Part shown: in pieces, positions 1 to 64,000 of the stretch
Position numbering within the stretch: position 1 is the first letter of the stretch
Layout of the letters: every line of letters begins with the position of its first letter
Origin: Polyangium mundeleinium
GTDB lineage: Bacteria > Myxococcota_A > Polyangia > Polyangiales > Polyangiaceae
DNA: 64,000 bases
Direction of reading: 5' to 3'
Assembly (NCBI RefSeq): GCF_028369105.1
Contig: NZ_JAQNDO010000001.1
Coordinates: 1,843,711 to 1,907,710 of the forward strand
Notes under the pieces: model-generated
What the model was told of the DNA's origin: nothing
The model's database searches: none
The model's input: the letters and a program-made list of their open reading frames with translations, nothing else
Position numbers and translations under genes: made by a program

Positions 1-2
1 TC

Positions 3-3000
3 ACCTGGGAGCGTCGGTCGAGCGTCATCAACAACCCCGACGGCTCCGTGGTCTTCAAGATGGAGGGGGCCGAGGTGCCGGCGGGCTGGTCGCAGCTCGC
101 GACGGACATCGTCGTCTCCAAGTACTTCCGCAAGGCCGGCCTTCACGGGAAGAAGGACATCGGCGAGACCAGCGTGCGTCAGGTGGTCGAGCGCCTGGCC
201 AAGACGATCCGCGAGGCGGGCGAGACCTTCGGCGGCTACTTCGCCAGCACCAAGGAAGCCGAGACCTTCGAGGCGGAGCTCACCTTCCTCCTCGTGAACC
301 AGTACGGCGCCTTCAACTCGCCCGTCTGGTTCAACTGCGGCCTCTGGCACCGCTACGGCATCGTCGGCGCGGGCGGCAACTACGCCTGGACCGAGACCAA
401 GCAGCCCTTTGATCGCGAAGAAGGCGACGGCTCCATCTGCGAGGTCTCGAACGCGTACGAAAAGCCGCAGTGCTCGGCGTGCTTCATCCAGTCGATCAAC
501 GACGACCTGATGAGCATCTACGACCTCGTGAAGAGCGAGGCGCGGCTCTTCAAGTACGGGTCGGGCACGGGCACGAACTTCAGCACCATCCGGGGCAAGC
601 AGGAGAAGCTCTCGGGCGGCGGTACGAGCTCGGGGCTCATGAGCTTCCTCGAGGTGTTCGACCGAGCGGCCGGGGCGACGAAGAGCGGCGGTACGACGCG
701 GCGCGCCGCGAAGATGGTCTGCCTCGACATGGACCACCCCGAGATCGTCGACTTCATCCAGTGGAAGGTCCGTGAGGAGCGCAAGGCGCAGATGCTCATC
801 GGCGCCGGCATGTCCTCCGACTTCAACGGCGAGGCCTACCACACGGTCAGCGGCCAGAACTCGAACAACTCCGTCCGCGTCACCGACGAATTCATGCGCG
901 CGGTTTCCACCGGAGGGGCTTGGGAGACGCGGGCGCGCACCACAAACGACGTCGTCGAGACGCACAACGCGAAGGATCTCTGGCGTTTGGTCGCCGACGC
1001 GGCGTGGGCCTGCGCCGACCCCGGCGTGCAGTACGACTCGACCATCAACCGCTGGCACACCTGCCCGAACTCGGGGCGCATCAACGCCTCGAACCCGTGC
1101 TCCGAGTACATGTTCCTCGACGACACGGCCTGTAACCTCGCGAGCCTGAACCTCACGAAGTTCCTCCGCGCCGACGGCTCCTTCGACATCGAGGGCTTCC
1201 GCCACGCGACGCGCGTCTTCTTCGTGGCGCAGGAGATCCTCGTGGACTTCTCGTCCTACCCGACGAAGCCCATCGCGCGGAACTCGCACGACTACAGGCC
1301 GCTCGGGCTCGGGTACGCGAACCTCGGCACGTTGCTCATGCTCCTCGGCATCCCGTACGACTCGGACCAGGGGCGCGCGGTGGCCGGCGCCATCACGGCG
1401 ATCATGTGCGGCCATGCGTACAAGGTCTCGGCCGAGATGGCCGGTTCACGCGGGCCGTTCCCGGGCTACGCGAAGAACCGCGAGCCGATGCTCCGGGTGA
1501 TGGGCCTGCACCGCGACGCGGCGTACGCCATCGATCGGGAGAAGTGCCCCGAGCCGCTCTGGCGCGCGGCGTGCGCGGACTGGGACGAGGCGGTGCGCAT
1601 CGGCCACCAGAACGGCTTCCGCAACGCGCAGGCGACGGTGCTCGCGCCGACCGGGACGATCGGCCTCCTCATGGACTGCGACACGACGGGCATCGAGCCC
1701 GACTTCGCGCTCGTGAAGTTCAAGAAGCTCGCGGGCGGCGGCTACTTCAAGATCGTGAACCAGTCCGTGCCGGAGGCGTTGCGCCGGCTCGGCTACAGCG
1801 AGCACGAGGTGCAGGAAATCGTCGCCTACGTGTCGGGCACGAACACCCTGCTCGCCGCGCCGAACGTGAACCGCGCGTCGCTCAAGCAGCGTGGCTTCAC
1901 GCATGACGACCTCGCGAAGGTCGAGGCGGCCATCCCGGGTGTCTTCGACCTCGGGCTCGCGTTCAGCCCGTGGGTGCTCGGCGAAGAGGCGTACGTGCGG
2001 CTCGGCATCACGCCCGAGCAGCGCCAGACGCCGGGCTTCTCGCTCCTCCGCGCGCTTGGCTTCTCGTCGTCGGAGATTGCCGAGGCGAACGAGGTCATCG
2101 TCGGTCGTATGACCGTCGAGGGCGCGCCGCACCTGCGCGAAGAGCACTACGCGGTGTTCGATTGCGCGAACCGTTGCGGCAAGATTGGCAAGCGGTTCCT
2201 CGCGCCGATGTCGCACGTGCGCATGATGGCGGCGGCCCAGCCGTTCCTCTCGGGTGCCATCTCGAAGACGGTGAACTTGCCGAACGAGGCGACCGTCGAG
2301 GAGGTGCAGAAGATCTACGAGGAGGGCTGGCGCCTCGGCTTGAAGGCGGTCGCGCTCTACCGCGACGGCTGCAAGGCGTCGCAGCCGCTCTCCGCGTCGG
2401 GTGATTCGAAGGAGGAGAAGGCGGAGAAGGCCGAGGCGAAGGCCGAGGTCGTGATGGCCACGCAGGCGCCTGCGGGGCTTGCGGTCCGCCCGACGGGTGC
2501 GCGGGTGCGTTTGCCGAAGAAGCGCACGGGCTTCACGCAGGAGGCGATCGTCGGCGGGCACAAGATCTTCCTCCGCACCGGCGAGTACGTCGATGGCACG
2601 CTCGGCGAGATCTTCATCGACATGCACAAGGAGGGCGCGGCCTTCCGTTCGCTCATGAACTGCTTTGCCATGAGCGTCTCGGTGGGCTTGCAGTACGGCG
2701 TGCCGCTCGAGACCTTCGTCGATCAGTTCACGTTCACGCGCTTCGAGCCGCAGGGCATGGTCGAGGGGCATGACTACGTGAGGCTGTCGACGTCGATCGT
2801 CGATTACATCTTCCGTGTACTCGGCATCGAGTACCTGCACCGCTACGACCTCGCGCACGTGCAGCCGCAGCCGACGGCGACGATCCAGGATCCGACGGAG
2901 ACGCGGGCGCAGGAGAGCTCGTCGGCCGCGCCGGTGCTGCCGGTTGCGCCGGCCCGCGTCGAGACGCAGGAGCGCGTCACGAGCGCCCTCGATGCGCAGC

Positions 3001-3113
3001 TCGAGGACATGATGGGCGACGCCCCCGTGTGCGACGGTTGTGGCCACATCACGGTCCGCAACGGCGCTTGCTACAAGTGCCTCAACTGCGGCAACAGCAT
3101 GGGTTGCAGCTAA
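3..3113 (+). CDS. nrdJ: Class II (adenosylcobalamin-dependent) ribonucleotide reductase, 5' partial
   Basis: The frame is open from the window edge, so the true start lies upstream. The N-terminal [16 protein letters not shown]...VVSKYFRK and C-terminal [27 protein letters not shown] zinc-ribbon tail are typical of NrdJ. Length exceeds 1000 aa. Confidence 0.9.
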
Positions 3114-3128
3114 AAAATCTAGATCCGA

Positions 3129-3155
3129 TGCATCGACCGCACTGCGGTCGATGCA
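3129..3155. terminator. Perfect 13-bp-arm palindrome (TGCATCGACCGCA c TGCGGTCGATGCA) 16 nt after the nrdJ stop, followed by further GC hairpins. Candidate terminator or operator.
   Basis: Inverted repeat read directly from the sequence. There is no T-tract, as expected in a high-GC genome. Confidence 0.35.
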
Positions 3156-3283
3156 CCCTCGGTCCAGGCCGTGCCTGGTCCGGGTCCAGGGGCGGACAGC
3201 CCCTGGTCGGGCCCGGGGTGAAACCCCGGCGCTACGCCGCCTCGAAAGTAGCCGCCGCCCCAAAACACGGGTAAACGGCGTCC

Positions 3284-3742
3284 ATGCTGACTTCCGCTCG
3301 CGCGTGCACTGCCCTGCTCACGTTTGCGCTTGGCGCGCTGCTCTTCACCGGCTGTAAGAAGGAGGAAGAGGCGCCTCAGGCTGTCCCGCTCCCGTCGGCG
3401 GCTCCTGCGCCGGTCAAGGCCACGGAGGATACGCCTCAGGCTGCACAAGGCTCGGCTGCGGGGAGCGCTGCGCCTGCGGAGGCTGCGCCTACGCCGTCGG
3501 CTGCGCCGACGGAGCCTCCGAAGGCTGTGGCGGCGCCGTCGATTGACGGGTGTTGCTCGGCGCTTCAGGCCTTGGCGAAGGACACGAAGGCGACTTCGAC
3601 GGTTCGGTCGAAGGCTGCCACGGCTGCGTCGATGTGCGCGGGCACGGCGAAGCTCGTCAAGGAAGGCAAGGCTCCGCGCTCGACGGCGCTCACGCAGATC
3701 CGCGCCACCATGGCCGGGAGTGCGCCGGCTGCCTGCAACTAG
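3284..3742 (+). CDS. Hypothetical Ala/Pro-rich lipoprotein
   Basis: Signal peptide with lipobox LLFTGC. The sequence is low-complexity AP-rich with a Cys-containing C-terminal segment. It is convergent with thiL. Confidence 0.5.
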   Translation: MLTSARACTALLTFALGALLFTGCKKEEEAPQAVPLPSAAPAPVKATEDTPQAAQGSAAGSAAPAEAAPTPSAAPTEPPKAVAAPSIDGCCSALQALAKDTKATSTVRSKAATAASMCAGTAKLVKEGKAPRSTALTQIRATMAGSAPAACN

Positions 3743-3757
3743 TTCGAGGTCGAACGA

Positions 3758-4717
3758 TCAGCCGAAGTGGTCGTAGCCGCGCTCGTCGAGCGGCGTGAGC
3801 GTGCCGTCGGTGTGCTCGACGGCGATGCCGATCTTCCCGCCCTGGGCTGGTACAACGCGCCCGATCCGCTTGAAACCCGCGGGGACACGGTCCTCCGGCA
3901 CTGTCACCACGACTGCGTAGTCCTCGCCGCCTTCGAGCGCGAGCTGGTACGGGTCTGCCTCGGCGAGTGCTGCGGCGCGCTCGAGCTCCGGTGTGAGGAG
4001 CGTCGACCGATCGAGCACCACGAGCACGCCGCTCGCTCGCGCCACGTGCCCCACGTCTCGCGTGAGCCCGTCCGACACGTCGATCGCCGCGCTCGCCACG
4101 TCCCGCGCGGCGAGCCCTGCCGCGATGCGCGCGATGGGCCTCCGGTAGGCGCGCACGGCCGGGGCTGCGTCCGCCTCCCGCTCGCGCCCTCGGCCGATCA
4201 GCACGAGACCCGCTGCCGAGAGCCCGAGGGGCCCTGCGATCGCCAGGACCTCCCCGGGTTTGGCGCCTGACCGACCGAGCGGACGCGGCGTCTCGCCGAG
4301 CACCGTCGTCGTGATCGAAATCTCTTGCCCGCGTGCGAGGTTTCCACCGATGATTTGTGTACCAACTTCCTCTGCTGCCTCGCGTTGTCCTTCGGCGATG
4401 GCGCAGAGGTCCTCGTCGGTGACGTCGGCCGGCAGTACGAGGCCCGCGAGGATGCCGAGCGGCGAGGCGCCCATGGCTGCGAGGTCGCTCGCTGCGGCCA
4501 TCGTCGCGCGGTAGCCGAGGTCTGCCATCGAGACGAGGTCGCGGCGGAAGTGGATGCCTTCGACCTGCGCGTCGACGGTCCACACGAGGGGCTCTTGGCC
4601 GGGCGCGATCACGGCCGCGTCGTCGCCGATGCCCACGATCGTCCGGCTTGAGCCGTTTGCGCCGAACACGCGCGAGAGCATGTCGATGCGCGCTCGCTCC
4701 GAGCTTCGAGCTGTCAT
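3758..4717 (-). CDS. thiL: Thiamine-monophosphate kinase
   Basis: AIR-synthase-related fold. Motifs GDDAAVI and VDAQVEGIHF are typical of ThiL. Confidence 0.85.
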   Translation of the reverse strand: MTARSSERARIDMLSRVFGANGSSRTIVGIGDDAAVIAPGQEPLVWTVDAQVEGIHFRRDLVSMADLGYRATMAAASDLAAMGASPLGILAGLVLPADVTDEDLCAIAEGQREAAEEVGTQIIGGNLARGQEISITTTVLGETPRPLGRSGAKPGEVLAIAGPLGLSAAGLVLIGRGREREADAAPAVRAYRRPIARIAAGLAARDVASAAIDVSDGLTRDVGHVARASGVLVVLDRSTLLTPELERAAALAEADPYQLALEGGEDYAVVVTVPEDRVPAGFKRIGRVVPAQGGKIGIAVEHTDGTLTPLDERGYDHFG

Positions 4718-4726
4718 GCCCCGACT

Positions 4727-6175
4727 TTACGCGAACCGGACCGAAATCGCTCCGTGCGAGGGCGGCGCGGAGGGGCGCGACGCGGGCAAACGCACGACGA
4801 AGACGGCGCCCGTCGGCTCGTTGCCCTCGATGTGCACGCTCCCGTGGTGCGCCTCGACGAGCCGCTTCACGATCGAGAGCCCGAGCCCCGTGCCGCCGTG
4901 CTCACGCGTCGAGGACTGATCCACCTGGTAAAACGGGTCGAAGACCTTGTCGCGCTCGGCGGCCGGGATGCCGATGCCCGTGTCGGTCACGCGCACCTCG
5001 ACCATCTGCCGGAGCGGCGCGAGCAGCACCATCCCGGGCTCGTCGCCGCCGTCCACCTCGGTGGCCATCTGCCGCGCGACGATCTGCACCGTGCCGCCCG
5101 GCGGCGTGAACTTGATGGCGTTCTCGCCGAGGTTCACGAACACCTGCCGCAGCCGCTCCGGATCGCCGAGCACGAGCGGCAAGTCCGCCGGCGCGTCCAC
5201 GGTGAGCGTGACGCCCTTTTTCGTGGCGACGGGCGCGACCGTCGAGGCCGCCTCGGCGAGCACCGCGCCGATCGCCACGTCGCTCCGGCGCATCATCACG
5301 GTGCCGCTCTCGAGCTTCGAGAGGTCGAGCAGGCTCATGATGAGCTTCAGGAGCTGATCACTCTTCGAGTGGATGATCTGCACGAAGTCGAGCTGCGGCC
5401 CCGTGAGCTCGCCGGCGATGCCGCCCACGAGCATCTCGCTGTAGCCGAGGATCGAGGTGAGCGGCGTCCGGAGCTCGTGCGAGATCGTTGCGAGGAAGTT
5501 CGACTTCAGCTTGTCGAGCTCTTGCTGCCGCTCGTAGGCCTGCTCGAGCGCCGCGTTTTTCTCGGAGAGCTCGCGGTAGCTCTCGCGGATCGACGCGATG
5601 TGCATCTTCGAGGTGAGCAGGGCCTTGTGCCCGCTCCAGAGGATCACGTCGAGCACGGCGACGAGGTGCTTCGCGACGGTCTCGGCCGTGGCCTCGGTCG
5701 CCCGCGCCATGTGCGGCAAAAGCTCCGCCGCGCGCGCCGGGTCGACACCCTCGATCGCGAGCAGCGTGTCGGGGACGCTCTCGACCTCCGGAGAAAGGTA
5801 GGGGCCGAGGATCGCGCGGCCGATGGTGCCGCCTTCGTATTCGATCGGGACGACGCGGTAGCGCGCGCCGGTGAAGCAGCCGTGCGTGGCGCCTTCGCTC
5901 GACGTGACGCGGAGGCGTTTGACCTCGGAGACGATGGCGCCGCAGGCGCGGCGGCCCACGGGCTCCTCGTTGATCATCGCGCAGAGCGGGGCCTCGCGGG
6001 ACGAGCTCGCCAGGCTCACGCCCGAGTTCGACACGATCCGGACGGGCATGCCGAAGACCTGCTCGATCGAGCCGACCATGCCACGCATCGCTTCGCGGTC
6101 GACGAGGTCTTCGAGTCGGAGCGGTCCGAGCCCGAGGCCAAGCGCGTCGACGTCGACCGAGCGCTCGTCGCTCAA
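4727..6175 (-). CDS. Sensor histidine kinase with N-terminal PocR-like sensory domain
   Basis: H-box FLATISHELRTPL and ATP-lid HGGTGLGLSIV are present. The N-terminal ~150 aa form a Cys-containing sensory domain, tentatively PocR-like. The start is uncertain: TTG at 6175 has a GGAGG SD and overlaps the upstream stop, while the first ATG is at 6088. Confidence 0.8.
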   Translation of the reverse strand: MSDERSVDVDALGLGLGPLRLEDLVDREAMRGMVGSIEQVFGMPVRIVSNSGVSLASSSREAPLCAMINEEPVGRRACGAIVSEVKRLRVTSSEGATHGCFTGARYRVVPIEYEGGTIGRAILGPYLSPEVESVPDTLLAIEGVDPARAAELLPHMARATEATAETVAKHLVAVLDVILWSGHKALLTSKMHIASIRESYRELSEKNAALEQAYERQQELDKLKSNFLATISHELRTPLTSILGYSEMLVGGIAGELTGPQLDFVQIIHSKSDQLLKLIMSLLDLSKLESGTVMMRRSDVAIGAVLAEAASTVAPVATKKGVTLTVDAPADLPLVLGDPERLRQVFVNLGENAIKFTPPGGTVQIVARQMATEVDGGDEPGMVLLAPLRQMVEVRVTDTGIGIPAAERDKVFDPFYQVDQSSTREHGGTGLGLSIVKRLVEAHHGSVHIEGNEPTGAVFVVRLPASRPSAPPSHGAISVRFA

Positions 6176-6903
6176 GGAGCGCCTCCGGGCGCAGCGCCGG
6201 CCATCCTCCCGCCCATTCGCGCGGCGATGAGCTCGCGGAATGGCGTCGTCACGCCGAGCTGCTGCGCCGCGGTCGAGACGAGGTCGTCGCCGTCGATCGA
6301 GAGCTTGCGCGAGAGCTGATGGCTCTGATCGAGCGAACGCCACGTGGACCAGAGCAGGCAAACGAACGTCTCGACGACGCCGATGCCCCTCGTCGCGACT
6401 GCGCGGAAGACCGGCTCCTTGCCGCGTGCTGCGAGCCGCGCGAGCTCTTCGTCGCTGCGGATGTCCGGCAGATCCCGTTTGTTGAACTGGATCACGAGCG
6501 GCATCTTCGAGATCTCGATGCCGTTGTCGCGCAGGTTCTGGCGCAGATCGAGGAAGGCGTCGGCGTTGCGTTGGGTCTCGGAGATGCGCGAGTCGGCGAT
6601 GAGCGCGACGCCGTCGGCGCCTTGCAGGACGAGCCTGCGGGTCGCGGCGTGGATCGGCTGGCCGGGGACCGTGAAGAGCTTGATGCGGAGCGAGACGTCG
6701 CCGTCCTTCGAACGGAACGTGAGCGGCAGGAGATCGAAGAAGAGCGTGCGATCGTCCTGCGTCTCGAGCGTCATGAGCCGCCCGCGCGCGTCGGCGCCGG
6801 CGCGGCTGTGCAGAGCGACCAGATTTGTGGTCTTTCCGCTCAGCGCAGGACCGTAATAGACGAGCTTGATCGAGATCTCGCGTGATGCGAAATCGAGCTG
6901 CAC
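6172..6903 (-). CDS. MglA-family small Ras-like GTPase paralog with ~50-aa C-terminal extension
   Basis: SREISIKLVYYGPALSGKTTNL (P-loop), DRTLFFDLLPL and TVPGQ align closely to M. xanthus MglA. GTG start. No MglB/roadblock gene is adjacent. Confidence 0.8.
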   Translation of the reverse strand: MQLDFASREISIKLVYYGPALSGKTTNLVALHSRAGADARGRLMTLETQDDRTLFFDLLPLTFRSKDGDVSLRIKLFTVPGQPIHAATRRLVLQGADGVALIADSRISETQRNADAFLDLRQNLRDNGIEISKMPLVIQFNKRDLPDIRSDEELARLAARGKEPVFRAVATRGIGVVETFVCLLWSTWRSLDQSHQLSRKLSIDGDDLVSTAAQQLGVTTPFRELIAARMGGRMAGAAPGGAP

Positions 6904-6948
6904 GCTTTTACTATCGCATGGGCCGAGGGCGCACGTCCCCCGGGATCG

Positions 6949-8718
6949 TCACTTCGCGGCCGCGTCCGTGGTCCAGAGCGAGCGGCGCATGGTTTCGAGC
7001 CGCTCGACCACGCCCGTGAGCTCGCGCGCCTCCGCGTCGCAGGCCTGCGTCGCGGCCTCCACGCCGGGCGCCTTGCCCGCTCGCTCGGTGCGCGCGGCTT
7101 CCAGCACCTCGATGACCTCGCGGTGCAGCTCTTCGCCCGCGGTCACGACCCACTGGTCGAGCCGCTGCGCGAACTCCTGGATCATCTCGTCGAGCTTCGG
7201 GCCGACGCGCGCGGCGGCCTCGCGCAGCGCGTTCGGGGCGAGCTCCTTGGCGCGCTTCCTCGTCTCGGCCTCGACCTTGTCCTTCACGTACACGGCGAGG
7301 ACGGGCGAGGCGAGCAGGAGCAGGCCGCCGAGCAGGACGTTCGTGAACATCACGCCGAGGCCGAGCGTGAAGAGCGCGAAAACGCCCACGTCGTAGCCGA
7401 GCGTGTCGACCTCCACGCTGGGCGAGCGGACGTCCGAGCCGAGCGCCTGCCCGACACGCTTGGCCACGTCGTGCGCGTCCTCGCGGACGAGCGCGATCGT
7501 CTTCTCGGCCAGCGCTTCGAGCGCGTTCGCGATCTCCTTCGTCTCGGCCTGCGCCCAGTCGGCGAACGTCTTCTCCAGGAAGGGGCCGAGCCAGACCTTG
7601 ATGTCTTCGGCCGAGTGGTTGTCGACGAGGTCCGGGATCTGCCGGGTCACGTCGTCGACGAAATGAGCGAGATCACGCTGCACCCAGGCGCGGATCGCGG
7701 CGACCTCCTCGCGGATGCCCACGCGACGCTCATCGATCGTGCGGGACTGGCCTGCGAGGTCCTTCTCCAGGAGGTCGATGCGGCGCGCGAGCTCCTCGCT
7801 CGACATTTGCGCGGCGCGCCTGCGCGCGTCGATGCCCTTCACCAGCATGCGCGCGGCTTCGAGGCCCTCGCCGAGCGCGTTGTCGAGCAGGATGCGGCCT
7901 CGCTCCTCGGCGAGGAACTTCGTCAGGTGCCCGAGCAGCTCGGGCATGCCGCTCTCCTCGGGGTGCCCCTCGGCCGCGCGCTTCGCGCTGACGGGGAAGA
8001 CCACGGGCGTGCGGATCAGCTTGGCGAGCTCGGTGCGGATGTAGGCGAGCGCCTCCTCCTCCTCGTCCTCGCTCCAGATGTCCTTCTTGGTGACGACGAA
8101 GATGATCTTGTCGCGCGACTGGCCGAGCAGCTTCTCGTTGAGGAAGACGCGCTCGCTCTCCTTGAGCGGCTGACCCGCGTCGATGAGGAAAAGCACGGCG
8201 TCCGAGCGCGGGATGTAGCTGTAGGTGATGTCCGCGCGCTGGAGCGAGAGGTCGTTCACGCCTGGCGTGTCGACGAGCACGATGCGCTCGCGGAGCAGCT
8301 CCGCCGGGTAGAAGACCTCGAGGTGCTTCACCTCGCTCGTCGCGCTCTCGGAGCCTTTTTCCTGACCGACGGCGAATTTGCGCACCTCCTCGAACGGCAT
8401 CGTCGTGCGCTCGCCCGAGGCCCGCACGAGCTCCGCGCGCGGCTCGGGCGCGTATTCGAGGTGGTGGATGACGGCCGTCGTCGGGGTCACGCCGACGGGC
8501 AGGACCTCGGCGCCGAGCAGCGCGTTCACGAACGTCGTCTTGCCGTGGTTGAACTCGCCGACGACGACGAGGTGGAAGCGGTCGGCGGAGAGTTTGTCGA
8601 CGACGTCGCTGCCGAGGCGGCCCGCGAGGGAGCGCGCGCCGACGCGGCCGGCGATCGAGAGCAGCTCGCGGAGCGTAGTGGTGATTTCGACCTGTCTCGT
8701 GCGGAATGTCTCGAGCAT
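6949..8718 (-). CDS. Bacterial dynamin-like GTPase (DLP)
   Basis: G1 VVVGEFNHGKTTFVNALLG and G3 DTPG are followed by a long helical stalk and two TM-like hydrophobic segments near the C-terminus. The start is set at MLETF, 4 nt after the upstream M48 stop. Confidence 0.8.
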   Translation of the reverse strand: MLETFRTRQVEITTTLRELLSIAGRVGARSLAGRLGSDVVDKLSADRFHLVVVGEFNHGKTTFVNALLGAEVLPVGVTPTTAVIHHLEYAPEPRAELVRASGERTTMPFEEVRKFAVGQEKGSESATSEVKHLEVFYPAELLRERIVLVDTPGVNDLSLQRADITYSYIPRSDAVLFLIDAGQPLKESERVFLNEKLLGQSRDKIIFVVTKKDIWSEDEEEEALAYIRTELAKLIRTPVVFPVSAKRAAEGHPEESGMPELLGHLTKFLAEERGRILLDNALGEGLEAARMLVKGIDARRRAAQMSSEELARRIDLLEKDLAGQSRTIDERRVGIREEVAAIRAWVQRDLAHFVDDVTRQIPDLVDNHSAEDIKVWLGPFLEKTFADWAQAETKEIANALEALAEKTIALVREDAHDVAKRVGQALGSDVRSPSVEVDTLGYDVGVFALFTLGLGVMFTNVLLGGLLLLASPVLAVYVKDKVEAETRKRAKELAPNALREAAARVGPKLDEMIQEFAQRLDQWVVTAGEELHREVIEVLEAARTERAGKAPGVEAATQACDAEARELTGVVERLETMRRSLWTTDAAAK

Positions 8719-8722
8719 CGTC

Positions 8723-9616
8723 CTACCCGACCACCTTGATGATGTCGTGCACCTTCTCGTCGACCTCTTCCATCGAGAGGCCGGGGCCTTCCTGGCCGAT
8801 GTGCTTCTTGTAAAGCTCACTCTCGGCGAACGTGCGCAGGGCCATCACGCGCTTCGGCAGGTAGGGGTGGCTCGCGAGCAGCTCGCGGTAGCGGCCCACG
8901 CCCTCCCGGCCCTCCTCGTACTGCGCGAGGAACGCGTCCATGTTGAGCTCGGCGTAGAGTTTTGCCGATCCGAGCGCGAGCTTGGCAAAGGTCCGCTGCG
9001 CGACCTCGAGGCTCCTGCAGCAGAGCAGCCCCGCGCGATCACACGTGACCTCGGCGCGGCGCGACCAGCTCGACAGCGCGACCACCGCGGGCTCGACCAG
9101 CGGGCCGAGCAAGCGCGAGGCCATGATCTTGAGGTAGTGCATCGCCGTCAGGTAGACGACGTGGCTGTTGTGGATGTGGCCGCACTCGTGGCCGATGACG
9201 TTTCGCAGGTCCTCGTCGGAGAAGTGATCGACGAGCGCGGAGTGGACCATGATGAACGAGTCATCGTTCGTCCCGTACGTCGCCGCGTTCATCTGCGGGT
9301 TGTTCAGGATGTAAACGGTCGGCGTCGCGATGCCGAGCGTCTGCGCGCATTCGGCGGCGATGCCATGCACGCGCGGGAACTGGTTCGTCCCGACCTTCAC
9401 TGCGTGGCCGAGGAGATCACTCTTGCCGACGGCCTTGAAGAACCGGACGGAGGCGGCGACCGCCAGCTCGACCGGCTTCATCTTGTCGAACGCGGCGCGC
9501 GTCGTCCGATCGGAGACGTACGCATACGCGTGTCCACCCCCGTCCACGCCGCCTGCGCGCTGTTCTTTGCGGTTCTCGATGAAGCCCTTGAAATCGAGCG
9601 TCCCGACTTGTGCCAT
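8723..9616 (-). CDS. M48-family zinc metalloprotease (HtpX-like)
   Basis: HECGHIHNSH contains the HExxH motif in an M48-like context. It is first in the minus-strand run M48, DLP, MglA-like, HK, thiL. Confidence 0.75.
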   Translation of the reverse strand: MAQVGTLDFKGFIENRKEQRAGGVDGGGHAYAYVSDRTTRAAFDKMKPVELAVAASVRFFKAVGKSDLLGHAVKVGTNQFPRVHGIAAECAQTLGIATPTVYILNNPQMNAATYGTNDDSFIMVHSALVDHFSDEDLRNVIGHECGHIHNSHVVYLTAMHYLKIMASRLLGPLVEPAVVALSSWSRRAEVTCDRAGLLCCRSLEVAQRTFAKLALGSAKLYAELNMDAFLAQYEEGREGVGRYRELLASHPYLPKRVMALRTFAESELYKKHIGQEGPGLSMEEVDEKVHDIIKVVG

Positions 9617-9702
9617 GGTCCTCGAAGGTAACGGCGTGCCTCCTACAGCGCAACCGTCGGCCCAGGATCCACCACGAAAATCAAAACTCCTTCACGCGCC
9701 CT

Positions 9703-10674
9703 TCACACGCCGAGCATTTCGGCGAGCTCGCGCGTCGAGAGCGCCTCGATGGCCGCGCCGCGCGCCACGAAGCGCCGGTAATCTTTGAAGGCGACCACGC
9801 CGCGCGGGCGCAATTCGTAGTCCGTGATGCGCGTGATCGTGAAGCGAAGCGTCGCGAAGAGCGCCGCATCGCGGAGCGCCGCTCGCTCGTCGTCCGCGAG
9901 GGCGCGGACCGTGGAATATCCGCGCGCGAGCGCCCGCGCGAGGCCTCGATCGAGCCCGTCCCCGAAGCACCACGCGAGCACCGTGACCATGAGGTCGAAC
10001 GCGGCCGCGCCGCTCGACGCGCTCTCGAAATCGAGGAGCGCGGTGAGCGCGCCGTCCCGGAACAGAACGTTGTCCCGAAAGAGATCGGCATGGATCACCG
10101 GGAGCGTCGGGCCGAGGCTCACACGGGAGAGGTGGTCGAGCCGCCGTTCGAGCGCGGGCAGGATTTGCTGCACGTGCTCCGGTGCGTCCGTCCGCTCGCG
10201 AAGGCCCGCGAGCCGCGCCGCGAGGTCCTCGGGGCCGAACCGCGTCATGAGCGGCTCGCCGAACGACGCGCCCGCGAGGTGGACACGGGCGAGCCCTTCC
10301 CCGACGGCGCGCGCGTGCGCCTCGGTCACCCCGCGCTGACAGCGGACGTCGCCTTCGATCCACGGGAAGACGACCGCGGGTTTGCCCGCGTGTTCGGCCA
10401 CGAACGAGCCGCCTCCGGAGGCGAGGAGCAGCGGCATGGGGGTGGGCACGCCGCGCTCGGCGAGGTGCGCGAGCAGGCGCGCCTCCCGCTCGGCCGAGGC
10501 CACATTCGCGCCCTCGTAGATCCGCAAAAAGACACGGCTCCCGCCTTCGATAGCGAGCTCGTAGCTCGTGTTTACGCTGCCCGCGTCGAGCCCGCGGGCG
10601 CCCGTGACGACGAGCCCGAAGCGCGCGCCGAGCGCCTGCGCATCATCCTGCGAGAGTGCCGTGAAGATGCCCAT
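9703..10674 (-). CDS. thrB: Homoserine kinase type II (APH-like phosphotransferase family)
   Basis: MGIFTALSQDDAQALGARFGL resembles the ThrB2 N-terminus, and the APH-fold catalytic region HADLFRDNVLF is present. Start chosen at the internal ATG at 10674. Confidence 0.75.
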   Translation of the reverse strand: MGIFTALSQDDAQALGARFGLVVTGARGLDAGSVNTSYELAIEGGSRVFLRIYEGANVASAEREARLLAHLAERGVPTPMPLLLASGGGSFVAEHAGKPAVVFPWIEGDVRCQRGVTEAHARAVGEGLARVHLAGASFGEPLMTRFGPEDLAARLAGLRERTDAPEHVQQILPALERRLDHLSRVSLGPTLPVIHADLFRDNVLFRDGALTALLDFESASSGAAAFDLMVTVLAWCFGDGLDRGLARALARGYSTVRALADDERAALRDAALFATLRFTITRITDYELRPRGVVAFKDYRRFVARGAAIEALSTRELAEMLGV

Positions 10675-10754
10675 GTCCGGCTGCACGGTACCAAGGCGTG
10701 GCCTCTCGCGCCCCGGGGATCCGTGCGTTATGAAAGGGGGGCACGAATCCATGC

Positions 10755-12635
10755 TTGGGGGAGACGCTCCGGCGAGCGGAGCTTGGCCCTCAAACCACCG
10801 TCCGAATGCAACAAATCTACGGAAACACCACGGGGCTGAGCCCCCACGCGGTTCGACTGCTCGAGCGTATCTATCGGCGCAAGGTCCCCCTCGATCACGT
10901 GGCCACGCCGGAGCTCGTCAAATCCCTCGCCGAGGCCTCGCACGTGACGGGGCGCCAGGTCGGCGCGCTCGTCCATCGATCGGGCGAGATCGACTACGTC
11001 GTCGTCGGTGACGCGACGAAGCTCATGCTCCCCGACATCGGCCGCCTGCGCGCCGCCGAGGGCCGCTTCCGCGCGCTCCGCCTCGTTCACACGCACCTCT
11101 ACAACGAGCAGCTCACGCGCGACGACATCGTCGACCTCGTGCGCCTGCGCCTCGACCTCGTGGCCGCGATCCAGCTCTCGCCCGAAGGCGAGGCGAAGAC
11201 GATGGATCTCGCGTACAACACGCCGCCATCCCCGGTTGCAGAGGGCGAGGATCCGCGAAATGGGTTGCCCTATCGGCGCGTGGGCCCGCTGCCCGTGGGC
11301 CGCATCGACATCCATTTCGGCGGGCTCATCAGCGCGCTCGAAGACGAGTTCGCCCGAAGGTCGCGCATCTTCACGCACGCGAAGGACGGCCGTGCGATCC
11401 TCGTGCACGTCGCGGAGAAGTCGAAGCAAGGCGCGTATGCGGAGGCCGAGGACAGCCTGCGCGAGCTCGCCGAGCTCTCGCGCACCGCGGGCGTCGAGGT
11501 CGTCGACAACGTCGTGCAGCTCCGCGAGAAGATCGACCCGCGCCTCGTCGTGGGGAAGGGCAAGCTCGACGACATCGTCTTGCGAGCGGCCGAGCTCGAC
11601 GCAGCGACCTTGGTCTTCGATCGCAACCTCACGCCTTCGCAGGCCTCCGCGATCTCCAAGCACGCCGACCTCAAGGTCATCGATCGGACGCAGCTCATCC
11701 TCGACATCTTCGCGCAGCGCGCCGAGTCCGCGGACGGCAAGCTCCAGGTCGAGCTCGCACAGCTCAAGTACGCCCTGCCGCGCCTCGCGTTGAAGGACGA
11801 CTCGCTCTCGCGCCTCACCGGCGGCATCGGCGGGCGTGGCCCCGGCGAAACCAAGCTCGAAATCGGGCGCCGCCGCGCCAAGGAGCGCGTCTCGTTCCTC
11901 GAAGCGCAGCTCAAAAAGCTCTCGCGTCAGCGCGAGCAGCGGCGCCGCAAGCGCGCGCGCAAGGACGTGCCGATCGTGAGCATCGTCGGCTACACGAACG
12001 CGGGCAAGAGCACGCTCCTGAACACGCTCACGGGCTCGGACACGATCGCGGAGAACAAGCTCTTCGCCACGCTCGACACGCGCTCGCGCCGGATCCGTTT
12101 TCCCGAAGAACGCGAGGTGATCATCACGGACACCGTGGGCTTCATCCGCGAGCTGCCGAAGGACCTGTTCGCCGCGTTCCGCGCCACGTTCGAGGAGGCC
12201 GCCGACGCGGACCTCATCCTGCACGTGGTCGACGCGAGCGACCCGGCCCACGACCAGCACATCGCGACGACCGAGGAGCTGCTCGGCGAGCTCGGGCTCT
12301 CGTCGATCCCGCGGATCCTGGTCTTCAACAAGGTCGACCTCGTCGAGAAGGGCGAGGCGCGGCGGCTGCTCTTCGGCAACAAGAGCGCGGTGCTCGTCTC
12401 CGCGACGAACCGCGAGACGACACGCGCGTTGCTCGCGACGATCGCCGATCGGCTGAAGGATCGGTGGGAGCAGGCGAGGACGGTGCCGGCCTACGACGTG
12501 GACGAGGACGAAGCGCAGGCAGGCGAGGGCGACGCCGCGGATGCGGCGCCTGCCGAGGAGGCGGAATCGTCGCTCACGACGCTCGCCGAGCTCACGGCGG
12601 GCAAGCGTTATCGGCGGACGACGTTGCGGGTTTGA
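10755..12635 (+). CDS. hflX: GTPase HflX with long N-terminal extension
   Basis: HflX N-domain and G-domain motifs VSIVGYTNAGKSTLLN and DTVGF are present. The ~190-aa N-terminal extension leaves the start uncertain (alternative ATG at 10806). Confidence 0.85.
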   Translation: MGETLRRAELGPQTTVRMQQIYGNTTGLSPHAVRLLERIYRRKVPLDHVATPELVKSLAEASHVTGRQVGALVHRSGEIDYVVVGDATKLMLPDIGRLRAAEGRFRALRLVHTHLYNEQLTRDDIVDLVRLRLDLVAAIQLSPEGEAKTMDLAYNTPPSPVAEGEDPRNGLPYRRVGPLPVGRIDIHFGGLISALEDEFARRSRIFTHAKDGRAILVHVAEKSKQGAYAEAEDSLRELAELSRTAGVEVVDNVVQLREKIDPRLVVGKGKLDDIVLRAAELDAATLVFDRNLTPSQASAISKHADLKVIDRTQLILDIFAQRAESADGKLQVELAQLKYALPRLALKDDSLSRLTGGIGGRGPGETKLEIGRRRAKERVSFLEAQLKKLSRQREQRRRKRARKDVPIVSIVGYTNAGKSTLLNTLTGSDTIAENKLFATLDTRSRRIRFPEEREVIITDTVGFIRELPKDLFAAFRATFEEAADADLILHVVDASDPAHDQHIATTEELLGELGLSSIPRILVFNKVDLVEKGEARRLLFGNKSAVLVSATNRETTRALLATIADRLKDRWEQARTVPAYDVDEDEAQAGEGDAADAAPAEEAESSLTTLAELTAGKRYRRTTLRV

Positions 12636-12642
12636 AAGGAAA

Positions 12643-12690
12643 AACGCGCGGGGGATTCGCTCCGTTTGCCGGAGCGGACCCCCGCGCGTT
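12643..12690. terminator. Bidirectional terminator hairpin between convergent hflX and the Cys-rich lipoprotein gene
   Basis: AACGCGCGGGGG...CCCCCGCGCGTT forms 12-bp arms with a nested GCTCCG/CGGAGC hairpin. Confidence 0.5.
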
Positions 12691-12697
12691 CATCACG

Positions 12698-13651
12698 TCA
12701 CGGCGCGCATTCGCCGGCCGTGCACACGTTGGAGATGCACTCGTCCGGCATATCGCAGGGCGTGCCGGCGAGCTTGAGGCAGGTCGTCGCGTCGCTGCAG
12801 GCTTCACCCGCACCGCACGCCGGATCGGGCGTGCCCGCCGGGACCGGCGTGCACATGCCGGCCGTGCCCGTGCCGTCGCACGCGAGGCAGAGCCCGTTGC
12901 ACGCGGTGTTGCAACAGACGCCGTCGGCGCAGAAGCCGCTCTGGCAAGCGTTCGCCGTCGCGCACGCCGCGCCGTTCGCGACCTTCGGCGCGCACGTGCC
13001 GCCGCCGTTGCAGTAGTTGCCGGCTGCGCAGTCCGCGTCGAGCGTGCAGGTCGTGCCGCAGGCGTTCCCGCTGCAGGCATAGGGCGCGCAGGCGACGTTG
13101 TCGTTCGCCTGGCACGTGCCTGTGCCGTCGCAGGTGTCGGGCTGGTTCGCGATGCCGTTCGCGCAGGACGCCGTGGCGTCTCCGCACGCCGTCCCGAGGG
13201 CCTCGTCCGTCACCTGCTCGCCGCCTGCGGCGTCGCACGTGTGCTGCTTGCAGTCGCCCGCCACCTCGTTCGACGACGGGCTACCTTGCGCCTTCGGCTC
13301 TTCGCCGCAGTTCTTGGTCGCGTCGCAGATCGCGATCACGCACGGGCCCGACGGCGGAGGGCAGTCGGCTGCAGGATCGACACACGTGCCGGTGCTGCCG
13401 CCTTGGCCACCTTGGCCACCTTGGCCGCCCTGACCACCTTGGCCGCCGACACCGCCAACGCCGCCTTGGCCACCGATGCCGCCTTGGCCACCGATGCCGC
13501 CCGTGCCGCCCGTGCCTCCCGTGCCGCCCTCGCCAATCGGGATCTTGTCGCGATCGACGGAAGCGACGAGCTCGCAGCCCGCGCCCACGGAGAGGGCGAC
13601 GCCCGTGCAGAACACGAGCGTTGCCCAGCTTCGAGTGCTCCGTGCTTTCAT
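12698..13651 (-). CDS. Secreted lipoprotein with Gly-rich (GGxGGxGG) tract and tandem Cys-rich repeats
   Basis: Signal plus lipobox SVGAGC. The GGTGGTGGIGGQGG tract is followed by more than 40 Cys in short CxxGxC spacings. Confidence 0.6.
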   Translation of the reverse strand: MKARSTRSWATLVFCTGVALSVGAGCELVASVDRDKIPIGEGGTGGTGGTGGIGGQGGIGGQGGVGGVGGQGGQGGQGGQGGQGGSTGTCVDPAADCPPPSGPCVIAICDATKNCGEEPKAQGSPSSNEVAGDCKQHTCDAAGGEQVTDEALGTACGDATASCANGIANQPDTCDGTGTCQANDNVACAPYACSGNACGTTCTLDADCAAGNYCNGGGTCAPKVANGAACATANACQSGFCADGVCCNTACNGLCLACDGTGTAGMCTPVPAGTPDPACGAGEACSDATTCLKLAGTPCDMPDECISNVCTAGECAP

Positions 13652-13658
13652 CGTGTGG

Positions 13659-14918
13659 TCAGAACTTGAACGACACGACGCCGCCGCCGCCCGTCGGACC
13701 GACGAAGGGCGCGACGACCGGCTTGTAGAGCTTGGTCGTGGCCGTCTGCTGGGCGGGCTTGTCATCGCCGCCGAACAGCAGCACGGCGCCGGTCACGCCG
13801 AACGTGAGCGCCACGGCGAACGACATGTCCGCGATGAGCGCGTTGCGATCGGTCTTGTCGGCGTTGTCGACCGTCGGGTTCGCTTCGAAGTCGCTCTTCG
13901 CGCCGAGCGCCGAGACGCCGAAGATCGTGCCGACGACTGCGCCCACACCCGCGAGGCCGAGCGTCACGTACGCGGGGACGTACGACTTCGGTGCGGCCGG
14001 CGGAGGCGGCGGGGGCGGCGGAGGCGGCGGGGGCGGCGGGGGCGGCGGAGGCGGCGGGGGCGGCGGAGGCTCGGCTTCGAGCGTCGGCGCCGGCAACTCC
14101 CTCGTCTCCCCGAAGGCGACCTCGACCTCTTGTGGCTGCGAGGTGATGAAGCCCTTCGCCGAGTAGACGAGCGTGTGCTTGCCCGGCTCGAGCTTCAGCT
14201 CGCCGGCGGGCGCGGGCTCCTTGCCGTCGACCGCGACCAGGAGGCCCGCGGCCGTCTCCGGCGTCGTGGCGATCTTGACCGTCGCAGGCGTCTTCTTGAG
14301 CGCCTCGATCTTGGCCTTCGCCTCGTTGACGCGGTCTTCCCACTTCTTGGGATCGAACTTCTTCTTCTTGTCGGCGGCCTGCTCGTCGATCGCCGCGAGG
14401 AAGCCCTGGTAGGCCGCGACGGCCTCCTGCACCTTGTTGAGCTTCTCGAGCGCGACAGCGACCTTGAACTTCGCGTTGAGGCCCGGGAGCGTCTCGTCGG
14501 CGGTCTTGTACGCGTCGAGCGCGGCCTGGAACTCGCCCTTCTCGAAGGCGGTGTCGCCGTCCTTCAGGGCCTGCGTCGCGATGTCCTTCTTCTGCTTGTC
14601 GGTGAGAGGCTTCGCCGGCTTCGCGGCGGCGGTCTTCTCGTCCTTCTTCGCAGGAGCGGCGGCGGCCTTGTCGTCCTTCTTCGCAGGAGCGGCGGCGGCC
14701 TTGTCGTCCTTCTTCGCGGGCGCCGCGGCAGCCGCGGCCTTGTCGTCCTTCTTGGCCGGCGCCGCCGCAGCAGGCTTCTTGTCCGCGGCGGGGGCGGCGG
14801 GCGCAGCGGCAGGAGCCTTCGCCTGCGCGTACGCCGCCGGAGACGCCGTGAGCGCCAACAGACTCGTGAGCACTGCTGCCGTGTGCAACGACGTCAGCCG
14901 GCCCGAACTCGATCGCAT
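13659..14918 (-). CDS. Secreted protein with AAPAKKDDK repeats, TPR-like segment, PEGA-like domain, 26-residue poly-Pro and C-terminal Phe
   Basis: Signal peptide ASPAAYA/QA. A run of 26 consecutive Pro codons lies at ~13997-14069. The C-terminus VVSFKF resembles an OM beta-barrel signature. Confidence 0.55.
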   Translation of the reverse strand: MRSSSGRLTSLHTAAVLTSLLALTASPAAYAQAKAPAAAPAAPAADKKPAAAAPAKKDDKAAAAAAPAKKDDKAAAAPAKKDDKAAAAPAKKDEKTAAAKPAKPLTDKQKKDIATQALKDGDTAFEKGEFQAALDAYKTADETLPGLNAKFKVAVALEKLNKVQEAVAAYQGFLAAIDEQAADKKKKFDPKKWEDRVNEAKAKIEALKKTPATVKIATTPETAAGLLVAVDGKEPAPAGELKLEPGKHTLVYSAKGFITSQPQEVEVAFGETRELPAPTLEAEPPPPPPPPPPPPPPPPPPPPPPPPAAPKSYVPAYVTLGLAGVGAVVGTIFGVSALGAKSDFEANPTVDNADKTDRNALIADMSFAVALTFGVTGAVLLFGGDDKPAQQTATTKLYKPVVAPFVGPTGGGGVVSFKF

Positions 14919-15053
14919 ATCTAAGCCCTCCTCACTCGTCTCTGCTCGACTCTCTGAGTTTCGCTGAATTAACTCGCGCTGCCTGCGCGACACAAGAGGT
15001 TTGAGCAGCGCGCGTCCTTGCACCCTCTCGGTGCCTCCCCCCTCCCGCGTGTG

Positions 15054-15659
15054 TCAGGGCTCCTCGCCCCGCTCCACCCACGCGGGAAAACGAAGCTTCG
15101 CGTCCAGAGCAAACCCCTTCACGGCCTCGGCCATCCGCCCCGCGCGCTCCCCCCGCGGCAGCCGGGCCCGCAGGCCTTCGAGCGCCCCGAGGAACCGCCC
15201 GAACCGCGGATCGCCGAAGAGCGCTTCCAGGTCCTCGCGGATGCGCCGCGCCACCCCCGGGCTCGTGCCGCCGGTCGCGAACGTCATTGTGAGGCCATGG
15301 GCCCGGGCGACTGCCGGGTTCACGAACGTCGACAGTTCCGGCCTGTCGAGCGTGCACACGAGCCGCCCCTCCGCGACCCCGCGGGCGTGAAATGGCGCTG
15401 CGCGGCCGTCCTCCGAGGTGGCCACGAAGACGATGGCCTTGCCGTCGACGTCGCCCGTTGACGGCTCCCTCCGCTGCAAGTCGAGCCGCCCTTCCGCCGA
15501 AAGCGCCTCGATCGCCGGATCGACCTCCCCCGGCGCGACGACCACGACCCGCGCTCCCGCGGCGAGCAGCCGCTCCACCTTGGGCACGATCTCCGCGCTC
15601 GCCCCGACCACGAGCGCCAGGCGCCCCTGCACATCCACTTCGACCGGCAAGTACCGCAC
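15054..15659 (-). CDS. Precorrin-2 dehydrogenase / sirohydrochlorin ferrochelatase (CysG N-terminal/Met8-like)
   Basis: Rossmann motif LALVVGAS and overall siroheme-synthase N-domain similarity. Confidence 0.7.
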   Translation of the reverse strand: MRYLPVEVDVQGRLALVVGASAEIVPKVERLLAAGARVVVVAPGEVDPAIEALSAEGRLDLQRREPSTGDVDGKAIVFVATSEDGRAAPFHARGVAEGRLVCTLDRPELSTFVNPAVARAHGLTMTFATGGTSPGVARRIREDLEALFGDPRFGRFLGALEGLRARLPRGERAGRMAEAVKGFALDAKLRFPAWVERGEEP

Positions 15660-15787
15660 GAATTCCGTTTACCACAAGTCCTTGTTGTAGATGCTTTGTA
15701 CAATGTTTGGTAATGTTGTACAAAATGTAACTTGACACGGGGGCTGGGAATCCATCAGTCTTTGTTCAATGTTGACGTGACGTTGCG
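15660..15787. promoter_or_regulatory. AT-rich divergent intergenic control region with two TTGTACAA palindromes, TGTT repeats and TTGACA/TTGAC boxes
   Basis: The sequence is ~45% GC in a 70% GC genome. Palindromes were read from the sequence. Confidence 0.4.
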
Positions 15788-18103
15788 ATGTTTGTCGAGT
15801 GTTGTGCGCGGCGACGATCGGCGCGTGGGGCGCCGGCGAGAGCACGGAGGTCGGTCGTGGAGATGAGCGTGACGATGCCGGCGGCGGGGATGGCAGGGAC
15901 GCCCGAACGGATCCCGGGCGCCGCGTTCCGAGCTGCGGCGGCCCTGCACCTGCAACGAAACACGCACCTCTCACGCGAAGCCCTCGCGCGGGACCTGCGC
16001 GATCGGCTCGCGCGGCGCGGGATTCGCTACCACCTGCGCACGCTGAAGCGGCAGCTCTCGGGGGCGGTCGCGACGGTGCCGCCCGAGGTCGACCGCGCGC
16101 TGCGAGAGGCGATCGCCGAGGTGGGAGGCGAGGACGCGATCGCCGCAGTCGAGCGTGCCCTCGTCGAGGCCGGGCTCGCGGGCGCGTCCTCGGCCACGGC
16201 GCCCACGTACATCGTCTGCGAGCGGATGCTGCCGCTCGCCCAGCTCTGGCTCTACCTGCACCCCGAGCGATCGAAGCGTGCGCTCGCTTTTCGCCTGCGC
16301 GAGGAGCTCGAGCGGAGCGGGATCCGCCTCAACGTCGACTCGCTCCAGAGCATCCTCGCCGGTAAGCAGAGGCTCGTGCGGCGCGAGATCCAGGACGCGC
16401 TCTTCGCGCTCCTGCGCCACGATGGCGTGACGTCGTCGGCCGACGCCGAGGCGCGCATCGACGCGATGTCGCGCGAGATCCTCGGCGCGCAGGAGGGCCG
16501 GGTCTTCGAGAGCGCGCGCCGGATCCACGAGCTCGCGAAGGCGTGGAAGGTCGAGCACAAGGAGCCGTCGTCACGCAGGCTCGCGCTCTTGCTCAAGGAG
16601 CGGCTCGCCGAGCGAGGGGTCGTGATCGGCCTGCCGCACGTGCAGAAGCTCGTCGACGGGCGCGCGCGTCGCGTGCGGCATGCAATGTCGAGGGCGATCG
16701 AGTCGATCCTGCGCGGAGACGCGGCGTCTGTGGTGATCGAGGCGCCCGCCACGAAGGACGGGCCGCCCACGGGCGTCGAGCTGGATCTCGCCTGGGTGAA
16801 GGCCGCGCCCATCGCCGAGCTCGCCCGCAAGCACGTGGCCGAGAACCCGGGCATGACGATGCGCAAGCTCGCGATCCGCATTTCGCGTGAGGTCGAGGCA
16901 TTCGGCTACGTCACGAGCCCGAACACGATCCAGCCGATCCTTGGGGGTCATAAGAAGAAGACGCGCGGCTTCATCTACCGCGCCATGCTCCACCTCGACG
17001 GCGTCGCGCCGACGCGCGTGCCCGAGGAGCACGTCTTCGGGGCGCCGCACGGCGAGCGCTCGACCGAGCCTCCACCCTCGGCGGATCCACCGCTCGACGC
17101 CGAGTCACGCCCGCGGAGTCATCTCGCCCCAAAAGCATCGAGCCCTGACGGGGCTGCCCGCAAGCCGCGCCCCGAGGGCCTCGGTTCGAGCCCGGCGGCG
17201 CAGTCCCCGTTCGGGGCGTATCGCGCGGCGATCCGGCGGTATCAGGTGCTCGATCGTGAGACCGAGCTCGATCTCGCCTGGCGGTACCGGCGCGAGGGCG
17301 ATCACGCGGCCGCGAACACGCTCGTGGAGAGCCACCTGCAATTCGTGGTGAAGGTGGCCGCGCAGTACCGAGGTTACGGCATGCAGCTCTCCGACCTCGT
17401 GGAGGAGGGCAACCTCGGCCTGCTCGAAGCGGTCCGACGGTTCGAGCCGTCGCGCAACCTGCGCTTCAAGACGTACGCGGTCTACTGGATCCGCGCCTAT
17501 ATCGTGGACCACTTGCTCCGCGAGTGGAGCATGGTCGGCGGCGGGACGGGGCCGCTCGTGTCGCGCACGTTTTTCCGGCTGCGGCGCGAGCGGGCCAAGC
17601 TCGAAATGCAGCTCGGCGAGGGCGACGCCTCGATCGACACGTTGCTCGCGACCCGGTTCCAGACGACGGAGGACGCGATCCGATCGATGTCGCAGCGGGT
17701 CGCGTCGCGCGACACCTCGCTCGACGCGCAGGCGCGAATGGAGGGCGGGCCGACGCTGCTGGAGATGCTGCGCGATCCGTCGTCGGATCCGGAGCACCTC
17801 ACGGCGAGCGCGGAGCGCGACGCGTTCGTCCGCGGCGTGGTGGGCCGCGTGTGGAAGGCGCTCGACCCACGCGAGCGGCTCATCGTGGAGGAGCGGCTGC
17901 TCTCGGACGACGACGAGGTGAGCCTCGCGGATCTCGGCCGTCGTCTCGGCGTCTCGCGCGAGCGCATGCGGCAGCTCGAAGCGCGTACGAAGTCGAAGCT
18001 TCGCAGCGCGTTCGAGGCCGTCGTGCGCGAAGGCAGCGAGGCTGCCGAGGTGCTGCTCGCGGCGACGCAACCCGAGCCCGAGATCGAAGCGCTCTGCGCT
18101 TGA
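15788..18103 (+). CDS. RpoH-like sigma-70 family factor with ~480-aa N-terminal extension built from four ~55-aa repeats
   Basis: The C-terminal 290 aa carry sigma regions 2-4 (VESHLQFVVKVAAQYRGYG...EEGNLGLLEAVRRFEP). The N-terminus shows four repeats of LAxRLREELERRGIR..L..L.G. Alternative start at 15863. Confidence 0.85.
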   Translation: MFVECCARRRSARGAPARARRSVVEMSVTMPAAGMAGTPERIPGAAFRAAAALHLQRNTHLSREALARDLRDRLARRGIRYHLRTLKRQLSGAVATVPPEVDRALREAIAEVGGEDAIAAVERALVEAGLAGASSATAPTYIVCERMLPLAQLWLYLHPERSKRALAFRLREELERSGIRLNVDSLQSILAGKQRLVRREIQDALFALLRHDGVTSSADAEARIDAMSREILGAQEGRVFESARRIHELAKAWKVEHKEPSSRRLALLLKERLAERGVVIGLPHVQKLVDGRARRVRHAMSRAIESILRGDAASVVIEAPATKDGPPTGVELDLAWVKAAPIAELARKHVAENPGMTMRKLAIRISREVEAFGYVTSPNTIQPILGGHKKKTRGFIYRAMLHLDGVAPTRVPEEHVFGAPHGERSTEPPPSADPPLDAESRPRSHLAPKASSPDGAARKPRPEGLGSSPAAQSPFGAYRAAIRRYQVLDRETELDLAWRYRREGDHAAANTLVESHLQFVVKVAAQYRGYGMQLSDLVEEGNLGLLEAVRRFEPSRNLRFKTYAVYWIRAYIVDHLLREWSMVGGGTGPLVSRTFFRLRRERAKLEMQLGEGDASIDTLLATRFQTTEDAIRSMSQRVASRDTSLDAQARMEGGPTLLEMLRDPSSDPEHLTASAERDAFVRGVVGRVWKALDPRERLIVEERLLSDDDEVSLADLGRRLGVSRERMRQLEARTKSKLRSAFEAVVREGSEAAEVLLAATQPEPEIEALCA

Positions 18104-18220
18104 GATCGCCTCACGTCGACGCAACGTGCCTCGCGCGTTGGGGCACGCAAAAAGAATCAATGGCACCGCCTATCGACCGAGAATGACCCACGGCGTCGAC
18201 GGGCCGCACCCGTGGCGCGC

Positions 18221-18904
18221 CTACGGCTTCTTCTCGGGCGGCGGCGGGTTCGGCGGGGCAAACACCTGCGTCCGGAACGCGAGCTTTCGATCCGCGTCGC
18301 CGATCCGCGCGACGAAGAGACCCACGAACGATCCGAAGAGCGAGTCGCCGGGCCCGATCGCGGCCGAGCCGTTCGGGCGCGTCACCCAGCGCTTGATGCG
18401 ATCCTGCGTCTCCTGGCTGATCGGGTTCACCTCGACGAGCCCGGCCACGAAATACCGGCCGTTGTCTTCGAGCTGCGAGCGCTCGATCATGCGTAGCTTC
18501 CGGGCCTCGGCGCACTGGCGCAAGACGCCCTCGATGTTGACGGCGACCGTATCGACGAGCCCGCCCGGCTGCGTGATCTGCAGGCGAAAGACCTCGTCCC
18601 AAAGATCGTAGACGACGCGGCACGTCTTCGCCGTGAGCGCGACGGGCTCGGTGCCCCCGTCACGGAAGATCCAGGCGCGGAGCACGATCACCGTGGGCAA
18701 GCCGCTCGAGAGCTTCTTCTCGATCTCCGCGTCGACCACGTCGCGGAAGGGCACGCTGAGGACGGCCTGCTTGCCCTCCAGCGCGACGACTGCGTTCCTC
18801 GTCGGCAGGGCCGCCGGGGTCTTCGGCGGCTCCGCGCGCACGGTCACGGCCGGTGCGGTCAGGGCGGCGAGGGCCAGCGCGAAGAGCGCCGCCCGCCGGG
18901 TCAT
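18221..18904 (-). CDS. Small secreted/periplasmic protein
   Basis: Signal peptide AVTVRA/EP. Its ATG abuts the Omp85 stop (stop 18901-18903, start 18902-18904), suggesting an operon. Confidence 0.5.
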   Translation of the reverse strand: MTRRAALFALALAALTAPAVTVRAEPPKTPAALPTRNAVVALEGKQAVLSVPFRDVVDAEIEKKLSSGLPTVIVLRAWIFRDGGTEPVALTAKTCRVVYDLWDEVFRLQITQPGGLVDTVAVNIEGVLRQCAEARKLRMIERSQLEDNGRYFVAGLVEVNPISQETQDRIKRWVTRPNGSAAIGPGDSLFGSFVGLFVARIGDADRKLAFRTQVFAPPNPPPPEKKP

Positions 18905-20394
18905 TTGCGTGCACCGTTGCGCGCGGCGACGAGCCCGAGCACGTTCGAAAACGCGACCGTCACGCCGCCGAGCTTCGTGTCGAGACGCAAGCCGAGGTTG
19001 CCCGTGACGTCGACCGGCAGGCGCGACCAACCACGGTACCCCGTTGGCGGATCCGTGAACTCGCGGCGCGTCGCCACCGAATAAATGCCCGCCGACGCGA
19101 AGAGGTCCACGCCGTAGACCGACTCGCGCCCCGTGTAGAGCGGGATCCGATACTCGCCCTCGATCTTCGCGGCGAAATTGCCGTAACGGACCTCGATGAT
19201 GTCCGTGCCGAGCAAGTTCGGCGGCTGCCTCCGATCCGGCGCGAGCGCGAGCAGGCGATCGGGCAGGAGGTCGGTGAAATCTCCGACGTAAAACTGTTCG
19301 AAGAAGGGCGCGTCGCCCGCGATCGCGCCCACGTACGCGTCGAACCTCACGACGTGCCGCCACGGCAGGCGCCACCAGCGCCGCAGCGTCCCCTCGAACT
19401 TCTGGAAGCTGTAATCGGTGCCCGGGATCCCGACGGTCACGGACGCCTGCGCGTGTGTCCCGCGCGCGGTCAGGAACGGCGCGTCGCGCGTGTCGTACGT
19501 CAGCGTGCCGCGCACCGTCGAGAGCACGCTGCGGCCGGGCCGGATGGAGAAATCGACCGGCTCGCGCGAGAGCCCGCGCATGTGCGAGGCCGCGACGGGC
19601 ACGGTCGCGTCGATCTGTTCGAGGTGGTAGTCGAGCGCGAAGGACGAGGAGACGCCGAGGTCGTGGCCGGTGCCGATCGTGGCGCCGAAGCGGCGGTAGG
19701 CGACGACCGCGTAGTCCGTCACCTCGCGCTGCGCGATGAGCGGCGCTTCGAAGAGGACGTCGCGGTTGCCGAAGAAGTCGCGCGCGTCGTTGTAGAGCAC
19801 GGTGATCGCGGCTGACCAGCCCGTCCCGACGAACGAGGGATCGACGAAGCTCGTGCGCAGCGCGAACTGATCAGCGGCGAGCGCGACGCCCGCGCCGAGC
19901 GTGATCCCCGTGCCCGCGAGGTTCGTCTCGGCCACCTGCACGCCGAGGAACGCCGAGAGCGGGCGCGCATTTCCGGCCGTGTCTTCATCCGCGGCGACGC
20001 CGGCCCAGAGGTTCTGCACGACGAGCGTGTTGCGCTCGACGACCTCGATGATGAGCACGGCGGCGCCGCGCCGCGACCCCTTGCGCAAGCTGAGATCCAC
20101 CTGCGCGAAAAAACCCGTGCCGAGGAGCCGGTAGCGCGTGAGCTCGAGCTCCGGGTCGTCGACGTCGAGCACATCCCCCGCGCGGAACTTCACGTAGCGA
20201 AGGACGACGCGCCCTGCGGTGCGGACGTTGCCGCGCAGCTCGATCCCTTCGAGCGTGTAGCGGAGGCGGGCCCGTTGCTGCGGCTCCGGCGGCGTGGTCG
20301 TGCTCGGCGACGGCGGATCGGCAGCCGCGGCGAGGGCCGGCGTCGCCACGACGGCGAGGGCGGAGAGCCAGACGAGCGATCGCGCGCCGATCAC
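18901..20394 (-). CDS. Omp85/BamA-family outer-membrane beta-barrel with one POTRA domain
   Basis: A signal peptide and a single POTRA-like domain precede a surface-antigen barrel. Confidence 0.8.
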   Translation of the reverse strand: MIGARSLVWLSALAVVATPALAAAADPPSPSTTTPPEPQQRARLRYTLEGIELRGNVRTAGRVVLRYVKFRAGDVLDVDDPELELTRYRLLGTGFFAQVDLSLRKGSRRGAAVLIIEVVERNTLVVQNLWAGVAADEDTAGNARPLSAFLGVQVAETNLAGTGITLGAGVALAADQFALRTSFVDPSFVGTGWSAAITVLYNDARDFFGNRDVLFEAPLIAQREVTDYAVVAYRRFGATIGTGHDLGVSSSFALDYHLEQIDATVPVAASHMRGLSREPVDFSIRPGRSVLSTVRGTLTYDTRDAPFLTARGTHAQASVTVGIPGTDYSFQKFEGTLRRWWRLPWRHVVRFDAYVGAIAGDAPFFEQFYVGDFTDLLPDRLLALAPDRRQPPNLLGTDIIEVRYGNFAAKIEGEYRIPLYTGRESVYGVDLFASAGIYSVATRREFTDPPTGYRGWSRLPVDVTGNLGLRLDTKLGGVTVAFSNVLGLVAARNGARK

Positions 20395-20434
20395 GTGCTT
20401 CGTCCGCTGCCCCGCGACATCGCCCGGCGTGCGC

Positions 20435-22372
20435 TCACTTGACCTTGGGGATGTACTGCGGGAGGACGAAGTACACGAGCTTGATCCCGTTCTTGCCGCC
20501 GAGGACCTGCCCGTCAGGCGTACGTACGCGGATCAAGGCGCGCATCACGAGCAAGGTCGCGGGCTTGATCGTGTTGTTCACGGCGTGCACGCGGAAGCTC
20601 ACGGGCGCGTCGCCCTGCAGGCCGAAGAACGTGGTCTCCGTGCGGCTCGCGTAGGGCAGGGGAGAGGCCGCGCTCTCGAGCGTCTCGATCTTCGTGATGA
20701 GCGTGCTCGCGTCGAACGGCGCCATCCCCTGATCGACCGGCGGGTTCTGGTATGCGAGGTCCGGCACGCCGTCGCCCGTGCAATCGATGCCGCCGTCGCA
20801 CGCGTAGTTCTCGCGCGCCGTGGTCACGTCGTGCAGGCCCGCGTCCGCGAGCCGGCCGAGCAGGCGCACGACCTCCTGCGACACCGAGCCGCTGCCGACG
20901 TCCGTCTTCGGCACGAGCGGGTGGTCTTTCCCGCCAAACGCGGGGTCGTGGTAGAGGCTGCCCGTCTGCGTGGCGAGGTCCGTGAGGTCGGCCCGCGCCG
21001 CGCCCGGGCTGCCCGTCGCGACGGGCACGCCGACGACCTTCGCGTTGATGTTGTTCAGCGCGGTCACGGCCTCGGCGTACGTCTTCACCGTCCCGCCGAC
21101 CTTCGCCCCGTCGTACTGGTGCGTGACGTTCGGCCCGTTGTGGAACGCGGCGTCCGTGATGAGCACGAAGATCGGCAGCGACTCGGGCCGGAAGCAGGGC
21201 GCGCCGATGCCGCCGGCGAGCGGACAGGTGTACTGCGGGTAGTTCCAGATCCCGCCGATCGTGAGCGCGTAGTTGTTCGGGTTCGTCGCGGCGAGCCAGA
21301 GCGCTTGGGATGTCCCCTCGGGCGCGTCACCGCCGCCCCCCGCCGTGAGCGTGCCGAGGATCTGCTTCGTCGCGATCGGCGCCGTGTACTTCTGCCCGTC
21401 GAACACCGGCGGCGCGAGGTCCCCGGCGATCGTTTGAGCACCAACCTGGAAGCGATACCGATAGAGCGCGTCCCCGTCCTGCCCGTACGGCAGCCACGGC
21501 ACGTCGCGCACCTCGCCCACGCCGATCCACGCGTCGCCGATCGCCGGGATCGGCGGGGTCGCCGTGGGATCGCCGTTCAGGATCGCCGGGATGATCTCCG
21601 TGTCGATCGACGCCTTCAGGTTGTCGATCGCGGGCTGCATCGAAGCCGTCGTGTCGATCAGGAAGTAGATGTCGGCCTTCGTGACGCCGGTCGAGAACGT
21701 AAAATCCTTCGTCTGCTCGCCGCCCTGGTACGGCAGGACGAAGTAGAGCCCCGCATCCACAGGAACCGAGCCCTTCTCCGTCGGGCTCGATCCAGCCGCG
21801 AGCTCGACGAGATCGATGACGCCGTCGTCGTCGCAATCGACGCGCACGCGGCAGCCCTTCGTGCCGTCCGCGTCGTACGTCGTCTCTTGCGTGTCCGACA
21901 CGCCGTCGTTGTCGCTGTCGAGATCGCGCACGTCCGGATCGCCGTCGCCGTCCGAGTCCGCGAGCGGATCGCAGCTATCGTCACGCGTTTGTCCGGGCTC
22001 GCCGTTCAGGAGGAAGGGGTTTGCCGCTTCGTCCGCGTCGAGCACGCCATCGCCGTCGCTGTCGTTGTCGAGCGCATCGGGCGTACCGTCGCCGTCCGTG
22101 TCCTTGTCTGGGCCGAGCTCGAGGAAATCGGCGATGAGGTCCTTGTCCTTGTCCGTCGGATCGCCGCACGTCCCGCCGGAGTCGAGGAACAGCGTGCCTC
22201 CCTCACCGCCCGCGCCCATGCCGGACGAGGACGAGTTGCCATCACCGCTCGCGCCAGCGCCCGATCCGCCGGGATTGATCCCGGAGTCGGGCGAGCAGGC
22301 CAGCGGGACCGAGGCGGCCGCCACGAGGAACGAGAGCCCGAGGCCAAACGAGCGCAAGCGATTCTGCTTCAT
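20435..22372 (-). CDS. Lipoprotein with thrombospondin type-3 Ca-binding (DxDxDGxxD) repeats and vWA-like domain
   Basis: Lipobox PLACS. Multiple DTDGDGTPDALDND / DSDGDGDPD repeats are followed by a vWA-like segment with IDTTASM (DxSxS-type). Confidence 0.7.
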   Translation of the reverse strand: MKQNRLRSFGLGLSFLVAAASVPLACSPDSGINPGGSGAGASGDGNSSSSGMGAGGEGGTLFLDSGGTCGDPTDKDKDLIADFLELGPDKDTDGDGTPDALDNDSDGDGVLDADEAANPFLLNGEPGQTRDDSCDPLADSDGDGDPDVRDLDSDNDGVSDTQETTYDADGTKGCRVRVDCDDDGVIDLVELAAGSSPTEKGSVPVDAGLYFVLPYQGGEQTKDFTFSTGVTKADIYFLIDTTASMQPAIDNLKASIDTEIIPAILNGDPTATPPIPAIGDAWIGVGEVRDVPWLPYGQDGDALYRYRFQVGAQTIAGDLAPPVFDGQKYTAPIATKQILGTLTAGGGGDAPEGTSQALWLAATNPNNYALTIGGIWNYPQYTCPLAGGIGAPCFRPESLPIFVLITDAAFHNGPNVTHQYDGAKVGGTVKTYAEAVTALNNINAKVVGVPVATGSPGAARADLTDLATQTGSLYHDPAFGGKDHPLVPKTDVGSGSVSQEVVRLLGRLADAGLHDVTTARENYACDGGIDCTGDGVPDLAYQNPPVDQGMAPFDASTLITKIETLESAASPLPYASRTETTFFGLQGDAPVSFRVHAVNNTIKPATLLVMRALIRVRTPDGQVLGGKNGIKLVYFVLPQYIPKVK

Positions 22373-22417
22373 CGTGCACCTGTGCCAGCAGAAGGAAGGC
22401 GACGCGAAAACGCCGGC

Positions 22418-23206
22418 TCAGGGTATCACGTTGGCCCGCCGTTCCCTCCGTCGCCTCGCGCGGGGCCGCATCTCTTCGTGCTGGGCCTCTTCCTCGGCCG
22501 CGGCCTCGTCCGCCGCCGAGCCAGGCTCGCTCGCAAACCGCTGCCGGAAGCGCTTCCGGAGCGGCTCCCGGCCGTGCGCGCCGGCCACGGCGTCCGCCGG
22601 CGGCAGCGGCGCCGCGTCGAGCCGCACGAGATCCGCCGCGGCCACGGCGGGCTCGTCGAGGTGCGTCGCCGCCCGCACGAGCAGCCCGCGCACCTCGGCG
22701 CGCACGGCCGCGTCACGTGTCCATCCGGGACGCGCGTGCGCCACGATCGCCCGCGCGAGCAGGAGCTCGGCGCGGCCCCGCACGTCGTCCGGGATCCACG
22801 TCGCGAGCGCGGGATCCGCGGCCGCCGAGAGCGCGCGCCGCAGCGCATTGATCCGCCTCGGGCCAAACCGCGCCGTGTCTTCGGCCGCGCACGTCGCGAG
22901 CCGCGCGAGCCGCTGCGCCACGAGCCGCGCCGCGTGCCCCACGGGCTCCGCCTCGCACGTGGGCAGAGGCCGCGCGCGATCGAGCGCGAGCAACACGGCC
23001 GCGAGGCACGCGCCGGCCACGATCACCGTGACCATCACGATCGCGACCTCGGCGTGGGATTGCGGCAACCACCCCGTCGTGATGGCGATGAACGCGGCGC
23101 TCGCGGCGAGCACGAGCCCCGTGCATCCGAGCGCGCCTTGCGTGTGCGCGATGCGCCGCGTCGGCCCTTGCCGGACGATGCGCCCTCCGCTCGGCAGGCG
23201 CTTCAT
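22418..23206 (-). CDS. Hypothetical membrane protein
   Basis: An ORF with two hydrophobic helices and no recognisable domain. Weak call in GC-rich background. Confidence 0.3.
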   Translation of the reverse strand: MKRLPSGGRIVRQGPTRRIAHTQGALGCTGLVLAASAAFIAITTGWLPQSHAEVAIVMVTVIVAGACLAAVLLALDRARPLPTCEAEPVGHAARLVAQRLARLATCAAEDTARFGPRRINALRRALSAAADPALATWIPDDVRGRAELLLARAIVAHARPGWTRDAAVRAEVRGLLVRAATHLDEPAVAAADLVRLDAAPLPPADAVAGAHGREPLRKRFRQRFASEPGSAADEAAAEEEAQHEEMRPRARRRRERRANVIP

Positions 23207-23379
23207 CGCGCGCGACGCGGCTTGATGCAGCCCGACCGACAGCGGGCCGAGCTCCAGCTTCGGTGGTTCGCGGAAGGGGGATTGCGGCGTCCCCGCGCGC
23301 CGAACGCCGGTCATCGTAGACCGACACTACCAGAGCATCGGCCTCTTCCGGAACGCGCCGCAGGACGTCGCCGCGGGTG

Positions 23380-24042
23380 TCAGCGAGGCCCGCGTCGGTT
23401 CGCTTTTTCCTCGTGCCCGCTCGTCCCTGCGCGCGCGGCGAGCACGTGCACCACCTCGCGCAGCGACACGCCACGCGACGCGAGCCCCACGAGCACGTGG
23501 TACACGAGATCCGCGGCCTCGTTCGCGACGCGCGTGTCGTCCTCGCCTTCGATCGCACGGACGAGCTCGTCCGCCTCTTCGCGGATCTTCGCGCCGATCT
23601 TCGCCGGGCCTCCGTCGAGCAGCGACCGCGTGTAGCTCTTCTCCGCGCTCGACGTGCGCCGCGCCTCGATCTCGCGCTCCAGCACGTCGAGGAACGCGGC
23701 TGCATCCACGCCGGACTCCGCGGCGATCCCGCGCTCGTCCACGCGGCGGAAGAAACACGCGGGTTTGCCCGTGTGGCACGTCGGCCCGACCGGATCCACG
23801 AGCAGGAGCAGCGCGTCGGCGTCGCAGTCCGCGACGATCGTCGCGACGGCGAGCGTGTTGCCACTCGTCTCGCCCTTCTCCCAAAGCGCGCCGCGGGATC
23901 GACTGAAGAACGTTGCTCGCCCCGTCTCGATCGTCCGTTCGAGCGACGCGCGGTTCATGTACGCGAGCATGCGCACCTGACCCGTCAGCCTGTCTTGAAC
24001 GATTGCGGGCAAGAGCCCCGCCTCGCCCCAGGCGAGCTCCAC
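23380..24042 (-). CDS. hisIE: Bifunctional phosphoribosyl-AMP cyclohydrolase / phosphoribosyl-ATP pyrophosphatase
   Basis: HisI cyclohydrolase and HisE MazG-like halves are both present. GTG start. Confidence 0.85.
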   Translation of the reverse strand: MELAWGEAGLLPAIVQDRLTGQVRMLAYMNRASLERTIETGRATFFSRSRGALWEKGETSGNTLAVATIVADCDADALLLLVDPVGPTCHTGKPACFFRRVDERGIAAESGVDAAAFLDVLEREIEARRTSSAEKSYTRSLLDGGPAKIGAKIREEADELVRAIEGEDDTRVANEAADLVYHVLVGLASRGVSLREVVHVLAARAGTSGHEEKANRRGPR

Positions 24043-25586
24043 GCTTCAGCTCTCCTCGGACGGGGGCGGCTCCGAGGTCCGCTCTTCCTCCACCGGCTTC
24101 TTCTTCGTCTTCTTCGTCGCGACGGCCTTCGGCGCCTCGTCCGACGCGTCGGCCTTCTGCGCCTTCTTCGCGGCTTCTTCTTCACGCGCGGCGCTTCGTC
24201 CTCATCCTCGTCCGCGTCTGCATCCGCGGCCTTCTTCGTCGCCGCGGCCGGCTCGCCGTCCTCGTCCTCGTCCTCGTCGGCGACGTTGCTCTCGGCCTTC
24301 TTTTCGGCCGCTTCGTCGTCGATGTAGGCAAGCTGCGGGATCGCCATCGCCGCTTCCGGGTGAGCGAGCGCGGCCTGGTGATAGACCGAGAACGCGAAGG
24401 CCGCTGCGACGCCCGTGCTGAGCGCCACGGCTTGTGATGTCGACAGCTCGATCGTCGCCGAGGTCCCGAACGACTCGGGCCGAAGCGCGAGGAAGAGCAC
24501 GACGGCCGGGACGAACGCGAGGATCTGCGACAGGCGCCGCATCGTCGGGTTCTCGACCATCTTCGAGATGCCGACCACGTAGCCGACCGCGAAGAGCGAG
24601 AGCGCGAGCGGCAGGAGGATGTGCTCGGGCAAGGACGGCGGGATCCAGCCGCGCTCGTCGTCCGCGCGCAGCATCTCCAGCAAGAAGCGTCCGACGCCGT
24701 AGGCGAACGTGAAGATCAAAAAGATTTGACCCCGAAACTTCTGATACCGCCGCGAGACCAGGAGCAGCACGAGGAGCGAAACGCCGACGAGCGACTCGTA
24801 GACCTGCGTCGGGTGCACCGGGAGCGATGCCGTCGCGTCGTCCTCGATGAGGTGCTTCTTCACGTGCTGGATCCAGGCCGGCGAGCCGGCAGGCGCGCCG
24901 CTCGGCGTCTCGATCACCGAGGGATCCCAGCGAGGGAACGTGCCGAGCTTCTGCAGCCACGCGGGCGCTGTCTTCGCGAGCGGCTGGCCGAAATCACAGC
25001 CGAACAGGTAGCAGCCGACGCGCGTGATCATGAGGCCCGACGCGAGGCTCGGCACCGCCACGTCCGCCCACGGCAGGAGCGGGATCCCGTGACGCCGCAG
25101 GAACACCAGCGATCCGATGAATCCGCCGAGAAAGCCGCCGTAGGCCACGAGCCCGCCCTTGCGGACGTCGAGCATCGCGCCGAACGACTCGAACTCGTTC
25201 AGGTTCGTAACGATGTACAGGATGCGCGAGCCCACCACCGCGGCCACGGCCGTGACCACGTAGTTGTTCGCCATCAGCTCTTTCGGCAGCCCATCCCGCT
25301 CCGCGAGCCCGAGCGTCAGATACCAGCCCACGACGAGCGACAGGCCGAGCATCACGCCGTAGCTGTAGATGGGCAGCGGGCCGACAGGCACCGTGCTCGC
25401 GCGGAACACGAACGCCGCGGCGCCGAGGGCCACTGTCGCGATGGCAGCGCCGATCGCGAAGGCCCTGTTCTTCGTCACGAACTGGTAGATCGCGACGATC
25501 GCCGCGATCCCCGCGAGCGCGCACAGGACCCAGAGCAGGGGTAGCGTCGTGCGCGGGAGCGGCACGCGGAACAGGATCGGATGCAT
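23985..25586 (-). CDS. lgt: Prolipoprotein diacylglyceryl transferase with Lys/Ala/acidic C-terminal tail (probable frameshift near 24170-24200)
   Basis: Lgt signature core YGFGCDFGQP. As printed, the frame runs into a poly-Arg stretch overlapping hisIE by 58 nt. The alternate frame gives a compositionally consistent KKAQKADASDEAPKAVATKKTKKKPVEEERTSEPPPSEES tail ending at TGA 24046-24048. Confidence 0.85.
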   Translation of the reverse strand: MHPILFRVPLPRTTLPLLWVLCALAGIAAIVAIYQFVTKNRAFAIGAAIATVALGAAAFVFRASTVPVGPLPIYSYGVMLGLSLVVGWYLTLGLAERDGLPKELMANNYVVTAVAAVVGSRILYIVTNLNEFESFGAMLDVRKGGLVAYGGFLGGFIGSLVFLRRHGIPLLPWADVAVPSLASGLMITRVGCYLFGCDFGQPLAKTAPAWLQKLGTFPRWDPSVIETPSGAPAGSPAWIQHVKKHLIEDDATASLPVHPTQVYESLVGVSLLVLLLVSRRYQKFRGQIFLIFTFAYGVGRFLLEMLRADDERGWIPPSLPEHILLPLALSLFAVGYVVGISKMVENPTMRRLSQILAFVPAVVLFLALRPESFGTSATIELSTSQAVALSTGVAAAFAFSVYHQAALAHPEAAMAIPQLAYIDDEAAEKKAESNVADEDEDEDGEPAAATKKAADADADEDEDEAPRVKKKPRRRRRRPTRRTRRRRPSRRRRRRRSRWRKSGPRSRPRPRRAEAWSSPGARRGSCPQSFKTG

Positions 25587-25682
25587 GGCCGCCCTTCCTT
25601 ACGCTTGCCCCAAGGGCCGGGCAAGCGTCGCCGATGCTCGCGGCCCTTTTGGTGGAGCCCCGCCTGCTGCTACGATGCCGGC

Positions 25683-26444
25683 GTGCTCAGACGAGCGACC
25701 ACGATCCGCGCGTGCGCCCTCCTCTCGCTCACGCTCGTTTCGTGTGTGCCCGAGGGACCGCCCACAGCAGACGCCGGCCCCGCGCAGGCCGCCCGCCCGG
25801 CGACCCCGCGCCCCCAAACCAAGGCCCCGGCCGTCCCTCTGGTCCCGCCCGGTCCGCCCATCACGGCGCCCTTCGAGGACACCTTCGACCGCGCCGCGCT
25901 CGGCGAGGACTGGAACGCGCTCTCCCCCGGCTGGCACATCGAGAACGGCCGCCTCTGCGGCAAGAGCGCGAAGAATCGCGGCATCTGGCTCCGCCGCCGG
26001 CTCCCCGTGAACGCACGTATCGAGTTCGACGCTTACGCCGAGAGCGCGATCGGCGACCTCAAGGTCGAGCTATGGGGCGACGGGCAGAGCGGCGCCACGA
26101 CGACGTCGTACACGAACGCCACGAGTTACATCGCCATTTTTGGCGGTTGGCGGAACTCGAAGCACGTCCTCGCGCGCCTCGACGAGCACGGCGACGACCG
26201 GCTCGAGATCGACGTCGATCCGAAGAGCGACGACGAGCGCGAGCGCCCCGTGTCTGCGGGCCAGGCTTATCGGTTCCGCGTCGAGCGCGCGGACGGCAAG
26301 ACGATTGTGTGGTCGATCAACGGCGTCGAGTACTTCACGCTCACCGACCCCGAGCCACTCGCGGGCCCTGGACACGAGCATGTCGGCTTCAACGACTGGG
26401 AGGTCCCGGTCTGCTTCGACAACCTGAAGGTCACGCCGCTCTGA
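25683..26444 (+). CDS. Lipoprotein with LamG/jelly-roll (DUF1080-like) domain
   Basis: GTG start and lipobox LVSC. A beta-rich domain follows, tentatively concanavalin-like. Confidence 0.55.
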   Translation: MLRRATTIRACALLSLTLVSCVPEGPPTADAGPAQAARPATPRPQTKAPAVPLVPPGPPITAPFEDTFDRAALGEDWNALSPGWHIENGRLCGKSAKNRGIWLRRRLPVNARIEFDAYAESAIGDLKVELWGDGQSGATTTSYTNATSYIAIFGGWRNSKHVLARLDEHGDDRLEIDVDPKSDDERERPVSAGQAYRFRVERADGKTIVWSINGVEYFTLTDPEPLAGPGHEHVGFNDWEVPVCFDNLKVTPL

Positions 26445-26448
26445 CCGC

Positions 26449-28203
26449 ATGGAACACGCCGAGGTCGAACGCGCCCTGGAGGATCTCGACAGCCGACTCG
26501 AACGGCTGCGAGCGCTCTACGAGCAGTACTTCCTCGGCATCGAGAAGCTCGAGCCGCTGGTCCCGCGCAAGGAGCTCGAGCGGCGCATCATGCTCCTGCG
26601 CCGCGAGCAGATCCGGAACACTGCGCTCCGCTTCAAGTTCCAGACGCTGATCCAGCGCTACAACACGTTCCAGCAGTACTGGGGCCGCGTCGCGCGCGAG
26701 ATCGAGAACGGCACCTACCAGCGCGACGTGCTCCGCGCGGCCGCGCGCTTCGGCACGAAGGACGCGCTGACGATCGTCGGCAAGAAGCAAAAAGAGAAGT
26801 ACGCGAAGCTCGCCGCCGCACAGGAAGAGCGACGCGCCCGCATCCGCAAGGAGGCGCTCACGCTCGACGAGGAGGTGCTCGCCGACGAGGATCTCCTGGC
26901 CGACGAGGTCGAGGATGTCGCGGACGAAGAGCTCGCCGACGACGCGCTCGAGTTCACGACCGCGGAGCCGCCGCCGGCAAAGGCCGCGCCGCCGCCGCCC
27001 CCGAAGCCCGCCGCGCCGCCGCCCCCGCCCGCGGCCTCGAAACCGGCCGCGCCGCCGCCCCCGCCTGCGGCCCCGAAACCGGCTGCGCCGCCACCGCCGC
27101 CTTCGAGCCCGGGACGAATCTCCGCGCTGCCTCCGCCGCCGCCCGCGATCGGAAAAGCGCCTCCACCGCCGCCCGCGCCGGGCAAACCTGCCGCGCCGCT
27201 GCCGCCTCCCGCGGGCAAACCCGCCGCGCCGCCGCCGCCTCCCGCGGGCAAACCTGCCGCGCCGCCTGCGCCTTCGCTCGCCGCGAAGGCCCCGCCGCCT
27301 CCGCGCCCGCCGCTCGCCTCGACGCCGCTCGATCGTCCTTCCGCGCCTCCGCCTGCGCCGCCGCCCGAGCCTCCGCCCGCGGCGAAGCCGGCCGAGCCCG
27401 CGCCGCCCGCCAAGCCGGAGCCGACGAAAAAGCCCGAGCCCGTGCCGCTGATGATGATGATGCGCCGGCCCGAGGCGTCGATCGCATCCAAAGCCGCGGA
27501 GCCGAAGCTCGCGGAAACGAAGCCTGCCGAGGCGCCTCCGCCGGCCGACGCGCCGGCCGCGCGACGCCCGCAGGCTTCCTCGCCCGACCTCGGCAAGCGC
27601 CGCGTCGCTGAGCTCGCGGCCCAGGCGAAACAAGGCAAAGCGGGTCTGAGCGGCCCTGCCTCGGCGCGCCCGCTGGACCTCGACCTCGACCTCGACGCAT
27701 CGAAGCAAGGGCCGCCCTCGCGACGCAGGCCTTCGAGCACACGCACGCGGGCCGCCGTCCACGTCCCGACCGTGTCCGATGAGCCCGTGCCGAGCGTGCC
27801 GGCGCCGTCCTCGCGCCGGAAGAGCAGCCGCAGCATACGCGCGGTCGTCGCGCCGCCGCCGCCCGATCCTCCGCCCGAAGCGCCGGCACCTCCTCCGGAT
27901 ACGGACACGCCCGCGCCCGAGGCGCGCCTTCAGCCTGGACCACGCCCCGCGCCAGCGCGACCTCGCCCGTCGCAGGGGTCGTCCGAGGACCTCTCGGACG
28001 CGCGGATCCGTCAGATTTACGCGCAGTACGTCGAGGCCAAGCGCGCCGCGAAGGAGTCGACCGCGGGCGTCACGTACGAGGCGCTCGCCAAGCAGCTCCG
28101 CCAGCAGGCCGAGAAGCTCAAGGCTTCCCACCCCCAAAAAACGGTCGACTACAACGTGGTGATGAAGGACGGCAAACCCACGCTCAAGCCGATCCTTCGC
28201 TAG
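26449..28203 (+). CDS. Proline-rich protein with conserved N- and C-terminal domains
   Basis: A ~130-aa helical N-domain is followed by a ~250-aa linker of KPAAPPPPP repeats and a conserved C-terminal domain (IRQIYAQYVEAKRAAKE...). No TM segment. Confidence 0.65.
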   Translation: MEHAEVERALEDLDSRLERLRALYEQYFLGIEKLEPLVPRKELERRIMLLRREQIRNTALRFKFQTLIQRYNTFQQYWGRVAREIENGTYQRDVLRAAARFGTKDALTIVGKKQKEKYAKLAAAQEERRARIRKEALTLDEEVLADEDLLADEVEDVADEELADDALEFTTAEPPPAKAAPPPPPKPAAPPPPPAASKPAAPPPPPAAPKPAAPPPPPSSPGRISALPPPPPAIGKAPPPPPAPGKPAAPLPPPAGKPAAPPPPPAGKPAAPPAPSLAAKAPPPPRPPLASTPLDRPSAPPPAPPPEPPPAAKPAEPAPPAKPEPTKKPEPVPLMMMMRRPEASIASKAAEPKLAETKPAEAPPPADAPAARRPQASSPDLGKRRVAELAAQAKQGKAGLSGPASARPLDLDLDLDASKQGPPSRRRPSSTRTRAAVHVPTVSDEPVPSVPAPSSRRKSSRSIRAVVAPPPPDPPPEAPAPPPDTDTPAPEARLQPGPRPAPARPRPSQGSSEDLSDARIRQIYAQYVEAKRAAKESTAGVTYEALAKQLRQQAEKLKASHPQKTVDYNVVMKDGKPTLKPILR

Positions 28204-28335
28204 GAGCTCCAAGCAACTTTGCGAGGAGCTCCAAGCATCGGCTCGGGCGCGTCTGATCTCGCGTCCGTCGTGACGGTTTGGTTGGTGGGGGGAAGAAAGA
28301 GCGGGGGAATCGAAGCGGGGGCTGCGCCGAGCTGG

Positions 28336-28629
28336 CTAGCGGTGCGCGGCACCTCGCGTCTGCATGGCGGCCCGCTTGGCGACAGGCGGCGCGAACGAAT
28401 CATCCTCGCAATACAGGATCGCGCATGCCGTTCTGTCGGACTCGCGCATCCTGCTGCATAACTCCCCGAGGTCCTCGTCGCTGTCGACGACATCCGCCTG
28501 CTGGGGTTGGGACGACCCGTCCTCGTAATCGATGTTGTCGAGTGCGACCCACCGCCCCCGATACTCGTCGGAGCGGCACATATCGAGCCACGTCATCCGG
28601 ATGGCTCCGCGACGTCTACTGCCCATTGC
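28336..28629 (-). CDS. Small hypothetical protein
   Basis: ORF with an acidic Cys-containing core (RGRWVALDNIDYEDG...CEDD). Weak. Confidence 0.25.
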   Translation of the reverse strand, partial: AMGSRRRGAIRMTWLDMCRSDEYRGRWVALDNIDYEDGSSQPQQADVVDSDEDLGELCSRMRESDRTACAILYCEDDSFAPPVAKRAAMQTRGAAHR

Positions 28630-28875
28630 CCGTGAACGACCTTCTCCTCTGCAATCTCCGGCATCGGCGCCGACGTGGGCTGCGAAGTGCAGCTCGTCGG
28701 CTTTGACACGCTGCGCCGAACCATCGAACAGAGGCTTCTGCGAACGAGCGTCATCGCTCGCAAGGTCCATCTAGCACCCGCGTCGAACGGGCGTCAAGCG
28801 CGTCAAAACGCGGTCACACACAGGCGAATTCCCATCTAGGGCCGCTGTACGACCCTGTCGAGGGGACGCGCTGCG

Positions 28876-30798
28876 TTACTTGCAGCGCGGAGGGAGCGCG
28901 GCCTTTGCACTGCTGGCGCCGATCGACGCCGCCGAGTCCGCGATGGGCTTGCCCGCGCACCCCTTGGACTTCACCTCACGCGCGGCCGAGGCGTCGATCG
29001 CCGAGAGCGCCTTGCTCCGCTTGGGCCCGGTGCACGAGCGGTACTGGCTGATCGCCATCGTCGTGTTGCCGCCATACGCATACGTGATCGCCGCGTCGCA
29101 GGCCTTGTCGCCCGCGGCGTCGACCTTCGGGCCGCTGCCCGAGCCCGAGGCCGTCGTCGCCGCGGAGCCGGAGCCCGCGTTTGATCCGGTGTTCGAGCCC
29201 GTGGTTTGTCCGGACTGCGCCGAACCACCCGCGGAGGAGGCCGTCCCCGCGACACCCGCGCTGTCCGCCGGATTCGCCGTCGGATCGGAGGCGACCACGA
29301 CAGTCGTGGGGGCCGCGGACGGCATCAGGATGACCTCGCCATCGCCGCCGCTCTTGCTGCTGCGGGTCGCGAAGATCGCGATCACGATCCCGATCACGAC
29401 GAGCGCGCCGATGCCCGCGATGATCGGCATCGGGCTGCTCTTTTGCTGCTGCCTACCGCCCATCGGCGGAGGCGGCGGCGCGGCGTAGGCCGGTCCGCCC
29501 ATCTGCATGGGCGCGTGGCCGTGCTGCGGCGGCATCGACACGACCGGCATCGGCCCCGGTGTCATCGCGGCCGCGCTGGGACCCGTGTCGACCATCGTTC
29601 GACCCCCCGGCGCGCTCGGCGCTCCTTGCGCGAAGAGCGGCTCACCGATCTGCGTGCCGCCGGGACGCGCGGGCATCGGGCCGCTCGGCATGCCTTGCAT
29701 CTGCCCGCTCGGCATCCCGTACTGTCCGCTTGGCATGCCGGGCATCTGTCCGCTCGGCATCCCGTACTGTCCGCTCGGCAGGCCTGGCATCGCCGCGGTG
29801 CCCGCGACTTGCTGCTGACCCGTCGCACCCCCAACCATCGACGCGCGCCCGGCTCCGATCGAGATCTCATCGTAGAACTCGCGCACGGACGACTGGCGCT
29901 TGTTCTTGTCCTTCTCGAGCGCGCGCATGATCGCGGTCTTCATCTTCGGCGGCACTTGCGCGCCGAGCGGCGTCACCTCGAAGGGCGAGGGCTGCGCCGT
30001 GAGGTGCTGCGTGGCCCAGGCCCACGGCGTGTCTGCGTCGAAGGGCAGCCGCCCGGTGAGCATCTCGTAGGCGACGATCGCGAGCGAGTAGACGTCGCTG
30101 CGCGCGTCGAGCTCCTGCCCGCGGAACTGCTCGGGGCTCATGTACGGCGGGGTGCCGAGCACCGTGCCTTGCTGCGTGAGCTTCTGCTCCTTCGAGTCGG
30201 GCCGCTCGCCGCGTTTGGCGATGCCGAAGTCGAGCACCTTCACGAAATCGTCGCCGTCGATCTTCGTGAGGAAGAGGTTCGCGGGCTTGAGATCGCGGTG
30301 CACGATCCCCTTGCTGTGCGCCTCTTGGAGCGAGCCTGCGGCCTGTCCGATGATCTTGTCGACGCGCTCGGGCGGCATCGGTCCCTTGTGCGCGAGCTCG
30401 TCCTCGAGCGGACTTCCTTCGAGCAGCTCCATCGCGATGTAGAGCTCGCCGGTGTTCGTCTGCCCGAAGTCCCAAACTTGGATCGTGTTCGGGTGCTTGA
30501 GCTCGGCGACGGTGCCGCACTCGCGGTTGAAGCGCGCGAGCACTTGCGGATCCTTCGCGTACTGCGCGAGGAGCGTCTTGACCGCGGCCTTTCGGACCGT
30601 CGTGCCCATCTGCTGCTCGGCGGTGTAGACGCGGCCCATGCCGCCTTCACCGAGCACGCCCGTGATGCGGTAGCGACCGCCCACGATCGACCCGATCAAC
30701 GGGTCTTCTTCGGAAGGCGCTGAGGGCAGCGGCGCTCCGCATTTGGCGCAGAAGCGCGCTCCATCGATGTTCGCGTGTTGACAGGCGGGACACTCCAT
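28876..30798 (-). CDS. Ser/Thr protein kinase with N-terminal zinc ribbon, Pro/Met/Gly-rich repeats, one TM and Cys-containing extracytoplasmic tail
   Basis: CPACQ...CAKCG zinc ribbon, then a Hanks kinase domain (HRDLKPANLF, DFGIAK). PSGQMPGM repeats and one TM helix follow. Confidence 0.85.
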   Translation of the reverse strand: MECPACQHANIDGARFCAKCGAPLPSAPSEEDPLIGSIVGGRYRITGVLGEGGMGRVYTAEQQMGTTVRKAAVKTLLAQYAKDPQVLARFNRECGTVAELKHPNTIQVWDFGQTNTGELYIAMELLEGSPLEDELAHKGPMPPERVDKIIGQAAGSLQEAHSKGIVHRDLKPANLFLTKIDGDDFVKVLDFGIAKRGERPDSKEQKLTQQGTVLGTPPYMSPEQFRGQELDARSDVYSLAIVAYEMLTGRLPFDADTPWAWATQHLTAQPSPFEVTPLGAQVPPKMKTAIMRALEKDKNKRQSSVREFYDEISIGAGRASMVGGATGQQQVAGTAAMPGLPSGQYGMPSGQMPGMPSGQYGMPSGQMQGMPSGPMPARPGGTQIGEPLFAQGAPSAPGGRTMVDTGPSAAAMTPGPMPVVSMPPQHGHAPMQMGGPAYAAPPPPPMGGRQQQKSSPMPIIAGIGALVVIGIVIAIFATRSSKSGGDGEVILMPSAAPTTVVVASDPTANPADSAGVAGTASSAGGSAQSGQTTGSNTGSNAGSGSAATTASGSGSGPKVDAAGDKACDAAITYAYGGNTTMAISQYRSCTGPKRSKALSAIDASAAREVKSKGCAGKPIADSAASIGASSAKAALPPRCK

Positions 30799-31006
30799 GA
30801 TGCGGCGCGAGCATCGCAAGAGGCGCGCGTGTGGTGCAAGAAGTTGCGGCAGGACGCGTCGCGAGGATCGTGCCTCGCCTGTCTGGTCTCACGCGGGTTC
30901 GCGATCCAGCGTGCCGGGGGAGGTGACCCTGCCGGGTCTCCCGTGGATTCCGGCCTCTCGAGCGCGGCTGGGGTCCCGCTCCAAACAACAAAACCTTCCA
31001 TCCGGC

Positions 31007-31035
31007 TTGACATGTCAAAAGCAAGGGGCTAAGAG
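31007..31035 (+). promoter_or_regulatory. Candidate sigma-70 promoter of the tRNA-tuf operon
   Basis: TTGACA (inside the palindrome TTGACATGTCAA), a 17-nt spacer, and TAAGAG lie ~45 nt upstream of the first tRNA. Confidence 0.4.
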
Positions 31036-31081
31036 CCTGCTCCCCTTTGACGGGACACGTCTGTCTTCGAGGGAGGAACTC

Positions 31082-31157
31082 GCTGGCGTAGCTCAACCGG
31101 TAGAGCACCTGCCTTGTAAGCAGGGGGTTAGGGGTTCAAGTCCCCTCGTCAGCTCCA
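31082..31157 (+). tRNA. tRNA-Thr (anticodon TGT)
   Basis: Cloverleaf folds with a 7-bp acceptor stem, anticodon loop CTTGTAA and encoded CCA. Confidence 0.9.
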
Positions 31158-31279
31158 CCGGACGTCAGAGGCGGAAGGCTCGGACGAACGAGATCTAAAA
31201 ATCTCAGGAGACGAACCGACCGAAACAGAGTAGAGAGGGGACCCGCGAGCCCTTGGATCTCGCGAGACGTTGAAAATCT

Positions 31280-31364
<85 letters not shown>

Positions 31365-31450
31365 GAGACGCCGATGAGGCGCCTCGACCCGCGGAGTCGG
31401 ACAGTCGGTACGTAGACGAGGCCGGGGGGACTCCTCCCCGTTCTCTATCT

Positions 31451-31525
31451 GCGGGCGTAGCTCAGTTGGTAGAGCGTCAGCCTTCCAAGCTGAACGTCGC
31501 CGGTTCGAACCCGGTCGCCCGCTCC
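31451..31525 (+). tRNA. tRNA-Gly (anticodon TCC)
   Basis: Acceptor stem GCGGGCG/CGCCCGC and anticodon loop CTTCCAA. Confidence 0.9.
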
Positions 31526-31541
31526 GCCGGACCGGCTCCAT

Positions 31542-31617
31542 GCCCACCTAGCTCAGTTGGTAGAGCACGTCCTTGGTAAGGACGAGGTCGTCGGTTCAAT
31601 CCCGATGGTGGGCTCCA
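31542..31617 (+). tRNA. tRNA-Thr (anticodon GGT)
   Basis: Acceptor stem GCCCACC/GGTGGGC, anticodon loop TTGGTAA, CCA encoded. Confidence 0.9.
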
Positions 31618-31681
31618 GCAAGCGCAAGGAAAGGACAGCGAGCGCGACCGTCTCGGTCGGCAACCGTCAGGAGCAAGAACG

Positions 31682-32872
<1,191 letters not shown>

Positions 32873-32878
32873 CGAGGC

Positions 32879-33079
32879 ATGATGTCGGTGCAGGGCGGCG
32901 GGTCCGGTGGCAGCGGTGGGGCCACGGGAGAACGAGGGACACGCATCCCGATCTCGCTGGCCTGCACCGAGTGTACGGCAAGAAACTACAAGACGACCAA
33001 AGCTCCCGGCGACTACGTGGAACTGAAGAAGTTCTGCAAGCAGTGCAAGAAGCACACGCTGCACCGGGAGACGAAGTAG
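32879..33079 (+). CDS. rpmG: 50S ribosomal protein L33 (C4 zinc type) with Gly-rich N-terminus
   Basis: [19 protein letters not shown]...CKQCKKHT. The start codon is uncertain. Confidence 0.8.
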
Positions 33080-33140
33080 TCAGATCCGAAGTAGACGAAC
33101 TGCTCGGCTCGTGGCATCAGTCCCGGGTCGAGCAGGTTGA

Positions 33141-33216
33141 AGGGGTATAGCTCAGCTGGTAGAGCAGCGGATTCCAAATCCGCAGGTCGGGAGTTCGAGC
33201 CTCTCTGCCCCTGCCC
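33141..33216 (+). tRNA. tRNA-Trp (anticodon CCA)
   Basis: Acceptor stem AGGGGTA/TGCCCCT and anticodon loop TTCCAAA. Confidence 0.9.
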
Positions 33217-33348
33217 ATGACGGCTCCTCCTTTCGCTGCCTGTTCAGCATCAGGTAGGGGCCACACGAAACGCCTCGCTCGGCCTCGCGGAAGCGAGCGG
33301 GCGAGGCGTAGATGTCGGTGACGCTGCTCGAAGCGGGATCCGACACGT

Positions 33349-34023
33349 TTGGGACGAACGGCGATGGCGACACGACGAGAGAAAGACGAGGCACGGAAGG
33401 CCCAGAAAAAGGGCTCTGCGCCGGAGTCTGCCCCGGACTCGGGTGCGGACGCCTCGCTTGCGGTGCGCAAGGGGAGCGATCTCGACGTGTCGCCGAGCGC
33501 GGACGAAGCCGGTGAAGAGCACGACGACGCTGCTGCGGAGGGCCCGGAGGGGCAAGCGCAGGACGAAGGGGCCGGCGAAGACGCCGAGGCCGCGGCGGCG
33601 CGGCCACTCGGGAGCGACCGCTACGTGATGGCGGGGTTCTTCGGAGCGGCGATCCTCGGCGCGTACGTGCTTGGCAAGGCCATCCACGGGATCTGGGGCA
33701 ACCTCTCGAACCGGGACTGGTTCAGCCGTGCGGTGCCTGCAGTCGCGGCAGTCGCGGACGAGGACAAGGCGACGTATGCGACCGTCATCGCGGGCGTCGT
33801 CGCGGTCATCGTCACGCTGCGGACCTATCGTCGTCCCGATGTGCGGGAGTGGACGGACGAGGTCGCTTCGGAGCTGATCAAGGTCAAGTGGCCGACCAAG
33901 AAGGACGTCACGAACTCAACCATGGTGGTCATTGCGGCGAGCGCCGTGGCCACCCTCTATCTCGCGCTGCTCGACCGGTTGTGGTCGTTCGTGACGGGCA
34001 TCGTCTACGGCACTGGGAGCTAG
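33349..34023 (+). CDS. secE: Preprotein translocase SecE with acidic N-terminal extension
   Basis: The C-terminal TM region WPTKKDVTNSTMVVI is SecE-like, and the gene has the conserved position upstream of nusG. Alternative start at 33364. Confidence 0.8.
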   Translation: MGRTAMATRREKDEARKAQKKGSAPESAPDSGADASLAVRKGSDLDVSPSADEAGEEHDDAAAEGPEGQAQDEGAGEDAEAAAARPLGSDRYVMAGFFGAAILGAYVLGKAIHGIWGNLSNRDWFSRAVPAVAAVADEDKATYATVIAGVVAVIVTLRTYRRPDVREWTDEVASELIKVKWPTKKDVTNSTMVVIAASAVATLYLALLDRLWSFVTGIVYGTGS

Positions 34024-34045
34024 AGCCGTTCGGGAGCCACGCGCC

Positions 34046-34576
34046 ATGGCGAAGAAGTGGTACGTCATTCATACCTACTCGGGCTACGAGGCGAAGGTGC
34101 GTGATGCGCTCCAACAGCGCGCGAAGCAGCACGGCCTCGAGGACAAGATTGGCGAGGTCCTGATCCCGAGTGAAACGGTCACGGAGAACCGCCCGGGGGG
34201 CAAGCAACGGGTTCGTCAGAAGCTCAGCTTGCCTGGCTACATCTTCGCCGAAATGGAGATGAGCGAGACGGTGTGGCACCTCGTGAAGGACACACCGAAG
34301 GTGACGGGCTTCATCGGCAACCAGACGCCGCAAGAGGTCCCGGCCCCGCAGATCGAGAGTCTGCGTCGAGGCATTGTGGAGGGCGCAGTCAAGCCGAAGC
34401 CCAAGCTCACGTTCGAGGTCGGCGAGGAGGTTCGCGTGCTCGACGGCGCGTTCGCCAACTTCACCGGGACCGTGGACGACGTGAAGATGGATAAGCAGAA
34501 GCTGAAGGTCAAGGTGTCGATCTTCGGCCGTCCGACCAGCGTGGAGCTCGATTTTTCGGCGGTAGAGAAGCGCTGA
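34046..34576 (+). CDS. nusG: Transcription antitermination factor NusG
   Basis: KWYVIHTYSGYE NGN domain and a C-terminal KOW domain. Confidence 0.95.
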   Translation: MAKKWYVIHTYSGYEAKVRDALQQRAKQHGLEDKIGEVLIPSETVTENRPGGKQRVRQKLSLPGYIFAEMEMSETVWHLVKDTPKVTGFIGNQTPQEVPAPQIESLRRGIVEGAVKPKPKLTFEVGEEVRVLDGAFANFTGTVDDVKMDKQKLKVKVSIFGRPTSVELDFSAVEKR

Positions 34577-34631
34577 GCGACGTTCCGGGTCGGAACGAAC
34601 AAGGTAGACGCAGCACAGAACGGGTAAAGCA

Positions 34632-35075
34632 ATGGCGAAGAAGGTCACCGGGTACGTCAAGCTTCAGCTCCCTGCGGGGAAGGCCAACCCCTCGCCGCCG
34701 GTCGGTCCTGCGCTCGGCCAGCACGGCGTGAACATCATGGCGTTCTGCAAGGACTTCAACTCGCGGACCGCCTCGCAGGGCGACATGATCATCCCGGTGG
34801 TGATCACGGTCTATTCGGACCGGTCGTTCACGTTCATCTTGAAGACGCCGCCCGCGTCGGTCCTTCTCAAGAAGGCTGCGGGGCTGGAGACCAAGAAGAA
34901 GCCTGGTTCGGGTTCGAAGGAGCCGAACAAGACGAAGGTCGGCCAGGTGACGCGCAAGCAGCTGCAGGAGCTTGCGCAGATGAAGATGCAGGACATGAAC
35001 ACGACGAACCTCGAGTCGGCGATGCGCAGCATGGCGGGCACGGCCCGCTCGATGGGTATCTCGATCGTCGACTGA
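34632..35075 (+). CDS. rplK: 50S ribosomal protein L11
   Basis: [25 protein letters not shown]. Confidence 0.95.
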
Positions 35076-35246
35076 GTCGTCCACCGCGCGCTCTGCTGCA
35101 TCTCCGTTTGGCGGAGAAGCCGGCAGCGGGCGCGCGGCCGCGTGAAAACGCGGCTCTACAAGAGCACCCCCCCACGTTGGGAGGAGAGCACCACGGTTAA
35201 AAACGGCGCACCGTGGGAGGCGTAAGCCGATAAAACAGGAGGGCAG

Positions 35247-35957
35247 ATGCCGAAAGTCGCCAAGAAACGCGCTGCGGCCCAGGCCATGGTGGACCGCACG
35301 CGCAAGTACACGCTGCAAGAAGCGTGTGCGCTCGTAAAACAGGCCGCATCGGCGAAGTTCGACGAGACCGTCGATATCGCTGTGCGGCTGGGCGTGAACC
35401 CGCGTCACGCGGACCAGATGGTTCGTGGCGCTGTGGTCATGCCGGCCGGAACGGGCCAGTCGGTCCGCGTCCTCGTCTTCGCCAAGGGCGAAAAGGCGAA
35501 GGAAGCGGAAGCGGCGGGCGCCGATTTCGTCGGTGAGGCCGACCTGGTGAACAAGATCCAGGAAGGCTTCATGGACTTCGACCGCGTGATCGCTACGCCC
35601 GACATGATGGGCTTGGTCGGTAAGCTCGGTCGTATCCTCGGTCCGCGAGGCCTCATGCCGAACCCGAAGGTCGGCACCGTCACCGTCGATGTGAAGACGG
35701 CGGTGTCCGAAGCGAAGGCCGGCAAGGTGGAGTACCGAGTCGAGAAGGCGGGCATCGTGCACGCTCGGATCGGCAAGGTCTCCTTCAAGGAGGACGCGCT
35801 CGCCAAGAACGCGGAGGCCTTGATCCAGGCTCTCATCCGCGCGAAGCCGTCGACGGCGAAGGGGATTTATCTCCGGAGCATCACGATGTCTTCGACGATG
35901 GGGCCGGGCGTCCGGATCGACCCTGTGCACCTCAGCGACAAGGGTGAGGAGGGCTGA
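35247..35957 (+). CDS. rplA: 50S ribosomal protein L1
   Basis: L1 family. It is preceded by a 170-nt structured leader that may be an L1 autoregulatory site. Confidence 0.95.
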
Positions 35958-35959
35958 TC

Positions 35960-36496
35960 ATGGAGCGCACGGAGAAAGAGGCTCTGGTCGGCGAGGTCAA
36001 GCAGCGCTTCGATCGCATGACCTCGGCGGTCTTCCTCGACTTCACGGGTCTCAACGTCGCCGTGGTCACGAAGCTGCGCGACGAGTTCCGGAAGGCGGGC
36101 GTCGAGTATCGAGTCGTGAAAAACACGCTCGTTCGTCACGCGATCAAGCATCACGCGTGGTCAAAGAAGCTCGACGATACGCTGGTCGGGATGACCGGGA
36201 TTGCCTGGAGTTACGAAGATCCCAGCGCGGCCGCGAAGGTCGTCAAGGCCTTCCGCAAGGAAAAGGAACACGAGAAGCTGAAGATCAAGGCGGGTCTCAT
36301 CGAGGGTCAGATTCTCGACGCCGAGGGCGTGGAGAATCAGCTCGCGACGATGCCCGGCAAGGACGAGCTCAGGGCGACGCTGCTTGCCACGTTGCAGGCG
36401 CCTCTCCAGCAGTTCTTGCAGCAGCTCAATGCGCCTCTTCAGAACTTCGCGTACCTGTTGAAGGCCAAGGAGGACGCGGCGGGCGGGGCGGGCTGA
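35960..36496 (+). CDS. rplJ: 50S ribosomal protein L10
   Basis: L10 family. It starts 2 nt after the rplA stop, so there is no separate L10 leader. Confidence 0.9.
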   Translation: MERTEKEALVGEVKQRFDRMTSAVFLDFTGLNVAVVTKLRDEFRKAGVEYRVVKNTLVRHAIKHHAWSKKLDDTLVGMTGIAWSYEDPSAAAKVVKAFRKEKEHEKLKIKAGLIEGQILDAEGVENQLATMPGKDELRATLLATLQAPLQQFLQQLNAPLQNFAYLLKAKEDAAGGAG

Positions 36497-36577
36497 GCCC
36501 ACGTTCCGAGTCCGATCGTGGTCGGGGCGATGGGGGAACGGACTTGGTCCGGAGCTCCAAACGCTCGACCAGTGAGA

Positions 36578-36604
36578 AAGGGCATTGCGCCCTTCGGGTT
36601 TTGA
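36578..36604 (+). terminator. Hairpin plus T-run (AAGGGCattgcGCCCTTcgggTTTT) between rplJ and rplL; candidate attenuator
   Basis: Read from the sequence. Confidence 0.4.
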
Positions 36605-36669
36605 TCTACAGACGCGCCCCGGGGTACTCATCCCACCGCGGCGCGCAGACGGTTTGAAGGAGTCTCGTC

Positions 36670-37056
36670 ATGGCTGAGATCACGCGGGAGCAGGTCGTCG
36701 ATTACCTTTCCAACCTGCCGGTCATCCAGATCGCCGAGCTCATCAAGGAGCTCGAGAACAAGTGGGGCGTGAAGGCTGCGCCGGCGGCGGTGGCGGTTGC
36801 TGCTGGCCCGGCGGCTGCGGCCGAGGCGCCGAAGGCCGAGGAGAAGACCGAGTTCGACGTTGTCCTGGCGAACGCCGGTGGCAACAAGATCGCGGTCATC
36901 AAGGCGGTCCGTGAGATCACGGGCCTTGGCCTCAAGGAGGCGAAGGACCTGGTCGAGGGCGCGCCCAAGAACGTGAAGGAAGCGGTCTCCAAGGCCGACG
37001 CCGAGGAGATGAAGAAGAAGCTCGCCGAGGCAGGTGCAACGGTCGAGCTCAAGTAA
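36670..37056 (+). CDS. rplL: 50S ribosomal protein L7/L12
   Basis: [23 protein letters not shown]...[13 protein letters not shown]. Confidence 0.95.
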
Positions 37057-37105
37057 GGATCCGAGCTTCCCGTTCAGGGACAGCGCGATCCGCCATGCGA
37101 CGGCG

Positions 37106-37146
37106 GCAGGGGCGAACGTCCCTGCCGCGCGTCGAGTTTTGTCTTT
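37106..37146 (+). terminator. rplL-rpoB intergenic attenuator-like hairpin (GGCAGGG...CCCTGCC) followed by GAGTTTTGTCTTT
   Basis: Read from the sequence. It is analogous to the known rplL-rpoB attenuator position in other bacteria. Confidence 0.4.
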
Positions 37147-37328
37147 GGGGGGTTTGCTGCTGCGTCTGTCGCGTGATTCGAGCGCGTCTTCCAGGTCGCG
37201 GTAGCGCAGCCGAGTTTGTCCGTCGCCGGGACCTTTGATGGCTGTTTCGTAGCTTCGAGGCTGATGCTCGGTTCGTGGAGCGCGCGGGGATCGAGCCCTG
37301 TGCACCCGTAGGAGCCGGAGGAATATCG

Positions 37329-41456
<4,128 letters not shown>

Positions 41457-41462
41457 TGCCGA

Positions 41463-45794
<4,332 letters not shown>

Positions 45795-45846
45795 GGTGCA
45801 GGGGAGGGGGGTCGTCGTCGCCGACGGCCTCCTGACCCCTTCGATG

Positions 45847-45888
45847 CACGCCCGCCCTGTCTTCAGGCGCGGGCGTGTGTTTTTTGTT
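45847..45888 (+). terminator. Rho-independent terminator after rpoC
   Basis: 9-bp GC stem CACGCCCGC/GCGGGCGTG with a 13-nt loop, followed by TGTTTTTTGTT. Confidence 0.7.
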
Positions 45889-45992
45889 CGGCCAGGTACG
45901 CGCCGTCCCGTGCTGATCCGCCGGATGACTGCTGTTTCGGCGGGTCTTGGGATACCCCGTCCTTGCGGACATGTACTATCTCTGCACTCGCG

Positions 45993-48170
45993 ATGTCCGT
46001 GCACGGCACCAACCAGCGTGTCGCTGATCGCCTGCTCTCCGAGGGCCGGATCGGGGCCGAAGAGCATCGGCGCGCCGTGGAGCACGCGAGCCGTCAGCGC
46101 GGCCGGATCGAGGACTCTCTCGTCGAGCTCGACATCATGCCCGAGGGAGATCTCCTCAAGTACGTCGCGACGCTGCACAACACGCGGTTCGTCTCGACCG
46201 AAAAGCTCGCGAAGGCCGCGATCGAGCCGCGCGTGCTCGGGCGCGTGCTGCCGAAGACCGCGAAGATGCACGGCGTCTTCCCGGTGCTGCTCGACGAGGC
46301 GAAGTCCGTGCTCTCGGTCGTCACCGCGGATCCCGACAACGACGCTGCGATCCACGAGGTGAAGCTCGCGGCGGGCGTGCGCGAGGTGCGCGCGCTCGTG
46401 GCCCGGCCGGCGGCGGTGCGCGCTGCGATCGCGCGGCACTACTTCAAGGATCCTTCGGCCTTCGAGGCGCTCCTCCGTCCGGTCACGACAAACGTCACGA
46501 CCGGCGATTTCATCGACATCGACCTCGGCCCTGCGCCCGCGCGACCTGCGACGGGGCCCATCCCGACGCCTGCCGCTTCGCCGCGCAATACGGCCGTGCA
46601 AGCGCCGCCGCCGCCGCGCGGGCCGATGCCGACGTCTCCCTCGGCGACCGGACAAACCAGCCCGTCTGGCGCGCGCGAGCAGACGCAGCCTTCGCCGAAC
46701 GCGGGCAGCACGCAGCCCTCGGCGAACGGCGGGCATGCGCCGAACGCGGCGAACGCGCAGACGTCGCCGACGGGAGGACACCCGCCGCCCCCGCAGGCGC
46801 GCTCGCTGACGGCGACCACGCCTTCGCCCACGCCGCCGCCTCCGCCCGTCCCGGTCCTCACGCCGATCGAGACCCACGAGTACATCGAGACGCTCAACGT
46901 CCTCGTGAGCTTGCTCGAAGCGAACCGCCAGGATCTTCGCGGCCACTCGGCCGTCGTCGCGCGCCTCTGCCGCCGCACGTGCGAGCGCATCGGCCTCGCG
47001 CCTGCCCACGTCGCGGCGTTCGTCGTCGCGGCCTACCTGCACGATCTCGGCAAGATGGGCGCGTATCACCTCACCGCGCTGAACGTCGCGGAGTACGAGG
47101 GCCACCGCGTCGCGGGCCTCAAGGCCGTCGCGCTCCCGGCGCAGCTCATGGGATCGGTCGGCTTGCCCGCGGAGACCGTGGCTGCGCTTCAGGCCATGTA
47201 CGAGCGGTACGACGGCCGCGGCTTGCCGCATGGCCTCGCGGGCAAGGAGATCCCGCTTGGCGCGCGGATCCTCGCCGTCGCGGACACCTACGCCGACCTC
47301 ACGCAGAACCCGCGCAACCCGTTCCGCAAGATCCTCCGCCCGGCCGAGGCGTGTGACGTGCTCGCTGGGTATCGCGGCACCGTCTTCGATCCGAACATCG
47401 TCGACCTCTTCCGGCACGAGGTCACGGGCGACGACATGCGCGCGCGGCTTTTGTCCGAGCGGTACACCGTGCTCGTCATCGATCCGGATCCCGAGGAGAC
47501 CACGGTGCTCGAACTCCGGCTCATCGAGCAGGGCTTCGAGGTGCGCGTCGCGCGGACCGTGGCGCAGGCGTGGCGCGAGCTCGAGGGCGGCGAGATCGCG
47601 GCCGTCGTCAGCGAGATCGACCTCGAAGAGCCGGAGATGGGCCTCGCGCTTCGTGCCGATGCGCAGAAGGAATCGTGGGGACGCGAGATCACGTGGGTGA
47701 TCCTCACGCGCAAGAACGACCGCCACAGCGCGCAGAAGGCCTTTGATCTCGGCGTCGACGATTTCGTCGCGAAGCCGACGTCCGCGGACATCTTTGCCGC
47801 GAAGTTACGTCAGCTCGTGGAGCGCCGCGTCGCGCGTGGCGGCGGGCGTGGCGTGGCGGGATCGCTCGCGGAGATGAGCATTCCGGACATGGTCCAGGTC
47901 CTCTGGCATGGCCGCAAGACGTGCGCGCTCCGGATCCAGACGGGCAAGAGCACGGGCGAGATCCACTTCGCCGAGGGGCAGATCGTGGACGCGCGCTGGG
48001 AGCAGGTCTTCGGTGAAGAAGCCTTCTACCGGATGCTCGCGCTGCACGAGGGCGAGTTCCGGCTCGAACCGGGCGTCGAGCCCTCGGGCCGCACGATCGC
48101 CGTCTCGCCCGAGGCGCTCTTGCTCGAAGGCATGCGCCGCCTCGACGAGGGCATGCTCCACGCTCCGTAA
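45993..48170 (+). CDS. Multidomain c-di-GMP-type signalling protein: MshEN(T2SSE_N)-like, Pro-rich linker, degenerate HD-GYP, REC, DUF4388
   Basis: Two MshEN-like RxxxxLxxxGxIxxxxLxxAL motifs. HD motif AAYLHDLGKMG is present, but the HHExxDGxGYP region reads MYERYDGRGLP. A receiver-like domain and C-terminal DUF4388 (MSIPDMVQVLWHGRKTCALRIQ...) follow. Alternative TTG start at 45963. Confidence 0.8.
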   Translation: MSVHGTNQRVADRLLSEGRIGAEEHRRAVEHASRQRGRIEDSLVELDIMPEGDLLKYVATLHNTRFVSTEKLAKAAIEPRVLGRVLPKTAKMHGVFPVLLDEAKSVLSVVTADPDNDAAIHEVKLAAGVREVRALVARPAAVRAAIARHYFKDPSAFEALLRPVTTNVTTGDFIDIDLGPAPARPATGPIPTPAASPRNTAVQAPPPPRGPMPTSPSATGQTSPSGAREQTQPSPNAGSTQPSANGGHAPNAANAQTSPTGGHPPPPQARSLTATTPSPTPPPPPVPVLTPIETHEYIETLNVLVSLLEANRQDLRGHSAVVARLCRRTCERIGLAPAHVAAFVVAAYLHDLGKMGAYHLTALNVAEYEGHRVAGLKAVALPAQLMGSVGLPAETVAALQAMYERYDGRGLPHGLAGKEIPLGARILAVADTYADLTQNPRNPFRKILRPAEACDVLAGYRGTVFDPNIVDLFRHEVTGDDMRARLLSERYTVLVIDPDPEETTVLELRLIEQGFEVRVARTVAQAWRELEGGEIAAVVSEIDLEEPEMGLALRADAQKESWGREITWVILTRKNDRHSAQKAFDLGVDDFVAKPTSADIFAAKLRQLVERRVARGGGRGVAGSLAEMSIPDMVQVLWHGRKTCALRIQTGKSTGEIHFAEGQIVDARWEQVFGEEAFYRMLALHEGEFRLEPGVEPSGRTIAVSPEALLLEGMRRLDEGMLHAP

Positions 48171-48331
48171 CGGGCGTTCCATCTCCGAGCTCGTTCTCGT
48201 GTTCTCCCGCCATCACCCGATCCGGGCGCGTGGCGACGCGTAGAATCGAGGAACCACGCGCTTTCATGGGGTCGCGCGTGGCGAAGCATCCTCGCTCGGC
48301 GCTGCCGGGCACTTGCCCTCGGAGAACCGCG

Positions 48332-49708
48332 ATGAAGCTCCTTCGCGCCCTCGCCTTGTCGTTGCCTTTCCTCGTGGTGCCCGCCCTGTACGCGACCGAT
48401 TCGAATGCGTGCGGCGGCTGTTTCATCAGCCAGCAGGAAACCACGCAGGTCACGGGCCACCGCATGGTCCTTTCGATCTCGAACGATCGCACGACCCTTT
48501 GGGATCAAATTACCTACGCGGGTGATCCCGCCTCGTTCGCCTGGCTCTTGCCGATCAAGGGGCAGGTCGACATCGGACTCTCGTCCGACGCCGTCTTCAA
48601 CGCGCTCGAACAGGGCACCCAGGTCTCGGTCCTCTCGCCCTCGATCAACTGCCTCCCGTCGGACTGCGTGGGCGCGCCGAACGCTGGCGGGGACGGCAGC
48701 GGCGGCACCGGCGGCGGGACTGGGGGCGTCGAGGTCATCGCCGAGGAGGTCGTCGGCCCGTACGCGACCGTGCAGCTCTCGTCGCAGGATCCCAATGCGC
48801 TCGCGAACTGGCTGCTCACGAACGGCTACAACATCCCGCCCGACATCAAGCCGATCGTCGACGCGTACGTGAACGAGGGCTTCGACTTCCTGGCCCTCAA
48901 GCTCGTGCCCGGCCAGGGCATCAACTCGATGCGCCCCGTGCGTGTCACCTCGCTGGGCGCGCTCCCGGTCCTGCCGCTGCGCATGGTCGCCGCGGGCACG
49001 GGCGCGATCACGCCGATCACGTTGTGGGTCCTCGCCGAGGGCCGCTACGAGCCGACGAACTTCCCGAGCTTCCAGATCAAGGCCGCGGATCTCGTGTGGA
49101 ACTGGGACACGCAGTCGAGCAACTACAAGGACATCAAGCAGCAGAGCTTCGACGCGTCGGGCGGCAAGGCGTGGCTCGTCGAGGCGGGCGAGCCGCTCTC
49201 GCGGTACTGGATCGAGGACAGCCTGAAGTACACGGCCGAGTTCGACCCGGAAAACAGCGGCTACGGCGGCGATCCGATGGGCCCGAGCGCGCTCGACGAG
49301 TGCATCGAGGACCTCGACGCGCTCTTCGGCTCGATCCCCGAGAACAGCCTCTGGGTGACCCGCATCCACGCCGAGCTCTCGCGGGCGGCGCTCGCGGCTG
49401 ACCTCACGCTGGGCGCGTCGAACGACCAGTCGTACGTCGAGCGATGGCTCCAGGTCTCGAACGCCGTGGGCACGCCGCCCGCGTGCCCGCCGCCGCCGGA
49501 CTGGTGCGTCGACCCGGGCACCGAGCCGGGCACCGACCCCGACCTGAACCCCTGGGACAACGGCTTCGGCGTGGGCAACGACGACCCGAACCTGGGCCAG
49601 GGCAGCGGGAGCTGCGCTGTCGGCGGCGCGGCGAGCATGCCCGCGGCGCTCGGGCTCCTCGGCGGCGCGATGCTCCTGTCCGTCGCGCGTCGCCGTCGAC
49701 GTCGTTAG
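48332..49708 (+). CDS. DUF2330-like secreted protein with MYXO-CTERM-type C-terminal sorting signal
   Basis: Signal peptide. C-terminus GSCAVGG...LLGGAMLLSVARRRRRR (Cys, hydrophobic helix, poly-Arg). Confidence 0.7.
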   Translation: MKLLRALALSLPFLVVPALYATDSNACGGCFISQQETTQVTGHRMVLSISNDRTTLWDQITYAGDPASFAWLLPIKGQVDIGLSSDAVFNALEQGTQVSVLSPSINCLPSDCVGAPNAGGDGSGGTGGGTGGVEVIAEEVVGPYATVQLSSQDPNALANWLLTNGYNIPPDIKPIVDAYVNEGFDFLALKLVPGQGINSMRPVRVTSLGALPVLPLRMVAAGTGAITPITLWVLAEGRYEPTNFPSFQIKAADLVWNWDTQSSNYKDIKQQSFDASGGKAWLVEAGEPLSRYWIEDSLKYTAEFDPENSGYGGDPMGPSALDECIEDLDALFGSIPENSLWVTRIHAELSRAALAADLTLGASNDQSYVERWLQVSNAVGTPPACPPPPDWCVDPGTEPGTDPDLNPWDNGFGVGNDDPNLGQGSGSCAVGGAASMPAALGLLGGAMLLSVARRRRRR

Positions 49709-49933
49709 TCCCGAGGGGAACGCCTCGCGTCCCCCTCTCGTCCGGGCAAAGCCCGGCCGATTCACCCCCTAGAGGCGAGCTCGCTTCGCGACCTCGTGTG
49801 GTTTTCCTGGTCGTCTTCCACCGCCGCCCGCGCGATTTTTTCGCGGATCACGCGTCTTGTCGTTTCGTTCGGGTCGCCCTAGCCTCTTTTGCAGGCGTGG
49901 ACCGCGACCCAGCGGCCGCGACCCGGAGGAAAC

Positions 49934-50869
49934 ATGTACGGTCCCAAAGGTCAGAGCAGCGGCGCTGGTCGTCCGCCTGCAGCCCCGAAGAAGGTCACCG
50001 TTCCGGACATTCGCGCACGGAAGGCAAGTGGGCCGCCGATCGCGATGGTGACGGCCTACGACTTCACGATGGCGCGCCTCCTCGACGAGGGCGGCGCGGA
50101 CATGCTGCTCGTCGGTGATTCGCTCGGCATGGTCGTGCAAGGGCACCCGACGACGTTGCCCGTGACGGTCGAGGAGATCTGCTACCACGGCCGCGCGGTC
50201 GCGCGCGGGGCGCGGCGGGCGCACGTGGTCGGGGACATGCCGTTCATGAGCTTCCAGGTCTCGTCCATGCAGGCCCTGGAGAACGCGGGCCGCATGATGA
50301 AGGACGGCGCGTTCGAGAGCGTGAAGCTCGAAGGCGGCGAGGAGATCGCCGAGCACGTGCGCCGCATCGTCGCGGCGGGCATCCCGGTGTGCGGGCACAT
50401 CGGGCTCACGCCGCAGTCCGTGCACGCGATGGGCGGCTTCAAGGTGCAGGGCAAGGGCGAAGAGAACGCGGCGCGGCTCGTGCGCGACGCGCAGGCGCTC
50501 GACGAGGCCGGCGCCTACGCGATCGTGCTCGAAGCGATCCCGCCGGATCTCGCGGAGGAGATCACGGCGGCCGTGTCGGTCCCGACGATCGGCATCGGCG
50601 CGGGCGCGGGGTGTGATGGGCAGGTGCTCGTCTGTTACGACATGCTCGGCATGTACCCGGATCTGCGCCCGCGCTTCGCGAAGCGCTTCTCCGAGGTGGG
50701 CGAGCAGATCATGGCGGCGACGCGGGCGTACGTGGACGAGGTGCAAGCGCGCACGTTCCCGGGCGCCGAGCACAGCTTCAAGCCGAACGGCCCGCGCCGC
50801 ATCACGCCGCCGGCCGAGCCTGCGGCGGCGGCGCTGGAAGAGATTCCTCCGCACTGGCAGACGCATTGA
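49934..50869 (+). CDS. panB: 3-methyl-2-oxobutanoate hydroxymethyltransferase
   Basis: MVTAYDFTMARLLDEGGADMLLVGDSLGMV... SD GGAGGA. Confidence 0.9.
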   Translation: MYGPKGQSSGAGRPPAAPKKVTVPDIRARKASGPPIAMVTAYDFTMARLLDEGGADMLLVGDSLGMVVQGHPTTLPVTVEEICYHGRAVARGARRAHVVGDMPFMSFQVSSMQALENAGRMMKDGAFESVKLEGGEEIAEHVRRIVAAGIPVCGHIGLTPQSVHAMGGFKVQGKGEENAARLVRDAQALDEAGAYAIVLEAIPPDLAEEITAAVSVPTIGIGAGAGCDGQVLVCYDMLGMYPDLRPRFAKRFSEVGEQIMAATRAYVDEVQARTFPGAEHSFKPNGPRRITPPAEPAAAALEEIPPHWQTH

Positions 50870-50917
50870 GGTTGGGTCGCGAGGGCGGGCCTGCGCGCCC
50901 GCCCCGCGCGTCCGGCA

Positions 50918-51928
<1,011 letters not shown>

Positions 51929-51970
51929 GTCCCCACTCCTCCGAAGCAAGGAGCGCGATGCTACCGCGGT

Positions 51971-54004
51971 TCAGGCTGGCGTGGACGCCGAACCCTCGCG
52001 CTTTTGCCCCACCGCGCGCAGGAACAGCTCCAGCACGGCGAGGACGAGCAGCCCGAGCGCAACATAAGGCGACGCGTCAATCGAGGGCACGACCCCGCCG
52101 AGCTCCTCGGCGCGCGCCGCGTCGATCACGCGCCGCGGCCGCAGATCGATCTCGCGCTCCGGCACGGTCGCGACCCGCACCGCGCGCTCGCCGTCGAGCC
52201 GCACCTCGTACCGGCCCTGCAGCGGCGCCACGGCGCGACGGCGGCCGTCCTGCTCCACGACCGGGATCGGCCGCCGCGCCTCGCCCGCGCGCACCGGCAA
52301 TCGCTCGATGGCCACGTCCTTGAACCCGTCGAACGTGAACGCGTCGCCCACGTCGATCTGCCGCGCCCCGCCCCGCGCTCGCGCCGTGCCCACGAACCGG
52401 TCCAGCAGCGCCAGGAAGGCCGGCCGGAGCACGAAATCGCTCTCGTCCACGGTGAGCGGCAGCGAGAGCGCGAAGACGGCGCCCCGGCCGAGCGAGCGGC
52501 GCAGCAGCAGCGGCGCGCCGTCGTCCCAGCGCGCGAGCACGTCCGCGTTCGTCGCGGCGGCCGGATCGAAGGACGCGCGCCCATCGGGCGAGAGCTTCGC
52601 CAGGCCTTCCGCGCTCGGGCCGAAAAACACCGCGCTCGTGGCATCGGCGCCCTGCGACGGGCTCGGCCCCCAGCGCACCACGCCCGGCATGAGCGGGTCG
52701 AACCCTGCGCCGAGCGGGGCCGTCGCCGCGCGCGGCCCGAACGTCAAGAGCAGCACGCCCCCGCGCTCCACCCACGCGGCGAGCGAACGCCGCCCTTCCG
52801 GCGTGAAGCCCGGCACGTCGTCCACGATGAGCCCCGCGAACGCCGCGAGCTCGTCCGCGTGGTCCGGCACCGCGGGCAGGGGACGCACCTCCGCGTCGAG
52901 GTGCATCGCCGCGAGCGCCTGCTCGATCGGCGGCGGCCCGCCTGTCGCCACGTGGGTCGAGGCCACGTCCACCACGACCGCGATCGGCAGCGCTCCGCCG
53001 GCCGGCACGACCGGCGCCTCGTCGTCCTCCAGGATCGCGTCGCCCGGCGTCAGCCCGACCGTCAGCTCCTCCGGCGCGCCTTCCGGCACGTCGAGCGCGA
53101 CCTCCTCGGCGCGGACCGCGGCCCCGAGCGGCGCCGACGTCAGCACCTTGCCCCCGGCGCGCAGCTCCACCGCCCGACCTGCCGAGGCCGAGATCCCCGC
53201 CGCGCCCTCGCCCGCCGCCCGCGTGTCGGGGCTGCACACGACACGCGCCCGCACCTTGCCCGCGCGCAGATCCGCCCGCGTCACCGCGCAATCGCTGCCC
53301 GAGGCCACGAGCTCCGGCAGCGGCGCCCAGAGCGTCGTATCCGAGCCGCCGCCGAGGGGCAGCGCGTTCGGCGCCCCGTCCGCGAGATCGCTCAGCAGCA
53401 CCACGCGCCGATCGGCGTGCGGCACGCTGCGCAAAAGCTCCCGCGCCAGGGCCAGCGCGCCTTCCAGATCGGTCGCGCGATCGGACGGCTCGATCCCCTC
53501 GAGCGCGCCCGTCACGGCCGCCATGTTCGTCGTCGACGCGAGTGCCACCCGCGCGGGCGCGCCCCCGAGGACCACGGCCACCGCATCGCCGCTGCGCAAA
53601 CCCGTCGTGAGCTCGCGCGCCGACGCGAGTGCCCGCTCGAACTTCGTCCGTTTCCCCGGCCCGCCTGCCCCGCCTTCCAGCGGCGCGCGCATGCTCAGCG
53701 AATCGTCGATCACGATCGCGAGCGCCACCGACGCCCCGTCCCTCCGCGCTAGCCCGAGCCGTGAGCACCGCACGAACGGCGTCGCGCCGAGCACCGCGAG
53801 CATCAGCACGCTGAGCGCCCGCACCACGAAGAGCGAGCGATCCTCCAGCATGCTCCGCCGCCGGGCCATCGGCTTCGTCGCCGGCACGAGCTTCGCGGGC
53901 GGGAAGGGTTGCTCCTCGGCTTGCCTTCGCCGGAGCAGGTGCGCCGCGACCGGCGCGCCGACGAGGAGCGCCACGAGCAGCGCGGCGATCGTCGCGAAGC
54001 TCAT
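51971..54004 (-). CDS. BatA-like protein: N-terminal double-TM domain plus vWA domain
   Basis: MSFATIAALLVALLVGAPVAAHLLRRR (TIGR02226-like) and vWA VALAIVIDDSLSM. ATGA overlap with the upstream DUF58 gene. Confidence 0.7.
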   Translation of the reverse strand: MSFATIAALLVALLVGAPVAAHLLRRRQAEEQPFPPAKLVPATKPMARRRSMLEDRSLFVVRALSVLMLAVLGATPFVRCSRLGLARRDGASVALAIVIDDSLSMRAPLEGGAGGPGKRTKFERALASARELTTGLRSGDAVAVVLGGAPARVALASTTNMAAVTGALEGIEPSDRATDLEGALALARELLRSVPHADRRVVLLSDLADGAPNALPLGGGSDTTLWAPLPELVASGSDCAVTRADLRAGKVRARVVCSPDTRAAGEGAAGISASAGRAVELRAGGKVLTSAPLGAAVRAEEVALDVPEGAPEELTVGLTPGDAILEDDEAPVVPAGGALPIAVVVDVASTHVATGGPPPIEQALAAMHLDAEVRPLPAVPDHADELAAFAGLIVDDVPGFTPEGRRSLAAWVERGGVLLLTFGPRAATAPLGAGFDPLMPGVVRWGPSPSQGADATSAVFFGPSAEGLAKLSPDGRASFDPAAATNADVLARWDDGAPLLLRRSLGRGAVFALSLPLTVDESDFVLRPAFLALLDRFVGTARARGGARQIDVGDAFTFDGFKDVAIERLPVRAGEARRPIPVVEQDGRRRAVAPLQGRYEVRLDGERAVRVATVPEREIDLRPRRVIDAARAEELGGVVPSIDASPYVALGLLVLAVLELFLRAVGQKREGSASTPA

Positions 54005-54936
54005 GCGCGCGCCTCGGCCACGGCGCGCACCACCTCGCGCACCACGTCGGCGGGAGGCTTGTCCGTCGTTGCCTCGACCCAGCGACCGCCCCGCGCGGAC
54101 AGCTCCTTCGACCAGTGCTCGGCGATCCCCGCGATCCGCTCGCGATACACCGCGCGCACCTCCTCGGCGTCCGTCTCGACGACCACGTCGCCCTCGCTCG
54201 CGCGGAGCCGCACGTGCCCGGAGAAGCCGAGATCTGCCTCGTTGGGATCGAGCACCCGCACCGCGACGAGCGAGCGCCCGCCGGCCCCGAGCGCCGTGAA
54301 CGCCGAGAGCGCCCGCTCCGGCAGGTCCACGAAATCGCTCACCAGCACGATCACCGCGCCGCGCCGCGCGCGCCGCGCCACGGGGGCGAGGGCGCGCTCC
54401 ATGGCCGCCTCGTCCGCGCTCGCGTCGCCTGCCGCCGCGGCCCCTTCGAGCGCCCCTGCGACCCGGTCGAACGCCTCGCGCCCGCTCGACGCCGGCAGCG
54501 GCATGGTCCCCCGCCCGCCGATCCACGCGAGCCCCACGGGATCCCCCGTCGACAGCGCCACGCGCGCCAGCGCTGCGGCCACGAGCGCCCCGTAGGCGAG
54601 CTTCGCGCCCGGGGCCCGGCTGCTCCGGTAGGCCATCGACGCCGTCGCGTCCACGCACAGCCAGAGCGCGCGATCCGTCTCCGTCTCGAACTCGCGCACC
54701 ATCATCCGGTCGTGCCGCAGCAGCGCGCGCCGGTCGAAGAACCGGAGATCGTCGCCGGGCACGTAAGGCCGGTGCCCGCCGAACTCCACGCCTGGCCCTT
54801 TGCGCACGCTCCGGTGCCCGCCGGCGTAGACGCCTTCGGCCAGCGTTCGGGCCCGCAGGCGCAGCGGCGCGAGGCTACCCCAGTCGATGGGGATCCCGTC
54901 CGTTCCGGAGCGCTGCGAGGGGCGAAGCTCGGCCAT
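54001..54936 (-). CDS. DUF58-family protein (MoxR/Bat-operon associated)
   Basis: DUF58 core FGGHRPYVPGDDLRFFDRRA...VSDF. No MoxR ATPase gene lies upstream. Confidence 0.75.
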   Translation of the reverse strand: MAELRPSQRSGTDGIPIDWGSLAPLRLRARTLAEGVYAGGHRSVRKGPGVEFGGHRPYVPGDDLRFFDRRALLRHDRMMVREFETETDRALWLCVDATASMAYRSSRAPGAKLAYGALVAAALARVALSTGDPVGLAWIGGRGTMPLPASSGREAFDRVAGALEGAAAAGDASADEAAMERALAPVARRARRGAVIVLVSDFVDLPERALSAFTALGAGGRSLVAVRVLDPNEADLGFSGHVRLRASEGDVVVETDAEEVRAVYRERIAGIAEHWSKELSARGGRWVEATTDKPPADVVREVVRAVAEARA

Positions 54937-55004
54937 GAGGGGATCGATGCATTACCCCAACGGGAAAGGCCCGCCACGACAAAACTTGTGGCAAGGAGAG
55001 GACC

Positions 55005-55904
55005 GTGCGCGTGTTCTTCTGCGATCACGTGGAGGTCCCGCTTCCGCCTGGGCATCGCTTCCCGATGGCGAAGTACGCACGCCTGCGCGAGCGCCTGCTT
55101 TCAGCGCTCCTGCTCGATCCGACGGACCTCCAGCCTTCCACGCCCGCCTCGATCACCGACCTCGCGCGTGTCCACGCGCCGCACTACCTCGAAGGCTTGC
55201 TCTCGGGCACGCTCGACCCCCGCATCTTGCGCGCCATTGGGTTTCCCTGGTCCGACGCCCTCGTGCGCAGGTCGCGCGCCAGCGTCTCGGGCACCCTCTG
55301 CGCCGGCCGCGCGGCCCTGGAAGACGGCATTTCGGGAAACCTCGCCGGCGGCACGCACCACGCCTTCGCGGATCGCGGCGCTGGATTCTGTGTCTTCAAC
55401 GACATCGCCGTTGCCTGCCGCACCTTGCTCGACGCGGGCGACGTCCGCCGTGTGCTCGTCCTCGACCTCGACGTCCACCAGGGCGACGGCACCGCCTCCC
55501 TTTTCGGAAACGAGCCCCGCGTGTATACGGCCTCGATCCACGGCGAAAAGAATTTCCCTTTTCACAAGCAGCAGAGCGACCTCGACCTCGCGCTCCCGGA
55601 CCAGACGGGCGACGACGAATACCTCGCCGCGCTCGAACCTTTTCTCGCCCGCGCCTTCGCCGAATCGAACCCCGATTTGGTTTTTTTCCAGGGCGGCGTG
55701 GACGCCCTCGCGGCGGACAAACTGGGCCGGCTCGGCATGACGGCGGCGGGCATGCGCAGGCGGGACGAGCGTGTCCTCGGCGAGGCGCGCCGCCGCGGCA
55801 TTCCGATCGCGCTCACCCTGGGCGGTGGATATACCGATCCCATCGACGCGACCCTCGCCGCGCACGTCGGGACGTATGCGGTCGCCCGTGAGGTCTTCGG
55901 ATGA
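55005..55904 (+). CDS. Histone deacetylase-family Zn-dependent deacetylase (AcuC/AphA-like)
   Basis: GGTHHAF...GFCVFNDIA...LDLDVHQGDG...GGGY motifs. GTG start with SD AAGGAGAGG. Confidence 0.85.
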   Translation: MRVFFCDHVEVPLPPGHRFPMAKYARLRERLLSALLLDPTDLQPSTPASITDLARVHAPHYLEGLLSGTLDPRILRAIGFPWSDALVRRSRASVSGTLCAGRAALEDGISGNLAGGTHHAFADRGAGFCVFNDIAVACRTLLDAGDVRRVLVLDLDVHQGDGTASLFGNEPRVYTASIHGEKNFPFHKQQSDLDLALPDQTGDDEYLAALEPFLARAFAESNPDLVFFQGGVDALAADKLGRLGMTAAGMRRRDERVLGEARRRGIPIALTLGGGYTDPIDATLAAHVGTYAVAREVFG

Positions 55905-56257
55905 CGCCCGGACGCATCACGCTGCTCCTCCTCGCGACGTTGCTTTCGGCCTGCCGTGGCGGCGAATCGGCCGACGCGACGCCGACACCGCCCGAGACCA
56001 CGCCGTCGGCCGCGCCCTCGCCCTCGCCCTCACCCTCCATGCCGCGCCGCCCGACGATCCGCCATTACCTCGCGCGCACGGCGGAGCGATGCGAGGTGTA
56101 TTCGGTCGACCGGGACGCCGTCTCCCCGGCCACGCGCACCCCGTGCCCGCCGGATTTGCAGATCGGCGAGCGCATTCGTGTCATGGGGAAATCGTGCATG
56201 CGGGAGGGGAGCACCGAACGGACGCAGCCGGTGGTGTGTCCGGGGGCGCTCTTGTAA
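55901..56257 (+). CDS. Small hypothetical lipoprotein
   Basis: Lipobox LLSAC. ATGA overlap with the deacetylase stop. Confidence 0.45.
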   Translation: MTPGRITLLLLATLLSACRGGESADATPTPPETTPSAAPSPSPSPSMPRRPTIRHYLARTAERCEVYSVDRDAVSPATRTPCPPDLQIGERIRVMGKSCMREGSTERTQPVVCPGALL

Positions 56258-56836
56258 GTAGGCGGCGCGGGCCGCCGACGGTGGATGGCGGGGGCTCCCC
56301 GAATCGAATCGTCGAAACGGTCATGTTTCGCGCGTCCGCCTCTTGTTCTGCCGCCGAACGAGCTTCGCCTCCCCTGGGGGCCCGCCGGCTCTCGTCCCCG
56401 AACGCTTCCCGGTTCCCCGGCCGCCCCCTGTTTCGCGGCAAGCTGTGACCGTCGTCGCGTCCGCCTCCTGTTTTGCTCCGTGAGCCTGTCGGCTCGACCT
56501 CCGGACGGGGATTTTTTCGCGAAACAGCCCCGGGCTTGTCTCGCCGGCCGGCCGTTGTTTCCCGCAACCACGCCGGGACGCGGCCGCAATCCATTGTTGT
56601 TTGCGCCTGAAGCGAGGCGGACCCGCGGACCAATCCTGTCCTGTCGCAAAACGAGTCCCGGCCCGCCGCGCACCTCCTTGTTCGGCAGCCGAACAGGACC
56701 CGTCTCCGGAGGGCGGAGCCAGTCGGGGTTGCTTCGAATGAGGTGTTCGGCGTGGCTTGGCTGTATCGTGAAGATGCGAGCGCCTCATGGGCTCGCTGGT
56801 GGATGTCCTTGGGGCTTTGGGCGTGGGAGGGTGCGC
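56258..56836. promoter_or_regulatory. 579-nt noncoding region with five TGTTT(C/G)(C/G)CG boxes, a TTTCGCGAAA palindrome and three ~32-nt direct repeats (CGCGTCCGCCTCYTGTTYTGC...)
   Basis: Boxes at 56324, 56429, 56515, 56556 and 56598. Long repeats at 56331-56363, 56452-56484 and 56667-56697. No convincing ORF. Confidence 0.35.
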
Positions 56837-57358
56837 ATGAAACGGATCGTCATCGGGGTGCTGCTCGTTTCGATCGCTCTGCCTGCGCCTGGGTGCACGG
56901 AGGACAAGTGCAAGAATCCGGCAAAGAGCAGCGACCGGATCAGAAACATCTGGAGGGATGGGGATGCGATCAAGTGCAACGCGGTCGTGACCTGCCCCGG
57001 TCATGGCGGGCGCCCGGACAACAGGTTTGCGCTTCAGGGCCTTGAGGATCCCACCACCATCGACCAGCATCGCGATGACTGGAACGAGGGCCATTGCAAG
57101 CAGAAGGTCTGGGACCAGCCGTGGTGGAACCCCGAGTGCACGGTCGTGGTGTCTCCGGCGATCAGTTGCCTCGATGTGGATGGGGGATCAGGTGCGCCTG
57201 GGCCCACGCCCACGGGAGGGACCCTGGTCACGGTCGGCGTCGGAGCGGGAAGCGGGGACTACTGGATCACCGAGCAGGGGGTGGGTGGCGCGGGGGGCGT
57301 GGGCGGCGCTGGAGGGTTCAGCGAAGAGCCCGGGGAGGCTGGGCACGGCGGAGAGTAA
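56837..57358 (+). CDS. Small lipoprotein with Cys/Trp-rich core and Gly-rich C-terminus
   Basis: MKRIVIGVLLVSIALPAPGC lipobox. SD GGGAGGG. It lies within the conserved ~47-nt leader also found at 60713. Confidence 0.55.
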   Translation: MKRIVIGVLLVSIALPAPGCTEDKCKNPAKSSDRIRNIWRDGDAIKCNAVVTCPGHGGRPDNRFALQGLEDPTTIDQHRDDWNEGHCKQKVWDQPWWNPECTVVVSPAISCLDVDGGSGAPGPTPTGGTLVTVGVGAGSGDYWITEQGVGGAGGVGGAGGFSEEPGEAGHGGE

Positions 57359-57880
57359 TCACCGCTCAGGAACCGCGCCGGACGAGCCTGAAAGTGGCGA
57401 TTGTCCCGTGGCCTCCCGCAACCTGGCGTACCAATCCGTGCCCGTGAGCGCGGGGCAAAGCGACTCCGTCTTGGTACGAAAACAAGCCAGGAATTCCTGC
57501 TGGTCGATGTTCCTCGACTGGTGCTTTTGTTGCAGCGAATCCTGGCAGCGAGTCCCGGCGATATCGGTGTCGCGCCAGAAGCGAGCCCCCTGCATGTCTT
57601 CGCACGAGGCGCAAAAGACCGGGTCAAGCCCCGTGCAAGGCACCTTCTCCGGGCAGAACGACAGGACGCAGCTCGCCAGGCATGCGTCCATGTACTCTTC
57701 GGTGACGACACGACAATCAACGTGCGTGCAGTACCCCTCGGTCAGCTCTGCGAGGTCCTCGCAAATCTCTTCACGGGTTTGGCCCGTGCCCCTGGGCTCC
57801 CCCCGATACGCCCCCAGCCCCACGGTGACCAGCGCGACGGCAGCGACGGCGATGGCGATGTACGATCCGCGGCGTTTCAT
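57359..57880 (-). CDS. Secreted/membrane-anchored Cys-rich protein, paralog 1
   Basis: N-terminal TM/signal IAIAVAAVALVTVGLGAYRGE. 11 Cys. Shared motifs GARFWRD, TRC, CFRTKTE..CPALTGTDW. The ~60-nt conserved upstream leader is duplicated in the paralog. Confidence 0.6.
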   Translation of the reverse strand: MKRRGSYIAIAVAAVALVTVGLGAYRGEPRGTGQTREEICEDLAELTEGYCTHVDCRVVTEEYMDACLASCVLSFCPEKVPCTGLDPVFCASCEDMQGARFWRDTDIAGTRCQDSLQQKHQSRNIDQQEFLACFRTKTESLCPALTGTDWYARLREATGQSPLSGSSGAVPER

Positions 57881-57960
57881 GGCTGTCTCCCCTGGGCCCC
57901 GACGAGCCTACACCAATCCACCGGGAAAGACGAGCATCTTGCCGCGAAGCACGGGAGAGC

Positions 57961-58461
57961 TCATTGCCCCAGCGCAGTCAGCATCCGCGCGTGCCAGTCG
58001 GTACCGGCGAGCGCCGGACAACGCCGCTCGGTCTCAGTCTTGAAACAGGTGACCCATGCCTCTCGGCTGGGGGCCGGGACCTTCTCGTGAGCGACGGGCG
58101 CTTTGAGCTCGTTGCTACACCGCGTTTCTGCGTTGTTCGCGTCGCGCCAGAAGCGGGCGCCGTGCAGGTCCTCGCACGGCGCTCGCCAGATCGGGTCGGC
58201 GTTGCGGGGTAGCAATGGGGCGTAGTCCGGGCAGTACGTCATCAAGCAACCCGCCTCGCAAGCGTCGGCGAAGTCTTCCGTAATCGCCATACAATGGCCA
58301 AGATGAGCACCCTGCTCGCACATCTCGATGGCGGTATCGAGGTCCGAGAGGCAACTCTCTTCCCCCGTGTAGGGCACTTCCCCCCGATACGCCCCCAGCC
58401 CTACGGCGACGAGCGCGACGGCGGCGACGGCAACGGATAGCATCGATCGGCGGCGTTTCAT
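57961..58461 (-). CDS. Secreted/membrane-anchored Cys-rich protein, paralog 2
   Basis: About 45% identical to paralog 1 with the same N-terminal anchor, conserved Cys pattern and duplicated leader. Confidence 0.6.
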   Translation of the reverse strand: MKRRRSMLSVAVAAVALVAVGLGAYRGEVPYTGEESCLSDLDTAIEMCEQGAHLGHCMAITEDFADACEAGCLMTYCPDYAPLLPRNADPIWRAPCEDLHGARFWRDANNAETRCSNELKAPVAHEKVPAPSREAWVTCFKTETERRCPALAGTDWHARMLTALGQ

Positions 58462-58608
58462 GGCTGTCTCCCCTGGGCCCGGTGAGCCTACACGCGCCCG
58501 CCGGGAAAAACGAGCGCGCTTCGGGGCGGATCGCGTGGCACGGGCACGGGGGGCGTTCCCTGGAAAAACCGTGTCACCCTCCTGCCCCCTGCGGCAAAGA
58601 TCCCGAGC

Positions 58609-59226
58609 ATGACGCCTCGTTCGCAGTCGACCGACTTCCCCGCGGCCATTGCGGCCCTCGTCCCGGACATTCGCCAGCTCGTCATGGGTGCATTGCGGCG
58701 CCAGGGGGCGGATCCGGACCTCGCCGAGGAGCTGATTCAGGAGATCGTCATCACGCTCCTCGGTAGCGCGTCGACCTATCGTCCCGAGCTCGGCGCGCTC
58801 CGGCCGTGGGCGCATGGCGTCGCGATGAATGTGGTGAAGAACCGCCGCCGGAGCCGCGTCGGCTTCAAGGGTGGCGAACGCTCCACGAGCACACGTGCCG
58901 CTGGGCCCTTCCAAGCACCGCCCTATGGGCGTTTCTCCTCGCCGGCGCGCGCCCGGTGCCGCCTTCCCTGGCGCGCGCTGGCCTTCACGTTCCTGCGGTC
59001 CACGTGGCGGCGCAGGCGGAGACGCCGCACGCAGAGGCCCTCGCCCTTCCGGCGCTCTCCCTTGCCACCGAACGCCGCACGCCGACGCCTCCTTCGCCTC
59101 GCCGCGAGGCCCGGCCTCGGCTCCTTTTTCACATCCAGGGCATTACGCCCGGAGACGAAGGGGGTTCGTCCCGGTAATGGACGGCCTTGCAGCATGCGTC
59201 GCGCCGCGTGTACCATGCGGGGATGA
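58609..59226 (+). CDS. ECF-type sigma factor (clear region 2; Arg-rich atypical region 4)
   Basis: DPDLAEELIQEIVITLL...WAHGVAMNVVKNRRR matches Sigma70_r2. The C-terminal LPPNAARRRLLRLAARPGLGS only loosely resembles region 4.2. It is divergent from the Cys-rich paralogs. Confidence 0.5.
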   Translation: MTPRSQSTDFPAAIAALVPDIRQLVMGALRRQGADPDLAEELIQEIVITLLGSASTYRPELGALRPWAHGVAMNVVKNRRRSRVGFKGGERSTSTRAAGPFQAPPYGRFSSPARARCRLPWRALAFTFLRSTWRRRRRRRTQRPSPFRRSPLPPNAARRRLLRLAARPGLGSFFTSRALRPETKGVRPGNGRPCSMRRAACTMRG

Positions 59227-59579
59227 TTCGAGCGTTCGGGGGCCTTTCGTTGTTGGTGGCGCTCGGCGGCGTTGCGAGGGCGGAGACCGGCACCGACGCG
59301 GACGCTGCCGCGGCCGTGCGATTCGAGGCCCTCGCGACGATGGGGGACCGCGCGCGCGCCGCAGGGCGGCTCCGGGAAGCTGCCATCGCGTATGGGCAGG
59401 CGCTGGAGGTGCGGAACGATCCGCTCGTCGCGGGCCGGCTCGGCGTGCTGCTCGTGGAGATGGGCACGCCCGGGCAAAGCCGTTCGGTCTCAGAAGGTGG
59501 GAGACCTCCGGCCCCGCGGACGCGCGGAGCGAGCGAAGAGCGTGTCGGGTCTACAGGCTGGGAAAGCCGAGGAATTTGA
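59223..59579 (+). CDS. Small secreted protein, ATGA-coupled to the ECF sigma gene
   Basis: Signal peptide LVALGGVARA/ETG. It has no cytoplasmic anti-sigma-like domain. Confidence 0.4.
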   Translation: MIRAFGGLSLLVALGGVARAETGTDADAAAAVRFEALATMGDRARAAGRLREAAIAYGQALEVRNDPLVAGRLGVLLVEMGTPGQSRSVSEGGRPPAPRTRGASEERVGSTGWESRGI

Positions 59580-59625
59580 CGAGAGACGTTGTGGACCTGT
59601 ATGTCGGAGTGCGGAGGGAGGACCT

Positions 59626-59997
59626 ATGAAGCTGCTCGCAGGTCTCGGAGCGCTTTTTCTGTACGGTTCGCTCGGTGTCGCGTCGGGCGTGGGTGACATC
59701 CAGCAAGAACCGCCGCCGCCCATGTCGTTGACAACGATGGGAGCCGCGCCCACAGGAGTTGTGCCCGAAGGGGGCGCGGCGGTGCAGGCGGCGGGCTCGA
59801 CAGGACGGCGGCCCGTAATGCTCCAGGAAATGAGCGATGAGGAGAAGGAGCGACGGAGAGAGGAATGCGCAACGTTGTACGAGCACTGCTACGATTGGTG
59901 CGGGAAGGCGCACAAGCGCGGCAGTGCTGCGCTGCGGCGTTGCAATCAGGAGTGCTCGGACAAGAATACAGAGTGCATGAAAAAGATTCCGAACTGA
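59626..59997 (+). CDS. Small secreted protein with C-terminal 6-Cys module
   Basis: SD GGAGGGAGG. Signal peptide, then CATLYEHCYDWCGKAHKRGSAALRRCNQECSDKNTEC. Confidence 0.5.
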   Translation: MKLLAGLGALFLYGSLGVASGVGDIQQEPPPPMSLTTMGAAPTGVVPEGGAAVQAAGSTGRRPVMLQEMSDEEKERRREECATLYEHCYDWCGKAHKRGSAALRRCNQECSDKNTECMKKIPN

Positions 59998-60013
59998 AGC
60001 CACGGCGCACCTG

Positions 60014-60691
60014 ATGGACATCCTGACGACACGAACCCTGCGGTACACCGACGAGGGCGGCGGGACCGAGGAGGATGTGGTTCTCACCATCTTCGTGCCC
60101 TTCGAACAAGACGATGGGCAATGGTTGTGCGTGTTCGATTTCGAACCGCCCATCAAGCCAAGGTTCATGAAGGGGTGCGGCGTCGACATCATCCAGGCAT
60201 TCGTCCACTGCCTGATCTTTGCGCGCCTCTCCTTCGAAACCACACGCTGGTCGAGGACCGGCCATTGGCAAGGATTACGCGACTGCGGCTTGCCCATGAA
60301 CAAGGGTCCCTGGCCGGATCAGCCGCCCGAAATCCCACCACCCGAAGACAACCCCGGAACCCTCGAGGTCTTTGCGACCCGGAGGCTCGGCTGTCCTGAC
60401 GAAACCGGCGCAGCCACGGAGCTTCTCCTCACCGTTTTCAAGCCCTACCAGGCAGAGGGCGACACGTGGAAATGCGCCTTCGCCTTCGGTCCATCCGAGA
60501 CCGCGCCCATTCGCCATGGCACCGGAGCGGACTTCATCGAGGCCGCTCTCGACGGGCTCGCCCTGGCGCGAGCGACCTACGAAAGCATGCTGCCGAAGGG
60601 CTGGGCTCCGGCGTCGGAAAACCTCCTCGATTGTGATGACCTGCCCTTCAAAATCGGGCGGTCGTTCTGGACGGGTGGGCCGACGTCGTAG
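60014..60691 (+). CDS. Cytoplasmic protein composed of two tandem ~85-aa homologous domains
   Basis: Internal repeat VVLTIFVPFEQDDGQWLCVFDF... versus LLLTVFKPYQAEGDTWKCAFAF... No signal peptide. It starts 17 nt after the preceding gene. Confidence 0.55.
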   Translation: MDILTTRTLRYTDEGGGTEEDVVLTIFVPFEQDDGQWLCVFDFEPPIKPRFMKGCGVDIIQAFVHCLIFARLSFETTRWSRTGHWQGLRDCGLPMNKGPWPDQPPEIPPPEDNPGTLEVFATRRLGCPDETGAATELLLTVFKPYQAEGDTWKCAFAFGPSETAPIRHGTGADFIEAALDGLALARATYESMLPKGWAPASENLLDCDDLPFKIGRSFWTGGPTS

Positions 60692-60742
60692 CGCCGAGGA
60701 ACACCGCTTCGTCTCGCCGGTGGATGTCCTTGGGCTTCGGGC

Positions 60743-61641
60743 GTGGGAGGGGGCGCATGCTCGGCGCCAGACGGCTTCTGGCGCGGGGAGTGCGATCCGG
60801 ACCCGTTTTCCCCGAGCGAGCTGTGCCCGGAGCCGCAAGATGCTGGCACCGACGCCGATGCCGATAGCGACGCTGGCCTTGGCACCCCTGGTGCGGATCC
60901 CCAGTCGACGAGCTGTGAGCACGGTGGCGGTCGTTGCGTCCCGGTGCCGAGCGGCGGGGAACATGCGGGATTGTGGAGCAAGGAGCCGATCGCGTTATGG
61001 GTGGGTCCGACGCCCAAGGAAGGGGATCCGCCGCTCGTGTGTCCGAAGGGCACATCGAGCGAGCAATTCCGCCTCTACAGATGGAGGAGCCGTGCCAGCC
61101 CGTGAAGGCGGTGCCGGATTTCACGACGAAGACCGAATGGCAGACGGCAGCGCTCGGGTGTACGGCCAACCTGGACGATGATTCATGCGGTTCGCGCGAG
61201 AAGTCTTGCGTCGCGGATCCGGGGTTCGAGTACCTGCAATGTGTGCACCGGGAAGGGAAGTTCACGCTGGAGGATTGCCCGATGAACTACCGCTATGCGT
61301 GGTATGTGGGGTATCCAGAGAAAGCAGTGGACGATCGCGGGTGCGAGGCGTGCGCGTGCGGGCCCGTCGCGGGGAGTGGTTGTGTGGCTTCGGTCCGGCT
61401 CTACAACGACGCCGCTTGCGCGTCGCAGTTCGAGCAGGGCGGCCTCGCCTCCGGCTACGAGAAGTGCATCAACATCGTCGCGCCCGGCCGGGCCCTCGGA
61501 GCCAAAGCGATCACGGATCTCGCCTACGTGCCTGGCGAATGCGCGAGCAGCGGCGGCACGCCCACCGGGGCGGCGACGCGGGACGCCACCGGCGCGGTGA
61601 CGTTCTGCTGCCTCGGGCCGTTTTACCTCGACATCAACTGA
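60743..61641 (+). pseudogene. Frameshifted/decayed Cys-rich secreted-protein gene sharing the leader of the 56837 lipoprotein
   Basis: The conserved leader ATG at 60757 opens only a 36-aa frame. A protein-like reading needs the GTG frame 60743-61105 plus a +1 shift near 61040-61060 into the 60934-61641 frame (Cys/Trp/Tyr-rich, ending FCCLGPFYLDIN). Confidence 0.4.
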
Positions 61642-61746
61642 ACACGGCCCCGCGCACCTCGTGCCCGCCGGATTTGCAGATGAGCGCCTCGCTGGCCTGG
61701 GGTGCAGTATGGGGCAACGCCCGAGCTCCGCGCCTGCACGAAGCCG

Positions 61747-62060
61747 CGTGTGCATTCATGGGGCGGCCTTGTGCCTTCGTGACGGCGACGTCTGCCGCGG
61801 CGGAGCGAGTGTGTGCATTTTCACGTCGGCGCGCTGCATTCCTGCGGTCGGCGCGTGCCTCCATGGCAGCGACGTGTGCCGCCACACGTCGAGGGCCTGC
61901 CTTGGGGTGGGGCGAGCGTGCCTTCGCGGGGAGAGGGTGTGCCGTCCCACGTGGACGGCGTGCCTTGGCGGGGTGGGGGGATGCATCCGTGGGGGAGGGG
62001 GTTGCCGCGCGGGGGCGGGGGCGTGCAATCACGCGCCGGATCACGCATTCCTGGGCCGCC
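61747..62060. repeat. Degenerate ~22-nt G-rich tandem repeat array (~13 units, consensus GTGCCTTSGCGGGGWGGGG)
   Basis: Units read directly, e.g. GTGCCTTGGGGTGGGGCGAGC, GTGCCTTCGCGGGGAGAGGGT and GTGCCTTGGCGGGGTGGGGGG. There are multiple G4-capable GGGG runs and no convincing ORF. Confidence 0.5.
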
Positions 62061-62168
62061 GGGCTCGAGGCGAAGGCCAGGAGATAACGCTCCGGTCACC
62101 CCGCCCCTCCGCCCCGCAACGCCGCCTCCCCCTCCGACATCGAAACCACGATCGAGGAGGATCTTCCA

Positions 62169-63821
62169 ATGGAGCGCTGGGACACGGTCGTCGTTGGATC
62201 GGGTTCGGGGGGACTCACGGCCGCGGTCGCGCTCGCGCGGGCGGGGCAGCGCGTCCTCGTCCTCGAACAGCATTATTTGCCGGGCGGCTGGACGCACAGC
62301 TTCGCGCTCGACGGATATCGGTTCAGCCCGGGCGTCCATTACATCGGCGAACTCGGCCCAGGCCAGTCCGTCCGGGCGTTGTACGAGGGCCTCGGCCTCT
62401 CCTCGGACCTCGTCTTCCACGAACTCAACCCAGACGGCTTCGACCATTTCGTCATCGGCGGCGAGCGCTTCGACGTCCCGCGTGGCTTCGATCGCTACTT
62501 CGAGCGCCTCGTCTCCCGCTTCCCCCACGAGCGCAAAGGGCTCGAACGATACTTCGACGTCGTCGGCCGTATCGTCTCCGACACGCTCCGCTGCGAGGAT
62601 CTCCTCGCCTCGCCACAAGGCGCGCTCGCGCTCCCGTTTCGCGGAAAAAGCCTCGTCACCTGGGGCCTCCGCACCCAGCGCGCCCTCCTCGACGGCACTG
62701 TTCGCGACCCGCTCCTCCGGGGCATCCTCGCCGCGCAATCGGGCAACCATGGGTTGCCTCCCTCGCGCGTCTCGCTCCCCCTCCATGCCCGCATGATCAC
62801 CCATTACTACGACGGCGGGTATTATCCGCGCGGCGGCGCCAAGCGCATTCCGTCGGCCATGATCAAGGCCCTCCGCAAGCGCGGCGGCGAGATCCGCCTC
62901 CGCACCCGCGTCCGCCGCATCCTCGTCGAATCCGGCCGCGCGGCCGGCGTCGAGCTCGCCTCGGGCGAGCGTATCCTCGCCCGCGCCGTCGTCTCCAATG
63001 CCGACCCCGCGATCACCTTCGGCGCGCTCCTCGAATCGCCGCACGGCGAGCGCGAGCGCCGGAAGATCCGCCGCATGGAATACTCCGTCGGCCTGCTCAG
63101 CGTCTTCTGCGCCACCGACCTCGACCTCTCCGCGATGGGCCTCGATTCGGGCAATTGCTGGTGTTATCGCACCCTCGACGTGAACGGCGTCTACGAACGC
63201 GCCCTCCACGCGCTCCCCCACGGAATCGTCGAGGGCCTCTTCCTCACGGTCACCACCTTGAAGGACCCCGGCCACGCGCCGAAGGGCCACCATACCCTGG
63301 AGCTCTTCACGTTCGTCCCCTACGAACCCTTCGAACGCTGGGCCGGCAACGCCGCGGCGCGGCCCGCGGGATACCACGACCTCAAGGAGCGGCTCGGCGA
63401 CGCCATGATCGCCGCGGCCGAGCGCGTGATTCCGGGGCTCGGCAAGAACCTCACCTTCCGCGCCGTGGGCACGCCCCTCACGAACGATTTTTATTGCGAG
63501 ACCCACCGCGGCGCGAGTTATGGCACGGCGAAGATCCCCGCCCAGCTCGGCCCCTTTTCGTTCCCCATTCGATCGAGCGTCCCCGGGCTCTACAGCGTCG
63601 GCGCGAGCACGCTCAGCCACGGCGTCGCGGGCGCGGCCACGTCCGGCCTCTTCGCGGCGCGGGACATCCTCGGCCTCCGGCGCATCGAGGACCTCCTCGC
63701 CCCGTCCGACGGCTCGCTCCAGGTCGTCCTGGCCAGCGACGTCGCGCCCGCCTCCGGGCCCCGCAGGCCCGCACATGCCGCGCCTCCCGAGGACGACGCC
63801 GAGGACGCGCTCGCCTCCTGA
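62169..63821 (+). CDS. FAD-dependent oxidoreductase of the phytoene desaturase (CrtI/COG1233) family
   Basis: N-terminal Rossmann DTVVVGSGSGGLTAAVALARAGQRVLVLE and CrtI-like length. SD GAGGAGG. Confidence 0.8.
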   Translation: MERWDTVVVGSGSGGLTAAVALARAGQRVLVLEQHYLPGGWTHSFALDGYRFSPGVHYIGELGPGQSVRALYEGLGLSSDLVFHELNPDGFDHFVIGGERFDVPRGFDRYFERLVSRFPHERKGLERYFDVVGRIVSDTLRCEDLLASPQGALALPFRGKSLVTWGLRTQRALLDGTVRDPLLRGILAAQSGNHGLPPSRVSLPLHARMITHYYDGGYYPRGGAKRIPSAMIKALRKRGGEIRLRTRVRRILVESGRAAGVELASGERILARAVVSNADPAITFGALLESPHGERERRKIRRMEYSVGLLSVFCATDLDLSAMGLDSGNCWCYRTLDVNGVYERALHALPHGIVEGLFLTVTTLKDPGHAPKGHHTLELFTFVPYEPFERWAGNAAARPAGYHDLKERLGDAMIAAAERVIPGLGKNLTFRAVGTPLTNDFYCETHRGASYGTAKIPAQLGPFSFPIRSSVPGLYSVGASTLSHGVAGAATSGLFAARDILGLRRIEDLLAPSDGSLQVVLASDVAPASGPRRPAHAAPPEDDAEDALAS

Positions 63822-64000
63822 TCGACGCGGGCCCTTTCCCCCGCCCACCCTTTCCGCTATCGCATGGGCGTCGTGCCCGATTCACGCCCTGCCTGGTCGC
63901 TTTTCCTCGACGTCCTCCGTGGACCCCGCGCCGCGATGGCCGGCGTCGCGGCGCGCGCGGACGCGCGGGAAGGGCGGGCGGCCATGCTCGTGCTCGGCGC

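Follow-up and report, generated by a model that had tools for sequence, protein, structure and literature searches.

The DNA analysed here is a window of 64,000 nucleotides (the whole stretch, with position 1 as its first letter) from the chromosome of Polyangium mundeleinium, and the element of interest lies in a 579-nt spacer between two co-directional lipoprotein genes, lipo1 and lipo2. Neither gene has a Pfam match. The start of lipo1 overlaps the stop of a histone-deacetylase-family (HDAC) gene, so the two are probably one operon; the pair is kept in all relatives, and the HDAC gene was used as the anchor for locating the locus in them. The setting is chromosomal and adjoins the rpoBC-panB region, and lipo2 opens a variable, low-GC3 region which extends to about 62087. 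Pfam searches covered 1-30.9 kb and 49.9-61.6 kb of the window.

Orthologous arrays were compared from six lineages, referred to below by letter: W (the P. mundeleinium window), M (L023), J (L018), Y (L020), F (L001) and E (L003, identical to L024). In W, a GC-rich hairpin stands 5 nt past the lipo1 stop codon. A consensus terminator scan gave no call on it, and in M this position is taken by another hairpin. The hairpin at the other end of the spacer is found only in W, F, S and E, and therefore falls outside the conserved array. The 48-nt leader of lipo2 has a second copy at 60713-60759, which is 92% identical. The features of the locus are collected in the table.

Features of the lipo1-lipo2 locus in the P. 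mundeleinium window
Feature	Position	Strand	Description
HDAC-family gene	55005-55904		PF00850 match
lipo1	55901..56257	+	Small lipoprotein, 118 aa; from ORF and GC3 analysis
Post-lipo1 hairpin	56262..56277	+	GGCGGC-GCGG-GCCGCC; terminator-like, without U-tract; read from sequence
Unit 1	56330..56372	+	Dyad box CTTGTTCTGCCGCCGAACGAG at 56342-56362
Unit 2	56373..56414	+	Degenerate; without TGTT core in W
Unit 3	56415..56454	+	Core CTGTTTCGCGG at 56428-56438
Unit 4	56455..56497	+	21-mer CGCGTCCGCCTCCTGTTTTGC at 56456-56476, repeating that of unit 1
Unit 5	56498..56541	+	GATTTTTTCGCGAAACAG, includes 10-bp palindrome 56515-56524
Unit 6	56542..56583	+	Core TTGTTTCCCGCAAC at 56555-56568
Unit 7	56584..56622	+	Core TTGTTGTTTGCG from 56594
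Unit 8	56623..56664	+	Box CCTGTCCTGTCGCAAAACGAG at 56635-56655
Unit 9	56665..56706	+	Best dyad, CTTGTTCGGCAGCCGAACAGG, at 56677-56697
Tail	56707..56769	+	Conserved, non-repeat; with GCTTCGAA, GYTCGGCG and TKGCTGTATCGTG
Second hairpin	56776..56796	+	GCGAGC-N9-GCTCGC, loop variable
lipo2 leader	56792..56839	+	48 nt; ribosome-binding site GGGAGGG; ends at lipo2 ATG
lipo2	56837..57358	+	Lipoprotein, 173 aa; signal peptide MKRIVIGVLLVSIALPAPGC

Most of the spacer is taken up by nine tandem, head-to-tail, degenerate units of about 42 nt, followed by a conserved 63-nt tail. The units resemble each other at only about 50-60%, and because they are so diverged Tandem Repeats Finder did not report the array at its threshold; the period came from autocorrelation, with self-similarity maxima at lags of 42, 84 and 125-127, and from manual stacking. 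The units stack in register with a mean period of 41.9 bp over the nine and the consensus ccgCgGCCgccCcyTGTTtcGccgcr.AAC..cgcccGGc.c. At the centre of the unit is YTGTT, with TGTT present in 8/9 units and every core in the same orientation. Units 1, 8 and 9 have a clear dyad, CYTGTTC-N7-GAACRGG, with its arms 11 bp apart from centre to centre, and units 3, 5 and 6 a partial one; right half-sites are clear in only three to five of the nine. The unit 9 dyad includes a 17-bp palindrome, TGTTCGGCAGCCGAACA. An extra TGTTTCGCG at 56324 lies immediately 5' of unit 1, and the block GGCTCGAC spans 56491-56498.

The original prediction had picked out pieces of this region, which held up with small corrections, and had missed the larger nine-unit array whose cores its boxes are. 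It had claimed five copies of TGTTT(C/G)(C/G)CG, of which four are exact; the fifth, TGTTTGCGC at 56598, matches only approximately. The exact matches in the whole window are at 56324, 56429 and 56556 (+) and 56518-56526 (-), and all four fall within the spacer, where about 0.02 would be expected per 579 nt (about 2 per 64 kb). The proposed enrichment is also seen for the core itself: the + strand of the spacer has nine copies of TGTT, the highest count of any stretch of 579 nt in the 64 kb, where the mean is 0.73. The 10-bp palindrome, TTTCGCGAAA, is perfect, and the three direct repeats of about 31 nt were recovered at 56342, 56635 and 56677 with 65-74% identity. A repeated 21-mer, CGCGTCCGCCTCYTGTTYTGC, has good copies at 56331 and 56456 (90% identity; 0.05 expected), with a weak third one near 56666. 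A 14-mer that the array had been said to have in common with the DNA upstream of panB, GATTTTTTCGCGGA, does occur at 49834, directly upstream of what reads as a promoter, and that copy is kept in 6/6 genomes aligned there, with a shorter T-run in Polyangium sp. 6x1. The array copy is limited to W and M, the closest relative of W, so the link is coincidental, and the idea of one regulatory site common to both places was rejected.

The array lies within a frame that is free of stops from 56258 to 57358, and a period of 42 nt could be read as a repeat of 14 amino acids (42 = 3 x 14). This candidate was rejected. GC content is flat across codon positions and GC3 bias is absent from the spacer; substitutions in the array have no 3-nt periodicity (p = 0.24 vs 1.5e-19 in the HDAC control); the indels are of 1 nt and shift the frame; and the lengths of the orthologous arrays differ by amounts that are not multiples of 3. 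The region is noncoding, as had been proposed.

Six Polyangium lineages have the array, in each case at this locus. In P. sorediatum units 3-9 are deleted, although the tail is retained even there, and in Polyangium sp. 6x1 the array is entirely absent. It has thus been lost wholly or largely in 2/8 lineages, the losses being all-or-none, and it is dispensable. The original prediction had the region perhaps controlling the island, which its distribution does not support: the array is kept where the downstream genes wholly differ, and is missing in two lineages which retain those genes. When 185,579 species genomes were scanned with the unit-9 pattern, it was found at one site per Polyangium genome; among the 15 matches listed, the only real ones were P. 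jinanense, a new lineage, and P. fumosum (L001). A scan of metagenomes gave one real match among the 8 listed, a JGI contig identical to L003. The remaining matches in both scans are chance.

Two properties of the array are conserved across these lineages: its cores and its spacing. Otherwise it is a fast-diverging recombination mosaic. Columns at the TGTT positions, which were set from W alone, are 88% conserved across species against 63% for other columns (permutation p = 0.0004). Base composition does not explain this, because the T's in cores outscore those outside, with conservation of 0.90 against 0.55 (Mann-Whitney p = 1e-6). The dyads of units 1, 8 and 9 keep their arms and vary in their 7-nt centres. 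Unit 1 keeps TGTT and GAAC in the orthologues, with a single G-for-A in J, and varies in the 8 nt that separate them; the unit 8 box becomes CCTGTTCTGCCGCGGAACGAT in M and F; and GTTC and GAACAGG of unit 9, GTTGTT of unit 7 and the CTCGAC portion of the block at 56491-56498 are invariant in 6/6 lineages. The conserved portion of unit 5 is GCRAAAC, its T-run being limited to W and M, and unit 2 is the most divergent, with 45% identity between W and M. Homology with J, Y and M stops about 15 nt or less beyond the tail.

The spacing of the units is held to within 1-2 nt in the six lineages, despite 80-158 substitutions per roughly 400 nt. Array indels are of 1 nt only, any pair of lineages differs by 2-8 such events, and total lengths stay at 335-338 nt across species despite up to 39% substitutions. 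The cores are also in helical phase (R = 0.78, Rayleigh p = 0.002 at 10.5 bp), and they remain so at 10.4-10.6 bp per turn, but not at 10.0 or 11.0. This phasing is modest evidence only, since a mean period of 41.9 bp entails it automatically.

Based on these observations, we are inclined, tentatively, to see 56330-56769 as a phased multi-site array for DNA binding, a lineage-specific cis element. Each unit of about 42 bp would present one short recognition core, CYTGTTY, which in units 1, 8 and 9 would have an inverted GAACRGG as partner at a distance of one helical turn. With a core every four helical turns, the sites would lie on the same face of the double helix. A putative sequence-specific DNA-binding protein, probably a dimer with a helix-turn-helix-type domain, may occupy the strong dyads and then spread or bind cooperatively over the weaker phased cores, and the result would be an extended nucleoprotein complex in the lipo1-lipo2 spacer. 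The segments between cores would be length-constrained spacers only, which would account for their fast divergence. The conserved cores and lengths suggest that a protein binds the array, and such a complex may regulate lipo2 or structure the local chromosome. Against this reading, no promoter of the sigma-70 or sigma-54 type could be recognised within the array or beyond it that would define a regulatory target, the box matches nothing else in the roughly 64 kb and 100 kb of flanks scanned that would define a regulon, and two lineages dispense with the element. Cores that all point one way would also be expected from an RNA-level motif, or from plain descent by tandem duplication.

The first of these alternatives is unlikely in our judgement. 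It holds that the spacer is transcribed rightward, by read-through from HDAC-lipo1 or as the lipo2 leader, and that CCUGUU(Y) is bound by an RNA-binding protein or ribonuclease; the bound factor would act on the mRNAs of the flanking lipoprotein genes, controlling how stable they are or how they are processed or translated. Some of the motifs would sit in short hairpins, with a logic like that of sponge or leader RNAs with repeated motifs. Both flanking genes are on the + strand, the hairpin after lipo1 lacks a U-tract, and small hairpins are possible in several units. The strand bias is strong (nine TGTT vs two AACA), and the + strand is pyrimidine- and T-rich. On this strand C>T exceeds G>A about 2-2.5-fold, the bias expected of a non-template strand if transcription runs rightward; it suggests that the region is transcribed in this direction and is compatible with an RNA-level role.

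A conserved RNA structure was nevertheless rejected. Folding stability in the six orthologues, on both strands, is no better than shuffled (z from -1.6 to +1.3), and the RNAalifold covariation term is positive, at +2.56. The dyads are 75.5% complementary, and their covariation of 0.100 equals that of the shuffled control (0.098), so the constraint is on sequence identity and not on base pairing: the dyads are held by invariance. A strand preference among wobble pairs is not significant (18 G-U vs 11 A-C). At its gathering threshold Rfam 15 reports only five tRNAs in the window, and 56000-57100 is empty at E <= 10. A consensus scan of 55800-57300, of a kind which catches high-GC myxobacterial signals poorly, gave no promoter- or terminator-like sites to bound a discrete RNA; TGTATCGT in the conserved tail was considered as a -10 element, and manual inspection gave no acceptable -35. 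The best-conserved units carry the motif in a stem arm rather than a loop, and nothing about RNA would call for a period of exactly four turns of the DNA helix. The original prediction's second suggestion, a small RNA locus to be recognised by covariation, finds no support here, and the constraint seems to act on DNA rather than RNA.

The other route to one-way cores is a decaying minisatellite: an old 42-bp tandem duplication which is drifting, functionless now and being lost, with conservation of cores and spacing either residual or kept by occasional conversion between units. We consider this rather improbable. In its favour, no other stretch of the locus is as divergent as the array, with 61-87% identity between genomes against 88-99% in the flanks; its substitutions are faster than at the four-fold degenerate sites of the HDAC gene; and it has been lost from two lineages. 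In the regions scanned it is single-copy, with no identifiable promoter, structure or partner gene, and a patch common to units 1 and 4, limited to the W/M/J clade, looks like conversion between units. But only five paralogous unit pairs have 9 nt or more in common, so that such conversion is rare. The divergence among units makes the duplication old, and yet TGTT persists in nearly all of them and its T's stand out across orthologues. Simple decay also fits poorly with a length which changes by single nucleotides only and with losses which are all-or-none.

Several known classes of repeat were considered. A CRISPR array, in which near-identical repeats of 28-37 nt alternate with unique spacers, does not agree with units only 50-60% alike at a 42-nt period, and no cas domains were found in the Pfam-searched ORFs. 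A dispersed repeat of the REP/BIME/MITE kind is less likely, since a unit HMM and a box PWM match only the arrays in the 64-kb window and about 100 kb of relatives' flanks. The centromere or iterons of an integrated plasmid or phage were rejected because nothing similar was found among 72,556 plasmids and 50,697 phages; rep, par, integrase and transposase domains are absent from the searched ORFs of the variable region, as are partition and replication genes from the ORFs searched. No DNA-binding, partition or recombinase gene consistently adjoins the array in the searched ORFs or the relatives' flanks. A literature search for GTTC-N7-GAAC-type sites found nothing.

A more ambitious version of the DNA-binding reading makes the array a previously undescribed kind of chromosomal landing pad: a DNA-binding protein, ParB-like or other, would form a filament or sliding clamp that starts from the phased, diverged repeats, beside a hypervariable locus. 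The complex would serve either local chromosome organisation or the turnover of genes in the variable region next to it, and the segments between cores, several-fold faster than synonymous sites, would be exchanged between lineages as a mosaic. We regard this as very doubtful.

If a protein does coat the array, as we tentatively prefer, the array would give a compact, naturally occurring case of a nucleoprotein platform with multiple phased sites in a myxobacterial chromosome, and would offer both a route to the binding protein and a test of selection on spacing rather than on sequence. Its evolution is notable in either case, since cores and unit lengths are frozen and the DNA between them is the fastest-evolving and most recombined of a locus whose surroundings are 93-99% identical. 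The stakes are modest: the array is known from a handful of Polyangium lineages, with two losses, and its function is putative.

Among known systems, CsrB/RsmZ sponge RNAs and REP/BIME elements carry many short motifs or palindromes in untranslated stretches and intercistronic spacers. The array resembles them in having many copies of a short motif or palindrome, untranslated, between co-directional genes. It differs from them in having no conserved GGA motif or hairpin-loop presentation, and in being a single locus in the regions scanned. Boxes of the OmpR/PhoB type, such as the tor boxes CTGTTCATAT and the PhoP boxes TGTTTA-N5-TGTTTA, are paired at 10-11 bp with 2-4 per promoter. They have in common with the array a CTGTTY/TGTTT half-site repeated one way; unlike them, the array spaces its nine cores by 42 bp and gives some of them an inverted counterpart.

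Upstream activating sequences (UAS) bring in a further explanation, implied by the phrase 'enhancer-type binding-site array' in the original prediction: that the array serves a sigma-54 enhancer-binding protein (EBP), whose gene lies a few kb downstream in most relatives. We give this very little credence. The NifA site is TGT-N10-ACA and the array spacing is N11, and to our knowledge no EBP site matches the 42-bp spacing together with the CYTGTT core. Ser/Thr kinase and sigma-54 activator genes do lie 3' of the array in F, S, Y and J, but presence of the array does not track that of the activator gene: W has the array without kinase/EBP genes, and Polyangium sp. 6x1 has kinase/EBP genes without the array. 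No -24/-12 element (TGGCACG-N4-TTGCW; GG/GC in register, at least 9/12) was found in or up to about 250 nt past the array in W or the relatives, nor upstream of the relatives' kinase genes; scanning the relatives gave isolated weak matches in F and E only, at non-homologous places. The array part of the phrase fits the conserved cores, spacing and phase best, and the enhancer part has no direct support. Myxobacterial EBPs bind 2-5 tandem half-sites upstream of sigma-54 promoters, and the half-site clusters of Nla28 in M. xanthus have sites 25 bp or less apart (PMC9765219). The array resembles these in placing several short repeated sites within a few hundred bp of intergenic DNA, and it has one exact Nla28-type half-site, CTCCGGAG, at 56704-56711; its core and period are different.

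Partition sites offer architectural parallels, and a last explanation is that the array is centromere-like or loads a clamp, either as a chromosomal analogue of sopC or as a variant parS cluster for a ParB paralogue with altered specificity. This seems highly improbable to us. The repeats of sopC are near-identical, unlike the diverged units described here with their few clear dyads. The array is also chromosomal, its sequence is unrelated to sopC and has no match in the plasmid and phage collections, and two lineages dispense with it. Genes like sopA/sopB or parA/parB were not found nearby, and no ParA/ParB-family domains were found in the searched ORFs or the relatives' flank genes. With up to 3 mismatches allowed, the window has no match to the parS consensus TGTTNCACGTGNAACA, a 16-bp palindrome, and with up to 1 allowed none to the DnaA box TTRTCCACA.

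The M. xanthus parS consensus, TGTTCCACGTGGAACG, occurs in 22 copies in 3 kb (PMC3899335). The array differs at the centre of its dyads, which is 7 nt (for example TGCCGCC or GGCAGCC) where parS has the 6-nt CACGTG, and its half-sites are thus out of register for a canonical ParB dimer. Like parS sites, those of the array are clustered, and units 1 and 9 have exactly the outer arms of parS, TGTTC / GAAC(G/A), with unit 1 matching as TGTTC...GAACG. In the pTAR parS, heptamers are spaced by integral helical turns, and sopC of plasmid F is made up of 12 copies of a 43-bp tandem repeat, in each of which SopB binds an inverted repeat of 16 bp (PMC3597684). Like sopC, the array is built of head-to-tail units of 42-43 bp, some of them with a clear internal inverted repeat of 16-17 bp, has its sites an integral number of helical turns apart, and is noncoding and unstructured as RNA.

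The 579-nt noncoding spacer between the lipoprotein genes lipo1 and lipo2 had been predicted to hold five TGTTT(C/G)(C/G)CG boxes, a palindrome and direct repeats. Four exact boxes occur in the 64-kb window, where about two are expected, and all four lie within the spacer; the fifth is a near match only. The palindrome TTTCGCGAAA and three 31-nt direct repeats (65-74% identity) are present, and a 21-mer has two copies that are 90% identical. TGTT occurs nine times on the + strand of the spacer, the window-wide maximum, versus 0.73 times per comparable window, and AACA only twice. These counts show that the box and repeat observation is real and well beyond chance.

Features of the locus in window coordinates
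Feature	Position	Remarks
Five tRNA genes	31082-33213	
Region 5' of panB	49820-49882	T-tract, TTGCCG, 17 nt, TAGCCT
GATTTTTTCGCGGA	49834	
Histone-deacetylase-family gene	55005-55904	stop overlaps lipo1 start
lipo1, small lipoprotein gene	55901-56257	start overlaps deacetylase-gene stop; co-directional with lipo2
GGTGGATG...GGGGCT	56280-56297	directly 3' of lipo1 hairpin
Nine-unit array	56330-56706	
Palindrome TTTCGCGAAA	56515-56524	
Palindrome TGTTCGGCAGCCGAACA	56679-56695	
Nla28 half-site CTCCGGAG	56704-56711	
Leader copies	56792-56839; 60713-60759	48 nt; 92% identity
Chi octamer GCTGGTGG	56796-56803	within leader
lipo2, second lipoprotein gene	56837-57358	co-directional with lipo1
Cysteine-rich paralogues	57359-57880 (-); ~57961-58455 (-)	
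ECF sigma-factor gene	58609-59226	appears frameshifted
DUF6968 protein	60014-60691	
GGCGAAGGCCAGGA(A/G)A(T/G)AACGC	62054-62090	also L018 ~990-1030, ~2480-2520; L021 ~13480-13500
FAD-oxidase-like gene	62088-63821	

Self-similarity of the spacer peaks at lags of 42, 84 and 125-127, and stacking on the TGTT anchors resolves nine head-to-tail units of 39-44 nt and, after them, 63 nt of non-repeated tail. The units share the consensus ccgCgGCCgccCcyTGTTtcGccgcr.AAC..cgcccGGc.c. Units 1, 8 and 9 contain a 21-bp dyad, CYTGTTC-N7-GAACRGG, of which TGTTCGGCAGCCGAACA is the best example. Core positions are phased when the helical repeat is set to 10.4-10.6 bp (at 10.5, R = 0.78 and p = 0.002) but not when it is 10.0 or 11.0 bp. 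Tandem Repeats Finder did not detect the array, because its units are only about 50-60% alike.

Orthologous loci were retrieved with the deacetylase gene as anchor and by two pattern scans. The deletion in P. sorediatum (L021 11350-11410) is clean, bounded by CTGT in unit 3 and GTCTCC past unit 9, and recent, since its flanks are 99% identical to those of P. fumosum. The array is thus demonstrably dispensable, and where loss is seen it is en bloc.

State of the array in Polyangium lineages
Lineage	Locus	State
P. mundeleinium	window	intact
P. fumosum	L001	intact
ENA soil contig	L003 (JGI contig L024 identical)	intact
Polyangium sp. y55x31	L020	intact
Polyangium MAG	L023	intact
P. jinanense	L018	intact
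P. sorediatum	L021	units 3-9 deleted; units 1-2 and tail retained
Polyangium sp. 6x1	L002	absent; lipo1 then directly kinase gene

The cores and their spacing are under constraint. With TGTT positions taken from P. mundeleinium only, cross-species conservation is 88% at those positions and 63% in all other columns (permutation p = 0.0004). The difference is not an effect of base composition, since T is 90% conserved inside cores versus 55% elsewhere (p = 1e-6). TGTT (unit 1), CTCGAC, GTTGTT (unit 7), TCCTGT (unit 8), GTTC and GAACAGG (unit 9) and TCGG are invariant in six of six lineages. Unit spacing is equal to within 1-2 nt in the same number, for a total of 335-338 nt; pairs of lineages differ by 80-158 substitutions per roughly 400 nt, yet by only 2-8 single-base indel events.

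Around these cores, the array is the fastest-evolving part of the locus. Between P. mundeleinium and P. fumosum, the 10.5 kb upstream (45800-56300), other intergenic regions included, is 93-99% identical; identity falls to 61-81% across 56300-56800 and returns to 92% at lipo2. The drop appears in every lineage pair (P. fumosum and P. sorediatum are 99% identical in the flanks and 84% identical over the shared columns of the array-region alignment), and divergence exceeds that at four-fold degenerate sites in the deacetylase gene. The array is therefore a sharp local divergence hotspot, for which mutation, diversifying selection and allele exchange are candidate causes. The MAG resembles P. fumosum in units 1-2 (0.84) and P. 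mundeleinium in units 3-7 (0.90-0.95), and units 1-2 of P. mundeleinium match no other lineage closely (0.51-0.56); this mosaic pattern indicates recombination between array alleles that diverged long ago. Between-unit conversion appears rare; one patch is common to units 1 and 4, in the clade of P. mundeleinium, the MAG and P. jinanense only.

A coding role was rejected. No stop interrupts one frame from 56258 into lipo2, but the substitutions lack 3-nt periodicity (p = 0.24; deacetylase gene 1.5e-19), indels shift the frame, and the GC3 bias of real genes nearby is absent, in a genome of about 68-70% G+C. The original prediction had offered a small RNA locus as one possibility. No described RNA family matched, and a structured RNA was rejected: folding stability in six orthologues was no better than shuffles on either strand. 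The RNAalifold covariation term was positive; complementarity is 75.5% in the unit-1, unit-8 and unit-9 dyads, whose covariation is no higher than in shuffled controls, and wobble pairs significantly favored neither strand. A consensus scan found no sigma-70-like promoter or intrinsic terminator.

The reading that fits best, held tentatively, is a DNA element offering many phased sites to a putative sequence-specific binding protein. It is favored because the cores are under purifying selection while all sequence between them evolves freely, because dyad arms are conserved and centers variable, because there is no RNA structure, and because the arms are spaced by one helical turn and the units frozen at four. 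A motif repeated at the RNA level within a transcribed spacer is unlikely, though the strand bias speaks for it, as does a C>T rate about twice that of G>A on the + strand, which a rightward-transcribed non-template strand would show. A decaying minisatellite without function is slightly less likely still: it would account for the rapid divergence and two losses, but is hard to reconcile with the conservation of cores and length.

What follows the array differs in nearly every lineage. It is lipo2 in P. mundeleinium and P. sorediatum, a lipo2 remnant and then kinase and sigma-54 activator genes in P. fumosum, and an unrelated 291-aa gene in P. jinanense; in strain y55x31 a deletion fused the array to the lipo2 3' end. 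Homology to P. jinanense, y55x31 and the MAG stops at most about 15 nt past the tail. Window 56837-62087 is hypervariable among Polyangium species (compared: L001, L002, L018, L020 and L021). P. mundeleinium has lost the Ser/Thr kinase and activator genes carried by other lineages, and lacks the genes after them; its segment ~61707-62094, which lies 5' of the kinase gene in relatives, joins the FAD-oxidase-like gene directly.

The leader, with a ribosome-binding site and an ATG end, is duplicated around ~3.9 kb of low-GC3 DNA, and its second copy precedes an ORF of only 54 codons. Leader repeats and the shorter GGTGGATG...GGGGCT motif may be substrates for between-species rearrangements. In several species the motif GGCGAAGGCCAGGA(A/G)A(T/G)AACGC, which forms the 3' end of an ORF, reappears 5' of the kinase gene; the P. 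jinanense locus has it directly upstream of the array too, which suggests that duplication or rearrangement gave the array a new context there. Sigma70_r2 of the ECF sigma factor is found without region 4 in the same frame, and the y55x31 orthologue is likewise called as two genes. The cysteine-rich paralogues, membrane-anchored proteins of unknown family, both start MKRR...VAAVALV. The M. xanthus Nla28 half-site consensus has one exact match, which is probably chance, as is the E. coli-type Chi octamer. Pfam gave no match for lipo1 or lipo2. The tRNA genes appear to lie 5' of a ribosomal-protein and rpoB/rpoC block, judging by ORF sizes and the rpoC fragment starting the relatives' loci, which fits an ordinary core-genome neighborhood upstream of the array.

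A near-identical 14-mer had also been noted upstream of panB. There, GATTTTTTCGCGGA stands just 5' of a putative promoter (TTGCCG-17 nt-TAGCCT) and is kept in all six genomes aligned, with a shorter T-run in strain 6x1; the region reads as a promoter, nearly invariant in six Polyangium genomes. The similar unit-5 string is limited to P. mundeleinium and the MAG, with different sequence in other lineages, and the resemblance is best regarded as fortuitous.

Previously undescribed and restricted to its lineage, the array is a genuine cis element whose internal architecture is clear and whose constraint can be measured. No dispersed copies were seen: a unit HMM and box matrix, run on the window and about 100 kb of the relatives' flanks, matched nothing outside the arrays themselves. 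It bears no sign of a mobile element. Plasmid and phage collections contained nothing similar, and no partition, replication, integrase or transposase domains were found in ORFs of window 1-30.9 kb and 49.9-61.6 kb or in called genes in the relatives' flanks. The array was likened to multi-site operator or enhancer clusters, or to sopC-type plasmid centromeres, in which each of 12 repeats of 43 bp carries a 16-bp inverted repeat (PMC3597684). On membership tests it appears to fall outside parS, sopC-type systems and sigma-54 enhancers. There is no parS within 3 mismatches, no DnaA box, and no consensus sigma-54 promoter in or after the array or 5' of the kinase genes. The outer arms of its dyad resemble the M. 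xanthus parS consensus TGTTCCACGTGGAACG (PMC3899335), but the center differs in length and sequence, and the likeness is only a lead. In kind, the array would fall among the tandem-repeat binding arrays already known, with a putative binding role.

Follow-up and report, generated by a model that had tools for sequence, protein, structure and literature searches.

An apparent ECF sigma factor and small secreted protein pair in Polyangium mundeleinium is very probably what remains of a decayed three-gene operon

The window analysed in this study is a 64,000-nucleotide stretch of the P. mundeleinium genome with a GC content of 68.5%. On its forward strand, a 205-aa open reading frame (ORF) occupies positions 58609-59226, and its product is 100% identical to P0001, an NCBI protein of P. 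mundeleinium. An earlier note on this DNA had read the ORF as an ECF sigma factor with a clear region 2 and an atypical, Arg-rich region 4, translationally coupled to a small secreted protein. Pfam analysis placed Sigma70_r2 (PF04542) in residues 22-83 with E=6e-11 and 42.4 bits, where the gathering score is 24, so the region 2 described in the note is real. No match to the sigma-4 families (PF08281/PF04545) was obtained at E<=1 in the same frame or in two other forward-frame ORFs, and a six-frame translation combined with Pfam analysis of the alternative forward ORFs revealed no sigma-4 in another frame or on the other strand. The TIGR02937 profile scored 28.6 bits against a cut-off of 42.9 and was covered only at positions 4-71 of 165. 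The run of seven Arg residues noticed earlier was found at 59008-59028, and LPPNAARRRLLRLAARPGLGS is present in the same product. The Arg content is 26% in residues 80-205, which include only two acidic residues, compared to 9% in residues 1-79. The ORF overlaps a downstream signal-peptide ORF through an ATGA at 59223-59226. This second ORF (59223-59579, forward strand) encodes 118 aa and begins with MIRAFGGLSLLVALGGVARA followed by ETG, a signal-peptide-like start that is conserved in orthologues. In the NCBI annotation, the two ORFs are ordinary proteins ('RNA polymerase sigma factor' and 'hypothetical protein') and not pseudogenes, which counts against the decay described below.

The closest relative of the 205-aa product was P0002, a 304-aa protein encoded on a soil metagenome contig (L001). 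P0002 carries Sigma70_r2 (47.2 bits), Sigma70_r4_2 (60.7 bits, residues 119-169), and a TIGR02937 match of 89.8 bits over positions 3-165. When P0002 was searched against the window by tblastn, aa 1-88 matched frame 1 at 58609-58872 with 86% identity, and aa 199-304 matched frame 3 at 58857-59174 with 90.6% identity. No match to aa 89-198 was found anywhere in the 64 kb. We then aligned four DNA sequences: the window, copies A and B of the sigma gene on L001, and the syntenic locus of Polyangium sp. y55x31 (L002). Columns 313-658 of this alignment are absent from the window as one clean 346-column gap and were ungapped in L001 copy B and L002, which are of equal length over this stretch and about 80% identical to each other. 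The blastn coordinates concurred with the gap. Both tblastn and the alignment showed that the sigma frame of the window is not colinear with its orthologues and passes from frame 1 to frame 3. These results indicate that the window carries the derived, deleted state, since the two references share only about 80% identity and every member of the family has sigma-4.

The deletion junction, GAAC/CGCC (58839-58846, forward strand), lies between 58842 and 58843, as located by the alignment and blastn. Its sequence is GTGAAGAAC followed directly by CGCCGCCGGAG, and the 3' flank in L002 is GGCGAAC/CGCC, giving a microhomology of 3-4 nt (GAAC). The missing 346 nt correspond to codons 79-194 of the orthologue, namely the linker and the whole of sigma-4. 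As 346 equals 3x115+1, the loss shifts the reading frame. A simple 1-2-nt frameshift inside 58880-59200 was ruled out by the alignment. The suspicion of frame corruption raised in the earlier note was thus correct, but the cause is a large deletion rather than a small indel, and the lesion sits just upstream of the interval 58880-59200 in which indels had been suspected.

The 205-aa ORF can accordingly be divided at the junction. The surviving 5' part of the sigma gene (58609-58842, forward strand) comprises codons 1-78 with sigma-2, as supported by the Sigma70_r2 match, by the tblastn match to P0002 aa 1-88, and by third-position-biased substitutions compared to orthologues. The following DNA (58842-59177, forward strand) is 93% identical to the DNA for the C-terminal extension of the orthologue, matched by P0002 aa 199-304 in tblastn, and is out of frame with the start codon. 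In the ancestral frame, it reads PEPRRLQGWRTLHEHTCRWALPSTALWAFLLAG...ITPGDEGGSSR and ends with a TAA at 59175-59177, 45 nt before the ATG of the downstream ORF; the distance is also about 45 nt in intact operons. The Arg-rich tail (58843-59226, forward strand) is a frame-shifted read-through of this extension DNA, and it ends at an accidental TGA. What had been taken for an atypical region 4 is therefore extension sequence out of frame, and the true region 4 has been deleted. The GC1/GC2/GC3 values changed from 0.71/0.48/0.84 before the junction, which is normal for high-GC coding DNA, to 0.63/0.76/0.77 after it, which is the pattern of DNA that is non-coding in that frame. Because the ancestral stop is the TAA at 59175-59177, the TGA of the ATGA overlap is a by-product of the shifted frame. 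The overlap itself is real, but the translational coupling drawn from it holds for the shifted frame only.

A deletion between short GAAC microhomologies removed codons 79-194 and shifted the frame by +1. A ribosome would then read the former extension out of frame, and the outcome would be a tail rich in Arg that runs to a chance stop overlapping the ATG of the second ORF. As a mechanism, illegitimate recombination or replication slippage would fit the microhomology. A search for repeats and tandem repeats as the cause of the Arg run or of the deletion gave only short matches at chance level. Since the product has no sigma-4, it would not recognize a -35 element and is expected to be non-functional.

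About 35 nt directly 5' of the sigma ATG (58573-58611 in the window, 1528-1565 in L001, and the equivalents in L002 and L066) were near-invariant across the four orthologous loci, compared to only about 70-93% identity in their coding regions. This leader reads GTCACC...CCCCTGCGGCAAAGATCCC..GCATG and has no Shine-Dalgarno-like sequence; it may be a leader or regulatory element. A scan for sigma-70-type promoters gave no sites, and two weak terminator-like hairpins inside the disrupted ORF were at chance level.

The downstream ORF was compared with its counterparts in related loci, which are 408 aa long in L002 and 404 aa long in L066. In tblastn with the 408-aa protein of L002, aa 1-86 matched the window at 88% identity, and the rest was absent from the window. 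The tblastn result and the breakpoint sequences define a 5' stump at 59223-59477 (forward strand), consisting of codons 1-85 (the signal peptide and first TPR-like helices) of a gene of about 404-412 aa. Homology breaks at 59477, where GGCACGCCCGGGCAA is followed by AGCCG..., and the final 33 residues of the 118-aa ORF have no counterpart. They are encoded by an unrelated tail (59478-59579, forward strand) made up of filler at 59478-59549 and the sequence up to a stop at 59577-59579, which matched nothing significantly in L001, L002, or elsewhere in the window. No origin for the 72-nt filler was detected in these three sequences. The filler was also considered as a piece of a second sigma copy, comparable to copy A of L001, and this was rejected because the local alignment scored lower than the mean of the shuffles.

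The family to which the stump belongs has more than 100 homologues, nearly all of about 400-415 aa, which go by the names 'PEGA domain-containing' or 'tetratricopeptide repeat' protein. Polyangium accounts for almost all of the named members, and P. mundeleinium has no fewer than four full-length paralogues. P0020 and P0026 are paralogues in this species. Pfam gave only weak TPR matches in the 118-aa ORF, compared to TPR and PEGA in the full-length orthologue. An AlphaFold model of P0005 (46-sequence alignment, mean pLDDT 87) showed a signal peptide followed by five TPR-like helices (24-116), a PEGA-type beta-sandwich (119-185), a disordered linker, and a C-terminal 8-stranded beta-barrel (244-403). 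In Foldseek, the barrel resembled NspA, Ail, OmpA, OmpW, and OmpX (E 6e-7 to 2e-4; TMt 0.6-0.68). With 88% identity, residues 1-85 of the 118-aa ORF correspond to the N-terminus of this Polyangium TPR-PEGA-barrel family. Unlike the family, the window copy has lost the last TPR helices, PEGA, linker, and barrel, has gained 33 unrelated residues, and therefore does not show the full architecture of TPR, PEGA, and a C-terminal barrel ending in WEF. Neither the partner ORF nor the full-length orthologue contained a cytoplasmic anti-sigma domain (ZAS/RskA/FecR-type) with a transmembrane helix, as judged by Pfam and the orthologue model. The earlier observation that the partner has no anti-sigma domain was thus borne out, and this absence is a property of the partner family, not something special to the pair in the window. 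The signal peptide was also rightly recognized, but there is no dedicated small protein: the 118-aa 'small secreted protein' is what the truncated 5' end of a gene of about 410 codons, for an outer-membrane protein, now encodes.

Beyond the stump, the window departs from the gene order of L002. The two are syntenic over window positions 49448-56770 and across the sigma gene, and L002 positions 9221-10399, about 1.2 kb of the operon in which the PEGA gene is completed and the third gene begins, are replaced by window positions 59478-60895. Within this replacement lies a two-ORF cassette, inserted or replacing (59550-60699, forward strand), which is 92.6% identical to L001 340-1489. Its ORFs are both intact and on the forward strand: a 123-aa Cys-rich protein with a signal peptide (59626-59997) and a 225-aa DUF6968 protein (60014-60691; DUF6968 E=1.4e-21). 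On L001, the cassette is flanked by a sigma remnant on one side and an intact sigma gene on the other. The cassette behaves like an inserted or duplicated unit, and no mobility genes or terminal repeats were seen.

Remnants of a third gene, encoding a Cys-rich lipoprotein of about 400 aa, were identified at 60764-61641 (forward strand; 60743-61641 in a wider delimitation) by tblastn and by MAFFT alignment with L002 and L066, where the gene is intact (about 400 aa). The window copy has no signal peptide, and 256 nt (3x85+1) are deleted between 61079 and 61080, which shifts the frame. In tblastn, aa 24-132 matched frame 2 and aa 196-403 matched frame 1. The public protein collection contains neither fragment.

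Upstream of the sigma gene, the window carries two tandem paralogous genes for Cys-rich secreted proteins on the reverse strand (57359-57880 and 57961-58461). Polyangium sp. y55x31 has a single such gene there (L002 7342-7857), and the window has about 490 extra bases at 56770-57261 compared to L002.

Sigma genes have also decayed in related loci. In L002, the sigma gene (8001-8921) has an in-frame TGA, formed from CGA, after region 2 and two codons past the position at which the deletion of the window starts. Its C-terminal half, P0116, is annotated by NCBI as a separate 203-aa 'sigma factor'. In L065, only the last 26 codons of the sigma gene are left (2529-2606), upstream of intact partner genes. 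Copy A of L001 is a heavily deleted second sigma copy. Intact operons were found in L066, in which a 300-aa sigma factor is followed by proteins of 404 and 401 aa, and in L001 copy B. Since the downstream PEGA-barrel and lipoprotein genes are intact in L002 and L065, the sigma gene appears to be lost more readily than the genes after it. The loss of one copy is unremarkable, given the many paralogous modules per genome.

The deletions and breakpoints themselves are observed. Compared to intact operons, the sigma gene has lost its linker and sigma-4, the second gene is cut after codon 85 with the 123-aa/DUF6968 cassette in place of the rest, and the third gene has lost its signal peptide and carries the 256-nt frameshifting deletion, so that all three operon genes are disrupted. 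We conclude that the locus is very probably a decayed three-gene operon of P. mundeleinium and not a working pair of sigma factor and partner. On this reading, the locus reflects the ordinary decay of genes and does not represent a novel type of sigma factor.

An assembly artefact was considered, in which the true genome is intact and the 346-nt gap, the 256-nt gap, and the cassette junction are mis-assembled. The genome was assembled with HGAP from PacBio Sequel or Sequel II reads (PMC10435759). The lesions are known from this one assembly, and the earlier note had reported another frame problem in the window, in lgt; motif regexes gave no lgt candidate in the window. Against an artefact, three separate large lesions lie in three adjacent genes. 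Residual errors of PacBio/HGAP assemblies are typically single-base or small indels, unlike losses of 256-346 nt or a 1.4-kb replacement. The cassette is also found beside a sigma remnant in the independent metagenome contig L001, and the independent decay of the orthologous sigma gene in L002 and L065 points to a natural loss of the gene. The large lesions in adjacent genes, together with the related arrangement of cassette and sigma remnant in an independent metagenome, make an artefact improbable. The headline reading of the earlier note was a working ECF sigma factor whose region 4 is Arg-rich through true divergence and which pairs with a small secreted protein; in its favour, LPPNAARRRLLRLAARPGLGS superficially resembles the start of sigma-4, by eye only. 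Besides the missing sigma-4 HMM match, however, the DNA under the Arg-rich stretch is 93% identical to orthologue DNA 3' of sigma-4, where it is translated in another frame, and the true sigma-4 coding DNA is physically absent in the four-sequence alignment, which refutes this reading and leaves it next to no probability.

The truncated product, sigma-2 with a junk tail, might instead have been kept for a function such as a decoy for the RNA polymerase core or a regulator. The 205-aa ORF is still open and has a conserved 5' leader, and the changes on the window branch in codons 1-78 (polarised with L002) were mostly at the third position, with none at the first codon position, one at the second, and six at the third. 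This pattern is compatible with either a recent deletion or a still-constrained remnant. With only seven substitutions, however, selection cannot be demonstrated, and a deletion of recent date would account for them just as well. Frame-shifted sequence with 26% Arg makes up the tail, and both downstream operon genes are also destroyed. The 80-aa fragment in L002 has its origin in another lesion, and a truncated form is thus not conserved. We therefore regard retention for a function as highly improbable, and decay of the operon as the preferred reading.

The intact relatives show what the decayed operon would have encoded. In intact operons, an ECF sigma factor of about 300 aa, with sigma-2, sigma-4, and a C-terminal extension of about 125 aa (residues 175-304 in P0002), is followed by a TPR-PEGA-barrel protein of about 410 aa and then by a Cys-rich lipoprotein of about 400 aa. 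A TPR-PEGA-barrel gene came next after the extension-bearing sigma gene in each of the contexts read (L001, L002, L066, and L067). An exhaustive HMMER search with P0002 gave about 30 cluster representatives (290-320 aa; P0118-P0146 and others) that aligned through the extension. The family was visible in the exhaustive search only, as a word-indexed search with P0002 returned just P0002, P0116, and P0001. After sigma-4, the members share a GLSxDD...PP motif, a W/R-rich stretch, a hydrophobic segment of 17-20 residues, an A(R/K)AGL motif, and a Pro-rich tail. The Kyte-Doolittle value of the hydrophobic segment reaches 2.3 and is about 1.2 (marginal) in P0002, and for most members the maximum falls in the expected segment. 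A model of P0002 showed confident sigma-2 and sigma-4, one long helix at 196-228 (pLDDT 72-86), and a disordered Pro-rich tail; the C-terminal half of the helix is hydrophobic in most members. The single helix of the extension may serve as a membrane anchor. Differences between L001 and L002 at codon positions 1/2/3 numbered 31/26/40 in the extension, a weak bias, compared to 14/6/28 in the sigma-4 region, and indels in the extension were multiples of three. No separate anti-sigma gene was found in the intact relatives, nor a zinc-finger or anti-sigma domain in the extension.

Compared with ECF (group IV) sigma-70 factors, codons 1-78 of the window encode a bona fide sigma-2, and P0002 and the sigma factor of L066 are full ECF sigma factors. 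The window copy, in contrast, has no sigma-4, falls below the TIGR02937 cut-off, and is a deletion and frameshift remnant. The conserved extension of the intact relatives is like those of ECF sigma factors with regulatory or membrane-anchoring C-terminal extensions, whereas the extension of the window is not translated in its proper frame. ECF220, as described in its table entry (Casas-Pastor et al. 2021), or another extension-bearing group would be a candidate for the intact family. In the reviews consulted, we found no experimental study of the extension-bearing sigma family. A tentative and rather doubtful proposal is that the intact family could be an uncharacterised signalling module, heavily expanded in Polyangium, in which a sigma factor with its own single-helix extension in place of an anti-sigma factor is co-transcribed with an outer-membrane TPR-PEGA-barrel protein and a Cys-rich lipoprotein.

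The 205-aa and 118-aa WP entries of P. mundeleinium are, on the decay reading, pseudogene fragments, and they should not serve to exemplify an ECF sigma factor that is Arg-rich or lacks sigma-4, or a sigma factor paired with a small secreted protein. The locus also illustrates how, in genomes of 68-70% GC, a gene with a shifted frame runs on without a stop over hundreds of bases and yields Arg-rich 'domains'. Of wider but tangential interest is the large unstudied Polyangium family that combines an extension-bearing ECF sigma factor with a TPR-PEGA-barrel protein and a lipoprotein. If the proposed module is real, the repeated loss of the sigma gene with the two downstream genes intact, as in L002 and L065, would need explaining. 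A self-tethered sigma factor, released by proteolysis on the cue of its outer-membrane partner, would then represent a one-component variant of cell-surface signalling.
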